64,000 nt of DNA from the NCBI GenBank assembly GCA_043228905.1, contig JBHGNT010000009.1, positions 7,378,001-7,442,000 on the forward strand, in the 5' to 3' direction. The notes beneath the pieces were generated by a model. The model was not told the DNA's origin. It did no database searches and saw nothing but the letters and a program-made list of their open reading frames with translations. The DNA is from Azolla caroliniana (lineage: Eukaryota; Plantae; Polypodiophyta). Shown piece by piece: positions 1 through 64,000 of the stretch. The position numbers were made by a program, and so were the translations under genes. The stretch's first letter is position 1. Each line of letters opens with the position of its first letter.

Positions 1-60
1 TGTTCTTTACGAAAGTTTTTCTTTCAAGCTATGTGGGCTGTAGAGGTTCTCAACCCTCGC

Positions 61-464
61 GCTCTAATACCATGTAAAAACAAATAGCGTGCGGAAGCAA
101 TAGAAAACAGAAAACAAAGAACAGGTTTAATGGAGAGCTTAACAATACGCGAGAGAGACAGAGAGAGAACAAGAATCTCTATTCAAAAATTATATCAACG
201 CTCTGTACATCGTATGTGTTCATCGAACACTTTTATATAGGTCCATACGGACTGACAGAAGTACGGTGTACTTCAATGCTCACTCGAGCACCTGAAACTA
301 ACTACAAGAGTAATAACTCCCTAGTAGTCTAGCTGCTACCAGGCTTCCGATTACTGATGGATCCGGCTAACCGGCTCCCCAGCTCACCGGCTCACCGATC
401 CGTCTTGCTCACCGGCTCAAGCTTATCCAACCGATTTGGCTCCAATTGAGCTTGCTGCTCAACA
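61..464 (-). mobile_element. Ty1/copia 5' LTR (73-464) with tRNA-iMet PBS (61-72); rest of the element lies upstream of the window
   Basis: GCTCTAATACCA is the reverse complement of TGGTATTAGAGC (iMet PBS), directly abutting TGT...AACA. The LTR is visibly similar to LTR 44302-44755. It interrupts the gag of the next copia at 465. Confidence 0.85.
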
Positions 465-1419
465 GAGTTCCCTTCGTGTGATGGGCCGAATTGGCCTCTT
501 CTACCGCCTCAACTTTGTCCTCAGTCACCATCCGAATTCAAGAAGAACATTTGTCCTTATGTTGTCTTGGTTTTGGTTTGGATGTGGTTCTCTTCAACCA
601 TTAGCATTGATAGAAGGTCGAAGAACGAAGGAGAATTTTCCATCGCCAAGATTGCCGTCCTCAATGAGTCGAATCGTTGTGCGAGGCCACCCAAGCGTAC
701 TTGAACCATCTCTTCTTCGTCGACGTTTATTTTGATGGAGCCAAGAGAGTAGCAAATGCTCTTGATCTTGGCAGTGTAGTCCAACACGGACATGTCTTTT
801 TGACAAATGTTGTTCAACTCTTGTCGAAGTTGAAGCTTTTGGGCGGTCGTGTTAGTGGAGAACATTTTCTCCCACGCCTCTTTGGGAGTCTTGGCGTCTC
901 GAATGTGGCTAAGCATGTGGTCGTGGACACATGTTGCCAAGCAATACATGACTCGACTCGTCGGTTGCTCCCATGTTGAGTAGTCGGCGTTCTTTGGGTC
1001 GAGTCGATTTTCTTGATTGCCGTTGATGTAGCTCCAATACCCTTGGTCGACGAGGTATTGGGTCATCTTGTACTCCCAAGATGAATAATTGCTCCAGTCT
1101 AACTTTTCACCAGGGAGCGACCTACCCATTTGTGTGTTCATGTTGATTGTAGTGTCTTCTCTTCTTTTGCTTTTCTTCCTTCCATCACGTACATGTGCTA
1201 CGTAGCGGCACTACGGTAGCCGATAACCGGATTTTGTTGTCGGCTTCTCAAACACACAACCACGGAGTCGGGTGGGCTTAGTGGATTTTCTAAACCACAC
1301 ACTCTAATACCATGTTAAGAATTAGGTAAGTAATTAAGCAAGGGTTAATTAGTACCTAATTATGTGATTAGTTGATAAGCGGAAGATTAAGTGATATGTG
1401 TGTATGTGTGTGAGAGGAA

Positions 1420-1456
<37 letters not shown>

Positions 1457-1784
1457 GAAGTTAACACTTATGAACAACACAAGATGGGGGATGATTAACT
1501 CTATATTAAATTAACATTATCCTCATCAAATACAAAAATACCCACAATGAGGTATATATAGATCTCATGTGCAAGGGTGCACATGTGTGAGGAGAATATA
1601 GGTACAAGGGTGTAAGTCCTATATTAAATGTACTTGGGAGTGGAGGATCTAGAATATCCCACTTAAGTACAAGGTCCTATTTAAGGCATTATAGTCAACA
1701 CTTCTAACTAGATTCTATTTATGTAATTACGAAGTTACATGGTTGACGAACTAACTAAACTAAGTTGAGCTTGATCTCTCAACA
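465..1784 (-). mobile_element. Ty1/copia 5' part: gag (557-1141), iMet PBS (1301-1312), 5' LTR (1313-1784)
   Basis: ORF EKLDWSNYSSWEYKM...PKEAWE...LRQELNNI is copia gag-like and homologous to the gag at 43.0-44.2 kb. ACTCTAATACCA PBS is followed by a TGTT...AACA LTR. Confidence 0.85.
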
Positions 1785-2049
1785 CCATCGCTTAGAGGTG
1801 GTTCTTAGGATAATAGGTTTCTCAACTATCTTACAGTAACCCATTAAAATAAGCTAGATAGAATTGATTCATGTCATTAGTCTTAATAATAATGGGTTTG
1901 TTGAAGTTCCCAGGATAACATGTTTCTCAATTATCTTACACTAACCTTTTAAAATTAGCTATTGAATTAGTTTGTAAGGTGATGCCCATAATATGCCTCC
2001 ATCGCTTATAGGTGGGAAGGAGGGCTTACTATATAATGGTGGAGATATT

Positions 2050-2737
2050 AAATGTTGGGTTTTAAAGAAATGCCTTTTGACGCATTGGTAGAGCTAATGC
2101 TTGTTTGTGGGGTTGAAGTATGGAACAACAATATTCGTAAGTTTACTTAGCAAGAATTTGAAAATTTCTAAAACCATTTATTACTAAGTTTCTTCATGTC
2201 AAGCCACAAACTTCATATATACTCTTAATTACTTGAGACTAGGTCATTTCCTGTTGATATCACAACCATAGAATGGGTGATTGCGGATATGCTTTAGAAA
2301 AGCTCTCACATAAACTTTCTAGGATCATGTGGGAAGCACCTAAAATAATTCGAAGGACAAACAAAATTTTGGGTTCCAAAATTATTGAAGATATGCAAAA
2401 AATGGTTTGGAAAATGAGATGCATTATATTTACTTCATGATACATCAATATATTCTTTTGTGAATGAGGTTTTTTTCGAATGTTATTGCATCTTCTTGGA
2501 ATTGGGAAACTACACTGATTGGTACACACGAGAGCCCATCCATATTTCCACTATTGGCATCATTGCTTCAATACAATTTAGCTCACATTTTCTCGGATGT
2601 AACATGGAGTGTTGGACCACAAGTGATTAGACTCATTGATTATGCATATTTCGTCTAGAACAAGAGTAGTATTCAAAGTATCATACTTTAATTCAATATG
2701 TTGCTTTCAATCACAGTTCAATTTGTTTTCACACACT
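2050..2737 (+). mobile_element. Degenerate RTE-X-like LINE ORF2 C-terminal fragment
   Basis: Hand translation FDALVELMLVCGVEVW...LETRSFP and YHTLIQYVAFNH aligns with ORFs 27731-28003 and 27170-27475. Many stops and frameshifts. Confidence 0.65.
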
Positions 2738-4470
2738 TGCAAATTTTATTTTATTTTTCAAAAAAACACGACTTCACATTAGTTAACAAACTAAATACAT
2801 CAAAGTTCAACCATATTCAGCAAAACTCACACTTCTCCACACAAAACTAAACATAATCCCCACCCTGTCATTTTCAACAAAAGTATCCCGTCGACTCTTT
2901 TTACATGGTAACTTGTACCGCAACATATTTACATTTCCTGTCCACTAATGGAAGCCATTGGCGGAAACAACCATCTTGGTGCTTGGTAGTTCCATTTAGG
3001 CCCTGACAATGATTTTACCATCATAGGAGAACCACCCCATTTCAGCAGAAACTTTGACCGAGCCCTTTCTACTTCATCCAAGAGCCCTTCAATTGAGTCG
3101 TATCGTCCCTGCAGCCAAGATACCAGCTCGAACCAAATGTTTAGTAGAACCTCACCGCTTGGGAGGTTTCTTTGCTGAAAAACAAACATACATCGTCTAG
3201 TCCAAATGTGCCAGACCGATAAGCACGCCACCAACATCCATATCTCCTCAAAAAACCAGAGTTTGTCCCAGGATTCACTCCAATACATTGGAACACGTTG
3301 CCACCCTGCACTATAAATCCATGACCTTGTGGGTTTTAACTGTTCCGCCCAGCCTTCCCCTGTTAACTTCAAACCCTGTAAGGACCCCCACACAACTCTC
3401 TCATTCACACTGCATGATGCAACTATCCTGAGAATTCTAACCCAAATGTTGATTGGCTCTACACATTTCCAAAAACAGTGAGGTATTGATTCCAAAGAGT
3501 GTCCACATAACTTACAACCAGCCTCCCCACCACGACACCTCAACCACTCCCCTACAGGTAACGCTTTATGGCTAAGAAGCCAGAACCAAACCTTTATTTT
3601 TTCTAGCAGATCCAACGCCCATAGTCTCCTCCAAAACGACTTCAACAAGTCATATGATATGCCATTATGCCTCCAACTATTGCGAGTCTGAGTAGCGCCC
3701 ACTGATTTGGAGCCAATGATTTGCCTTCTTAGCTTAGTACTATACTTAAAAAAACTCCTCCAATTTGTTTGTTCCCAGTTTCTGCCACCATAACTCTAAT
3801 GGATCCCACTCCAAATCACATAGGGGCTTGTTGTCAAATAGCCATAGTTTACAATCATTATCCAGCTTCCATGGGTCCCTAAAACCAGAGTGGACTTGGG
3901 TTAGTGGATCCAATTCACCAAAGCAGGGTTTTACTTGGTAAGCTACTGGTGCGATGCTTACAACCTAGACCTGAATTGTGGAAGATGCTTCTTAGGAACA
4001 GAGCTGACCTTTGGTGTCCGAGGAATGGTGACCCTTGGAAGGCAAAGTTGTGGTGGTTGTTCAGTCCAGATCTAAAGTTGAAAGAACCGACTTGCATGGA
4101 GGACAGGGTGGTCCATGCCATAATGATGGCCTGGTCAAGTGTAAGAGAAGGGTTAGTCTTAATGCAACCAAAAACGTTGGAGGAACAACTTAGACAAACA
4201 TTGTTTTGGAACCCCAGGATTAGAAGCGAAGACGGTATGATGCTTGGATAGAAAAAGTATTTGCCATGGGGGCACATGTTAGGGTACAATCTTAGTTTAG
4301 TACGACATTGGGGGTTTTCATAATGAAGAGGAGTAGGGGTCAGACTGGTAGCATTACTGGCAGGCTAGAAAAGGTGACCCAACTGATAAAATAAGGCTAT
4401 TGATGGTCTAGAAAGGTTGAATGAGGAAGAGGGGGTTTGGTCTGGGTGGTTTGATATGGTCATGCTCATA
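2738..4470. mobile_element. L1-clade LINE remnant with an inverted 5' segment (3' part on minus, 2738-~3877; upstream part on plus, ~3878-4470)
   Basis: Minus ORF 2929-3702 has the zf-RVT-type motif (W..LW...KIKVW.W...HKALPV...CKLC...ESIPHCFWKC) and an A-rich tail at ~2744-2758. The plus segment starts GLGLVDP..QSRVLLGKL, the post-RT motif of plant L1 ORF2. Confidence 0.75.
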
Positions 4471-4542
4471 ACACTTGTCCACGTGTATAGAATACTACGG
4501 TAAATTCTCACCACGGGATATTATATGATCATGCCTGTAACA

Positions 4543-6150
4543 ACAAGCGTCGAGAATGTGGTAGCAGAATTTTGACTCCTACATACGGCAGCTTGGATAC
4601 AACATATCAGACTCCAACCCATGCATGTATGTTCGGCAACTGGCTGACGGGTCAAGGATCTATCTGATCTTATACGTAGACGACATGTTGATTGCATGAA
4701 GCAATCAAGCAGAGATCGGTAAGCTAAAGCGAAGCGTTCACGCAAAGTTCATGATGAAGGAACTTGGACAAACCCGACACATACTGGGCATGAGGATAGA
4801 GCGAAATCGGATGACCAAAACTCTCTAACTCTCCTAGTCTGAATACATCCGCAAGGTGCTGAAGCGCATCAACATGGAGAATGCGAAGCCAACACCGACA
4901 CCACTTCCGATGTCGATTGGACTATCGAACAAAGACTCTCCTTCGATGGACAAGGAGAGAGAACTTAATGGAAAGATACCCTACGCATCGGTAGTAGGAA
5001 GTATCATGTACGCAATGGTGGCGACCCGACCTGACCTACCCTATGCCGTAGGGGTGGCCAACCGGTACATGTCAAACCCAGGAAAGAAGCATTGGGAGGC
5101 CGTCAAGCACATCCCTAGCTATCTAAATGGAACCCTGGATGCACATCAGACTTTCAGACTGACAACCTCAGCCAAAGTCGAAGACTACACCGATTCCGAC
5201 TATGCTGGAAATGTAGATAATCGGAAATCGACATCAGGCTACATCTTCACCCATGGTGGCGGGGCAATATCATGGAGGTCTAAACTTCAAGAGTGCACGA
5301 CTCTGTCTACCACAGAAGCCGAGTACATAGCAACATTGGAAGCAGCGAAGGAAGCGATCTGGCTGCACCGATTGATTGCCGACTCGGAACTGCAAACCAA
5401 AACGACTGTCCAACGTCGGCCATCTATTGCGACTCACAGAGCGTAATACACCTCATCAACAATCCCATCTATCATGCGAAGAAGAAGCACATTGAGGTGC
5501 GGTATCATCATATCCGAGAGCTTGTAAATGAAAAGAAACTCGAAGTTTGGAAGATCGACACCGAGGTGAACATCGCCGATTGCCTGACAAAGCCCCTCCC
5601 AGATCTACGCTTCGGAGCACTAAGGACGAAAATGGGGTTACGACAAGTGACCAAGCCGAAAAAAGCCGAACAAGGAGCAGAAGGTAAGATCTGATCGAAC
5701 AATAACGACACATCATATACATCTACCGACTCGGCTATATGCCGACCGACTTGTAACATATAAACTTAGATCAATTTTGTAATCTAGACTTACGGGGGAG
5801 ATAACCACAAACACTTGTACATGCAAGAAAGTGTAGTCCTTTTACGGGGGAGTTTGTTGGCATAAAAGGCTGACTCCTTCCAAGTTGTATCCGTCCGAGT
5901 GTGAACTCGTCAATAAGTGAGGGCTTAGTATATAAGTGAATTCCTAACATTGTATAGAACGAAGAGTGATAGAGAGACGAAGTGTCTGTGCATTGTATCA
6001 TAGTGAGAGAGTGAGAACGAAGCAATAAAGCTTTCCATTAGAGCTTGCATTGTGTAAGTCCACACCCATTCTATTTTTCTGTCTGTGTTTGTTGTTCAAA
6101 ACCGACAACAAATCCACAGACGTTTCCGCAAACCACACTCGTTACCAACA
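4543..6150 (+). mobile_element. Ty1/copia 3' half: RT C-terminus and RNase H (decayed), PPT (~5845-5852), 3' LTR (5855-6150)
   Basis: Motifs YVDDML, PYASVVGSIMYAM, YTDSDYAG..DNRKSTSGY, KHIEVRYH, NIADCLTK. GGGGGAG precedes TGTTGG...CCAACA. Confidence 0.88.
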
Positions 6151-6399
6151 CTCCCCCTCCTTCCACAAGCCATTGTTCCTATTCCTAATCCTGTTCCTAC
6201 TCCTTAGTCTCTTGTTTCTCTCAAGGGAGAAATGTGGTGTGCATGTGTTCCTTTGTGCCACCCTTTTAGAACACCCTTTTTAGGATGCATGTACCTAAGT
6301 CGGCCCACCATTTTAGCACGCCCTTTTTAGCTAAGCCAACCCCAATGGGTACCTTTGTATGAACTATAAATTGAGCACGAAGTAAGAAGATAAGTAGGT

Positions 6400-6765
6400 T
6401 GGTTTTGATCTCGTATGTGCATTTCACAATATGACTTAGGGAAATCACTTCTGATAATAATGTGTATAGAGATATTGTGAGAGAGCGTGTGTGAGAGAGA
6501 GGTAGAGATACAAAAAGTTTTTTCTATTGTAATCGCCGGTTCGCGAAGGCATAGAGTTCGAGGTCGTTACCTCCGAGTCTTGTGTTGTAATCCTTTCTTC
6601 TCATAGTGATAGTTAGAGTTTGTGGGAGCCCGTGGTTTTTCCCTATTAGGGTTTTCCACGTAAACATCTTGTGTCGTCTCGTCTGTGTAAATGTATTAAT
6701 CTCCATCTTTGTTTTGTTCTTCCATTGAGCTAGTAAGACTCGGTTGTGGCCGAGCTCCATTTCTG
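6400..6765 (+). mobile_element. LTR fragment related to the LTRs of copia 13852-19620 (opposite orientation)
   Basis: Shares blocks GGGTTTTCCACGTAAACATC, CCGTGGTTTTTCCC and CTCGGTTGTGGCCGAG with the reverse complement of 13880-14035. Boundaries approximate. Confidence 0.55.
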
Positions 6766-6814
6766 CTCACGACGTTGATTGGGAAGATTTTATGTTACTC
6801 GTAAGAGTGTACGT

Positions 6815-9800
6815 TGTCGTGAAGATTTCGGGCCACAGTGAGAAATCGGAGAATGTTAGAAGGATTGGCAAGGTGCACCATGTGCACCCACCCTTGTACA
6901 GAATTAGCATAGGGGCTAGGGGGTTGCCTTTGTGGTGCCGAATATGCAATAAAGTTGGTAGAGAGGATCCCATGTAATATGGGATTTATCCCACATTGTA
7001 ACATCTCTCCCTCCTTGGGCTATAAAAGGAAGGGAGGGATCTCTTGTATGGGGTTGCCCATTTTGAGTTCGGAGGGTATATTGTTAGATTTAGGGTTTGG
7101 TAGTTCTTGTTCTTCAACTTCTCTTATTCCCTCAGGGTTTGTACTTTGGTCTTCACTCTATTTCGGTTTTAGGGTTTCATCTTGGTAGCTTTCTTCTTCT
7201 TCTTCTCCTTCATGTCTATTTAGGGTTTAGCCCGGTGAAGAGCTTGTATGTTTAGTGGGGTTTGCTTCTGCTTGGTCTCCTGTGCAAGACCCCGCTCGGC
7301 GCAACGAGCCCGAGAGCTCCTCGATCGACGGCTTGGCAGCAGATGACGATTGTAACCTAACCTACCTTTGTCCGTCTCGAAGCCGATATTGTATCTTGTA
7401 CCTGTATTTATATATATATAAAAGGTTGTGCATATTTGTGTCTCTATCAGTGTCGGGTGCATTTCTTTCCCTTTGTTTCCTGTACATAAGAGCTGTGTGT
7501 TGAGTCAGTGTTGCGCGCGTGGTCTCTCTCTCTCTTCCTCTCTCGTGTTCGGTAGCCACCGATACACGTCCGGAATCGCTCTGGTTTGCGCCACAACCAG
7601 TGCAACCGGGACTGGAGAGAAGTCGGCTTCTTGACTCCCATCTCATCCTCGTCTGAGACCCCTGTGGTCCCGCCCCTTCCTACACGTACCCGCAGAATAC
7701 CGCGACATCTTTGGTGAACCCGACGTGAAGGGCGGCAAGGGAGAATGGAGTTGGAAGAAAACGACTTCACACAACTTTTTGTCGAAGTGGTGAGGGATTT
7801 TGGATGAGCAACAACAACAAGCGAGACGGCGCAACAAGCTGTTGAGCGAGTGGTCGAAAGAGTCGGTCGTTTCAACGGGGACAAAGTCCCATTCTACTTG
7901 GAAGCCTACAACGCAGAAATGGAGGAACGAGGCGTAGAAGAGGCGTTGAGGTTGGGGTTCTTCTGTCGGGTCGTCGTCGTCCGCGTGAAGGAGCTTCGAG
8001 AAGCTCATAGTTCGTGGGAGGCCTTCGAAGAGGCGCTCCTGTAGGCATATGGAGGACGGCGGAAGAGTCGGGGACGATGCGGCTTCGACTAGTGGGTGGC
8101 ATCAACGAAGACCCACCGGGGCGCAACGAAGGCGTTCCGAGAGTTTGAGCGACGGCTTGCTCGGCTCCCGGAGCGGAAACAAGGTTTGGTGGGGGCGGAC
8201 AAAGTCCTGTTGTTCGTTAAGTCGATCGACTGAGCGAAACGGGAGGTCATCGGGATTGAGCTGAAAGACGAGGACAGAGTGAATGGCCTTACAAAGGACT
8301 GGTCGAGGGTCAGAAGGGTATGCCAATGGCTAGAGGAAGAGCGAGCCGAGAAGGCTAGGAGGAAGGCGCATGACGACGTGCCATCACAACGGAAAGAGGC
8401 CGAACGGCAAAGAGAGTCGGCAAGGCTCGGCTTTGGGGCCAGGATTGCGGAGGTGTACGCAGCTCTTGAGGCAATGCTCGAGGAAGAGGAAAGATTGAGG
8501 CGGCAAGCCGACGCCGAGGAGACGGACGGACTTGCCCCATGAGATGGCAGAAGATCGGTACAATGGTACCACAATACGAAGGGAGAGTGTGCGGAACAAA
8601 ACGCCCTCTCGGCTTGCGGAGATAGAACGACCGAGGACAAGGCCGACGTACCGATTGCAGAATCGGAACATTGGGACCGGCGGTTTTAGGCACATCAGCC
8701 CGAAACTCCGGACATTGGAGAAGCACGCCCAGGCAGGGCTTGCATGATCAGTAAGAAGACAACCATCGACCATGAGAAGCCGGTGGCTATAGACAAGGGC
8801 GTAAATAGGACATGCAATTCTACGTGTCTTCCCACAGTTGCTCCCGAGACGATGGCAGTCCAGCCCGAGTGCCCACGTGAGTCCCAAGAGGAGGAAGGCG
8901 GCGGCGTGAGACCGAGAATCACCGGGGAGACGATACGGGGGAGGAACAGACAAGAGCCCTCAGGACTAATTCCAGAGAACTCGGCATTCGGGAGATGGCC
9001 CGCAAAGATGGATGGGAGATGGCCCGCGAAAAGGTTGACGAAGAGACCAAGAAACGACCCGACCGGGGACCGAATCGCGCGGCACTCCGATTCGGGTGGA
9101 GCGCGATCAGGTCGTGGATTGTTCGACCCGGGCCAGAATTGGCATGAAGGTGCCGATACAGGAGAGGGTGCGGAATGAGCCGCCCTCTTTTACATGGGGA
9201 GAAAGACCGATCGGGCGAAGGTCGGGAATCAGGGAGAAGATCATCGAGGGTACGGAACGTGTCCGGCAGGATTGGTATCGGAGCTGAAACTCCGGACATT
9301 GGAGAATCAAGCCCAGGCGGGGCTGGATTGATCACAGAGTGGATGCTATCCACCGGCACCACTAAAGGGGTTGGTGGCCCCGGATGAGTCGTCGGGAGTC
9401 GTTACGAAATCGATGTCCCTACATCTTTGCCAGAGACTTCGGTAGTTCAGTCGGCGTGGCAACGTAAGACCGAAAGGGATGGAAGATAGAGGCGGGAACA
9501 CATCAAGGAGAGTGACGACGAGTTCGGGAGAAGTACAAGGGACGAAGCGGAGAACAAAGACCGGTCCTACGGAGATCCTCACACCGATCCGGCGGTCGGC
9601 CCGAGAGCCGGCGTGAGTCCTATAGGAGAGAATGCTGGCGGCAGGAGAACAGGACCCGCCAATCCAGAGAATGGCGGAGCAGACTTCCGGATAACCGATC
9701 CGGAAGAGAGGAGAGAGCAAACCTACGAAGAGGCCGAGAATGTGGTATGTCGGTACCACGGGAGAGGGCGTGGAGCAAACCACCCTCTCGACTTGCGGAG

Positions 9801-11803
9801 ACAGACGACCCACGATAAGGGTCCGAGATACGATAAGCATGAAGAGGATCCTTCACACCGGTTCTAGAGGCTCCGGCGGTCCTAAAGGAAAGGACGGTGG
9901 CGGCAGGTGAACATGATCGGATGACAAAGGAAGAGCGGCAAGGAGGCATCGGGCCGGCGAGGTGGCCACAAACCACAACTGGACCTTCCGGCAAGGCCGA
10001 TGGAAAGAGGAGGAACAAAGATCGGTCCTATGGGATCCTCACACCGATTCGGAGACACCGGTAATTCAAGCCGACATGGCAACGTGAGACCGAGTGAGAA
10101 GGATGGTGGCGGCAGGAAACAGGAATGGACGACGCGGGAAGAGCAGACCGGGAGCTGGCAAGGCCGGAGTTGACGAAGGTTGAACCCTTACCAGTCGGTT
10201 ACGGTTTCGGAAGGAAGCCGGTAAGGGGTAAGCACGGGGCGGAACAAAAGACATACGAGTGGCCATCAAGGGCCGAAGCAAGCACGAGTACGGGACGGCG
10301 TTCGGCACAGGCCATGCCGGACAAGGAAGGTGGAGGACGCCGCGCGACATGCAACCATAAAGGGAACAAGGAGCATGTAATGGGGTCACCTAAGGACCGA
10401 AGAACGAGCGCGCATTCGGGAACGATAACGGCACATGGGAAGAGCCTGCGGAAGGTGAACGGGGAGGTGTTCGGGACGCAGAAACAATTGAACCAACGGA
10501 GGGACGCGCGGCACGTGGAGGTGTCGGAAAGAAAGTACGCGTGCAGTGGATGGTTGCCGGATCAGGAGATATCGGGTAGAAGGCCGGAGAGGGATCCTCC
10601 ACACCGGTTCCAAAGGCCTTGGCAGTCCGAGCTGACGTGGCAACGTAAGACCAAGGAGAAGGAAGGTGGCGGCGAGGGGACGAAGGCAATGGGCAACCGC
10701 ACGGGACAACAACCAGGCTCACGCGGATGATCGACTGAGGCAAGTGGGCCACGATGGGTGTTCCTCAATCGTAGAACACCAGGCATACGGTGGAGAGAGG
10801 ATCATGCATACGGCCAAGCGGAGGGCCAAGAATGGGGCACGCATACTACGGGGTCGCGGCGGACGACCTATTGACGGGTCGAACGAGCCTACGGAGAGGC
10901 AAGCGCGAAGGATGAACCGGAGCCGACGGTTCAAACCGGCAACGGTCGACGCGGCAAGCCGGGATGCCGGTCACGGAGGACCGGTTTCTCACCGGGCCAA
11001 ATCTTTCACCTTTCTCCGGATTTGGCACATACCAATGGACATGCGGATGTCGTGAAGATTTCGGGCCATAGTAAGAAATCAGAGAATGTTGGAAGGATCG
11101 GCAAGGTGCACCATGTGCACCCACCCTTGTACAGAATTAGCATAGGGGCTAGGAGGTTGCCTTTGTGGCACCGAATAGGCAATAAAGTTGGGATAGAGGA
11201 TCCCATGTAATATGGGATTTATCCCACATTGTAACGTCTCTCCCTCCTTGGGCTATAAAAGGAAGGGAGGGGTCTCTTGTATGGGGTTGCCCATTTTGAG
11301 TTAGGAAGGTATACCATTAGATTTAGGGTTCGGTAGTTCTTGGTCTTCATCTTCTTTTATTCCCTTATGGTTTGTACTTTGGTCTTCACTCTATTTCAGT
11401 TTTAGGGTTTCATCTTGGTAGCTTTCTTCTTCTTCTCCTTCATGTCTGTTTAGGGTTTAGCCCAGTGAAGGGCTTGTATGTTTAGTAGAGTTTGCTTCTG
11501 CTCGGTCTCCTGTGCAAGACCCCAATCGGTGGCTTGGCAGCAGACGACGATTGTAACCTAACCTACCTTTGTTTCCTGTACATAGGAGGTGTGTGTTGAG
11601 TCAGTGTTGCACGCGTGGTCTCTCTCTCTCTTCCTCTCTCGTGTTCAGTAGCCGCCGGTACGCGTCCAGGATCACTCTGGTTTGCGCCACAACCAATGCA
11701 GCCGGGACTAGAGAGAAGTCGGCTTCTCGACACCCATCTTTTCCTCGTCCGAGACCCCCGTGGTCCCGCCCCTTCCTACATGTACCCGCGGAATACCGCG
11801 ACA
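6815..11803 (+). mobile_element. Non-autonomous Ty3/gypsy-type LTR element: LTRs 6815-7707 and 11048-11803, tRNA-Trp PBS, decayed gag, no pol, 4-bp TSD ACGT
   Basis: Paired LTRs TGTCGTG...CGCGACA; ACGT at 6811-6814 and 11804-11807; PBS TGGTGAACCCGACGTGA at 7712-7728. Gag-like GRFNGDKVPFYLEAYNAEM...DKVLLFVKS...NGLTKDW at ~7750-8330. Confidence 0.9.
7712..7728 (+). promoter_or_regulatory. Primer-binding site complementary to the tRNA-Trp 3' end
   Basis: TGGTGAACCCGACGTGA is the reverse complement of ...TCACGTCGGGTTCACCA (plant tRNA-Trp 3' end, from memory). It lies 4 nt after the LTR. Confidence 0.75.
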
Positions 11804-12217
11804 ACGTGGTGGTGTAAGGCTCAAACACGATAAATGGGTTGTGTTATATATGTAATGTATACGAGTGTGAGTGAGGATAAATATGTGTATGAGTACATGC
11901 ACAATTATGCGCATGTGTACAAAAATGTAATGGTCTTTTTTGTAATGGTCGTATTATGTAACCGTAACAGTATGTACGATATAAACCCCTTATGGGGCAT
12001 GTAATGGAATATAGAATTTTCCCCTCTTATTTTGTGTCATTCTCTGTTTCTCCCTCCTCTCTCCCCCTCACACATAACCCCCTTGAGAACGACTCCACCC
12101 CCCACCCAACCCCTACCCATCAACACTTGCACGCCCTATGGCTGACCCTCCCCGTGAGAGGAAGTCTATCACTCTCTCACACACACACTCTCTCTCTCTG
12201 TAGCTCTACGTTTGTGA

Positions 12218-12249
<32 letters not shown>

Positions 12250-12375
12250 CTCTCTCTCTCTCCCCTCACACTCATTGTATGTAGCTAAACCCACAATTGA
12301 GGATGATACGGGTGCCTTGCATGATATTGAAGATGAAGTGAATGTGGGAGCTTCAGACTTGGATTACTTAGAAGA

Positions 12376-13004
12376 AGAAGGAATCTTTGAAGTGAAAGCT
12401 ATTGCTGGAGATACTCACTTAGGCGGAGAAGATTTTGATAAGTGAATGGTGAATCATTTTGTACAAGACTTTAAGAGGAAATACAAAAAACAAGACATAA
12501 CCAGCAATGCAAGAGCTCTTTGAACATTGAGAACTTCATGTGAGAGGGCAAAAATAATTCTTTCATCCACTGCTCAGACCACCATTGAAATCGACTCATT
12601 GTTTGAAATTATTGATTTCTATTCCACTATTACAAGAGCTAGGTTTGAGGAGCTTAACATGGATCTCTTCTAGAAGTGTATGGAACCAATGGAGAAGTGT
12701 TTGAAGGATGCCAAGATGGATACGAGCACCATCCACGATGTGGTACTGGTGGGTGGCTCTATTAGAATCCCAAAGGTTCATCAACTATTGCAAGATTTTT
12801 TCAATGGGAAGGAGCTTTGCAACACTATAAACACTCATGAGGTAGTTGCTTATGGTGCTAACGTCCAAGCTGCCATTCTTAGTGGGAAGGCAGTGAGAAG
12901 GTCCAAGAATTTCTCTTACTTGATGTAACTCCACTAGCTCTTGGTTTGGAGACAGCAGGCGGTGCCATGAGTGTCCTTATTCCACACAATACAACCATTC
13001 CCAC
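12376..13004 (+). pseudogene. HSP70: Cytosolic Hsp70 internal fragment (pseudogene)
   Basis: [22 protein letters not shown]...[20 protein letters not shown]...[14 protein letters not shown]...[13 protein letters not shown]...[27 protein letters not shown], with several stops and frameshifts. Truncated by an LTR at 13005. Confidence 0.95.
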
Positions 13005-14314
13005 TGTCACGAATAGAAAATATGCACATGAGAGTAGAAGATAATCAAAGGGATGAGTTGATTAATCGAAAGACTCTGTAACTGGTGTTGTGCACCTTGA
13101 TTGTACTCTAGGTGAACACACATATTTATACAAGTTCTGAGATTGAATATCTCTAGAATATACCTGAAAATATCTCTAGAATATACCCGTCTAAAATATA
13201 GCATAGCATATTTCTAGAATATACTAAAGACTAGAAAATTTGAATGTACTATATGCTAGACTATACAATATTAAAGCATATATATTTTTATATGTAACTT
13301 AAGGGTTTCCAAATGGTTTATATAATACTAAGTATTGGGTGTGTTCTAGGTTAGAGGTTCGAGTCTAGATGTGACTATTATAGGTTAGGGTTAATATTTA
13401 TGATAATGATCATGAAGATAGGCATGGTGTAATAGTAAAGATGATGAATGGTATGATGGTGAGAGAGATCATGAAGATGTTGGCAAGCATTGAGGGGTTG
13501 GGGGTGGTGCCTAGAATGGCAAGCATTGAGGGATTTCAACGTAAGGGAAGAGAGAGATGACAAGAGATTGAGAGAGAAATATGTTCCTTTCCATTCATTC
13601 CCCATAAGGGTTTAAATAGTTATAAAAGAGTAGATACACAGGTGCAAGCCCCCTTGTCCATCCACACTAGTCACTCACTCACATATCCTCGTATCAATCC
13701 ACATGCACACACTTGTGCATGTATTCACATACGTATCGACTCATACTTACAATTATACTTATGCACATTTACTCATACACATCAACCACATTATAGCATT
13801 CGAACCTCGCTCATCACACTCTACTCTGAGTACATCTCATACGGTAAAAGTTGACAGGAACTCACGTTCCTTATGTGCAACGCTCGGCCACAACCGAGCT
13901 TAGAATCATACACAGAAAAAACGGTGAAAGAGTGCACGATATGAACAAGAGAAAAGTACGCAGGATGTTTACGTGGAAAACCCAAACTAAGGGAAAAAAC
14001 CACGGCAGCCCACAGGCTACAAACTATCACTATGTTAGAATGTACAACAGTGAGTTCATGGAGGCAACGACCTCGTGCTCACGATCTTCGCCACAGGCGG
14101 CGGTTACAACAGAGGCAACGACCTCTTTCTCTCTCTCACTCTCTATACACAGTTACGCGCTCTCTCTATCCTTGCACCAACAAGAATGACAACAACATAC
14201 AAAAGGTTGCCCTAAGTCATATTTATACTAATATGACTTTTCGGCTATTTACAAATATAGCCACAATGGACTCTCAGAAACATATTTACGAATATGTCTC
14301 TTCATCCGGTGAGC

Positions 14315-14585
14315 ACTCCTCACCGGGTCTTCACCATCCGGCTCTCCATAGCCGGGTACTCCTCATCCGGTTCTCACCGGGTCTGCACCATCCGGCTCTC
14401 CGTAGTCGGGTGCTCCTAATCCGGTTCTCACCGGGTCTGCACCATCCGGCTCTCCGTAGCCGGGTACTCATCCGGTTCTCACCGGGTCTACACCATCCGG
14501 CTCTCCGTAGCCAGGTACTCCTCATCCGGTTCTCACAGGGTCTGCACCATCCGGCTCTCTGTAGCCGGGTACTCCTCATCCGGTT
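14315..14585. repeat. 54-bp CCGG-rich tandem repeat, 5 copies, in the 3' LTR
   Basis: Unit CCGGTTCTCACCGGGTCTGCACCATCCGGCTCTCCGTAGCCGGGTACTCCTCAT; one copy has a 3-bp deletion. Confidence 0.9.
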
Positions 14586-14650
14586 TGCTCATCAGCACTG
14601 TTCTTCTCCCTTCCCATCTGGAGGGACCTGTCTCCCAACAAACCCCCCCT

Positions 14651-17600
14651 TCACTCCGGCATGGGGTGTCTTACTAGTCCGATCCGCTTCCTACATGCAT
14701 CCAGCTTGTCGGGTATCAACACTTTGGTCAGCATATCTGACCCGTTCTCGGCCGTGTGGATCTTCGTCAACGCGAACTCCTGGTCATCTACTCTTTCCCG
14801 GATCCAGTGATACCTTCGCTGGATATGCTTCGTCCGGGAATGGTAGGCCGCATTCTTAGCAAGGTGGATGGCACTTTGATTGTCGCAATAGAGCCGGTAT
14901 TCCTCTTGCCGAATACCGAGCTCTCCGATGAAGTCCTTCATCCATAATATTTCCTTGCCAGCTTCCAAAGCCGCCATGTACTCCGCCTCCGTGGTTGATA
15001 ATGCAACAGTCTTCTGCAGCCTCGACTGCCACGATAAAGCTCCCCCTGCATATGTCATTACATACCCGGATGTAGACCGACTAGTATCCACATCAGCCGA
15101 CATGTCCGAATCGGTGAAACCGTCAAGTTGAGGTTTTCCGAAGCCGAATCGGAGACACATATTTGAAGTGCCTTTCAAGTACCGGAGTATCCATTTGACC
15201 GCGTTCCAGTGCTCCTTGTCATGATTGCTCATAAACCGGCTCACCACTCTGACTGCGTATCCTATATCCGGTCAGGTACAAACCATTGCGTACATTAAGC
15301 TCCCGACGGCAGAGGAATATGGAATCTTCATCATATCCGCCTTCTCTGCTTTCGTCTTTGGGCTTTGCTTACCAGATAACCTGCAGTTTGCCGGAAGTGT
15401 CGATCTGACCGGTTTCGCTTCTGACATGTTGAACCGGTGAAGCACCTTTGTCACGTACTTCTCCTGCCACAATTGCTTCACTGGCCGGTTCCAAATAATA
15501 TGCATCCCCAGCATCTGTCTTGCCGGACCCAAGTCTTTCATTGAGAAGGTCCGGTTGAGAGCCTTCTTCAGCATCCGTATTTTGACTTGGTCCCGTCCGA
15601 CGATCAACATGTCATCCACGTACAGAAGGAGTATCAAGAAGTCGCCTCCTTCAAACTTCTTCACAAACACTCAGTGATCGGCCTACGTCTTGTGGTACCC
15701 TTGATCGGTCATGAAAGAGTCAAACTTCCGGTACCATTGTCGGGGAGCCTGCTTCAGTCCGTACAGGCTCTTCTTCAACCGGCATACCAGGTGCTCATTC
15801 CCTTTCTCCACGAATCCTTCCGGTTGCTGCATGTAGATCTCCTCTTCGAGGTTGTCGTGAAGGAATGCCGTCTTCACGTCCAGCTGCTCTACCTCGAGGT
15901 CCATGCTCGCTGCTATACTCAGCACCGTCCGGATGGAGTTCATCTTTACTACCGGGGCAAATATCTCGTCGAAGTCCACGCCCTTCTTCTGCTGGAACCC
16001 CTTCACCACAATCCTGGCTTTGTATCTCGGGGGGTTGCCGGCATCTCCCAGTTTCAACTTGTACACCCACTTATTTCGGAGTACCCGCTTTCCTTTCGGC
16101 AACTCCACCAATTCGTACGTATGGTTCTCATGCATGGAATCCATCTCGTCCTGCATGGCACATAACCATTTTCGGCAGTGGGTGTCATCCTTCGCTTCTT
16201 CGAAGCTTTTTGGCTCCCCCTCATCGGTTAACAACACATGCTCTGCATCCGGAAATCTCCGGGGGGGCCTTCTCTCTCTGAGAGGATATCTCCGTCTTTG
16301 GGCTTCGGTAACCGGCTCCCCCATTTGCTCTTCATCCGAATCCTATTCGGGGTCTTGGCCGGTTCCGGTTTCAGCTTCCTCTACTTCTTCTTCTGTCGGT
16401 TCGGTATCCTCACTGTAACCGGCTGGTTCCTCGAGTGCTAAGCGGTCTCTTGCCGGTTGGGTCTGTTCATCGTAGAATCGATCCTCACCGGTCGACTTGG
16501 AGTTCATTATCTTCTTCTCCGACTCCCAGTCGGCGAGCGTCTTGTCCTCCATGAAGATAATATCTCGACTCCGGAATACCTTCTTGTCGACCAGGTCCCA
16601 CACTCGGTAGCCGAACTCATCGTCGCCGTAGCCGACGAATATGCATGGCCGGGTCTTTGGATCTAACTTTCCTCTCTGGTCCTTAGCTACATGCACGTAC
16701 GCGAGACACCCGAATACCTTCAAATGCCGGTAGGACACTTCCTTACCGGTCCATACTCTCTGTGGTGTGTCTCCGTCCAAGGGTACTGAGGGTGATTTGT
16801 TTATCACATATGTCGTCGTCGACAGTGCCTCAACCCAAAATTTCTTGGGTAGTTTTGCATGCGCTAGCATACTCCGGACCCGCTCCATTATGGTCTGGTT
16901 CATCCTCTCGGCTAGCCCGTTTAGTTTCAGCGTCTTCGGCACGGTAAATTCGAGCCGGATTCCCTTCGAGCGACAGTACTCCTCGAACTGGCCCCGGTAT
17001 TCACCTTCGTTATCTACTCGAACCGCCTTCAGCTTCCGGCCGGTTTCTCTTTCCACTCTCGCGTGGAGCTCTTTGAAGATGGATAACACCTGATCCTTCG
17101 TCTTCAACGGTGTGGCCCACAGCTTCCGGTTGTGGTCATCTATGAACGTCACGAAGTACTGCGATCCTGCATGTGACTTCGTGTCCACTTGACACACATC
17201 AGTATGCACCAACTCCAGTGGTGCATTACGTCTCATCGGTGGCCTTGGTCAGAAGGAGGTCCGGTTTTGCTTACCGGCCAGACAATCAGTGCACTTCTCC
17301 AAGTGCACATTCTTCACTGGAATGAGGTTGTCTTCTGCAAGCCTCTTCATCCCCTTCTCGCTCATGTGACACAGCCTCTTGTGCCACACCTCACCGGCAG
17401 TGTCGGATGCCATGTTCACTTCCTCCGGACATAACTGGGCATTCATCAGGTACAGAGTGTTGACCTTCCGGGCCCGAGCCACAATCAGGCTCCCCTTGCT
17501 GAACTTCATAACACCGTTCCGGATGCTACCCGTGTAGCCTTCATCATCTAGCCGACCGGCTAATATCAGGTTCAGACGAACCTCCGGAACGTGTCGGACA

Positions 17601-18691
17601 TCCTTCAGCAGCAACTTGCATCCGGTTGGTGTTGTCAGCCACACGTCTCCTATGCCGACAATTCGGCATGTTCCTTCATTCCCCATCCGAACACAGTCGT
17701 GATCACCGGCTGAGTAGGATGAGAAGCATTTCCGGTCCGAGGTAAGGTGGAACGACGCTCCGGAGTCGACCACCCAGGTCATCTCGTCGCCGGCAAGGTT
17801 TATCTCTCTCTCCTCGGTGATGAGCATCAACTCTTCTTCACTTGCTGCGATTGCCGTCGTCCCCTTCCGGTCCGTTCCCCTCCGGTCTTTACCGTTCCGG
17901 TCCGGTATCCGCTTCGAATCGGTACCGTCGGTTTCCTTGTCCTTTCGGAAATGCCGACAGTTCTTCTGGAAGTGTCCTGGCTTGCCGCAATAGAAGCAAG
18001 TAGGCCTCCCCCTTGACTTTGACCGTGTCCCCGACTTTTCCCGGTTCTGGGGACTACGGTTTCTATGTCTTCCGCATTTTGATTCGGTAAGGAGCGCTTT
18101 GGAGTCGAAGCTCGTATCCTTATCTTTCCGACACGCCTCCTCATCTAGCAAGCTCCACTTCACTCTTGCTAGGGATAACCGTTTTCCTTCCGGCCCGGCG
18201 TTGCCCTATGTGACAACCAACGTCTCCCAGCTATCTGGGAGGGAACCAAGCAGGAGTAGTGCCAGTACCTCGTCGGCGAGAGGTACTTCCAATGATGTTG
18301 CCTGGTGGATCAGCCCTTGGAAGGCATTCATGTGCTCCGTCATGCTGGAGCCATCTTGGTACCGGAGTCTTACTAGCTTCCGGAATACCGAAACCTGATT
18401 AACAACATTTTTGTTTTGAAACATAATGTTGATCTTCTCCCAGAGCTCATGAGCCTTGCTCTCTTCATTGAAGTTGTTGTATAGGCTCATGTCGATGAAG
18501 CACCGTATGTAAGCCGTTGCCTTCATGTGCATCACCTCCCATATCGTGGCGTCGATTTTGTCCGGTCTCTTGTCCCCAAACTGAACCGGCAACCAAAGAT
18601 CTTTAACCACGAGCATGTCCCTCATCTTCGACCTCCATACCGAATAGTTGGAGCCGGTGAGCTTCAAGATGCCTCCCAATGAATCGTCCAT
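14651..18691 (-). pseudogene. Copia gag-pol polyprotein broken by a few stops and frameshifts
   Basis: Collinear ORF pieces 18206-18691, 17249-18163, 16343-17236, 15683-16324, 15272-15670 and 14651-15247. Confidence 0.92.
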
Positions 18692-19184
18692 TTTCTGTGT
18701 CGTTTCGCTCTGATACCACTTGACGGGAACTCACGTTCCTTCTGCGCAACGCTCGGCCACAACCGAGCTTAGAATCATACACAGAAAAAACGGTGAAAAA
18801 CTGCACGACACGAAGAAGAGAAAAGTACGCAGGATGTTTACGTGGAAAACCCAAACTAAGGGAAAAAACCACGGCAGCCCACAGGCTGCAAACTATCACT
18901 ATGTTAGAATGTACAATAGTGAGTTCACGGAGGCAACGACCTCATGCTCACGATCTTCGCCACAAGCGGCGGTTACAACAGAGGCAATGACCTCTTTCTC
19001 TCTCTCACTCTCTGTACACAGTTACGCGCTCTCTCTATCCTTGCACCAATAAGAATGATAACAACATACAAAAGTTTGCCCTAAGTCATATTTATACTAA
19101 TATGACTTTTCAACTATTTACAAATATAGCCACGATGGACTCTCAGAAACATATTTACGAATATGTCTCTTCATCTGGTGAGTA

Positions 19185-19565
19185 CTCCTCATCGGGTCTT
19201 CACCATCCGGCTCTCCGTAGCCGGGTACTACTCATCCGGTTCTCACCGGGTCTGCACCATCCGGCTCTCCGTAGCCGGATGCTCCTCATCCGGTTCTCAC
19301 CAGGTCTGCACCATCTGGCTCTCCGTAGCCGGGTACTCCTCATCCGGTTCTCACCGGGTCTACACCATCCGGCTCTCCGTAGTCGGGTACTCCTCATCCG
19401 GTTCTCACCGGGTCTGCATCATCCGGCTCTCCGTAGCCGGATGCTCCTCATCCGGTTCTCACCGGGTCTGCATCATCCGGCTCTCCGTAGCCGGGTGCTC
19501 CTCATCCGGTTCTCACCGGGTCTGCACCATCCGGCTCTCCATAGCCGGGTACTCCTCATCCGGTT
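19185..19565. repeat. 54-bp CCGG-rich tandem repeat, 7 copies, in the 5' LTR
   Basis: Same unit; seen as seven copies of (F/S)SPGLHHPALRSRVLLIR in ORF 19102-19713. Confidence 0.9.
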
Positions 19566-21941
19566 TGCTCATCAGCACTGTTCTTCTCCCTTCACATCTA
19601 GAGGGACCTGTCTCCCAACAACAGTGACATCATCCCCGCTCCTACGCTGTCTTCCCAAACCAATCTCTGGTTTGTGGGGATACCGGAGATTGAAAATCTT
19701 GGACCACCTCTAGAGCAATTTGTAAAATCTTCGTTGGTTCCCATGTGGCGTCAGAAAGGGGGTAACCCCTCTAGAAGACGAGGTATTGTAGGTGTCGACG
19801 GTGCAAACGTGAGTCAAATATTTGGTCGACCTCGTATTCCTCCCCTATCGTCAACTGCACAGGTGGTGGGGGGGTTGAAGGAGAGAGACATCAAAAACAT
19901 CATGAATCCGGAAGTGGGATAGAAGGGTCAGTCAGAAGGCGACAGGATTGATGCGCTCAACTATACGAGATGGTCTAAACTTCTTGTAATCTAGTTTTGC
20001 ACATGGATGGGTGGTAGAGATGTGCCATCGTAACAACCAGACCATGTTGCCGAAGACAAAGGGTAGAGTGGAAGAACGACGGCGATCAACATGCTTCTTG
20101 TATCGTTTGCTAGCGAGACTAAGCTCTAAGGATAAGTCATGATGTAACTCTTCTAAAATGTAGGCGCAACCCTCTGCCGAAGGGTTCACAAAAGTGGTAG
20201 GGAGGGAAATGTTGAACTGAGGATGTAAACCATAGTTCGTAAAGAAGTGAGTGATGCCAGTCCATAGAGATAGAGGCCAAAGGACGACTAGGGCATGGAA
20301 GTGCTTGGAGTAAACCGTATGGACGATGATGAGCAGCTTTGGAGCAAGCGTAAACCTCACAAGTCTTGATGTAGTCTTTGACCAACTTCCATGGTTGTGG
20401 TCACCAGTACATCTGAGAGATTAGTTCGAGAGTTTTTGCAACCTCAAAATGACCCCCAAGGGGGTCATCGTGACATTCTTCAACACTCGGTTGCGACACA
20501 GGCCCTTCGGGACCTATAAGAGATGATCTGAGAATAGCAAACCATCTTGTATGGTGAAATGGTCAAGGTCCGTCCGTTTGGGTGTCGTGAAGGGGTTTCA
20601 TAGACTATCTTGAATCTTGTTGGCGAATGCATTGTCGTGGATGCATCGATGATCTATTGGAGTAACGAATCATCTTGTAGCATACAAGTGACAAAAAGAT
20701 GCAAATGGATGGGTTTTAACAAACAACAAGATTGTTGGGCATGAGAAACATCCACAGGGCGGATAACAAGTTCAGCTCGACGAGAAAGGACATCAGCCTT
20801 CCCATGTTGGCCACCAAGTCGAAATACGATCTCAAAATCATAGTCAGCGAGAAATGTCGACCAATGGGCATGCATTCGATTCAAAGTATGAGTGGTGGAA
20901 AAATAAACTAAATTCTTATGATCAGTTACTACCTGGACATGATGTTGTGCGCCTGCCGAGTAGGGGCGCCATTCTTCAAAGGCAGCAATGATAGCAACAA
21001 GCTCCTTGTCGTATATTGGATAATTGATTTCGGACTCCATGAATTTGTGGGAGTAGTAAGCCATTGGGTGCATTATGTTGGTGTCCTCGGCCTAGGATAA
21101 GATGGCGCCAATTGCGAAGTTAGAGGCATCGGTTTCGACTTGGAAGGGTCTTGTGGGGTCGACATGTAGAAGCGCAGGGGCAATGATGAATGCGTGTTTG
21201 AGTGAGTCAAATGCATTTTGTGCCGCCGAGGTCCATGAAAAAGGAGAACCTTTGTGTCCATGAAAACCCCTTGATGAAGCGACGGTAAAAATTTGTGAAG
21301 CCAAGGAAGGATTGCATATCTTTAAGTCAACTTGGAGTCGTCCAGTTCTGAATGACTGAGACCTTCTTCGTATCCATCATGATGCCAGTGGGCGAGATGA
21401 TGTAGCCCAAGAATTCAATCGAGGTACGGTCGAACTCACATTTCTCACTTTTGGCATAAAGGTCGTGCTCTCGAAGTTTAAGAAGAACTAATTGGACTTG
21501 GTGGGTGTGCTCCACCATGTTTAGCGAAAAAATGAGAATATCATCAAGGTAGATGACCACGAAATGATCAAGATATTCTCGGAACATATCGTTCATCATA
21601 TGTTAAAAAAAAGTTGGGGCGTTAGTAAGGCTGAAAGGCATTACCTTGTATTCGAAATGCACATACCGTGTTCGGAATACGGTTTTCCATTTATCACCAT
21701 GCGTAAAAGGCCCCATCCAACTCGGCCTTCTCTAGAGGATGTGAAATTGAATTGACCTTCATTGTTGTGCGCGAACATCCTGGATCGCTAAATGTGATTG
21801 AGCGACTGCACCAATCCACTATGGGATTGTGCGCCTCCAACCACGATAGTCCTAAGATGATCAGATCCTGGGAGCTCCTCGTGGTGGGAGTCCACACGAA
21901 GCCCTAATGGGATTGTAGTTTGGGTAATTGCTCCTGATGAG

Positions 21942-23570
21942 TGTCATGAAGACATATATTTTGGCTATCAGGAGTCGAACCCATAACTTCTTGGTCTATG
22001 TGTTGAACCTTTAACCATTGTAATAACATATATGATGTATAATTATAATAATTATATTTTTAGTTATTACAAGATATTTAGAATATTCTAGAACATTCTA
22101 GAATATTCTAGAGTGCTCTATATTCTAGGACTTTCTAGAATACCCTATTAGGAATTCTAAATATGCATCCAATAATCACTTGAAAACCAAATTGGTTCAA
22201 CTCCATTCTAGAACTCCCTTGTTGCTTACTTGTTGTAATCTATCTCCATTCTAGAACTCCCTTGTTGCAATCTATCTTATAGTGCAATATAATACTTTTA
22301 CAATACTATCTCTCTCTCTCTCTCTCTCTATCTTGGCAATCAAGTGTCATGATGCCATTCACATAGTGTCATGATTACATACATTTTGGTTTGCAAGGAT
22401 TCAAACCCACAACCTTGTTATATACGTGTCGAATTCTTAACCATTGTAATGATATGTTTATATGTATAGTATAAAGAATATATAAGCTAAACATATAGAA
22501 TATATAAAGTATTCTAAAGTACTATATGTTCTAGAAAGTTCTAGAACATTCTAAAAGTATTCTATGTTCTAGAATATTCTAGAGTGCTCTATATTCTAGG
22601 ACTTTCTAGAATACCCTATTAGGACCTATAAATATGCATCTAGTAATCATTTAAAAACCAAAATTGGTTCAAGGGATAATGTCATAAAGACATACATTTT
22701 GGCTTATCAGGAGTCCAACCCACAACTTCTTGGTCTATGTGTTGAACCTTTAACCATTATAATAACATATATGATGTATAATTATAGTAATTTTATTTTT
22801 AGTTATTACAAGATATTTAGAATATTCTAGAACATTCTAGAGTATTCTAGAACATTCTTGAATATTTCATGATTATAGGGAATAGTTGAAACGCAACAAT
22901 CATGTCGTAGGCGTTGGCGAGATGCTCGGCAGAATCCCATGTTCGATCATTAGGTGTATAACCTAACCAATCAACCAAATAATATATTTTGTTGCGGATG
23001 ATCTTGGAGTCGAGAATGGCAACCTCATATTCATAACCATTGGAAACTTCGATTGGAGGTGGGGAAGAGTAAGATGACCCAAAATAGAGCTTGTTGTGTA
23101 GTGCTCCAAAACTGAAACATGGAAGACCGGCTGAAGATGCATATGAGGAGGAAGATCAAGGTGAAATGTCACATAATTGATCTTACCAGAGATCACATAT
23201 AGGCCGAAACGTTAACAATCTAGTTTGTAGTAAGGTCGTGTAGTTTTAATGCTACCTTGTAAGAGCCATACTCGATCACCTACTTGAAATGTAGTCGATG
23301 AATCATGCCAATGATGGTCAACAACCTTCTTTTGAGTGTTTTGAGTGTCACACAAATGGTGCAAAAGTATATCTTGAACTTCTTGGAGTCGAGAGAGCCG
23401 ATCTTTAACAACTGGGTTTGTTCGGAGTTCTGGATGGTCAAGCATCATCCAACGAGGATGGTACCCAATGTTCGCAAAAAATGGGGAATATCCAGTATAA
23501 GAATGTTCAAAGTTACTGTAAGCAAATCCCGCCAAATGTAATAGATCAACCCAATCGTCTTGTAGTATAG
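21942..23570 (-). mobile_element. Second chromovirus 3' remnant: rearranged AT-rich LTR with TTCTAGAA repeats (21942-~22870), chromodomain and integrase C-terminus (22880-23570)
   Basis: TGTCAT start duplicated at 21942 and 22680. Minus-strand YYLVDWLGYTPNDRTWDSAEHL chromodomain; DDWVDLL..AGFAYSN..HS.TGYSPF integrase. Confidence 0.75.
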
Positions 23571-26400
23571 TACGCATCCGCGAAGTCAGATGCAATAGCT
23601 TCCATGTATCATTCTCTTTTATCGAGTCCATTTCAAACCTCATGGCTTGTATTCATGTGTTGGTGTTTGGCACGGATATTGCTTCCTCGTAGGAGCTTGG
23701 TTCTCCTGCGTCCATATAGTTGACGTAGTCCATGCCTGACATATAAAACACTGTCGACATTCAAACTTGTCCAGATCACCGTGGTGCTGATTTATTTGGT
23801 TTGGATTCTTCAATCGGCTCGGAGGTCCAATCGGCATGTTGTGAACATTTATGTGAAGGAGATCATGATGGGGATCCGCTACGGCAATCATCATGCCTTG
23901 GTGTCGGATCACCCTCTTCCTTAAGAGTTGACCATTTAGTGGGTGCCTTGGTCGGTTTGGGTCAGCCGTTTGGCATCCTAGTCGTTTCGGCTCTTATACA
24001 TTTTCTAGCCAATTTGGAGTCGGCTATTGGACCTTTCGCCGATTCGGGTTGGTTGGGGGATTGCTGGCTTACTCGGTTTCGGCATTTCGCTGGATAGTTG
24101 ATTCGTATTCGGCAATTGGCGTGCCATGCCTTCTTTAGATTCTTTGTCCGAAAGATAAAAAATGACTTTTTTCTAATTTTTGGCTGGAATCGGTCGAAGA
24201 GAATTGAGTCTTTGTTGAAGAGTACATGACTACCCCAAATCAATTTCCTATTATCTGAATCCCATAACCAATAGTAAAATTCCCCATCAGTTCTATAATC
24301 GAGAAATGTACATTTCATGGAATGGGGCACCAGCTTGGTCCTTTTCTCCCTTGGAATAAATGCATAGGCTTCTCATCTGAATATACGAAGCCGATTATAG
24401 GTCAGATGTCTTCTCGACCATAGTGCTTGTGGCACCTGGAGCCGTATTGCTTTCGATGATGACAGATTTATAAAGTATAGTGTCGTCTACAATGCCTTGG
24501 CCTAGAACTCCAGCTTTAGTCCGGCTTACTAGAGCATTGTCGTCACTCTCTCTTGGATGGTCTGGTTCATCCGTTTGGCGACACCGTTCGGCATGGAGGT
24601 GTAGGGAACAATCTTCTGATGCCAGATTCCTCTCTCGGACAGGTACTTTTCAAAGGCTTTGGAGGTGTATTCTCCTCCATTGTCCAACCTTAGTGTCTTC
24701 ACTTTATGGCCGGATATGTTTTCGACTTCGAGTAACCACCGAGTGAAAACTTCAAGCGCTTCATCGTTGGACTTAATCGAGCAAGCCCAAACTTTCCATG
24801 TACAATCATCAATGAATGTGATGAAGTATCGGGAGCCTCCTAGTGATCTTTCGAGCATCAGCCCACAAATATCGGTGTCAACCAGTTCTAGGGGTTGTTG
24901 TATCGTCTCATAATGGATTGAGTGCGAACTTTGGGTTTGTTTCCCGTACTGACAATGCTCAGAGAAGTTTGTTTCGGCCTTGTGGAGTTTTGGTATAGAT
25001 GTAGCCGATTGTCGATTGTCAATCTAATCCGGCTTATGACTATGGCCGAGTCAACGATGCCATAGTGCTAAAGTCAGCATTTTGGCTACATGTAGTGATC
25101 CCATCAGACTTATCACTATTAGCAGGTACATATTATTGTACTTTCTACCATGACCGATCTTGAGATTTCCCCTGATGATCTCCCATGTCGACTCGCTAAG
25201 TGTCGTCCTGTACCCATCTTCGATTAGCATGCTGATGGAACCAAACTCCTTTTTAGCTCGGGTATGTGTTAGACATGGTGCAAGGTGATTGTATTGCCAT
25301 TCGGCAATTGAAAGGGGACTTCGCCGATTCCAGAGATTTTGCACTCCTTCCAGTTGCCAAGTGGGACTGCCACCGGATCGGGCCAATTAGTCCGAAAATC
25401 ATTCGTTGTGAGGGGTCAAATGGAACGTGGCTCCTGAATCAAGCAACCACGTCCACGCATCTTGTGTGTTATACAGGATCTCACCAATTGATGAGTCATC
25501 CAAGGAGAGAACTTCTCCCGACTGGGATTCAACAACATTAATTTGGTTGCCGATTTGGGAATGAGCCGATTCAGATGATCCTAAACTTTGATCGTATTTT
25601 CTCCCATTCCCCCATTTGACAGACTAGCAATCGGCAATATTGTGGTCAACCTTTCTGTAATGTGTGCAGAAGGCATTTGGCCTCTGGATCAACACTTTCA
25701 TCGCTGTCTATCTTCTCTCCTCTTCGGTCTACTCTTTGAGCTGTTTCTACCAAGAAGTGGGCTTCTGTAGAGTCGTCAATGGACAATCCCATCGACCTTC
25801 TCCAGGTATCTTCTGACAAGATTGTTCCAATAGCTTCGTCCAAAGTTAGTTTTAGAGACCTAGTTGTGAACGTCGTGTAGAATACCTCCTAGCTTTCCGA
25901 CAACCTCGAGAGAAGCACAAGGGGCATGACTTCTTCTTCGAAGTTTAACCCTTGAGAGGAGAGTTCAGTTAACACCCAACTAAAGGTGTTAATATGTAGA
26001 CGGCCTGCAACTTCTCCCATAGATCATATGTTGACATCTCTTTTGCCATGTGGAAGTAGAAGTTGTTGGCCACATGCATTCGGATGGTCGATTTGGCTAT
26101 TTCATCTAGAGATCGCCATTCCTCTACTGTCACTGAAGCCGGCTTGCTCTTGTGTTGTATTGCTTTAACTTGTCACCAAATGATTAACACATCCTACATC
26201 ATCTCCTTTCACAGAGCAAAGCTTTTGCCATAATATTTCCGGATTTCCATCTTCTATAAGAAGTGAGATTTTTGGTCTGGTCCTTTCCTTCAACCAACTC
26301 TTCTTCTCCTTGTGTTGTTGTTGTTGTTGAACCCTTCCAACTCTAATACTAGTTGATGGCAATACTATTGTCGGAGCCGGCTCGTAGCATGGAAGGAGTA
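23571..26400 (-). mobile_element. Degenerate Ty1/copia internal region (gag, integrase, start of RT)
   Basis: SLGGSRYFITFIDD...VKTLRLDNGGEY...NGVAKRMNQTI; KCTFL.Y.TDGEF.Y.LWD; EMDSIKENDTW. Related to 28820-30530. Confidence 0.8.
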
Positions 26401-26899
26401 TGGATCTGTTAATGAATCATTGAAGCAAATAATAGGAAGCAACAGGAGAATATTTGTGCACTAGCCAACTTAGAGAAAGATGAACAAGGTGACAGTTACA
26501 CAGAGAGAGGCAGTTTCGTTCAAGAGACTCCACTTTACAATTATCCCCCAATTACTTTACAGGAGTCAGTTACCTACTTTTCTAGTTAGGTCAACTGAGT
26601 GTTCAGACTGAGGATACAATATGTGCAGAGTGGGACTTTTATCCCAACACAACAAACATGTTTCTTTAACTAATGCACATCAATGCATGGGGATCAATCC
26701 TTGTATACTCTTTTGTCCACATGTATCAAGCTATCTCATCTCAATGAAGAATGTGAAAAGGGGTTGTAACTTCTCTCTAGAAGAATACCTTAATCACCAC
26801 ACCCTTTCTCCCCCATGCATTAGTTTTCTTAAATTTGATTCCCATATGTTTTTCATCTCAACAAACAATGTGAATGCAAGTTTATAACATCTTTCAAGA

Positions 26900-28606
26900 A
26901 ATCCTTCAACCACCAAATCGTTTGCCACATATGTTTGTTTTCTTCAAGTCAATTCCCATCTCTATCCTATCACGCTCAAAAATGATTATTCAATACTCGA
27001 TGTGGGTGAAAATACAAGACCATGTCTTCACCTTTGTAACTCTCTATAACCAAAGGGAGATATATAGATAGATAAATAGATTATATTATCGTCTTCGGAG
27101 GTCAAATATGACCTATGAGACCAAAAATATTACATTTCACGTGATATGTGTGAAAGTGAGTAGTGACTCTCAATGTTCAAGAACTTTACCAATGAATGTT
27201 GCAATCGAGAGTGCACATTGTGGTTGTGAGAGGAATTCATGCAAGGATTGGACTCGATCGAAGAGATGTGGAAAGCATGGTCGAATATGATCAAAGGCAG
27301 AGCATTGTATCAAAGTGTGATACTCAGACTCGCGAACTTGTTTAGGGCAAAGTGTGCATAGCCGACCACTCTCATCACTTGTGCCCCAACGCCCTGTCTC
27401 ACATCGCAATGCATGTGAGCTAAGTCGCATGGAATAAATGGTTCGAATGGCAGATAACGGTATGGGCTCTAACATGTATCGATGTGTAAGATTTCCCCGT
27501 TCCGCAAAGAATATGGTTTAGTGGTTAGGTGCAACATGTGTAGTATAATATGTGAAGCGCGAGCCTCCACATTTGTCCCATGTCATGATACATTGGCATT
27601 GCAAAAATGCCTCATTTACAAAGGAATCTAATGATGCATCATGAAGCAAGTGTCTCGCATCCCATCTACCAAACCATTTTTCTATATCTTGCATCCAACC
27701 GGAACACAAAATTTTGCTTTTATGCGTCTTTTAGATCTTTTTGCTTGCTTCCCATGCAATTCTAGGAAGTCGATGTGAGGGACTTTTTTGAACCTTAGGC
27801 ATGTATTCAACGACCCTTTCCATGAACATGATCTCAATGGGAAGCGATCCCGTCTCAAGGAGGAGGGTGTAGGGCGTTTGTTTCTTAACTTGTAGAAACT
27901 TTGTAAGAAAATGTTTTTGGACATTTTTAAACTCTTTCCACATAGATTTAGGGATGCTACCGCCCCATACTTCCCCCCCATAGAGAAGAACCAGTGTCAC
28001 CAAAGTGTCGAAAAGATATTTCTTGAAGACCCAACACTTAATATCTCCAAGATTGCATGTGTTCTCAAATGCATAGTATGCTCACTTACCCGCCTCTAAG
28101 CGGCGTGTAGCACATTCATTCCATCTATGATTTGAAGGAACTTCAAGGCCAAGATATTTGAAGCTTTCCATGAGAGGGAGAGGGAGATTTTATTATCGTT
28201 CTTGGAGGTCAAATATGACTTATGGAACTAAAATTGAGTTATTTTCACATTGTAGGTACGGAAATGAGATGTTCTTCTCAATATTTAAGAATTTTACTAA
28301 GAATTCCCATCTCTATCCTATCACGCTCAAAAATGATTATTCAATACTCGATGTGGGTGAAAATACAAGACCATGTCTTTACCTCTATAACTCTCTATAA
28401 GCAAAGGGAGAGGGAGATTTTATTATCGTTCTTGGAGGTCAAATATGACTTATGGAACTAAAACTGAATGATTTTCACATTGTAGGTATGAAAATGAGAT
28501 GTTATTCTCAATATTTAAGAATTTTACTAATAAACTTTGCAATTGAGAGTGCACATTATGATTGTGACTGAATGTGTGTAGGTAGTGAACTAAATTGATA
28601 GTGTGT
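26900..28606 (-). mobile_element. RTE-X-like LINE fragments with duplicated 3' UTR blocks
   Basis: ORFs LLYGGEVWG...LLETGSLPIE and MRLSSHALRCETGRW...RLCTLC...ESEYHTLIQC. Blocks 26950-27120 ~ 28302-28460 and 28172-28300 ~ 28405-28530 are repeated. Confidence 0.75.
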
Positions 28607-28607
28607 T

Positions 28608-28819
28608 CACTTGCCACTTCTTACCTTCCAGCACTACCACCCACACTGGCAATCACCGGCCATTGTCGGACAAAGCACATAGGTTTCCCCACAAGCGATA
28701 CTCATTAGTTGGGCACTTGCCACGGATAATTTGTCCATCACCCTCACCTATAATATCCCATGGTGAGAATTTACCGTAGTATTCTATACACGGGATATTA
28801 TATGGTCATGCCTGTAACA
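28608..28819. mobile_element. One end of a small TGTTACA-terminated inserted element; the other end is at 4475-4542
   Basis: 31-bp terminus 28789-28819 matches 4512-4542 at 30/31. Both abut the 5-mer ACAAG of a copia RT. Confidence 0.7.
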
Positions 28820-30530
28820 CTTGTTTTAGGCCATATAGACTTTTCTTTAGTCGCCATATGAGGTGATTGTCCTCCCCCATCGTCGTGAAGCCTGCCGGTT
28901 GAGACATGTAAAAGTCTTCTTCCAGATCTCCGTGTAGGAATGTCGTCTTTATGTCCATCTGCTCGAGCTCTAGATCGTTTATCGCCACGACTCCTAGTAG
29001 GAGTCGGAGGGTGGTCATCTTGACTACTGGTGAGAATATATCATCGTAGTTGACCCCGTATTCCTGTTTGAATCCTTTCGCGACAAGCCGAGCTTTGTAC
29101 TTGGGTTTCTCTGAGTCGGATACATACTTGTATCCTTAAACCCATTTGCAAGGTAGCGGCTTCCTTCCAGTTGGTAGTTCGACCAGCTCCCATGTCTAAT
29201 TCTGATGAATCGAGTCCATTTCGGATTTCATGTCTTGTAGCCATGTTTCGGCATCCGGTGCGGCCATAGCTTCTTCATAGGTGCTTGGTTCGCCTACATC
29301 CGTGTAGTTGATGTAGTCGAGGCCCGGTTGGTAGAACTCTGTTTGCCTTCGAGCTCGTCCAGATCTCCTGTGTGCCGAGGTGTTTGGTTCGGATCCTTCG
29401 ATCAGCTCTGTTGGTTGATTGGTATTAGTTGAACCATTTGTATCAAGAGTCTTGCCTGGTTATCCTCCCATGTGGTTGTTGTCGACTCTTTTTTGACTTG
29501 TCTCTTGGTGACTTTGACTTTATCGATCATGGTTGATTCAGCTGTGTCTTTGATAACTTTGTCTTTGAGTTCGACGATAGGACTTGTTGCCGATTCAATG
29601 TCGGCAAGGAAGTTGGTAGCTTGTTGGAGTTCGACTGTTTGTCAAGTCTCCGATTCGGCCCGGTGGGTCGGTCCTTCTACGACAGTGGTATCATCTTTGA
29701 AGGATACCTTCTTACCAACTATTTTCTGTTGGTTCCATTGAGAGAAGATAGATTCTTCATTGAAGACTACGTCGCTGCCCCTAATCAATTTCCATTTCTT
29801 AGGGTCCCATAGCCGGAAGCCAAAGCCCCCATCGGTTCCATAACCGAGAAATATGCACTTTGTTGCATGGGGTGCCAACTTCGTCCTTTTGTGCCTGGGG
29901 ATGAACAGGTAGGCTTCGCATCTGAATATACAAAGCCTATTGTAGGTCGGTTGTTTGCCTAACCATAGTGCCTGTGGCACTTCGAGCCTAATGGCTCTTG
30001 ACGGCGCCAAATTTATCAGGTACACTACTATCTACAATGCCTCGGCCCAGATTCTAGCTTCAGTCCGGCTTGCTGGAGCATTGTCGTCACCCTCTCCTGG
30101 ATCGTCCTATTGATCTATTATGTCACTCCATTTTGCATGGGTGTGTAGGGAACGGTCTTTTGGTGTCATATCCCTTTTCTGGGCAAGTATTGTTTGAAGG
30201 CTCTAGAGGTGTATTCATCTACGTTGTCGGATCAGAGTGTCTTCACTCTATATCCCGACTGGTTCTCCACTTCAGATATCCATCGAGTGAAGACCTCGAG
30301 CGCTTCATCTTTGGACTTGATGAAGTATGCCCAAACTTTCTGCGTATAGTCATCTACGAATGTGATGAAGTAGCGGGATCCTCCTAGTGATCGCTCTGGC
30401 ATGGGCCCACATATGTCTATGTGCACGAGCTCTAGGGGGTGTCGTACCATCTCGTAGTGGAGAGAGTGCGGACTTCGGGTTTGTTTCCCATATCGACAAT
30501 GCTTGCAAAGTTTTGAGATGTAGCCGATCG
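28820..30530 (-). mobile_element. Ty1/copia 5' internal half (integrase and RT N-terminus), partner of 4543-6150
   Basis: LELVHIDICGP...YFITFVDD; KCIFLGYG; LEQMDIKTTFLHGDLEE...KSLYGLKQ ending exactly at the insertion site. Confidence 0.88.
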
Positions 30531-31112
30531 ACATCAGCTTTTAGATTAAACGCGGTGTCGACGAAGCTGCAAAAATTAATAGCTTTAGTCGAGTCGCTGC
30601 AATTGGGCTACAAGAAAGGATCCAAGAGCTACAAAGAGAGCATCAGACATGGGCGACTTTCGAAAGAGCATTATGGAATGAATACAACATCAACGATATG
30701 TCAAGGATGACAAGGCGAGTTTTCATGGATTGGGTAGAGTCTAATAAACATTTAAGTGTTTTGGAAGTATTAAAAGAGTTTTCTGAAAGATTTGAGCAAC
30801 TAAATGTTAGAGATAGAAATATAATAGTGCTAGATAAAGTCATATTGTTTCTACAAGCTACTAATATTAAAGACAGGAAGGACTTGGGAATGCTTTTAGA
30901 AGATCAGAATAGTCCAAGTGGACTTACCGAAGACTGGGAGGAGGTGAAAAGGGCGTGCGCCCATTTCTGCAAAAGAAAGTTATGGTTTATGGAGTTGCCC
31001 GACAGAAATGATGAAGAAACAGGGAACGAGTCAGGAGAAAAGAAAGTAGAAGAATCACTCTTACACGAATTGGTGAAAGGCATGAAAGACTTGTCGATCA
31101 AAGTGACGAAGC

Positions 31113-33875
31113 TGACAGGAACTCAACGCTCCTTAAGCACAACGCTCGGCCACAACCGAGCTTAGAATCATACACAGAAAACAGGAAACGGAAAAACACG
31201 ACACAAAGGAGAGAAAAGGTGCACAGGATGTTTACGTGGAAAACCCAAACTAAGGGAAAAACCACGGCAGCCCACAGGTTGCAAACTATCACTATGTTGG
31301 AATGTACAAACAGTGAGTTCACGGAGGCAACGACCTCGTGCTCACGATCTTCGCCACAGGCGGCGGTTACAACAGAGGCAGCGACCTCTTTCTCTAGATG
31401 CTCGGGTGGCCTATCCGATTGTTTCACTAGCACCATTGGTGTAAAACAGGGTTGCCCCCTATCACCGACTCTTTTTGGGATCTACATTGATGAGATCACT
31501 GATTTTATTGTTCGTAAGGGAGGCAAGGGAGTAGCTATTGGGGAGACGCAAGTTAGTCTCTTACTCTACGCAGACGACATTGTCTTGCTCTCAGAGTCGG
31601 AACACGACCTACAAAAGCATCTTAATGCCCTGGATGACTTTTGTACACAACGAGGACTGGTAGTGAATTTAGCGAAAACTAAAGTCCTTATCTTTCACAC
31701 ATCGTCCCGAGTTAGGAGTCAATGTCACCTAATCCTCTCTCAAAAACCAGTTGAGGTAGTGGGATCGTATGTATACTTGGGAGTCACCTTTAGTGCTCGC
31801 TCAGGTAAATTCTCGATGACCCAGGCAGCCAAAGATAGGCTAACGAGAGGGTATGCATCCCTCTCACTCTTAGAGAGACAATGCCATCAGGCATACTTTC
31901 AAGAGCCACGGACTAAGGGATGGCTTTTTGACTCATTAGTGACCCCGTCCCTCATGTATGCATCAGTAGTATGGGCTCCAGGTTTACCATCTTTCATGTG
32001 GACGCAATTAGAGAGACCTTTAGTGACGATGTTATCACGTCAACTCCGAAGCAAATCGACAGTACCACATGACATTATTAGAGCTTAGTTCAGTCTACCC
32101 CCGATGTTAGTAGAAGCACTCTTTCAAGTGGTAGTTTTTATTCATCGAATACATAGCCAACCACAAGATAGGATATCCCGTCGAGCCTTTGAGGCGTCTC
32201 GATCTTTATATGTGTCTGGCGACACTAGCTCTTGGTATAGCATCGTGGTGAGTTGGCTCCGTGCGAACGGCATAGACATTAATAACCTACCTCCCCTTAA
32301 GTACAACCATGGGACTGATCAAACTTTAATCTCTCACGAAGATCATAATAAAGTGATACGCCAAGAAATATGGCAAATTTACACTCGATACAAATGGATC
32401 ACCCCACGAGAACCACTCCCATCTAAAATGGTGTACTATAAGGAACACTTCTTGCGCTTCTCTACGCTAGGCTTTATTACACGACCAAGATATTTAGATA
32501 CATTCTTATCAAATGCACTAAGGGTGGCCATTGGACAACTTAGGATATCATCTCACCAACTTGAGATTGAGAATGGTCAGGCTAATAGAGTCCCTAGAGA
32601 GGAAAGGTTATGTAGGTTATGCCACATAGAGATAGAGGATGAGTATCACTTCACATGCAAATGCCCAACTTATGCCGAGATACGAGCGGAATACCAAGAC
32701 ATACTAGGACCCTCTCCCACCCTCTCCAAACTATTAGATACCCCGAATGTAAAGAGACTAGGTAGATATATCTTAGACCTAAAACAACATAGGGAGAATA
32801 AATTACAAAGTGCTAACGATAACCCTCTTAGTATTCATCACCATGTAACTAGTGTAATTTTTCAGGAACAAGGGGAGACGATGAATGTGGATACACTTAC
32901 GCCGCTCGGCCTCTCCCTTGAGGAAGCAGAAATGCAAAGAACAACGAAACGCCCTCGAATGTTGGGCTTCAAAACAAGTCAACGTGGAGTAGACAAGATT
33001 AAGAAGATAAGGGAACGTGAGCTACGTCGACTAGAAGCTATGGTTGGGGTACCTCTTACATGGGGACCACGGGCCACATCCACATCGCAACCCTTTGACC
33101 TTCCGCTTCTCTTCGAGAGACTTGGATGGAAATGAAAATAACAATTGTATAACACCATTTTCATTGTAGTAGAACATGTTTCTATATAAAACATGTTTGT
33201 TATTTTTTAGAACTATTTAGCTTAAACTCTATTTTTCATCTTATTTTTATTTTTACTTCGATGAATGGGTAAATATCCCATTTTTGTTGTAAACCATTTG
33301 TCTCATGGGCCAATTTTGGCCTTAGAAGACGTTAATATATCTTTCTTTCTTTCTTTCTTTCTTTCTCTCTCTCTGTACACTGTTACGTGCTCTCTCTTCT
33401 TCTTGCACCAACAAGAAATGACAACTACAGTCTAAAAGTTTGCCCTAAGTCATATTTATACTAATATGACTTTTCGGCTATTTACAAATATAGCCATGAT
33501 GGGCTCTTAGAAACATATTTACGAATATGTCTCTTCATCCGGTGAGCACTTCTCACCGGGTCTGCACCATCCGGCTCTCCGTAGCCGGGTACTCCTCATC
33601 CGGTCTTCACCGGGTCTGCACCATCCGACTCTCCATAGTCGGGCACTCCTCATCCGGTCTTCACCAAGTCTGCACCATCCGGCTCTCCGTAGCCGGGTAC
33701 TCCTCATCCAGTCTTCACCGGGTCTACACCATCCGGCTCTCCGTACCCGGGTACTCCTCATCCAGTCTTCACCGGGTCTGCACCATCCGGCTCTCCGTAC
33801 CCGGGTACTCGTCATACAGTTTCCCATCAGCACTGTTCTTCTCTCTTCCCATCCGGAGGAACCTGTCTCCCAACA
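31113..33875 (-). mobile_element. Solo LTR of the copia 13852-19620 family, TSD GAAGC, interrupted by a LINE
   Basis: TGACAGGAACTC...TCCCAACA; GAAGC at 31108-31112 and 33876-33880; five copies of the 54-bp repeat at ~33545-33815. Confidence 0.92.
31396..33365 (+). mobile_element. 5'-truncated RTE-X-like LINE: RT C-terminal half, C-terminal CCHC-type motif, 3' UTR, (TTTC)n tail
   Basis: GVKQGCPLSPTLF, LLYADDIVL, YVYLGV; LRISSHQLEIENG...RLCRLC..IEDEYHF..KC. One in-frame stop at 32086-32088. Tail 33340-33365; candidate TSD TCTTTCTCT. Confidence 0.88.
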
Positions 33876-36018
33876 GAAGCTAGAATCGGGACAAAGCTCG
33901 ACTTCATCAAGGCAAGGAGGTGGAATGGTCTGAAGGTGTATGTGGTGTGATAGTATCGACCACCAAAAGAAAAACTGTCAAGAACATAGGGATTCTCTTA
34001 ATCATGATAAAATCTACTATCAAGATGGAAAGATTCACTCGACAAAGACTCAACAACCAATCCAGCTCAACTTCGGGAAAGGTGGAATGAGAAAGCTAAT
34101 GGAAGATGCTGAGAGAGAAACGACTCAAGCGATACAATCCGTGACAACCTTAGGGTTGCGTGTAGAAGACTCATATGGTGGATCTCGTTTTTGGCAAGGT
34201 GTGATGGAGTATGCAAGAAAAGGGAAGGTTCCAGTGAAGGAATTAAAAAGCGCGGGTGATGAAATACGGAACTTCACTGGATGGAATGATCTAGTAGACA
34301 CACTATCAGCATTTGCCCAAGTGAATGTACAAGATGCACTAGTGGAAGAGAAGCGAAAGAGAGCTGAGGAGGCTGATTCGACAAAGAAACATGAGACAGA
34401 AAAACAACTTCAGAGAAGAGAGATGGAAAAGGATGCTCTTGAGTCAAAAGAAGCTAATAAAGTCAAAGGGAAGACAGACCCAACTTTTAAGCTTGCTTCA
34501 GACACAGAAGCCACGACGGATATAAAACATGTCATGGAAGAAGTTACGAGAGAATGTGCAGCAACAAGTCTCCAAGATTTGGATCATGAATCCATCAATA
34601 TTGTAGGTGTAAAGAAGATAAATGATGTTGGGATTCATGAAGGGGATAGGAGTCAACAACGGAGGTGCCATTGCGGAGCAACAAATTCCTTGTATTTCTT
34701 TGATAGATCATGGATCAGAAATTAACATGATGTCGTCGGAATGTTGTGCTCAAGGAAGGTGGCCAATCGATAAGAATCATGGGTCGAAGAAAAGAGTTAC
34801 AACAGAGATGACGGAGGATCTATTCGGAGCATGTCCCAGTGTGAAAGCAACAATGGGAGATGTGTCGGTGGATGAAAATTACTATGTGCAAGATGGATCA
34901 ACCTACCCTGTCATCCTTGGTCAACCATACATCAACGTAGTGAGTATGGAAACAAAGGATGGTGAACCATACATCAACGTAGTAAGGATGGAAACAACTA
35001 TGATTAGTGATGATTCAACTACGAGGATCAAGAGTCAGGATGGAAGGAAGAGGGGCCATATCTTAACCATGACGCCTAACCATGAAAGAAACAAAGAATG
35101 CTTGAGGGGACATCCAGTTCAGAAACAGAATGAAGAGTTTTTCCAAGACTTTGGATGAACTTTGCACTACTAGTGTGCAAGTTCAGAGGGGGTGGGTGTC
35201 GTGAAGGATTTGCTTCACGATATAAAAATAAACTTGAATATTGTATTAAGTAACATTTGAGAGACTTGAACCCGTAACCTCACACACCAAGGATGAAGCA
35301 TATACCATTAAGATAAGTTATTTTCTATAGTTATATTTTTATCACCATACTTATGACATGTGTATCTTCATACATTAGAGCTTAGATGAGCATGATGGCT
35401 ATCATGCATCACATGTAAAGCATGTGCGCCAAATGGCAATCATGCATCACATGCATGCCATGCACCCCCATATCATCATATGCATGAGAGAACCTATAAA
35501 GAGAGGCAAGGAATTAAGGGATGAATCAAGGGAAAACAGGGTAATGGATCAATCAAGAGATAGTGAGAAAATAATACAATTAAGTAAAGAAAATTAGCGC
35601 ATTGGGTGGAGAACCTCTTGTTTCGAAGTTGAGGTCGTGGGTTCAAATTAAGGGTCGGTATTGAAAAGATTCATCTTGCGATCGAGGATTGTAAAGTTGG
35701 TAAAATATTATATTTTTAATATACATCATGTTTATATCATATACTCTTGTTCCTTGAATCATACTTTGTCTCAATCTTCTTTCTAGAATCATACTTTTTC
35801 TCAATCTTCTTTCTTGAAGCATACATTGTCTCTATCTTTTATCTATGCTCATCTCTCTCTCTCGCACACGCACACACATTACTCGTAACTCTTCTTCTTA
35901 CTATCCTTAACCACTCTATTATCACCATACAAGCCTTATTAAAAGTTAAGTTTCTTCAACTCCCCTTAACCTTAGTCCCCGCGACTTCGCCGCACGAACC
36001 ACAACTACCCCGACAACG

Positions 36019-37409
36019 TGTCGTGTTCGAAACATCGGATGATGAAGGAGCAAGCCTAATTGAAGCTTGCGTCAATGGAGATTAAGAGTGTGAGGCTAGC
36101 ATACTTGAGGATCTAGCTGCTAAAGACGACATCAAGGAGGTGACTATGAACAAGACAACAAGCGTCGACAATGACCATGGCCAAATTTTCTCCACACTTG
36201 TTCCAAAGACATGGGCAGTTGCGTCCAAGAACCAACGTGAGACCCAAGAGATGGGAGGTGTCGGTGAGGAGCTAAAGGACAAAACGAATACATGCGACTG
36301 AGAGAGAAGCATAATCAAAGCTTGCTCAATCAAGAGGGTCAATGGGTACAAGGTCCATGTGATTGGAGAGATAGCCACGAAAAATGACATCGAGTCAGAG
36401 GTGGCTATGGAAGAATTAATGGCAGATGGCCACGTCGAGAATTCCTTTACACAAGTTCCGGAGACTTGGGCAGTTGCAGAGAGCCAACGTGAGACCCAAG
36501 AGATGGAAGGTGGTAGTAAGGGGAAGGACCAAGATGGTGTGCACAACATCGAGGCAAAGATAGATATGGACGATTCGATGGTGAATGATGGCAGTGACAA
36601 GACTTTCCCCACACTAGTTCTAGAGACTTGGGCAATTGCATCCGAGAACCAACATAAGACCCAAGAGACGGAAGGTGGCAAAAAGGGGGAGTTCAAATCT
36701 TATGTGAAAAATGACATCAAGACAAAGGTGTCGAAGGCAATTGACCAAAGACAAATGGATTCCTTCACACATGTTCTAGAGACTTGAGCAGTTGTGGTTC
36801 AAAGCCAACGTGAGACCCAAGAGACAGAAGATGATGGCGGGGAAGTGAAGGTCCAAGCTACAGACCCAAGAGAAGGACAATGACGACAAAGAATCAAGGG
36901 TTGAAGTTGATGTGTGGGAGGAAGAGGTCAAGCAAAGCATAGAGACAAAAGTTGATGCATACAACAAAGAGTCTGAGCAAAGTATGACAAGGGATGACGA
37001 TGGCCAAGAGAGCCATCAGGATTCGAAGGATGTGATCAAAACATCTAGCAAAGACGTTAGTGTGAAGATTGTCAACTCTAACATGAGATTGTATCAGGAA
37101 ACTGGACAAAGTGAGAAATATAGAGCATGGTCGCGTAAGGATCTCAAAGTGGGCATGCACTTGAAGGTTTTGGAGATCATCATCACCATCATCATCAATA
37201 ATATAATTATCTTCTTGACATCTATTTTCTTCTAATTTATCTTCTTCTCGAGTATAAAAATCTTTGTTCTTTTTAAATGTGACATTTGTTTCCTCGACTC
37301 GCACATACACATCATCGTCTTTTCAACAAGTTCACGAACGTCCTCCCTAGTCTGTGGCCCCGATGGTCCCACTCGCACGAAGCACGACTGCGCGCGAATC
37401 TTCGCGACA
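36019..37409. mobile_element. LTR-like unit with TGTCGTG...CGCGACA termini and internal degenerate repeats
   Basis: Termini match the ACGT-targeting family. At least four copies of the block GAC(T/A)TGGGCAGTTGC...CCAACGTGAGACCCAAGAG (~36210, 36462, 36624, 36781). Confidence 0.55.
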
Positions 37410-37413
37410 ACAT

Positions 37414-38451
37414 TGTCGTGGTATTCCGCGAGTACATGTAGGATCTTTGGCGGGACCGCGGGGATCTTGGACTAGGGAGACGGATGGTGGAATCCTTAAG
37501 CTTTGTGGGCTTCGGTCCGGAATTGGCTTCCGGCCCCAACTAATGTAGGGTTTCACAAAAAGACGGTTCACCGCGAATATGGACCCGACTCAAATATGTT
37601 ACAAGGAAGATAGATATACACTAACATGAATATATATTACAAGAGCTTTACAACAAGACGGTTACATGCCCCGAATCCGGTGGCTATTACATATTAATAG
37701 GCTAATACAACAAGTTAAGAATGGGAACAGGCGAAGGCGAGTCAAGTGGGCCGTCAGGACCGCAACGTCCACCGTTGGTCACGCCCCGAAGACGGTGGAG
37801 TGTTCCCGTGCCACTTCGCCCTCCCTTCTCGAACCGGTCGCCACACGAAACGCTCTCCATCAAGGAGAGGAAGCCGACTAACCAAGTGTTGCCACCGGAA
37901 TGCCTAAAGCCGCCATTGTAGGAACCCCCAAACCAAACCAAACTCTCACGCGAAGAAGAGAGAGCAATACCCGAAACCCTAAACCGCATAAACCCTAACT
38001 CGCACGAACCCTCACAAGAAGAAGAACCTAAATGGATTACTAACTTCCACTCAAAAGAATAAACCAAACCCACGAGACAATGAAGAAGACTAAAATGAAA
38101 CCCTAAAACGAAATAGGGTGAAAGACCAAAGTAGAAACCCTAAGAATAAGATGAAAAGGAAGAACACTACCAAACCCTAGACCTAAGCGGTATACCCTCC
38201 TAACTCAAAATGGGCAACCCCTCTACAAGGGACCCTCCCTTCCTTTTATAGAACAAGGAGAGGGATGCATTACAATGTGGGATAAATCCCGATTTACATG
38301 GGATTCTTTGTCCCGACTTAACTCCTACTCGGCACCATAAAGGTACTCCTATCACCTATACCATTTGTACAAGGGTGAGTGCACATGCTCCACCCCGCCA
38401 ATTCTTCCGACATTCCCCGGTTTCTCACCATGGCCCGGAATCTTCACGACA
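37414..38451 (-). mobile_element. Solo LTR related to LTRs 6815-7707 and 11048-11803; TSD ACAT/ACGT
   Basis: The reverse complement starts TGTCGTGAAGATTCCGGGCC and shares the TATAAAAGGAAGGGAGGG block. Flanks are ACAT (37410-37413) and ACGT (38452-38455). Confidence 0.88.
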
Positions 38452-41400
38452 ACGTTATGTGGGTTGGATGCTCGATTTCGGCATTCTTTACAAATTGAGC
38501 ACTTTGATTCAACTCGAAGGATATACGAATGCCGATTGGGCAGGTTATAAAGCAAACAAACGATCGAAGACTGGGTTCGTATTCACACTCGGCAACGGAG
38601 CTATTACGTGGAGTAGTAAGAAGTAGCTGACAATCGCATTGTCGAGCATAGAGGCCAAATACAGGGGCGTAGCCATTGCTGCATGCGAAGCTATTTGGCT
38701 CAACGGTATCACACTCGGTAGTGGAGTTATTGCGTGGAGTAGTAAGAAGTAGCCAACAGTCGCACTGTCGAGCACAAAGGCCGAATACAAGGGCACAGTC
38801 GTTGCTGCATGTGAAATTGTTTGGCTCAAAGGAATCATGAAGGATCTAGGCGTTCCCATCAAGGGTCTGATTCGCCTTTATTGCGATAACATAAGGAGCA
38901 TCCACTTGGCCCGCAACCTAGTTTTCCATGCTCAAGCACATTGAAGTGCACTACCGTTGTATCCGAGGACATGTCTTGGCTGGAGATATCGCTTACAGTA
39001 TATTAGCACATATCTGCAAACAGCCGACATCTTCACGAAAGCCCTGGGCATTGACAAGTTGCGGCAGTTTGTCACGAACCTCAGTCTCTCGATCATCGAC
39101 CATCCATGCTTGAGGGGGAGTATGACAGAGTAGAACGATCATGATTAACCGACCAGTCAACAGAAGCCAATTCAGCCGAGCCGAAATAATCCGAAAACTA
39201 AAAGCCAAAGTCAACTCGACCAAATCGAAGACCAAACTAAACCAACTTTCGGCATGTTGAGAATCAAACTCAACTTCCCTAATGTGCAAACACACCCTGG
39301 TGTGTGAACACCCAACCACCTACTATAGTAACTAGTGTGTCCTAGAATCTTATAGTTCTATGACACATATTCAGTGTAGTTAAGTCTCCACTAGCGTCGT
39401 CCCGCCTTGCTCGCGCTCCTCGTCTGGTCCGGTTCCACTTCCCACGACCCGTCCGGTACTGCGCACCTCGACCTCCTTGTTCGGCTTGTCTGCTCAACAG
39501 GCCCATTTCAGCTCCTTCGATGTTATGACTCTGGTGTTTGTCGATCCATCAGTTCCTCCATGTCGGTGTCAACTTCCGCTGCCTCCTCGTCCAGTTGGCC
39601 TTTAGTTGATCCGGCTTCTCCGATTCGTTCTAGCTCTCGTCTGAGTTGGTAGTCTCCAACTCATCTTCCATTTTTAGGCCCTTCACCACATCAAACCACG
39701 TTCGGGTCTTCGCCTTCTTTCGGTCAGCTTTGTCCTTCTTGACTCTGCCACCGCTAACGCTTTCTCCAACTTGTTCGGATGTGCCGACTCCTTCGGTCGA
39801 CTCAACTCCCTTTTTCTACTCTTCCCCCCCTTGGTTCTTTCTTCCTCTCCGGCTCCTTGTCCAGTGCCATCACCAGTGCCTTTGCCCGTTCCTGTTCTCC
39901 CCCTCAAGTGCGGCACGTCGAGATGTTGTACACCAAGCATTTCGGTGAAGTGTTGCAACTTGTCTGATCCGAGCGGTTTGATGAAGATGTCGGCCGGCAA
40001 CTTGCCGATCCGTCTGAACATACCGAAGTTCGACTTCACCACTCAAAACCCGCTCACACACAAAGTGATAGTGGACTTCTATGTGCTTCGTCCAAGCATG
40101 GAACACAGGGTTCTTGGCGAGCTGAATGATGTCCATGTTGTCACAGTAGATCAGGATAGGGGTCAGTACCTCAATCCACAGGTCTTGCAGCAGTCGCTGA
40201 AGCCAGATGGCTTCACATGTGGCAATGGTAGCACCCCGGTATTTTGCCTTAGTGCTCGACAGAGCCACTGTTGGCTGCTTTTTGCTGCTCCACGCAACAA
40301 CCGCACTACTAAGAGAAAACATGTAACCGGAGGTGGATCGGCGATCCAATGCATCACCAACCCTGTCGGCATCTATGTATCCAACTAGCTCTTTAGTTAT
40401 ACCATGTCGGTATAACAGTCCCCGGTCCTTCGTGCCGCTCAAATACCGCAATATTCAATGCACGCACTGAAGGTGCTCCACAGTTGCTTTCTGCATGAAT
40501 TGGTTGATCACACCGACCGGATAACTGATTTCAGGTCGGGTGATTGTCAAGTATATCAAACTTTCGACTATTTTTCGGAACCGTTTCTCATTGCAAGCCG
40601 GTTCGGAGTTGGGACGGAGCTTCTAGTTCCGGTCCTGGGGTGTGGAGACAGGTCGACATTCCGTCATGCGAACTTCTACAGCATATTCAACACATAGTGT
40701 CGTTGTGAGAGAAATATGCCGTCGGGGGTTCGGATCACCTCGATCCCAAGGAAATAATGAAAGTCCCCCAGGTCCTTCATCTAAAATGTGTTCGACAGCT
40801 GGGCCTTGACACAACCGATTTCATTGAGTCCGGGTCCGGTGATGACTAAATCATCTACATAAAGTAAGATGCAAACCAAACCATCCGGACCTTGCCGGAT
40901 GAACAAAGATGAATCGGATTTAGAAGTCACAAACCCATCTTACGCAACCGGTGTGTGATCTTCGCATTCCAAGCTCGAGGGGCTTGTTTCAGACCGTAAA
41001 GTGACTTCTTAAGCCAGCACACCGCCAACTTGTTCATCTCAGACTGAAAACCAGGAGGTTGGATCATATAGACCCATTCTTCAAGGTCACCTTGAAGAAA
41101 CACATTCTTCATGTCCATCTAGTGAAGATGCCACCCCCTTGCCGCAGAAACCGTTAGTACCACTCGAACCGTCGTCATCTTCGCTATCGGAGCGAAGGTC
41201 TCATCATAGTCGATTCCGTGGGTCTGTGCGAATCCCTTCGCCACTAACTGAACCTTGTACCGGTAAACCAAACCATCGCCATTGTACTTTACCTTGTATA
41301 CCCATTTGCAACCGATCAGTTTACAGTGTCGAGGAGGGTCAACGAGGTCCCATGTGTCGTTGGCATCGAGTGCCCGTATTTCTTCCTCCATAGTAGCACA

Positions 41401-44400
41401 CCAATTTGCGTCTTTCGCTACTTCTACGTAGCTCTCCGGCTTACGCACTTCCACCACTTTGGTCATGTTCGCATAGTGATGCGTCATGTACTCATTGTAC
41501 TCGTACCGTGTAACGGGGTTCTTCTAGTGGGAAGACCGGTGTAACTTGTCATCACCCGGTTTGGGGCCCTTCTTGGCCGTTCGGAATTCATTCCCGAAGA
41601 TCCGCATTCATCCTTTCCGGAGTCGGATTCGCTCCGATCCAACTCAACGTTGCCAGTTTCGTATTCCGGCATCTTCTTCTTCCCATTCTCTTTGCGCGTG
41701 AACCGTCTCCACAGTTCCTTGCGCGGGGAGAGCATGGCAGAGTCTCCACTACTCGCCAGTTCCTCATCCGATTGGTCACTTTGACCTAGTCACTCATTCA
41801 GTCCGCTCAACCGAAACGATTCCGGACTCTCTTCTAGAGTCTCAAGCTCGTCATCTTCTATCTAGACCTCCTCATGCTCACTGGCCTCATCTTCCGGAAT
41901 CGGGCCTTCTTCGGGAGTTGGAGTTAGTAACGAGTACCATGATGTCATCTCAACAAACTCGACATCTCGGCTTACTCGGACCTGCCTAGTCTGGGGGTTA
42001 TAGCACTTATACCCCTTTTGCTCATGGGAGTAACCGACTAGGATGAACTTCCCTGATTTCGGATCCAGCTTCCTCCGCTTCTCATCCGGTACATGCATAT
42101 ATGCTATGCTACTGAATATCCGAAGGTGCCTCAAATTCGGCTACCGTCCGAAATACAGCTCATGTGCTAACACCTTCTCCCCGATCCGGTTTTGAATGTA
42201 GACGGTCGTCCGAACTGCCTCAACCCTGTAGAAGTGGGGCATGCGCTTCTCCTCCAACATTTCCCTTGCCACGTCAACAATCGATCGGTTCTTTCTCTCA
42301 GCCACACCGTTTTGCTCTGGTGTGGATCGGCAATTGAATTCTCTCCGAATTCTATTTTGCTACAGATAACTATTGAATTGGCCAGAAAAGTATTCTTTTC
42401 CGCCATCCGACTACGGGCACTTGATCTTCCTCTCTGTTTCCCATTCAACTATGCTTTGCAATTTCCGGAAACATTCGAAGACTTCGCTCTTCCGTTCAAT
42501 GAGGTAGATCCACGTGTGCCGGTTGTAGTCATCGATGAAGGAGACGAAATACCAACTCCCGCCAAGACTAACGTTCTGTGCCGGTCCCCATACATCCAAG
42601 TGGATTAAGTCAAGCTTCTTACAGCTCTGGTTTCGTTCGGTGGGGAATGGAAGCCAGTGTTGCTTCCTGAGTTGGCAGGCCTCACAAATTTTGGCCTTCC
42701 GGCCGCTAAATTTCGGCAAACCGAAAACAACTTGTTTCGATTGCAGGTCTTGAAGCCTCTGGTAGTTGACGTAGTCGATCCACTTGTGTCATAGGTCGAT
42801 GTCCGACTCGACCTTCTACCCTTTCTCAAACATAGCGGTGCCGACGTCATTAGTGTTGAGGATGAACATCCTCCTGTCTCTACGCCCTTGCGCAATTATC
42901 CGGCCTTCTTCCTCGATGAAGGACCCGAGGTGCGTAAACTGCACCTACATTCCCTGGTCAACGATTTGTCCAACTAACACTAGGTTCTTTGTGATTGTCA
43001 GAACGTGTAGTACGTTCATCAACCTCTCCTTTTGTCCAGCATGGCTTAAAGGGACTTCTCTGACATGCACAATCGGGTGAGGGGTGTCATCTCCGGTTTC
43101 GACAATCCCCGGTTGTTCCGGTTTCTCCAAAAAAGAGAACCACTCTTCATGGCTCGTCATGTGGTTGGACGCTCCGGAATCAACGTACCATACTTCCTCC
43201 GATTTGGAAGTAGTCTTCTTCATCGAGTTAGCCTTGTGCTTCATCACGAAGGTTGGCCCTTTACCGGTCTTCCTGGTTCCGGATCCTTCCGATCCTTCCG
43301 CGTAGTGTGAGCTTTGCCGGTTTTCCCCACCGGTTTTGCCGGATCCGGATTTGTCCGAATCAACGCGCTTCTTCCAGCACTCCCTTTCCTTGTGGCCTTT
43401 CTTGCCACAATACCAGCATTCTGTGTTGGCCTTTCCTTGCCGGTTCCCGGCGCCCCTTTGACTCCCCCTTCTTGTGGAGGGTCCGGAATTGTTGTCGGCA
43501 TTGTCTCTGTGCCTTCTGTCCTGCTCTTCCCAGCCGCCTCCATTGCATGCCAACCCACCTCGTACTCGACGCCCACGGGGCCAATCCAACCCCATGTACA
43601 GGATCCGGCTGTCTGATTGAGTGTTCCTCAACCTGCTCACGTGGTTTTCTTCAACCATCAACATTGATTGTAAGTCGAAGAAGGACGGTGGCTTCTCCCG
43701 GGTGCAGATCGTCATCCGGATTGGCCCATACCGTTGTGCTAGACCACCGAGGCAGATTTGGACCATCTCGTCTTCGTCCACCATCACGTTGATGGACCCA
43801 AGTGCGTCACAAATCTCCTTTATTTTGGTGGTGTAATCCGTAACCGAAATGTCTCTTTGCCAGATGTTGTTCAGCTCTTGCCGGAGCTACAACTTACGGG
43901 TTGTGGTACTCGCAACAAAAATCTTCCTCAGATTTACCCAGGCCTCCTTTGGTATTTTTGCATCCTTTATGTAGCTGAGCATCTGGTCGTGCACACAAGA
44001 CACGAGGAAGTACAATACTCGGCTCACTCCTTGCTCCCATACAGGGAATTCCTCATGTGCCCTCTCCAGCACTACCTCGTTCCTTCCTTCCACGAAGCTC
44101 CAATATCCATACCCCAACAAGTACTAGTGCATCTTATATGACCAGGACGCGTAGTTGCTCCGGTCGAACTTCTTTGTTGGAAGTGAACTCGCCATTCCTC
44201 TGTCCATATCTTCTCTTTGTTTGTTGTTACCGGGTTCTAGGGTTCGTCTACGAAAGCAAGTGTCGGCTACAGAGGTTCTCAACCCTCGCGCTCTGATACC
44301 ATGTGAATGTTAAGGTGCGGAAGTGTTAGACAAAACCGGCTCAGCCGGATAGCAACAGAGAATAAGATGAAGGTTTAATGGAGAAGCTTAATACACAAAG

Positions 44401-44919
44401 AGTATAGGTGTGGGAGAGACAGAGAGAGCAGAACATAAAGTTAGATTCAAAATAATAAAAACACTCTGTAACTCTGTACATAGAATGTGCTCAACAACAC
44501 TATTTATACAAGTCCTCAAAAGGACTAACAGAAGTACTATGTACTTCAATGCTCATACGAGTGACTAACACTAACTACGAGACAATGATTACCTAGTAGT
44601 CTAGGCTACTACTAGGCTTCCGGTTCCCGCTCGAATCCGGCTCTCCGATCCATCTCACCGATACGGCTGGTTGTATCCGGATACCAATCCGGCTCCCCGA
44701 TCTGGCTCTGGCTTATTCAGCCGATCCGGATCCGGTTGAGCTTGCTCGCTCAACAACACCTTCCCAACTTATTTGTAATGTTGGTCATTCTTGTATTCCT
44801 TTTTGATAATATAGTCTTTACTTGTTTTCTATATACTTGAGCTCTCTCTCTCTCTCTCACGCGCGCGCACACACACACATATCTCTTCTATTGCACATAA
44901 TCACTCTTGGTTCTTTACA
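38452..44919 (+). mobile_element. Copia 3' remnant: RNase H 38456-39110 (with a ~125-bp internal duplication); LTR 39255-44919 split by copia 39392-44755
   Basis: LEGYTNADWAG...WSSKK (twice), KHIEVHY, TGAGGGGGAG. LTR halves 39255-39391 and 44756-44919 match LTR 53820-54184. Confidence 0.75.
39392..44755 (-). mobile_element. Ty1/copia element lacking its 3' LTR: 5' LTR 44302-44755, iMet PBS 44290-44301, decayed gag-PR-INT-RT-RH ~44200-39900
   Basis: CWYCGKKGHKEREC, WYVDSGASNHMT, LIHLDVWGP, YDETFAP, YIDAD...RRSTSGY; GCTCTGATACCA. Confidence 0.9.
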
Positions 44920-45849
44920 AGAATATTGAAGGATCTGGGCATTCCCATCAAGGATCCGATCCTCCTGTATTGTGACAACATGAGTAGCATTCATCTGGCT
45001 CAGAACCCTATCTTTCACCCTCGAACTAAGCACATCGAGGTGCACTATCATTTCGTCCGAGAGTGTGTTTTAGCCAAAGATATCGACTTACAACACATCA
45101 CCACGAATCTGCAAACATCTGACATCTTCACAAATACCCTAGTGTTACCGATTAGGAACACGGTATGCGGTCAATCCTTCGACCTAGACCTCCCAAGTGG
45201 TTGTGGAACAACGAATAGGCGTCTATGCGTAATGCGTAGGGGAATGTTCCCTGTAACCTATCAGCGTATAAGGGAGACAGCCACAACCGACTCCTTAGCA
45301 ATGGTTACACTTACGTTCTTACACGCTCAGGTATTCCAGACATATAGTAGATTAGCCGCAGCTATACACAGACTTTCAGAGAAGATAGAATTCTATTATG
45401 ATACGTTCCTTTACATTCCAAAATTACACGCCCCCTCTATCAGAGGTTTTCTGCCCTTTATATACGCATGGTCTATTTAGTCGTTCACGCTTCCTGCGTG
45501 AACCGTTACATGCGTTATGATCTTATATTATTTCTTATTCCTACGCTCTTGTCCGTCGGTTACTATTCCGGCGGACAACACGTGGCACGCCTGTGGGACA
45601 GTGCCCTGGCACGTTGGACCCATCCTGTTAATCTTCTTCCAAAATGGTCCAGATGTTTGGCTCTGTTGCAGTGTCCGTGGTCGGAGGCGACGTAGGGCCC
45701 GTAGGTGCATCGTGGTGGGGCTCCCCTGTTTGGTCGGAATGGTTTCTCCCGGTGTCGCAGTCGTCGTGTGTGGTCGGTCCGGGTATGGTGGGCTCTTCTT
45801 GAGCTAGTGAGTTGGGCTCCATTGTCGTCGTGCTTGCGGTCGGTCGCGG

Positions 45850-48445
45850 CTCTTCGTCGCTCTTCGTCGTTTGTGTCAGGGCGCGCTCGATCATCTGGCG
45901 CTCTGCGTGTTCCTCGGCCATTCGTTGGGAGGCTTTTATCTGTTGTGTTGCTAGGAATTCCATGATCTCAAAAGAGGTTCCGAATTGTAAGAGGGCGTTG
46001 AACTCATGGGCCGTATCCAGGATATCTTGATATGCCAACACCTCGCTTTCCGCCGTCAATACGGCTTTCCCTCGTTGGGACTGGGTCGTAATGATCGGTC
46101 GTGGCTCCCGGATGATTTCGAAGGTGGTATTGTGCTCCGTAGCTGTGGAGCCATCACCGCCAGTCGTTGTTTCTGCCGTCGTGGGGACGTCTTTGACCAA
46201 TCCCCGCCCATCTTTCCTGTCCAATCTACGCCGTTTTGGTCTGGGGCTATCCTGCCATGTTTCAGTGTCGGGCTCTAGGGTTGTTGCCACGGAACGTGTC
46301 GGCTGTTCCTCATGCATTGTTCGTGTGTCTGGTTGGGCGGGAGGTGTTGTCCGCGTGTCTGGTTGGGCGGGTTGGGGTTCCTCTTCCCACTCTAGGGCCG
46401 CTAACTCTGCTAACCTGCGTTTCGCGGATCGGGGCGGGGGCGTGGGTTGGCTGGGCTATGGTGTCGGTAGGCCTCAGGGTGGGAATAGTACCGTAAGGTA
46501 CTGTTATATGATCGGCCTGAGCTTTTTTCCTGCCTGATACGCATGCATGCCTTCCCATAACGCCAGCCCTATGATGACCCCCTAGTCGACCGCACGTCCT
46601 TCAAAGGTATCGATAATTATGCCCGCCTTCTGCTTGGGCATCCCATATGCGTTGACATGTATGCAGCCGACCTCTAACAGGAACTTGGCAACTTGATGGA
46701 AGAAGGGATCCGGGATCTGCTTCGTTCTATAATCCTTGGCGGAGGAGGAGTATGGCCCGAAATATCGCTGCAGCACCTCTGCAAGAGGGATTTCAAAATA
46801 CCTTTCGCCTAGCGATGATAGGTCCAACTTTTTCCGGATGGAAGAGTTGGTGACTGTGTCGATGTTCAGTTTCCTGGCGATGTCCATGGCATCCGGGTGT
46901 GGGGGTGCCTCTGCGACCCGGATGTACCCGTCCAGGCGTTTCTCCACGAGCCATCGGCGTAAGGCAGTGGAGATGAAGATCGGCATCGCCAGAGTAGGTT
47001 CGTGGGAAGGAGACTGGTGGTTGCGGTGGGCTGGAGCTCTGTGATAGGATGGAGGAGCGATGGAAGCGCTGATAATTAGAAGGTGGGTTTCTGTTTTGTG
47101 CAGAAGATCTTCTATTTCCTTCTTTTTGTGGCTTAGGGTTCATTGGTCCTCATCATCGCTCTTCGTCGTTTGTGTCAGGGCGCGCTCGATCATCTGGCGC
47201 TCTGCGTGTTCCTCGGCCATTCGTTGGGAGGCTTTTATCTGTTGTGTTGCTAGGAATTCCATGATCTCAAAAGAGGTTCCGAATTGTAAGAGGGCGTTGA
47301 ACTCATGGGCCGTATCCAGGATATCTTGATATGCCAACACCTCGCTTTCCGCCGTCAATACGGCTTTCCCTCGTTGGGACTGGGTCGTAATGATCGGTCG
47401 TGGCTCCCGGATGATTTCGAAGGTGGTATTGTGCTCCGTAGCTGTGGAGCCATCATCGCCAGTCGTTGTTTCTGCCGTCGTGGGGACGTCTTTGACCAAT
47501 CCCCGCCCATCTTTCCTGTCCAATCTACGCCGTTTTGGTCTGGGGCTATCCTGCCATGTTTCAGTGTCGGGCTCTAGGGTTGTTGCCACGGAACGTGTCG
47601 GCTGTTCCTCATGCATTGTTCGTGTGTCTGGTTGGGCGGGAGGTGTTGTCCGCGTGTCTGGTTGGGCGGGTTGGGGTTCCTCTTCCCACTCTAGGGCCGC
47701 TAACTCTGCTAACCTGCGTTTCGCGGATCGGGGCGGGGGCGTGGGTTGGCTGGGCTATGGTGTCGGTAGGCCTCAGGGTGGGAATAGTACCGTAAGGTAC
47801 TGTTATATGATCGGCCTGAGCTTTTTTCCTGCCTGATACGCATGCATGCCTTCCCATAACGCCAGCCCTATGATGACCCCCTAGTCGACCGCACGTCCTT
47901 CAAAGGTATCGATAATTATGCCCGCCTTCTGCTTGGGCATCCCATATGCGTTGACATGTATGCAGCCGACCTCTAACAGGAACTTGGCAACTTGATGGAA
48001 GAAGGGATCCGGGATCTGCTTCGTTCTATAATCCTTGGCGGAGGAGGAGTATGGCCCGAAATATCGCTGCAGCACCTCTGCAAGAGGGATTTCAAAATAC
48101 CTTTCGCCTAGCGATGATAGGTCCAACTTTTTCCGGATGGAAGAGTTGGTGACTGTGTCGATGTTCAGTTTCCTGGCGATGTCCATGGCATCCGGGTGTG
48201 GGGGTGCCTCTGCGACCCGGATGTACCCGTCCAGGCGTTTCTCCACGAGCCATCGGCGTAAGGCAGTGGAGATGAAGATCGGCATCGCCAGAGTAGGTTC
48301 GTGGGAAGGAGACTGGTGGTTGCGGTGGGCTGGAGCTCTGTGATAGGATGGAGGAGCGATGGAAGCGCTGATAATTAGAAGGTGGGTTTCTGTTTTGTGC
48401 AGAAGATCTTCTATTTCCTTCTTTTTGTGGCTTAGGGTTCATTGG
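45850..48445. repeat. 1299-bp tandem duplication of the extra-ORF region
   Basis: ORFs recur with an exact +1299 offset (e.g. 46582/47881, 46736/48035); copies are nearly identical. Confidence 0.95.
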
Positions 48446-48621
48446 GCGGTGAGCCATAGTGATGCCGCATGTTCTTGAACTAGGAGTCTATGCATGCATT
48501 TAGTCCTTTTAATAGTCGTTATCTTCTCTTTTTTCCTTTTTTCTTTTTTTTTTCTTTTTTTTTTTTCGTAATGGTTATATACAACCTATTTTTACATTAT
48601 GGTACAAGTGGGGTTGCCCAT

Positions 48622-51500
48622 TTACGCCGCGGGTTCTCCAGCTTTGTCATGTTTGGCGGTGAATGGGTTAGGTGGCGTAGAGCCCAGGTAAGGTTTAAGG
48701 CGAAAGCCATTCACCTTTTGCCGTACTACTTCCCCGGCCAACGTACCTAGTTGGAAGGTGCCTTGTTCCGCTCCAATTATCCAGTATGGGCCAGTCCAGC
48801 GGAAGCGTAACTTCCCTGGCATATGGCCCATGCGGGTTTGGAAAACCAGCACCGCCCGACCAACGGCGAACTCCTTTTCTCTTGCGTTCCGATGTCGATC
48901 CACAAACGCTTTACGTCGTCGTTGTTCCTCTCCAACACAGCCATGATGCTGTGTACGCATTTTTCCCCGAGTTTAAGTAGCTGGTGGAGCCGTACCTCCT
49001 CCGACTTGGCTTCCGATAGTCGGTCCCATACCTGAATTCACAAACTAGGTACCTGAAATTCGATCGGCATCACAGCCTCCAGCCCAAACGGTGTTGACTG
49101 TATGCTTGTTTTGTAGCTAGTTCTGTACGCCCATAATGCACTCTGTAATTTGGTATCCCAGTCTGTTCTATTTTCATTGACGATTTTCTTCAAGATGGTC
49201 TGCAATGTCTTGTTGGTGGATTCCGCTAACCCATTCGCCTGTGGATAATATGGCGTACTCTTTTTATGGACTACGGCGTAATGATGTGTTAGTTCCCGAA
49301 CCATCGTATTGAGAAAGTAACTCCCCTGGTCACTGATGAGCTCAATTGGACAGCCGAACCGGCACCAGATGTGCTCATAAAGAAATCTGGCTGTGACGGT
49401 CGCCGTATTTTCACGTAGTGCCTTTGCTTCTACCCACTTGGTGCAATAATCCCTAGCTACCAATATGTATTTATTGCCCGTATGGGCTGCCGCCGGTGTG
49501 AAGGGGCCCACAAAATCCAATCCCCACTTTTGGAAGGGGTCTAGCAATAATACGAGCTGGTGTGACATCCTTGCGCCCTCCGCGGGCTGGCCCATCCGTT
49601 GACACAAATCACACTTTCTACAATACTCGGATGCGCCCTTTTGCGTTGTTGGCCACCATAAGCTCGCCTGCCATACTTTCCGGGCTGTAACATCGCCCAC
49701 GTAATGGCCACCTGTCATGCCGCAGTGCGCCTCCCATAAAACTGCTTCCTTCTCATCCTGACGTACCCCACGTCGCCAAATGTCGTCACTTCCTTTGTGA
49801 TATAAAACTCCTTCTACGAGGCAGAAGTGACGGCTTTGGACGGCTAGTTGTTTCTTCTCGTCCGTGTGTAATTGTGGTGGAGGCAGTCCCGTAGTCAAAA
49901 AGTACGTCATTTCCATAAGCCACCGGTTCGGAAAGGTCGATTCCGTTCTTTCTACTAGTGCTGCTACCCGCAGGATGTCAATGTCCGGAAAATCTTCGTC
50001 ATCTTTCTGTATTGTTTCTCCATTCTCGAGTCTGCTCAAAAAATCCGCCACTGCGTGTTGCGCCCCTAGTCGGTGCTGGATTACAAAATCGAATTCTTGG
50101 AGCAGCAGCATCCATCGCGCCAATTTCCCCGTCAAGGCTTGTTTCTCCACCAAATACAGCAACGCCGAATGATCCACGTGGAACGTGAATTTCCTCCCTA
50201 GTAAATAATGCCGGAATTTATTGATGTTATAGATCATCCCTAGCACCTCCGCTCCATTGTGGAATAGTTACGCTCTGCTGTTGATAATTTATGACTAGCG
50301 TAGTACACTGGCCGGTACCAGTTTGGTTCGGTGAGCTGCATTAGTGCACTTCCTATTGCTATGTCCAAGGCGTCGACGAACACATGGAATGGCTTCGCCT
50401 AAACTTGGGTTTGTACGATGGGGGCCTGTGTGAGCATTATCTGAAGTGCCTCATAGGCCTTATCCTCCGTTGCAGTCCATTGGAAAGGAGTCTGGTGTAC
50501 GGCAGCATGTAACAGTGTGGCAAAGTTCGCCAAATATCGTATCATCCAACTGTGCCACCGTATTTGTCCTAAAAACCGGTTGAGTGATTTAGCGTTTGTC
50601 GAAGTTTTGGCTTGCGTAATCGTGGAGATCTTGTTCGAATCGACCATTATTCCCTCCTTCCTGACTATATGGCCCATGAGAGTCCCGTTGGTCACGCCGA
50701 AAGCAGATTTCGCGGGATTCAGGCTTAAGCGTGCGGTGCAGCAACATTCCAGGCATAGTTGTAAGTGCATAAAATGGTCTATTGTTCTCCCATATACCGC
50801 AAAGTCGTCTAAAAAAACTTGCATGAACGTCGGAATGTATTCCCCAAAGATCTCCATAATTGTCCGTTGAAATGTTGCCGATGCCGTCTTTAGTTCGAAC
50901 ATCATGACAACTGCCACATAGACTCCCCAGTCCGTGACAAATTCCATCTTTTCTTGGTCATCGGGATGCATGCGTACCTGGTTATACCCACTGAAGCCAT
51001 CTAAAAAACTGTACATCGCATGTCCCGCGATGACGTCTAGTATTCTAACGGTGAAGGGTAAAGGAAATGCGTCTGTAATGGTTACGGCATTTAATTTTCG
51101 GTAATCTACGCATACCCGTATTTTGCCATTTTTCTTTGGAACGACCACTATCGGGCTTAACCATGTCGCTTGTTTAACTGGCCATATGAACCCCGCCTTC
51201 AAGAGCTTGTCAATCTCTTCTTTCACGCGGGTCGCGTAGTTCGGGTTCATGCGGTAGCGGTGCTACTGGACGGGTTTTGCGTCTGTTGCTAAATTGATCT
51301 TATGCTGATAGAACTTGGGATCTAACCCCTTCATGTCCTCGTGAGCCCAAGTGAACACATCTTTATATTTCGTGAGTAGTGCGATCATCGTGTTTCTCTG
51401 GTCCGGCCTTAATTCCTTTGCGATGGAGAGGAAACGGGGTTCCGACTCTGTACCCACATTTACTTCTTCTAGGGCGGAAGTGGTGACTCGTCGTGAAATC
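48622..51500 (-). pseudogene. Gypsy pol (RT-RNase H-integrase), interrupted
   Basis: ORFs 50399-51250 (RT), 49038-50246 (RH and INT) and 48622-48960 (WTGPY motif). Confidence 0.92.
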
Positions 51501-53230
51501 TCCATTTCCCTTTCGAATGCCACCCGTGCTCTGCTGAGTTCCATTATGGACTCTGGGTTTGGTTCGTAAGCCTCGTCGTGGAGAATAGTGGTCATGGCAT
51601 ATCCTGCCGCGGTTGCGATGACATCGATTTCGAACAGCTTGTCATCATATCTCGTCTTGCGCAGCCCAATCAATCGTTTTTGTTTGCTGGCGTGTCGTGA
51701 TTTGCTGCACTTCCGCCGTAATCGTATTGACGGCGGGCCCTTTTCCCTTGCGTGCTGGGCATTGCGTGGCATAATGTCCGGGCTGTTGACAAATAAAACA
51801 ATGTATGCTTGATTCACCCTTCTCGGCTCCTGGTGGTGTGTGCCGCTCCCCTGGTGCTACTTGCTCCTCGCAGTCCGGCCTTGTTTGTCAGAACGCACGC
51901 GGTGGTTGTTGTTGGTCCCGTCGTTGTTCCTGGTGTCGCTCATCTCTTGAGCTTTTGCATAACACCAGTGATCTCGATATTGTCGCGGCTTACCACGATA
52001 ACCATTGACGCCGCCCCATTTGTTTGTCGATCGGTGATTCTCATAGCGTCGGCCCCCTTTAGCATAACTCGGATGTCCACGATAATCCTCATCCTCTGGT
52101 TCGTCTTCCTCGGAGTCGTTGTGATTTCGGCGATTCTGGTGGTGTCGGTCATCCTGTGGGTTGTGATCCACATACCGTGGTTGGTCTTCTTGCCTCCTTT
52201 GTTTAGTCCGGCGTGGTGGACACTGGGTGTCCATGTTGCGAACTGCGGGAATGGCTCTGTTCAACATATTGTATTCGCATTGTTCGACTGTGTGAGCCTT
52301 CAAGTGGCAGATTGGGCAGTGGATTCGCATATTGCACTCCACTGCGGAATGCCCCGAGTTCAAGAAAATCGTGCATTGGATTGCTTGACGAAACTAGCGT
52401 TCCTCGTCCTGGGATAACGCTTGTTGTAAGGAGGACATAGAAAACCTTTCCTCCTCCTTGTCCAACTCGAGCTGTAATGCTCGTTCAATGACCATATCCG
52501 TCGTTTCCCCTTTCACAATATTGTTGTTGAGCGTTGCCCGGATGGGTCGGCGTAATGCTGCCAGGAATGTTTCTCGAGCCTCGTCCTCCACGGGGCTCCG
52601 TTCTAGTTTCCGCCGTAGATTTTGGAAACGTAAGCTGAAATCTGCGATCGTCTCGGTCGGCAGTTGCTTAATCATGTAGAACTGTCCGAGGATTTCGCGT
52701 TCTGGAACCCTCCGATGGAAGAACCGCAAGAAAGCGGACTGCAGCTGATCGAAGGTTGTGATTGCTGGTAAATCCATCTGTGAATGCCAAAATGTCGCTC
52801 GCCCATCCAATGTTAACCCGAACTCCGTCATTTTCGACTAGTGCGCTACCACCTCCGAAAGGCTCTGCGCCATGTGGTTCGCATTCCAGACATTAAGGAA
52901 CATGTGAATATGGGTTGCGGCGTCGGTTTCGCCGTTAAAGCGGGGGTAGGCAAAGGCCATGTTGGGGGCTATGGTGGGTCGGGAAAGACCACAAGGTGCC
53001 TATGGTGAGCGTACTCCCCGCGTCTCGTCGAGGTATTTGGAGAGCGAAGACTCACCTTTGTAATCACGGCAGATAGTACTGAGGTCGCTGAGGCGAGGCT
53101 TTTGCCATGCGCGTTCTTCTGCTTGGCGTGTGACGGACCTTGTGATTGGCCGGTCTTGTCGTGTTGGTTCTCTGGGGCGTCTACGGCTAAACATCCATTC
53201 GTCGTTGCTCGTCTGTGAGAAGACACAGAT

Positions 53231-53244
53231 CACTAAGCGTGCCA
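53231..53244 (-). promoter_or_regulatory. PBS, tRNA-Arg-like (TGGCACGCTTAGTG)
   Basis: Lies 4 nt inside the 5' LTR; resembles the TGGCACGCC(C/T) Arg-type PBS. Confidence 0.65.
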
Positions 53245-54103
53245 AAAGTGTTACTGATTAGGAACACAGTCTACGGTCAGTCCTTCGACCTAGACCTCCA
53301 AGTGGTTGTGGAACAACGAATAGGCGTCTATGCGTAATGCGTAGGGGAATGTTCCCTGTAACCTATCAACGTATAAGGGAGACAGCTACAACCGACTCCT
53401 TAGCAATGGTTACACTTACATTCTTACACGCTCATGTATTCCAGACATACAGTAGATTAGCCGTAGCTATACACAGACTTTCAGAGAAGATAGAATTCTA
53501 TTATGATACGTTCCTTTACATTCCAAAATTACATGCCCCCTCTATCAGAGGTTTTCTGGCCTTTATATATGCAGGGTCTATTTAGTCATTCACGCTTCCT
53601 GCGTGAACCGTTACATGCGTTATGATCTTATATTATTTCTTATTCCTACGCTCTTGTCCGTCGGTTACTATTCCGGCGGACAACACCTAGGAACCGACAA
53701 GTTGCGGCAATTCACGATGAACCTAGGTCTTTCTATTACCGACCAACCGAGCTTGAAGGCGACCTGAAGACCAGTCTGAACCAACTATTCGGCGACCAGC
53801 AATTGTGTTTGAAGGGGCGTGTGAGAATCAAACTCAACTTCCTAGTGTGGGAACATACCTTAGTATACTCAAGTGTGTGAACACGCCACCTCCTAGTATA
53901 TTAACTAGTGTGTAATAGAACTTTAAGGTTCTATGACACATATTTAGTAGATAGTTAAGTCTCCACCTCTCTTTCAAGTAGCAGTTGTAGTAAGAGAACA
54001 TGGAGATAAGCTGACTACATAAGTACCTTCTCCTCTTTCTAACTATTGGTTCATTCTTGTTCTTGTTAATACAGTTTCTTGTTTTCTATATACATTGTGT
54101 TCT

Positions 54104-54156
<53 letters not shown>
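54104..54156. repeat. (CT)n microsatellite inside an LTR
   Basis: Direct reading of a ~50-bp CT run. Confidence 0.9.
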
Positions 54157-54160
<4 letters not shown>

Positions 54161-54282
54161 CAAAATCACTCTCGATTCTTTACACCTACATTGTGCGATA
54201 GTGTGTGAAGGAGTGTTAGGACTCTATAAGAGTTAATACTCATGTTAGTATAGTTCATGTAAAAGATATTCTATATCAACGT

Positions 54283-55003
54283 TGTCGTGCCTTTCAGCTC
54301 CGGAACGTTGCGTGAGTCGGGCGGGAACCATTGAGGTTTTGGACTAGGAGAAAAGAAAATTCTAATGCAATTAAGAATATGAAATATATTGTAGGAAAGA
54401 AAGATATGAAAAATTCGTGAATCCCACGAGTATAGTGTATTAGTGAGTACTCAGATTAAGAGAGAAAAATAGTTAGCAAATTCGTGAATCCCACGAATAT
54501 ATTGTATTATTCAACCCTTGTAAAATAATCAACAACCTTATACATATTTCTCTCCTCCTTATATAAGGATGGGAGAGGCTAAGCATGGCTTCCTGCTTTC
54601 CCTAAAAGTGTTCATGCACACTAAATGTGCATGTGATGCTTTTTTTTTAAACTTGCTTTTATTTGCTAAATATAGTGCTCATGCACCCTAGATGTGCATG
54701 AGTAATATTTTATTGGTTTACATTTTTCTTATAAATAAAGTATTCTCATACTCTAAAAATGCATGACTTACCTTTTTAATAAAGGTAGGCGTGAATAAAG
54801 GTCTTATATCTCATTTAAAACATTGAGGATAGATTGGTACAATGGTAAGGTTGGGGTTTGTTTGCATTGAGGTGTAGGGGTCGAATCTTGCCCTATGCAT
54901 ATAATAAGTATTTTTTTAATATTTTATTTTATTTATTATACATACTTTAAATCGGATATAGTATTTTACATATTTCACATAGTGTGTGATTCACACTACG
55001 ACA
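54283..55003. mobile_element. Solo LTR-like element TGTCGTG...TACGACA with TSD ACGT
   Basis: ACGT at 54279-54282 and 55004-55007; inverted termini TGTCGT/ACGACA; internal TATATAAGG. Confidence 0.75.
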
Positions 55004-58000
55004 ACGTAAATCATGGTGACAATTAAAGGGAGGTTGTAATTTAGTGAGAAGGTAGTGAGTTATAAAGTACTCGTCTCCCCTTGAGTATCTTTTTGTTATC
55101 ATCTTCTACCCTTTGTTAATATAGATATACATTTTTGCTGTTATCATCTACCCTAAACTTTATAATGGCACCACAATTGAGTGTGGTTCCCATTCCATCA
55201 GTAGTGGGACATGTTGAATGACAAATACACAAGATGAACACTCCACCGAGTGAAGAATTTATACTTGCTCCAATAAATAAAATTGCAACTTTCATAGAAA
55301 TGCTTCAACTCCATGCCTACCATCAAATGCAAAACAAACGTCTTCATTTCGTTCTATGACAACTACAAATCAAGCCCCTATACTAGTGTGATCCTATACA
55401 CAGAATACATCCCATTGATTATTGAAAATAGTTCTCCATGTAGTATTTTATTGTTATGTGTTAGTAATAATGTTGGGGAGTTTATTCTTAGCATCAATAC
55501 AAGCATTGCATCTTCTAGAGGAACTAACAATTATTGGATACTTTTTTGGAACAATTATGCCACATATAAGATGGTCACCTATTAAATGTGGCCAAAATGT
55601 ATCCCAACCAATCTTGGCTGGAAACCACAATAAAAGGTTCACTCAAGGTATGCAAGGTACACTCATTTAGCTATTCATGAATATTAAGAAAAAGGGTGTC
55701 CTAGTATATTGTAATCAAGTAATACTTTTTATAAGCATTTGAGCAATTTCTCCATTTGTTTTGAGTTCCAAGTGCTATTTTACTAGGTATTGTTGTGAGA
55801 GCTTGTCCACTTTCCAACATGCCTATTATCCATATATAATAATCCAACAATTAGTGAACAAGATTTAATAATTCCTAGAGTATTGGTATGATGTATACCT
55901 TTACCATCTACATCTCCTTGTGCATATTGTTACCATATGCATACTCTATAATCTATTATATGTCAATAGCTTGTAAAGACATTGTTGGTCAATGAATCTA
56001 CTTTAAACAATCCTCTATGAAGGTGGTTGATAGAAAGAGATTGTATGGGTTCTCTATAGACATATACATACTCACCAACCTTGATCAAACTTCGATTATA
56101 TGTAATTTCTAACATAAGAGTTGTTCATTCTCCTTGGGCCTTGCTTGAGGCAATGGAATTCATCAATCAACGTAATATTGTTTGGTTAGACATGTTGTTT
56201 GATTTTGTGTGCATATACATAATATTTTGGTTGAAGGATTACTTGTATGATAATGAATGTGATTTCAATATATTTTCAGAATATTTGAAAGGTTACTTTG
56301 TGAGTTAATAGAATATGGTGTTTCATAATAGGATACCCATGCAAGTCATGACAAAGATAAATCATAATGTACAAAATGGTGTGCTCATTAGTATACACAA
56401 AGAAGTACATTCATGCACCTAGACATCCCTAAAAAAACAAAACGGAAATTTCTACTTGTAAGGAAAAGTTCTATAATATAGTGGAATTTTGAACGTTTTG
56501 GTTAAAGAACTCTCACCATCAAATGCACTAGGAGGGTCCACATAAATCGTCATTTTATTGATGTTAGGGAGGATATCTTTGGAAGTTTTGTCATAATGGT
56601 TTAAAATTTTGATCAAGTTAAAAATGCTTTGGTATTGTTGGTGTTGGTATTGAAATATTTGTTTTGTAGGACCGTGTATGCAAGCACTTTTTTTTGAATC
56701 GTGCATGGGACTACACAAGAGTTATACTTTCATGGGGTTTGATATCCCACTTATCCTTTTTCGGTGCACATTTTATATTGGCCCGTGCCAACGAAAACAC
56801 ATGTGACTTGAATAGGACACAAAATATAAACAAACTCAATAATTAAATGGAGCATAAAAGGTCCATGATATGCAAAATCTAAACTTGGTCGCAAGGTTTT
56901 TTAATATGTGCCACACGTAAAGAACAATATATTACCAACATTGTTGTTGATGAAAGGTCCTTTTTTAACTTCCAAGTGTCCAAAGAATTAATTTACTATT
57001 TTGAACTAATGGTTTACCTACAATGGATTATTTGAACCAATGGGTCACCTTGCCATGTGGAGGGAGGCAAGAATTTCATTATCTTTTCAACATGAACAAG
57101 TAGGAATAAGATGATGATTTGAGTCTAAGATCGGATTGTGAGGGACCCTAACATGGAAGACAATCTTATTTTTATAGAGTAAGATGAAAGGGGGTGGGAT
57201 TTGAAGGAGTTTGAAGTACAAATGCTTTATATTATTGGCCAATCTAAAGAAGAACAAATTGAACAACAGGATTGTTAATCGCCACAAAGGGTAAACATAG
57301 AGAAGTGGGACATACTTCAATTTATTCAAGTTCACCTCTATCCTTGAGGCCAACTAGGTCCTTGCTTATTTATCCACATTCCCTTTTGTCTTTTTTTATC
57401 TCCTTGCAACACTTCACACATATGTATTGCGCTGATAAAGGAGCTATAGCTTAGGAAAAGGTCATGTGAGTGTTGGGAGATAAAATACATTTTATATGGT
57501 TAATGTCGGGAAACAACTTCGTTTTTCTAAAGTATATTTTTATAATGGCGAAAACACACATTTATCATATAAAGTATATTAATGATAGGTTAAAATATAC
57601 ATTAGGATGTTGAATCAAATCTCAAGAACCTATATATATGTGTGTGTATAAAGCATATAAGTGATAGGTTAAAATATACATTAGGATGTTGCGTCAAATC
57701 TCAATAACCGATATATATATTGGGTGAGAGAGAGAAAGATTGGAAGATAGAAATTAGAATATGTGTATGTAGTGCATAATGTAAGAGGCTAGACTTGATC
57801 GAGAGAAAGTGTTTGTCTGTGTATGTGCTTGTGTTTGAATGAGACTATGTAGAAGTGGAGTTTTATATGGCCTGTGCATCTCATATCTTGTTTGGGAAAC
57901 GAAAATTAACAAACCGTAAATCAAGATATAAAAACAAGAAGGCAGATCGGTCATGTTGACCCATCCCAAAACCCCATGTAGGACGAGATTGAAAGAAATT

Positions 58001-58574
58001 AAAAAGTAGAGACCCAACAAAATAGAGTCTATAGAGAGAGAGAGAGAGAGAGATTGTATTCTGATTGAATTTTTTTTGTATGTGCTTCATTTTCCAAGAA
58101 AACACCCTTAGGTACGAGGTGGAATTAAAGAAGTTTAAGGAGACACGGTCGATCTTTTAAGAATAAATAAAATAACAAAAGTTGAAGCCATGAACAAATA
58201 AAGGGTGTGGGGGAGGAAGTTTTAACTGAAACTAGTGAAATGCACGAGAAGAGATTGGAGGATGTCTATGATGAATTCGGGTTGTATGAGGCTCACATGG
58301 ATGATGGAGGGTATACGATCGAGTAATGCTATGCTCATCAAATGATGTGGTGTTTTAGAGTTTTTTTGTTGTTTCCTTTACACATGTTGTTTTCTTTTCG
58401 ACATGCAAGTTGCCTGTAAGATATGAGTTGTATGTTATCCTATGTACATTGCCTTAACTAATGGAAGTAGGTTTTTTGGGGGGAAAAAAAAGAATGGTTC
58501 CAAATAATGAACAAAGTAGAAATATACACACATATATGAAAATTCACATAGATATGGTTAATCGTTTCAGGAAC

Positions 58575-58790
58575 CTGAACAGTAAAAAGCAGCACTACAA
58601 TTGATCTAGGTCAAGTCTCACAAATTTTCAAAAGTCACAACATTATTAAGCTTCTGACCATAACCCGAATCCAACAATGCCTTGAACAGTAAAAAGTTAT
58701 GTTACACTTGATATGGCTCAAGTCTCCCGAATTTTCAAAAAATCGCGGCATTATTAAGCTTATGACCATAGCCCAAATCCAACAATGCCC
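58575..58790. repeat. Two diverged tandem copies of a ~107-bp unit
   Basis: TGAACAGTAAAAAG...CATTATTAAGCTT.TGACCATA...ATCCAACAATGCC occurs twice. Confidence 0.75.
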
Positions 58791-61700
58791 TGATGGGAGT
58801 TTTAAGGCGCACTTATGTGATTTGAACTAGCAAAAGTGACTCTTTTCCATAAGCTTGCCGTCGATGCCCCTTCGGAAAAGGGAATGGATGGAGTGACTTG
58901 CTCTCCCAATGGGTTGGCTTTAGTTTCTCTCTTAGGGCATTCTCTTCGTAATTTTGAAAACTGAAACTTTATCTATGTATGCTTGTAGTCAAATAATTTC
59001 GTTTATTTTTCAATTTAGATGCACAACAAACCAATGAGGGGGTGAAACACGGAGATGATGAAAACTACAAACAAATGAAAAACAAACTCTTTTTTTTGTT
59101 TTGTTTTGTTGAAAAATGAGATTGATATGTTTTCTGTTTTCTGTTTTTTGTAATCTTGGTGCATGTCAAATGTATCTTGGTGCATAATAGTAATCAATGG
59201 TCAAGTTCACTTTTCTTATTTTCACGACTAATAATGATGTTGGATGGATATTGTGAACTATATGAATGTTAGTCAGACAAGTTTCTCCCGAATTCTCTTG
59301 TTGAAATAATGTTGTAACATCATTTCTCATGAAACACACACACCCAAGGACGGCATCCCAAGGGAAGATTCCGTGACATGAAAGATAAACATTATGTTGC
59401 CTATATATATATCACTAGCATATTTTTTTGATGTGGACGGTGCCATCTCATTGCAATGGTTTTCACTATTGTTTGATATAAACTCGACATCAATTTAGAG
59501 AGCACGAAAATCCTTGAAATGTTTGATAAAATCAACCAAGTCAAATTTGTGCGAAATCGACATTTGTGAAGTTTACATCAAATTTTCATGTTGGATCAAT
59601 GTATCATATTATTTTGGTAGATTTATGTCCCACACGAACGGTGGGCATAAAATACATGTGGATCAATCCACTGTAATTATTTGGTGATAGAACAACGACA
59701 AGACAGACACGGATGTATATACTCTAAGCCCAACTATGCCTAGCTCCATGATGGACATGCAAACCATAAGCTTGTTGACTTTTTTCGGAAAGATAAATTG
59801 TAGCATGTATTCAAACTAGATATCCAAAACCATCATGGCGCTAATGCGATATCACACAAATGATTTCATATGCAAACCAATAGGTATACTGCTACACATG
59901 TAGAAATGTTATATACCTAGCCTATCGTGAGATGTGCAAACAATTTATTATTAATGTCTCAAGGTGTAGCTTGACTTGAATATATGCAATTTGTTGGGAA
60001 ACAGTGAAAACCACATAGCGTGATGTTGGAGGGAAGGGGGTATATTGAAAAAATAAGTGCTTTATATTCTATGTACATTGATGTTTCCATCCTCTTATCA
60101 TCATTAATAATCTTTGAAACATGGTCAATTCCACCATCATCCCTCTCAATAAAAATGTGTTGTCGGAAATAGCCATCCATTCTCTATGTCACTGTGATTG
60201 GTAGAAAGAGGGGATTGTAGATGATGCCAAGTGCAATGCTTTGACTAGCCTTTGAACACGTATCCATGTAACTGTAATAGTCTTAGTATTCCATGTAATT
60301 GTAATACAACAAATTGTTGAAACTCTTAATTAGTGATACTCTTATGTGAGCATATATATCATAGTTAGAGTACACTAACATAACCAATCCTATTATTTGA
60401 CGAAATCCCTTGTGTTCCTAAGAGCATTGTTGACCTTATCTAATCTAATGTTCCAGCAATAATAAGAACAATTGCCAAGCACAATCAAACCTAACAAAGG
60501 ACATGTGAAACATGAGATTTAACACATGTTCGTAACACCCAAATAAATGGGCAAGATGGATGCTAAATAACACATTAAGGTGGATAGTTGCATCCATAAG
60601 ACGCACATAACAAACATGGAGAAAATTTCCAAATTCTTTGGGCTATATGTTAGGAACACTTCCATGGCCTTCTCATAGAGTTAAAAAACCTCTAATGTAT
60701 TTGATATGCGACCCTTGTGACCTATAGGCTATCATAGTGTATAAACACCCCTTTTACATTGAATAGAATCATGTGCTTGAAGACAACTTTTGGATGAATG
60801 AATCGACGTGTAGGTGGTATACATGTGACACTGCTTGTCGGCAATATGAAATTAAAATCTACAAATACTTATGTGCTTATTTTTTATTGAAAAGTACAAT
60901 TTTACTAACGTATATTGCCTTTAATTGGTGTTATCAATATTATCTCTTTGAATGTAGTTTATGGTGGCAAAACAATTCTAGTCCCATGGGTGTCCTATAA
61001 AATTTCCAATGTCTATGTGTAACTTGAGAAGAGGGATGTGGCACTCAATCTCAACCCACTCTCCAAAATATAGACTATCCCCCTCCAAAGCTTATATTGA
61101 GCTATAATACTAGCCTTAATGTACTTTAGCTTTTCCATGCATTGCATCTCTACAGATTTTTTACTTCTATGCTGGCATAGGCTATAGAAACTCCCTAATA
61201 TTCTAGTGTTACTAGGTCCTATCCACTATATATTATAGCAATAAACAGAAGAAAAAAAGGAAGAAAAGCTACAAATTTCACAGAGCTTTAAGAAGAAAGA
61301 AAATATCTTCTTACAATATCCGGCAATCACTTATATTTAGCCGTTGAGAGTATGCATTTGGTGACTACATATATAGTTCTCAATCTTGAACCACGGATAA
61401 CAATTGTATTTTCTCTCTAGATTGATGATTTTTTGCCAAATATGGAATATTGGGCTTGAGAATGCCATTTGTTTGAAAAATAACATGAGCAATACCTAAT
61501 GGGCAAACCAATTATAACATTCAAATATTACTTATTCAACTCCAAAGCCTCCATCGTGTTGCTTTCAAAGTTTTATCAAAAAAGATATTTACTCAATGTG
61601 TGGTTGTCTTGTGGATTAAGGAAATAAATGTTACAAAAATTAAGTGGGTATCTATCTCATTAATGTAGAGAATGTTTCAACATACAAAGGTGCGTGACAA

Positions 61701-63623
61701 AGATTACTCATCTCATATCAAATATGAGACTCGTGGCTTAGTCATAAAGACAACAGTCTTGGAGTCAAAACTATTGGTTGCTAGGTCTATGCTTGACATG
61801 TCAACATCCCATATCACTAACCCATACATTCTGGGAGTAGGAGCAAGGTTGTTGAGTGATGGACTAAATCAAGACTATTTTAACCTCACTCTGGTGAAGG
61901 TGATGTCCATATCTTGGAGATCTAGTCTGTTATTACATGTTGTCCATATTATGTTAGAGAATCCATGTGTCCATTTAGGTGTCTATCTAGAGATGTATCG
62001 CATGTGGTTGCATTAAAGTGAACAATTCAAGATTTATTGACCTACTAGCTTAATGGTCTTGAACATAAATCTCTAACTTTGTGTTGAGCTACACCACAAT
62101 GATGGGAGAATCATCATCTTGATTGTTGCGAAATGATTCTTGTCACCGTGATTCTTAGAAGTCTTTATATAATGCTTCCTACTGTATGTTTTGAAATTTA
62201 GACCAACACGATAATCTTGTAAACTTTGAAGCATTAACTTAAAGTTGACCTTGCACATCTCATGCTCAAACCATATGTATTGGCTATGATCATGCGTGGA
62301 ATCATATGCCTTAGCAAATATCATGTTTGAAAACTAGAACAATGTCGTAATCTTAAGAATCTATATTCAAAAACTTAGGTTACTACCCTAGCATAATTCA
62401 TGTTAGAATTGTATACCTTGGGCTACCATCATGTTTGTATATTTGCAAGCCAAAACACCCAATACATATAGTAACTCATGAATCTTACATAGGATTGTTG
62501 GATGCTTATTATTTTGGCGATACACTTTGATACCACATTGTGCAAGCACATCAAGGCACATGTTGTCAAAAGGAGACATGCTTGCCAAAATGCTATAGTT
62601 AAATAGCTTGGTTAGGAGGATTTCCTTAAAAATTAATAATATGAAGAAAGACCATGAATGGAGTATACCAATAATAGTGAGAGTCTAAAGTATGTAATAG
62701 CACACATATTTCCAATCAAACAACATTGATATGATGAAACTATCCCCGATGATTCCATAAGGACATGGCGAAGAGGAGAGGAAGGGAAATGCATCCAAAT
62801 AATCAGGAACTCTTTATTTCCTTGAATGCCCTAAAGTTTTCACTATCTCTCAACTTAGTTAGAACCAACTTGAGTAAATGTACGTGTGCTATTTGGCAAC
62901 ATATATAGTTGATCGATATCCTCATGTATAGCTAAGATTGTCTTGAGATTGTTGTGGTAAAGCTCAAAACCAAATGGTAAAATTTGGGGCTTTACCACAA
63001 CGTTAGAATTGGGGATTTATTTTAAAGAGAGAGAGAGAGCAAGAATATACATACATGTGTAAATTGTAATAAAGAATAAGAATTACAAGCATATTTTTAT
63101 AATCTCATTTAAAAACCAAAACTGAATCAAACTCGCCCCCGAAAAAACCTTGGCATAAGAACTAGACAAATAAATAACTAAATAAATAAAAGTAAAAACA
63201 AAATATAAAAAAAAATCTAAACTGGTAAAAAAGAAAGAAAGAAAGTACGGGGGAGTAGTAAAATTGTCAACTGTACCAAAAGTTTCTTTACCGGATACCA
63301 CCGGTAAAAAAGCACGAGTTTTTACAGAGCAGTCCCGGTAAAAAGAAGAAGAAGAAGAAGAAAAAACTAATAAAGCCTTAAAAAGAAAGAAATAAAAGGA
63401 AAACAAACCTGTCAACTGTCATCATGACCCAGAGTGCCATCGTGGCCAGCGTGGCAAGCCTAGAAGAAAAGAAAAAGAAAATAAAGTGGGAAAAAAAAAG
63501 GGGGGGCCAGACACAGGAAGATTGAAAGCAGCAATTGAAAAGAGGGACAAAAATGAAATAAATCGATAAGTAAAGAAAAAGCTAAAATCGAAAAGAAAAG
63601 AAAGATAATTATGAAATTACTAA

Positions 63624-63649
63624 GCCGGCGGGTGACGTCACCCGCCGGC
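63624..63649. promoter_or_regulatory. Perfect 26-bp palindrome centred on TGACGTCA (CRE/C-box-type bZIP site)
   Basis: GCCGGCGGGTGACGTCACCCGCCGGC equals its own reverse complement. The regulatory role is inferred. Confidence 0.6.
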
Positions 63650-64000
63650 CGGGGGAGGGACGTTGTAGTTTAATATTAGACTTTCTTTGCTATTTGGACT
63701 TTAGGACGTCCTTTTAAATGGGTGGGTGGGGTGGAGGTTACCGGCGGTAGCCGGGTGCTATATTGTGTGGTGAGAAAAAGCCAGGCCCGTGTGACCGGCG
63801 CGCACAGACAAGGACCGCCCATGAAAGGTTTTCTGGTAGCTGCCTCTGCAGTTCCTCGGCTCTGACCGCGCGCCGATAATGTCCCGCTAGAACAGAAAAA
63901 GATCCCAGAAGGCCGCCAAATGGTGTCTTTTATCTCCTCGTTGGTCTTCTCTTCGCTGGGTTGGGTCCCTCGGTTTCGCCTTTTCCTTTCCAACCCCCTC

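Follow-up and report, generated by a model that had tools for sequence, protein, structure and literature searches.

We identified in the window, by which we mean the whole 64,000-nucleotide stretch of Azolla caroliniana DNA analysed here, a full-length, decayed Ty3/gypsy LTR retrotransposon in which the position of the polypurine tract (PPT) beside the 3′ LTR is occupied by an inverted tRNA-Arg(UCU)-type site. Judging from the sequence data set out below, we put at roughly 0.6 the probability that a second host tRNA-Arg(UCU) anneals to the minus-strand DNA at this cassette and primes the plus strand. Extended to the whole plant lineage, the proposal would be that both DNA strands are primed with host tRNAs, with no PPT and with a structured, DNA-level tRNA-binding site, some members (L008) using two different tRNAs, and this too we regard as probable. 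No description of a tRNA-primed plus strand replacing the PPT was found in the literature searched. The features of the element and its flanks are as follows.

45138..45142: target site duplication CCTAG, left copy
45143..53685, minus: Ty3/gypsy LTR retrotransposon, full-length, decayed, 8543 bp
45143..45580, minus: 3′ LTR, 438 bp, TG...CA ends
45464-45457, minus: TATATAAA (TATA) box in the 3′ LTR
45581..45582, minus: spacer between cassette and 3′ LTR, 2 nt
45583..45599, plus: box 1, TGGCACGCCTGTGGGAC, inverted tRNA site, 17 nt, at the PPT position
45601..45612: small hairpin between the boxes, its stem sequence different in all five families with pairing kept
45614..45623, plus: box 2, 10 nt, complementary to the T-loop and the 5′ strand of the T-stem of the tRNA
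45628..48438, minus: extra 3′ ORF region, broken, sense orientation
49038..50267, minus: C-terminal half of RNase H, and integrase (PF17917, PF17921, PF00665)
~50270-50400, minus: N-terminal half of RNase H, in another frame
50399..51262, minus: reverse transcriptase (PF00078)
51645-51887, minus: zinc knuckle, zf-CCHC (PF00098)
52394..52837, minus: gag fragment (PF03732)
53207..53228, minus: hairpin CTGTG...CACAG (53228-53213), then a CGRRC box, downstream of PBS1
53231..53244, minus: PBS1, TGGCACGCTTAGTG, tRNA-Arg(UCU)-type, 4 nt (53245-53248) from the 5′ LTR
53249..53685, minus: 5′ LTR, 437 bp
53686..53690: target site duplication CCTAG, right copy

Pfam matches to pol and the LTR TATA box place the element on the minus strand, as an earlier note on this DNA had proposed; the interval which that note gave for it, 45581-53248, proved to be the internal part, and alignment of the LTRs and target site duplications (TSDs) extends the element to 45143-53685. 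The two LTRs are identical at 421 of 438 alignment columns, while gag-pol is interrupted by stops and frameshifts throughout and the copy is dead. TATA boxes are restricted to the gag-pol (sense) strand in all five LTRs from the window and the in-clade families, none being found on the plus strand of the window LTR. The domain order gag-RT-RH-INT, obtained with Pfam for the window and L008, is that of Ty3/gypsy elements; Pfam returned no protease family match for the window or the L008 pol, and the catalytic D-E-D-D residues of RNase H are present in L002, L004 and L008. The extra 3′ ORF region is homologous to ORFs of 936-1170 aa in L029 and L007, showed no Pfam family above cut-off and only atlas matches below 0.9, and ends 4 nt short of box 2, leaving the cassette outside the ORF. 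It contains a 1290-bp tandem duplication (45857-47146 and 47156-48445) with a single difference, which may be an assembly artefact. The ordinary PBS was confirmed at 53244-53231, just inside the 5′ LTR, where it had previously been placed. The hairpin and CGRRC layout downstream of it recurs in L007 and L029, and the CGRRC box also in L008; this box is a weak candidate for a T-loop contact. The wobble changes in PBS1 would be explained if its sequence, as in Ty3, is not corrected against the tRNA.

A PPT before the 3′ LTR is usual in Ty3/gypsy elements without defining the superfamily. The lack of a purine tract noted previously at this position was borne out: the 20 nt preceding the window 3′ LTR hold 9 purines with a longest run of 3, and no PPT was found at the other end of the element either (12 purines, run 5). 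Box 1 is instead a copy of a tRNA-Arg(UCU)-type 3′ end, 17 nt long against the usual 18 with one base missing, and fits the tRNA better than PBS1 does. In tRNA numbering we take it to be complementary to positions 76-59, less one base, and box 2 presumably to positions 58-49. The site was originally delimited as 45583-45599, which corresponds to box 1, but it runs on through the hairpin and the T-arm box to 45623. Likewise the claimed match to an Arg tRNA 2 nt from the 3′ LTR stands at 17 of 17 positions against a phage tRNA-Arg(UCU), provided that one base is deleted.

This phage tRNA (L120, 3′ 18-mer) served as a proxy for the host tRNA, and five short contigs in the host runs, possibly not tRNA genes, match its last 28-29 nt with one or two differences; run X15 gave no coverage of the proxy, a result to which we attach no weight. 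No tRNA gene was found in the window or in the 32 of 80 related loci scanned. When all 17-mers ending in CCA, from either strand of the window, were compared with the proxy, box 1 alone matched at 17/17 (one deletion) and the next best reached 13/17. The 8-mer by itself is weak, with three occurrences in the window against 0.77 expected and three reached in 6 of 100 shuffles; the third TGGCACGC, at 24119-24126, is not associated with an LTR. Rfam gave nothing meaningful at 45100-46000. A protein scan of viral contigs returned no relative, and matches to the cassette pattern in viral (2) and prokaryote (37) contigs, none of them near RT or integrase, were taken as chance.

All four related families with contigs reaching the junction, whose integrases are 65-88 % identical and whose LTRs are mostly unalignable (8 of the 10 LTR pairs among the five families gave no blastn match), carry the cassette with the 2-nt spacing and with differing hairpin stems. 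Thus in all five in-clade junctions seen, window included, the cassette lies exactly 2 nt from TGTTG, and the second spacer base is always G on the element strand. Box 1 matches the proxy at 16-17 of 17 positions in these families, with one deletion. The in-clade junctions hold 9-10 purines of 20 with a run of 3; all five outgroups with a defined 3′ LTR start hold 13-17, with runs of 5-11. An ordinary PPT in other intact copies, or a motif that fits no host tRNA and lacks conservation, had been named in advance as counting against the idea; the relatives keep the inverted site, and purine tracts appeared only in outgroups. A fuzzy rescan for junctions in 80 loci and the window (701 kb) recovered five cassette sites plus three chance matches with no LTR start after them (L001, L006, L063). 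A quick integrase-core tree was built with midpoint rooting and without REXdb references, L008 and L065 being excluded since neither covers 140 residues in a single piece. It places the window in a separate clade of 19 rows (SH-aLRT 99) that does not include the loci with an Asp PBS.

The family is high-copy in four DNA runs, which carry two organism labels. In these runs no variant within 45583-45599 appears among the best-supported 40 of 149 rows, and the window differs from 73-80 % of the depth at 45582, from 54-66 % at 45606 in the hairpin and from 91-97 % at 45615 in box 2. Relative to the proxy the families show six distinct substitutions, four of which are compatible with G.T/G.U pairing by the antisense strand, a weak signal, and L029 carries a non-wobble change in box 2. 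Changes in both partners of a hairpin pair occur only twice, a level that shuffles reach as well (251/500). As minus-strand DNA the cassette is predicted to adopt the same fold with a free toehold in all four relatives, and as sense RNA the full equivalent fold in two of the four. On neither strand do the folding energies improve on those of shuffled sequence (z -0.4 to -1.1; +1.0 for the RNA of the window copy), and a strong cofold of cassette and tRNA follows by construction, the sense strand being a tRNA copy.

The locus L008, one collapsed contig of low coverage in which the cassette sits upstream of gag, separates the two tRNA sites. Its PBS1 is of the TGGCGACC type, a different tRNA end, for which 59 viral matches comprise 26 Arg(UCU), 12 other tRNAs and 21 uncalled; its cassette is still of the Arg(UCU) type (-26.5 kcal/mol with such an end), and it ends in CTA rather than CCA, so that the penultimate base of the tRNA would be mispaired. 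Because the PBS1 of L008 has changed and its cassette still fits an Arg(UCU)-type end, the cassette appears to track a tRNA and not its own PBS.

If a second tRNA does prime the plus strand, as the earlier note first suggested, minus-strand synthesis would begin from PBS1 as usual and, after the first jump, RNase H would clear the RNA upstream of U3. The minus-strand DNA could then form a stem-loop with a single-stranded toehold, namely the 10-12 nt that can pair with the acceptor end of the tRNA; the CCA end of the tRNA would invade there, with one base bulging at the acceptor/T-stem junction. Exchange of the T-stem strands with the DNA stem would produce a three-way junction in which 26-27 of the last 28 nt of the tRNA are paired. 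The 3′-OH of the CCA would lie two bases from the TG of the LTR, yielding the usual 2-nt extension trimmed by integrase, and the primer would be removed by RNase H like the first one. RNase H also attacks tRNA annealed to DNA, and the primer must therefore stay uncut until priming; our guess is that the bulge protects it.

The main rival, which was also raised in the earlier note and which we judge unlikely, is self-priming from the RNA of the element: an RNase H tuned to the CCA end of a tRNA would cut behind the CCA of the cassette in the genomic RNA, and the structured fragment would remain on the minus strand as an atypical, non-purine PPT. Position and polarity are those of a PPT, the 2-nt spacing fits equally well, and an invasion step by an RNA primer becomes unnecessary; moreover PPTs are described as having no common consensus and as not necessarily all purine (PMC3185511), and in L029, L065 and, in part, L008 the sense RNA is predicted to fold into a T-stem-like hairpin that leaves the CCA tail free. 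A fragment on its own DNA copy would however need no tRNA identity over 27 nt, and in L008 the minus-strand primer has moved to another tRNA end with the cassette unchanged. Two G-to-A changes (window, L065) break T-stem pairs in the sense RNA and are tolerated as G.T on DNA, and the sense fold is less uniform among families than the DNA fold.

It seems improbable that the cassette serves in circularisation or dimerisation through RNA-RNA pairing with PBS1, which would join the two ends, the plus strand being primed by another, unrecognised fragment. In the window, L007 and L029, pairing between the sense cassette and PBS1 does extend to 9-10 of the first 10 nt (-12.7 to -17.0 kcal/mol), and end-to-end bridging is known for Ty3 (PMC5371799). 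This option, raised in the earlier note, is weakened by L008, in which the PBS switched without the cassette and the two are not complementary (cofold gain -5.4 kcal/mol); it would also account for neither the lack of a PPT nor the constant 2-nt spacing, and such a signal would compete with the real primer. Were antisense RNA, or RNA of either strand, the template for replication, 45583 would mark an ordinary PBS, in accord with the canonical 2-nt spacing and with the better tRNA match of box 1 than of PBS1; we consider this more improbable still, given that TATA boxes occur on the gag-pol strand only and that the 3′ end of an antisense template would again have no PPT, and its second strand would need tRNA priming at PBS1, which mirrors our preferred explanation. 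There is hardly any case for a functionless site arising by chance, as a relic of a single aberrant tRNA capture or as an assembly artefact: the copy is dead and the internal duplication may be artefactual, but the cassette is conserved in four other families from independent assemblies, with LTRs diverged beyond alignment, and the high-copy family carries it in four runs.

If tRNA priming of both strands is correct, this PPT-less, high-copy lineage would be evidence that RTs of the LTR type are able to extend a tRNA annealed to DNA, and that their RNase H can first spare and later remove such a primer. It would offer a natural case of PPT-independent replication, making testable what plus-strand primers must look like, and annotation software that depends on a PPT would overlook such elements or assign them the wrong orientation. 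A tRNA-shaped self-primer would be new as well.

Among known systems, the HIV-1 primer activation signal, the tRNA-like motif in HIV-1 U3-R and Tf1 self-priming involve extra T-arm contacts or element-encoded primers; all act in minus-strand priming or transfer, with a PPT retained. Self-priming is mentioned in PMC6317226. A second tRNA site has reportedly been seen in Drosophila micropia; the text of PMC6797199 offered no passage on PBS, PPT or tRNA. Helenus TRIMs similarly contain tRNA-derived sequence within an LTR element, but inside the LTR as a Pol III promoter, with normal PBS and PPT (PMC10886601).

Within plant gypsy lineages, Athila shares the 5-bp TSD, the extra 3′ ORF and the absence of a detected archaeal RNase H or chromodomain, and has a 5′ LTR-PBS gap of 3-6 nt, against 4-7 nt here; it differs in its tRNA-Asp/Asn PBS and conserved PPT junction (97 %) (PMC6317226; bioRxiv 10.64898/2026.03.20.713144). 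The Asp/Asn PBS of Athila was absent from the window element; loci with an Asp PBS lie on another branch of the quick tree, and L039 has a PPT. The 116-aa integrase tail (48622-48972) gave no Pfam match to a chromodomain. Tat/Ogre/Retand elements likewise have a tRNA-Arg PBS, a 5-bp TSD and extra ORFs, but are defined by an additional archaeal RNase H (PMC6317226); the window and the 1031-aa L008 pol, cut inside integrase, contain one RNase H only. Phygy/Selgy are also non-chromoviruses of seed-free plants lacking the archaeal RNase H, but with a 4-bp TSD, a tRNA-Trp or -Ala PBS and no extra ORFs (PMC6317226), none of which applies to the window element. Retroviruses and LTR retrotransposons are described as sharing plus-strand priming from a PPT (PMC5371799, PMC3185511). 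Yeast Ty3 shares the LTRs, the gag-RT-RH-INT order and a tRNA at a PBS after the 5′ LTR, and Ty1 and Ty3 make extended, bipartite tRNA contacts through the T arm, just as the cassette match reaches beyond 18 nt (PMC5371799). Compared with canonical Ty3/gypsy elements, the second site described here has the opposite polarity, includes the CCA end and takes the place of the PPT.

A full-length Ty3/gypsy element occupies the minus strand of the window, with the following features:

45143-53685, minus strand, full-length element with LTRs, target site duplication (TSD) and coding domains
45143-45580 and 53249-53685, minus strand, LTRs with TG...CA ends
53244-53231, minus strand, ordinary primer binding site (PBS1), 4 nt past the 5′ LTR

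The LTR pair is identical in 421 of 438 aligned columns and the flanking TSD is CCTAG. Within the LTR TATATAAA is found on the minus strand only, the strand which also carries gag, a zinc knuckle, reverse transcriptase (RT), RNase H and integrase, interrupted by stops and frameshifts. The absence of a purine tract before the 3′ LTR, recorded in an earlier note, holds (9 purines in 20 nt, longest run 3), and at the polypurine tract (PPT) position the opposite strand reads TGGCACGCCTGTGGGAC, starting at 45583, 2 nt from the LTR. Directly before the element lies a copia RNase H-like fragment (44815-45142), and several other copia remnants occur in the window, including 14651-18730 and 39870-43886. 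Related tandem repeat arrays occur at three window sites (13945-14859, 18991-19713 and 33519-33977), two of which flank the copia element at 14651-18730 and are probably positioned inside its LTRs.

The inverted tRNA-Arg-like site which the earlier note placed 2 nt from the 3′ LTR is present, but its extent had been drawn too small, a hairpin and a 10-nt box also belonging to it. In element strand order the resulting cassette consists of a 10-nt box resembling the 5′ T-stem strand and T-loop, a C, an 11-12 nt hairpin, a T, the 17-nt CCA-ended box, two bases and the LTR, an order which indicates a copy of the last 28 nt of a tRNA interrupted by a hairpin, the split falling between what we take to be tRNA positions 58 and 59. 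The hairpin stem sequence is different in each of five families; with the structure drawn from these same five sequences, 89 % of cells in the alignment are paired, 5 cells are changed on both sides (3/500 shuffles) and only 2 pairs are changed on both sides (251/500 shuffles). The layout of PBS1 loosely resembles that of the cassette, with a box, a hairpin and CGRRC in the window and the related loci L007 and L029, and partly in L008, the 5-nt CGRRC box being weak evidence.

The cassette is non-coding, since an additional 3′ ORF found clade-wide on the sense strand (window 45628-48438, L029:916-3723, L007:1381-4890, L065:1037-3976) ends before it. In this ORF the N-terminal domain and an acidic, ILDILEED-like C-terminus just before the cassette are conserved, and a KKRRL-like basic motif is present; the ORF matched no Pfam family, and the atlas clusters it points to, plant mobile domain and DUF1985 (0.82), are weak leads. 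In the window it contains a 1290-bp tandem duplication (45857-47146 and 47156-48445, 1 difference), in the place where L029 and L007 have ~400 more residues. The duplication either arose long after the LTR pair (96 %) or was introduced in assembly. On the window, run cover drops to near zero by 45856.

We used as reference tRNA end a phage gene called as tRNA-Arg(UCU) by ARAGORN (L120), which may differ from the host tRNA; the box at 45583 matches its 3′ end at 17/17 positions with one base deleted, and all other CCA-ended 17-mers on both strands of the 64 kb reach at most 13 matches. Five host-run contigs of 31-32 nt match the last 28-29 nt of L120 without gaps and with 1-2 differences, and so host DNA contains an uninterrupted sequence of tRNA-Arg(UCU)-end type. 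Aligned to L120:298-326, these 31-32-mers are multi-copy in runs X2-X4 and match through the CCA position; they could equally be tRNA genes, cassettes without interruption or long PBSs.

Contigs from four DNA runs, which represent no more than three samples under two organism labels (one possibly the window's source), were aligned to 45380-45860. The element family is high-copy in all four, depth not being equivalent to copy number, and cover is continuous from the LTR into the cassette. Among the 40 best-supported of 149 variant rows none falls within 45583-45599, and minor variants are possible among the other 109. The window copy differs from 73-80 % of run depth at 45582, from 54-66 % at 45606 and from 91-97 % at 45615.

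Relatives were taken from the best 80 of 478 metagenome stretches, fetched with the integrase alignment. The four in-clade loci long enough to reach the 3′ junction, the remainder being too short, all retain the 17-nt site exactly 2 nt before TGTTG, bearing out the conservation which the earlier note had asked about, and match the proxy at 16-17 of 17 positions:

L007:5009-5025, 17-nt site (integrase identity 77 %)
L029:3755-3771, 17-nt site (integrase identity 88 %)
L065:4011-4027, 17-nt site (integrase identity 81 %)
L008:439-455, 17-nt site (integrase identity 65 %, RT 74 %)

The LTRs of these families have diverged, 8 of 10 pairs giving no blastn hit. The inverted site is real, conserved and lineage-wide. 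In a quick integrase tree (midpoint-rooted, without reference lineages, L008 or L065) the window, L007 and L029 fall in a 19-row clade (SH-aLRT 99) separate from loci with an Athila-type Asp PBS and from Adiantum proteins. The closest proteins with a named source suggest a seed-free land plant as host. In five outgroup elements which have both LTRs the tract is purine-rich (13-17 purines in 20 nt, runs of 5-11), L063 being the weakest. L032, L063, L064 and L078 form a separate outgroup clade, possibly Phygy-like, with TGGCGACC/TGGTGACC-type PBSs and purine tracts, and have the PBS start in common with L008.

We propose, with a probability of about 0.62 and from sequence comparison, that a second tRNA starts the plus strand. 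Minus-strand transfer and RNase H clearance would come first, after which the DNA cassette would expose a toehold; tRNA-Arg would invade it with exchange of T-stem strands, so that its CCA came to lie 2 nt from U3, as 2-nt trimming by integrase requires. Such trimming is established for retroviral-type integrases. The spacing is fixed at 2 nt at the cassette versus 4-7 nt at PBS1, and the RNase H D-E-D-D residues are retained in relatives, so that PPT loss is not due to a dead RNase H. The antisense cassette and the last 28 nt of the proxy are predicted to cofold as a three-way junction with a gain of -25 to -33 kcal/mol (RNA parameters), a strength expected because the sense strand is a tRNA copy. 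The predicted minus-strand DNA fold is the same in 4/4 relatives, leaving the acceptor-complementary end free, and the predicted sense-RNA fold is complete in 2/4; the window copy is predicted to misfold on both strands, and folding energies were no better than those of shuffles on either strand. Of 6 distinct substitutions relative to the proxy, a small sample against a tRNA which is not the host's, 4 are wobble-tolerated on the antisense strand. The Ty3 PBS is not copied from the tRNA (section 2.2 of PMC5371799), and by analogy a Ty3-like route would allow PBS1 to drift through wobble changes.

The principal alternative, a self-primer made from the element's own RNA, we regard as unlikely. 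If it imitated the minus-strand primer it is weakened by L008, a single collapsed contig of low coverage, where PBS1 starts TGGCGACC at position 925 (L008:925-970, 7-nt gap to the LTR), the complement of another tRNA end than the cassette's, and the cassette retains its Arg(UCU)-type sequence. L008 is a candidate element in which each strand would be primed by a different tRNA. In place of CCA its cassette has a terminal CTA; if this is not a mutation, it speaks against either priming model. Circularisation by a tRNA-mimicking RNA pairing with the PBS, an alternative raised in the earlier note, is contradicted by the non-complementary L008, with -5.4 kcal/mol for PBS1-cassette pairing versus -12.7 to -17.0 kcal/mol elsewhere, and is improbable. 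Still less probable is replication from an antisense template. That so conserved a site has no function is the least credible reading.

The literature searched, in which subscription and older work is thinly covered, describes neither priming of the plus strand by a tRNA nor an inverted PBS replacing the PPT; the comparison drew on the available portions of PMC5371799, PMC3185511, PMC10886601 and bioRxiv 10.64898/2026.03.20.713144, and those of PMC6797199, PMC12789967 and the PMC5389709 supplement held no relevant match. The second-tRNA priming suggested by these sequences is possibly a new mechanism. The element itself is a Ty3/gypsy non-chromovirus which falls outside Athila, Tat, Phygy and Selgy as tabulated in the available parts of PMC6317226 and its supplement file 3.
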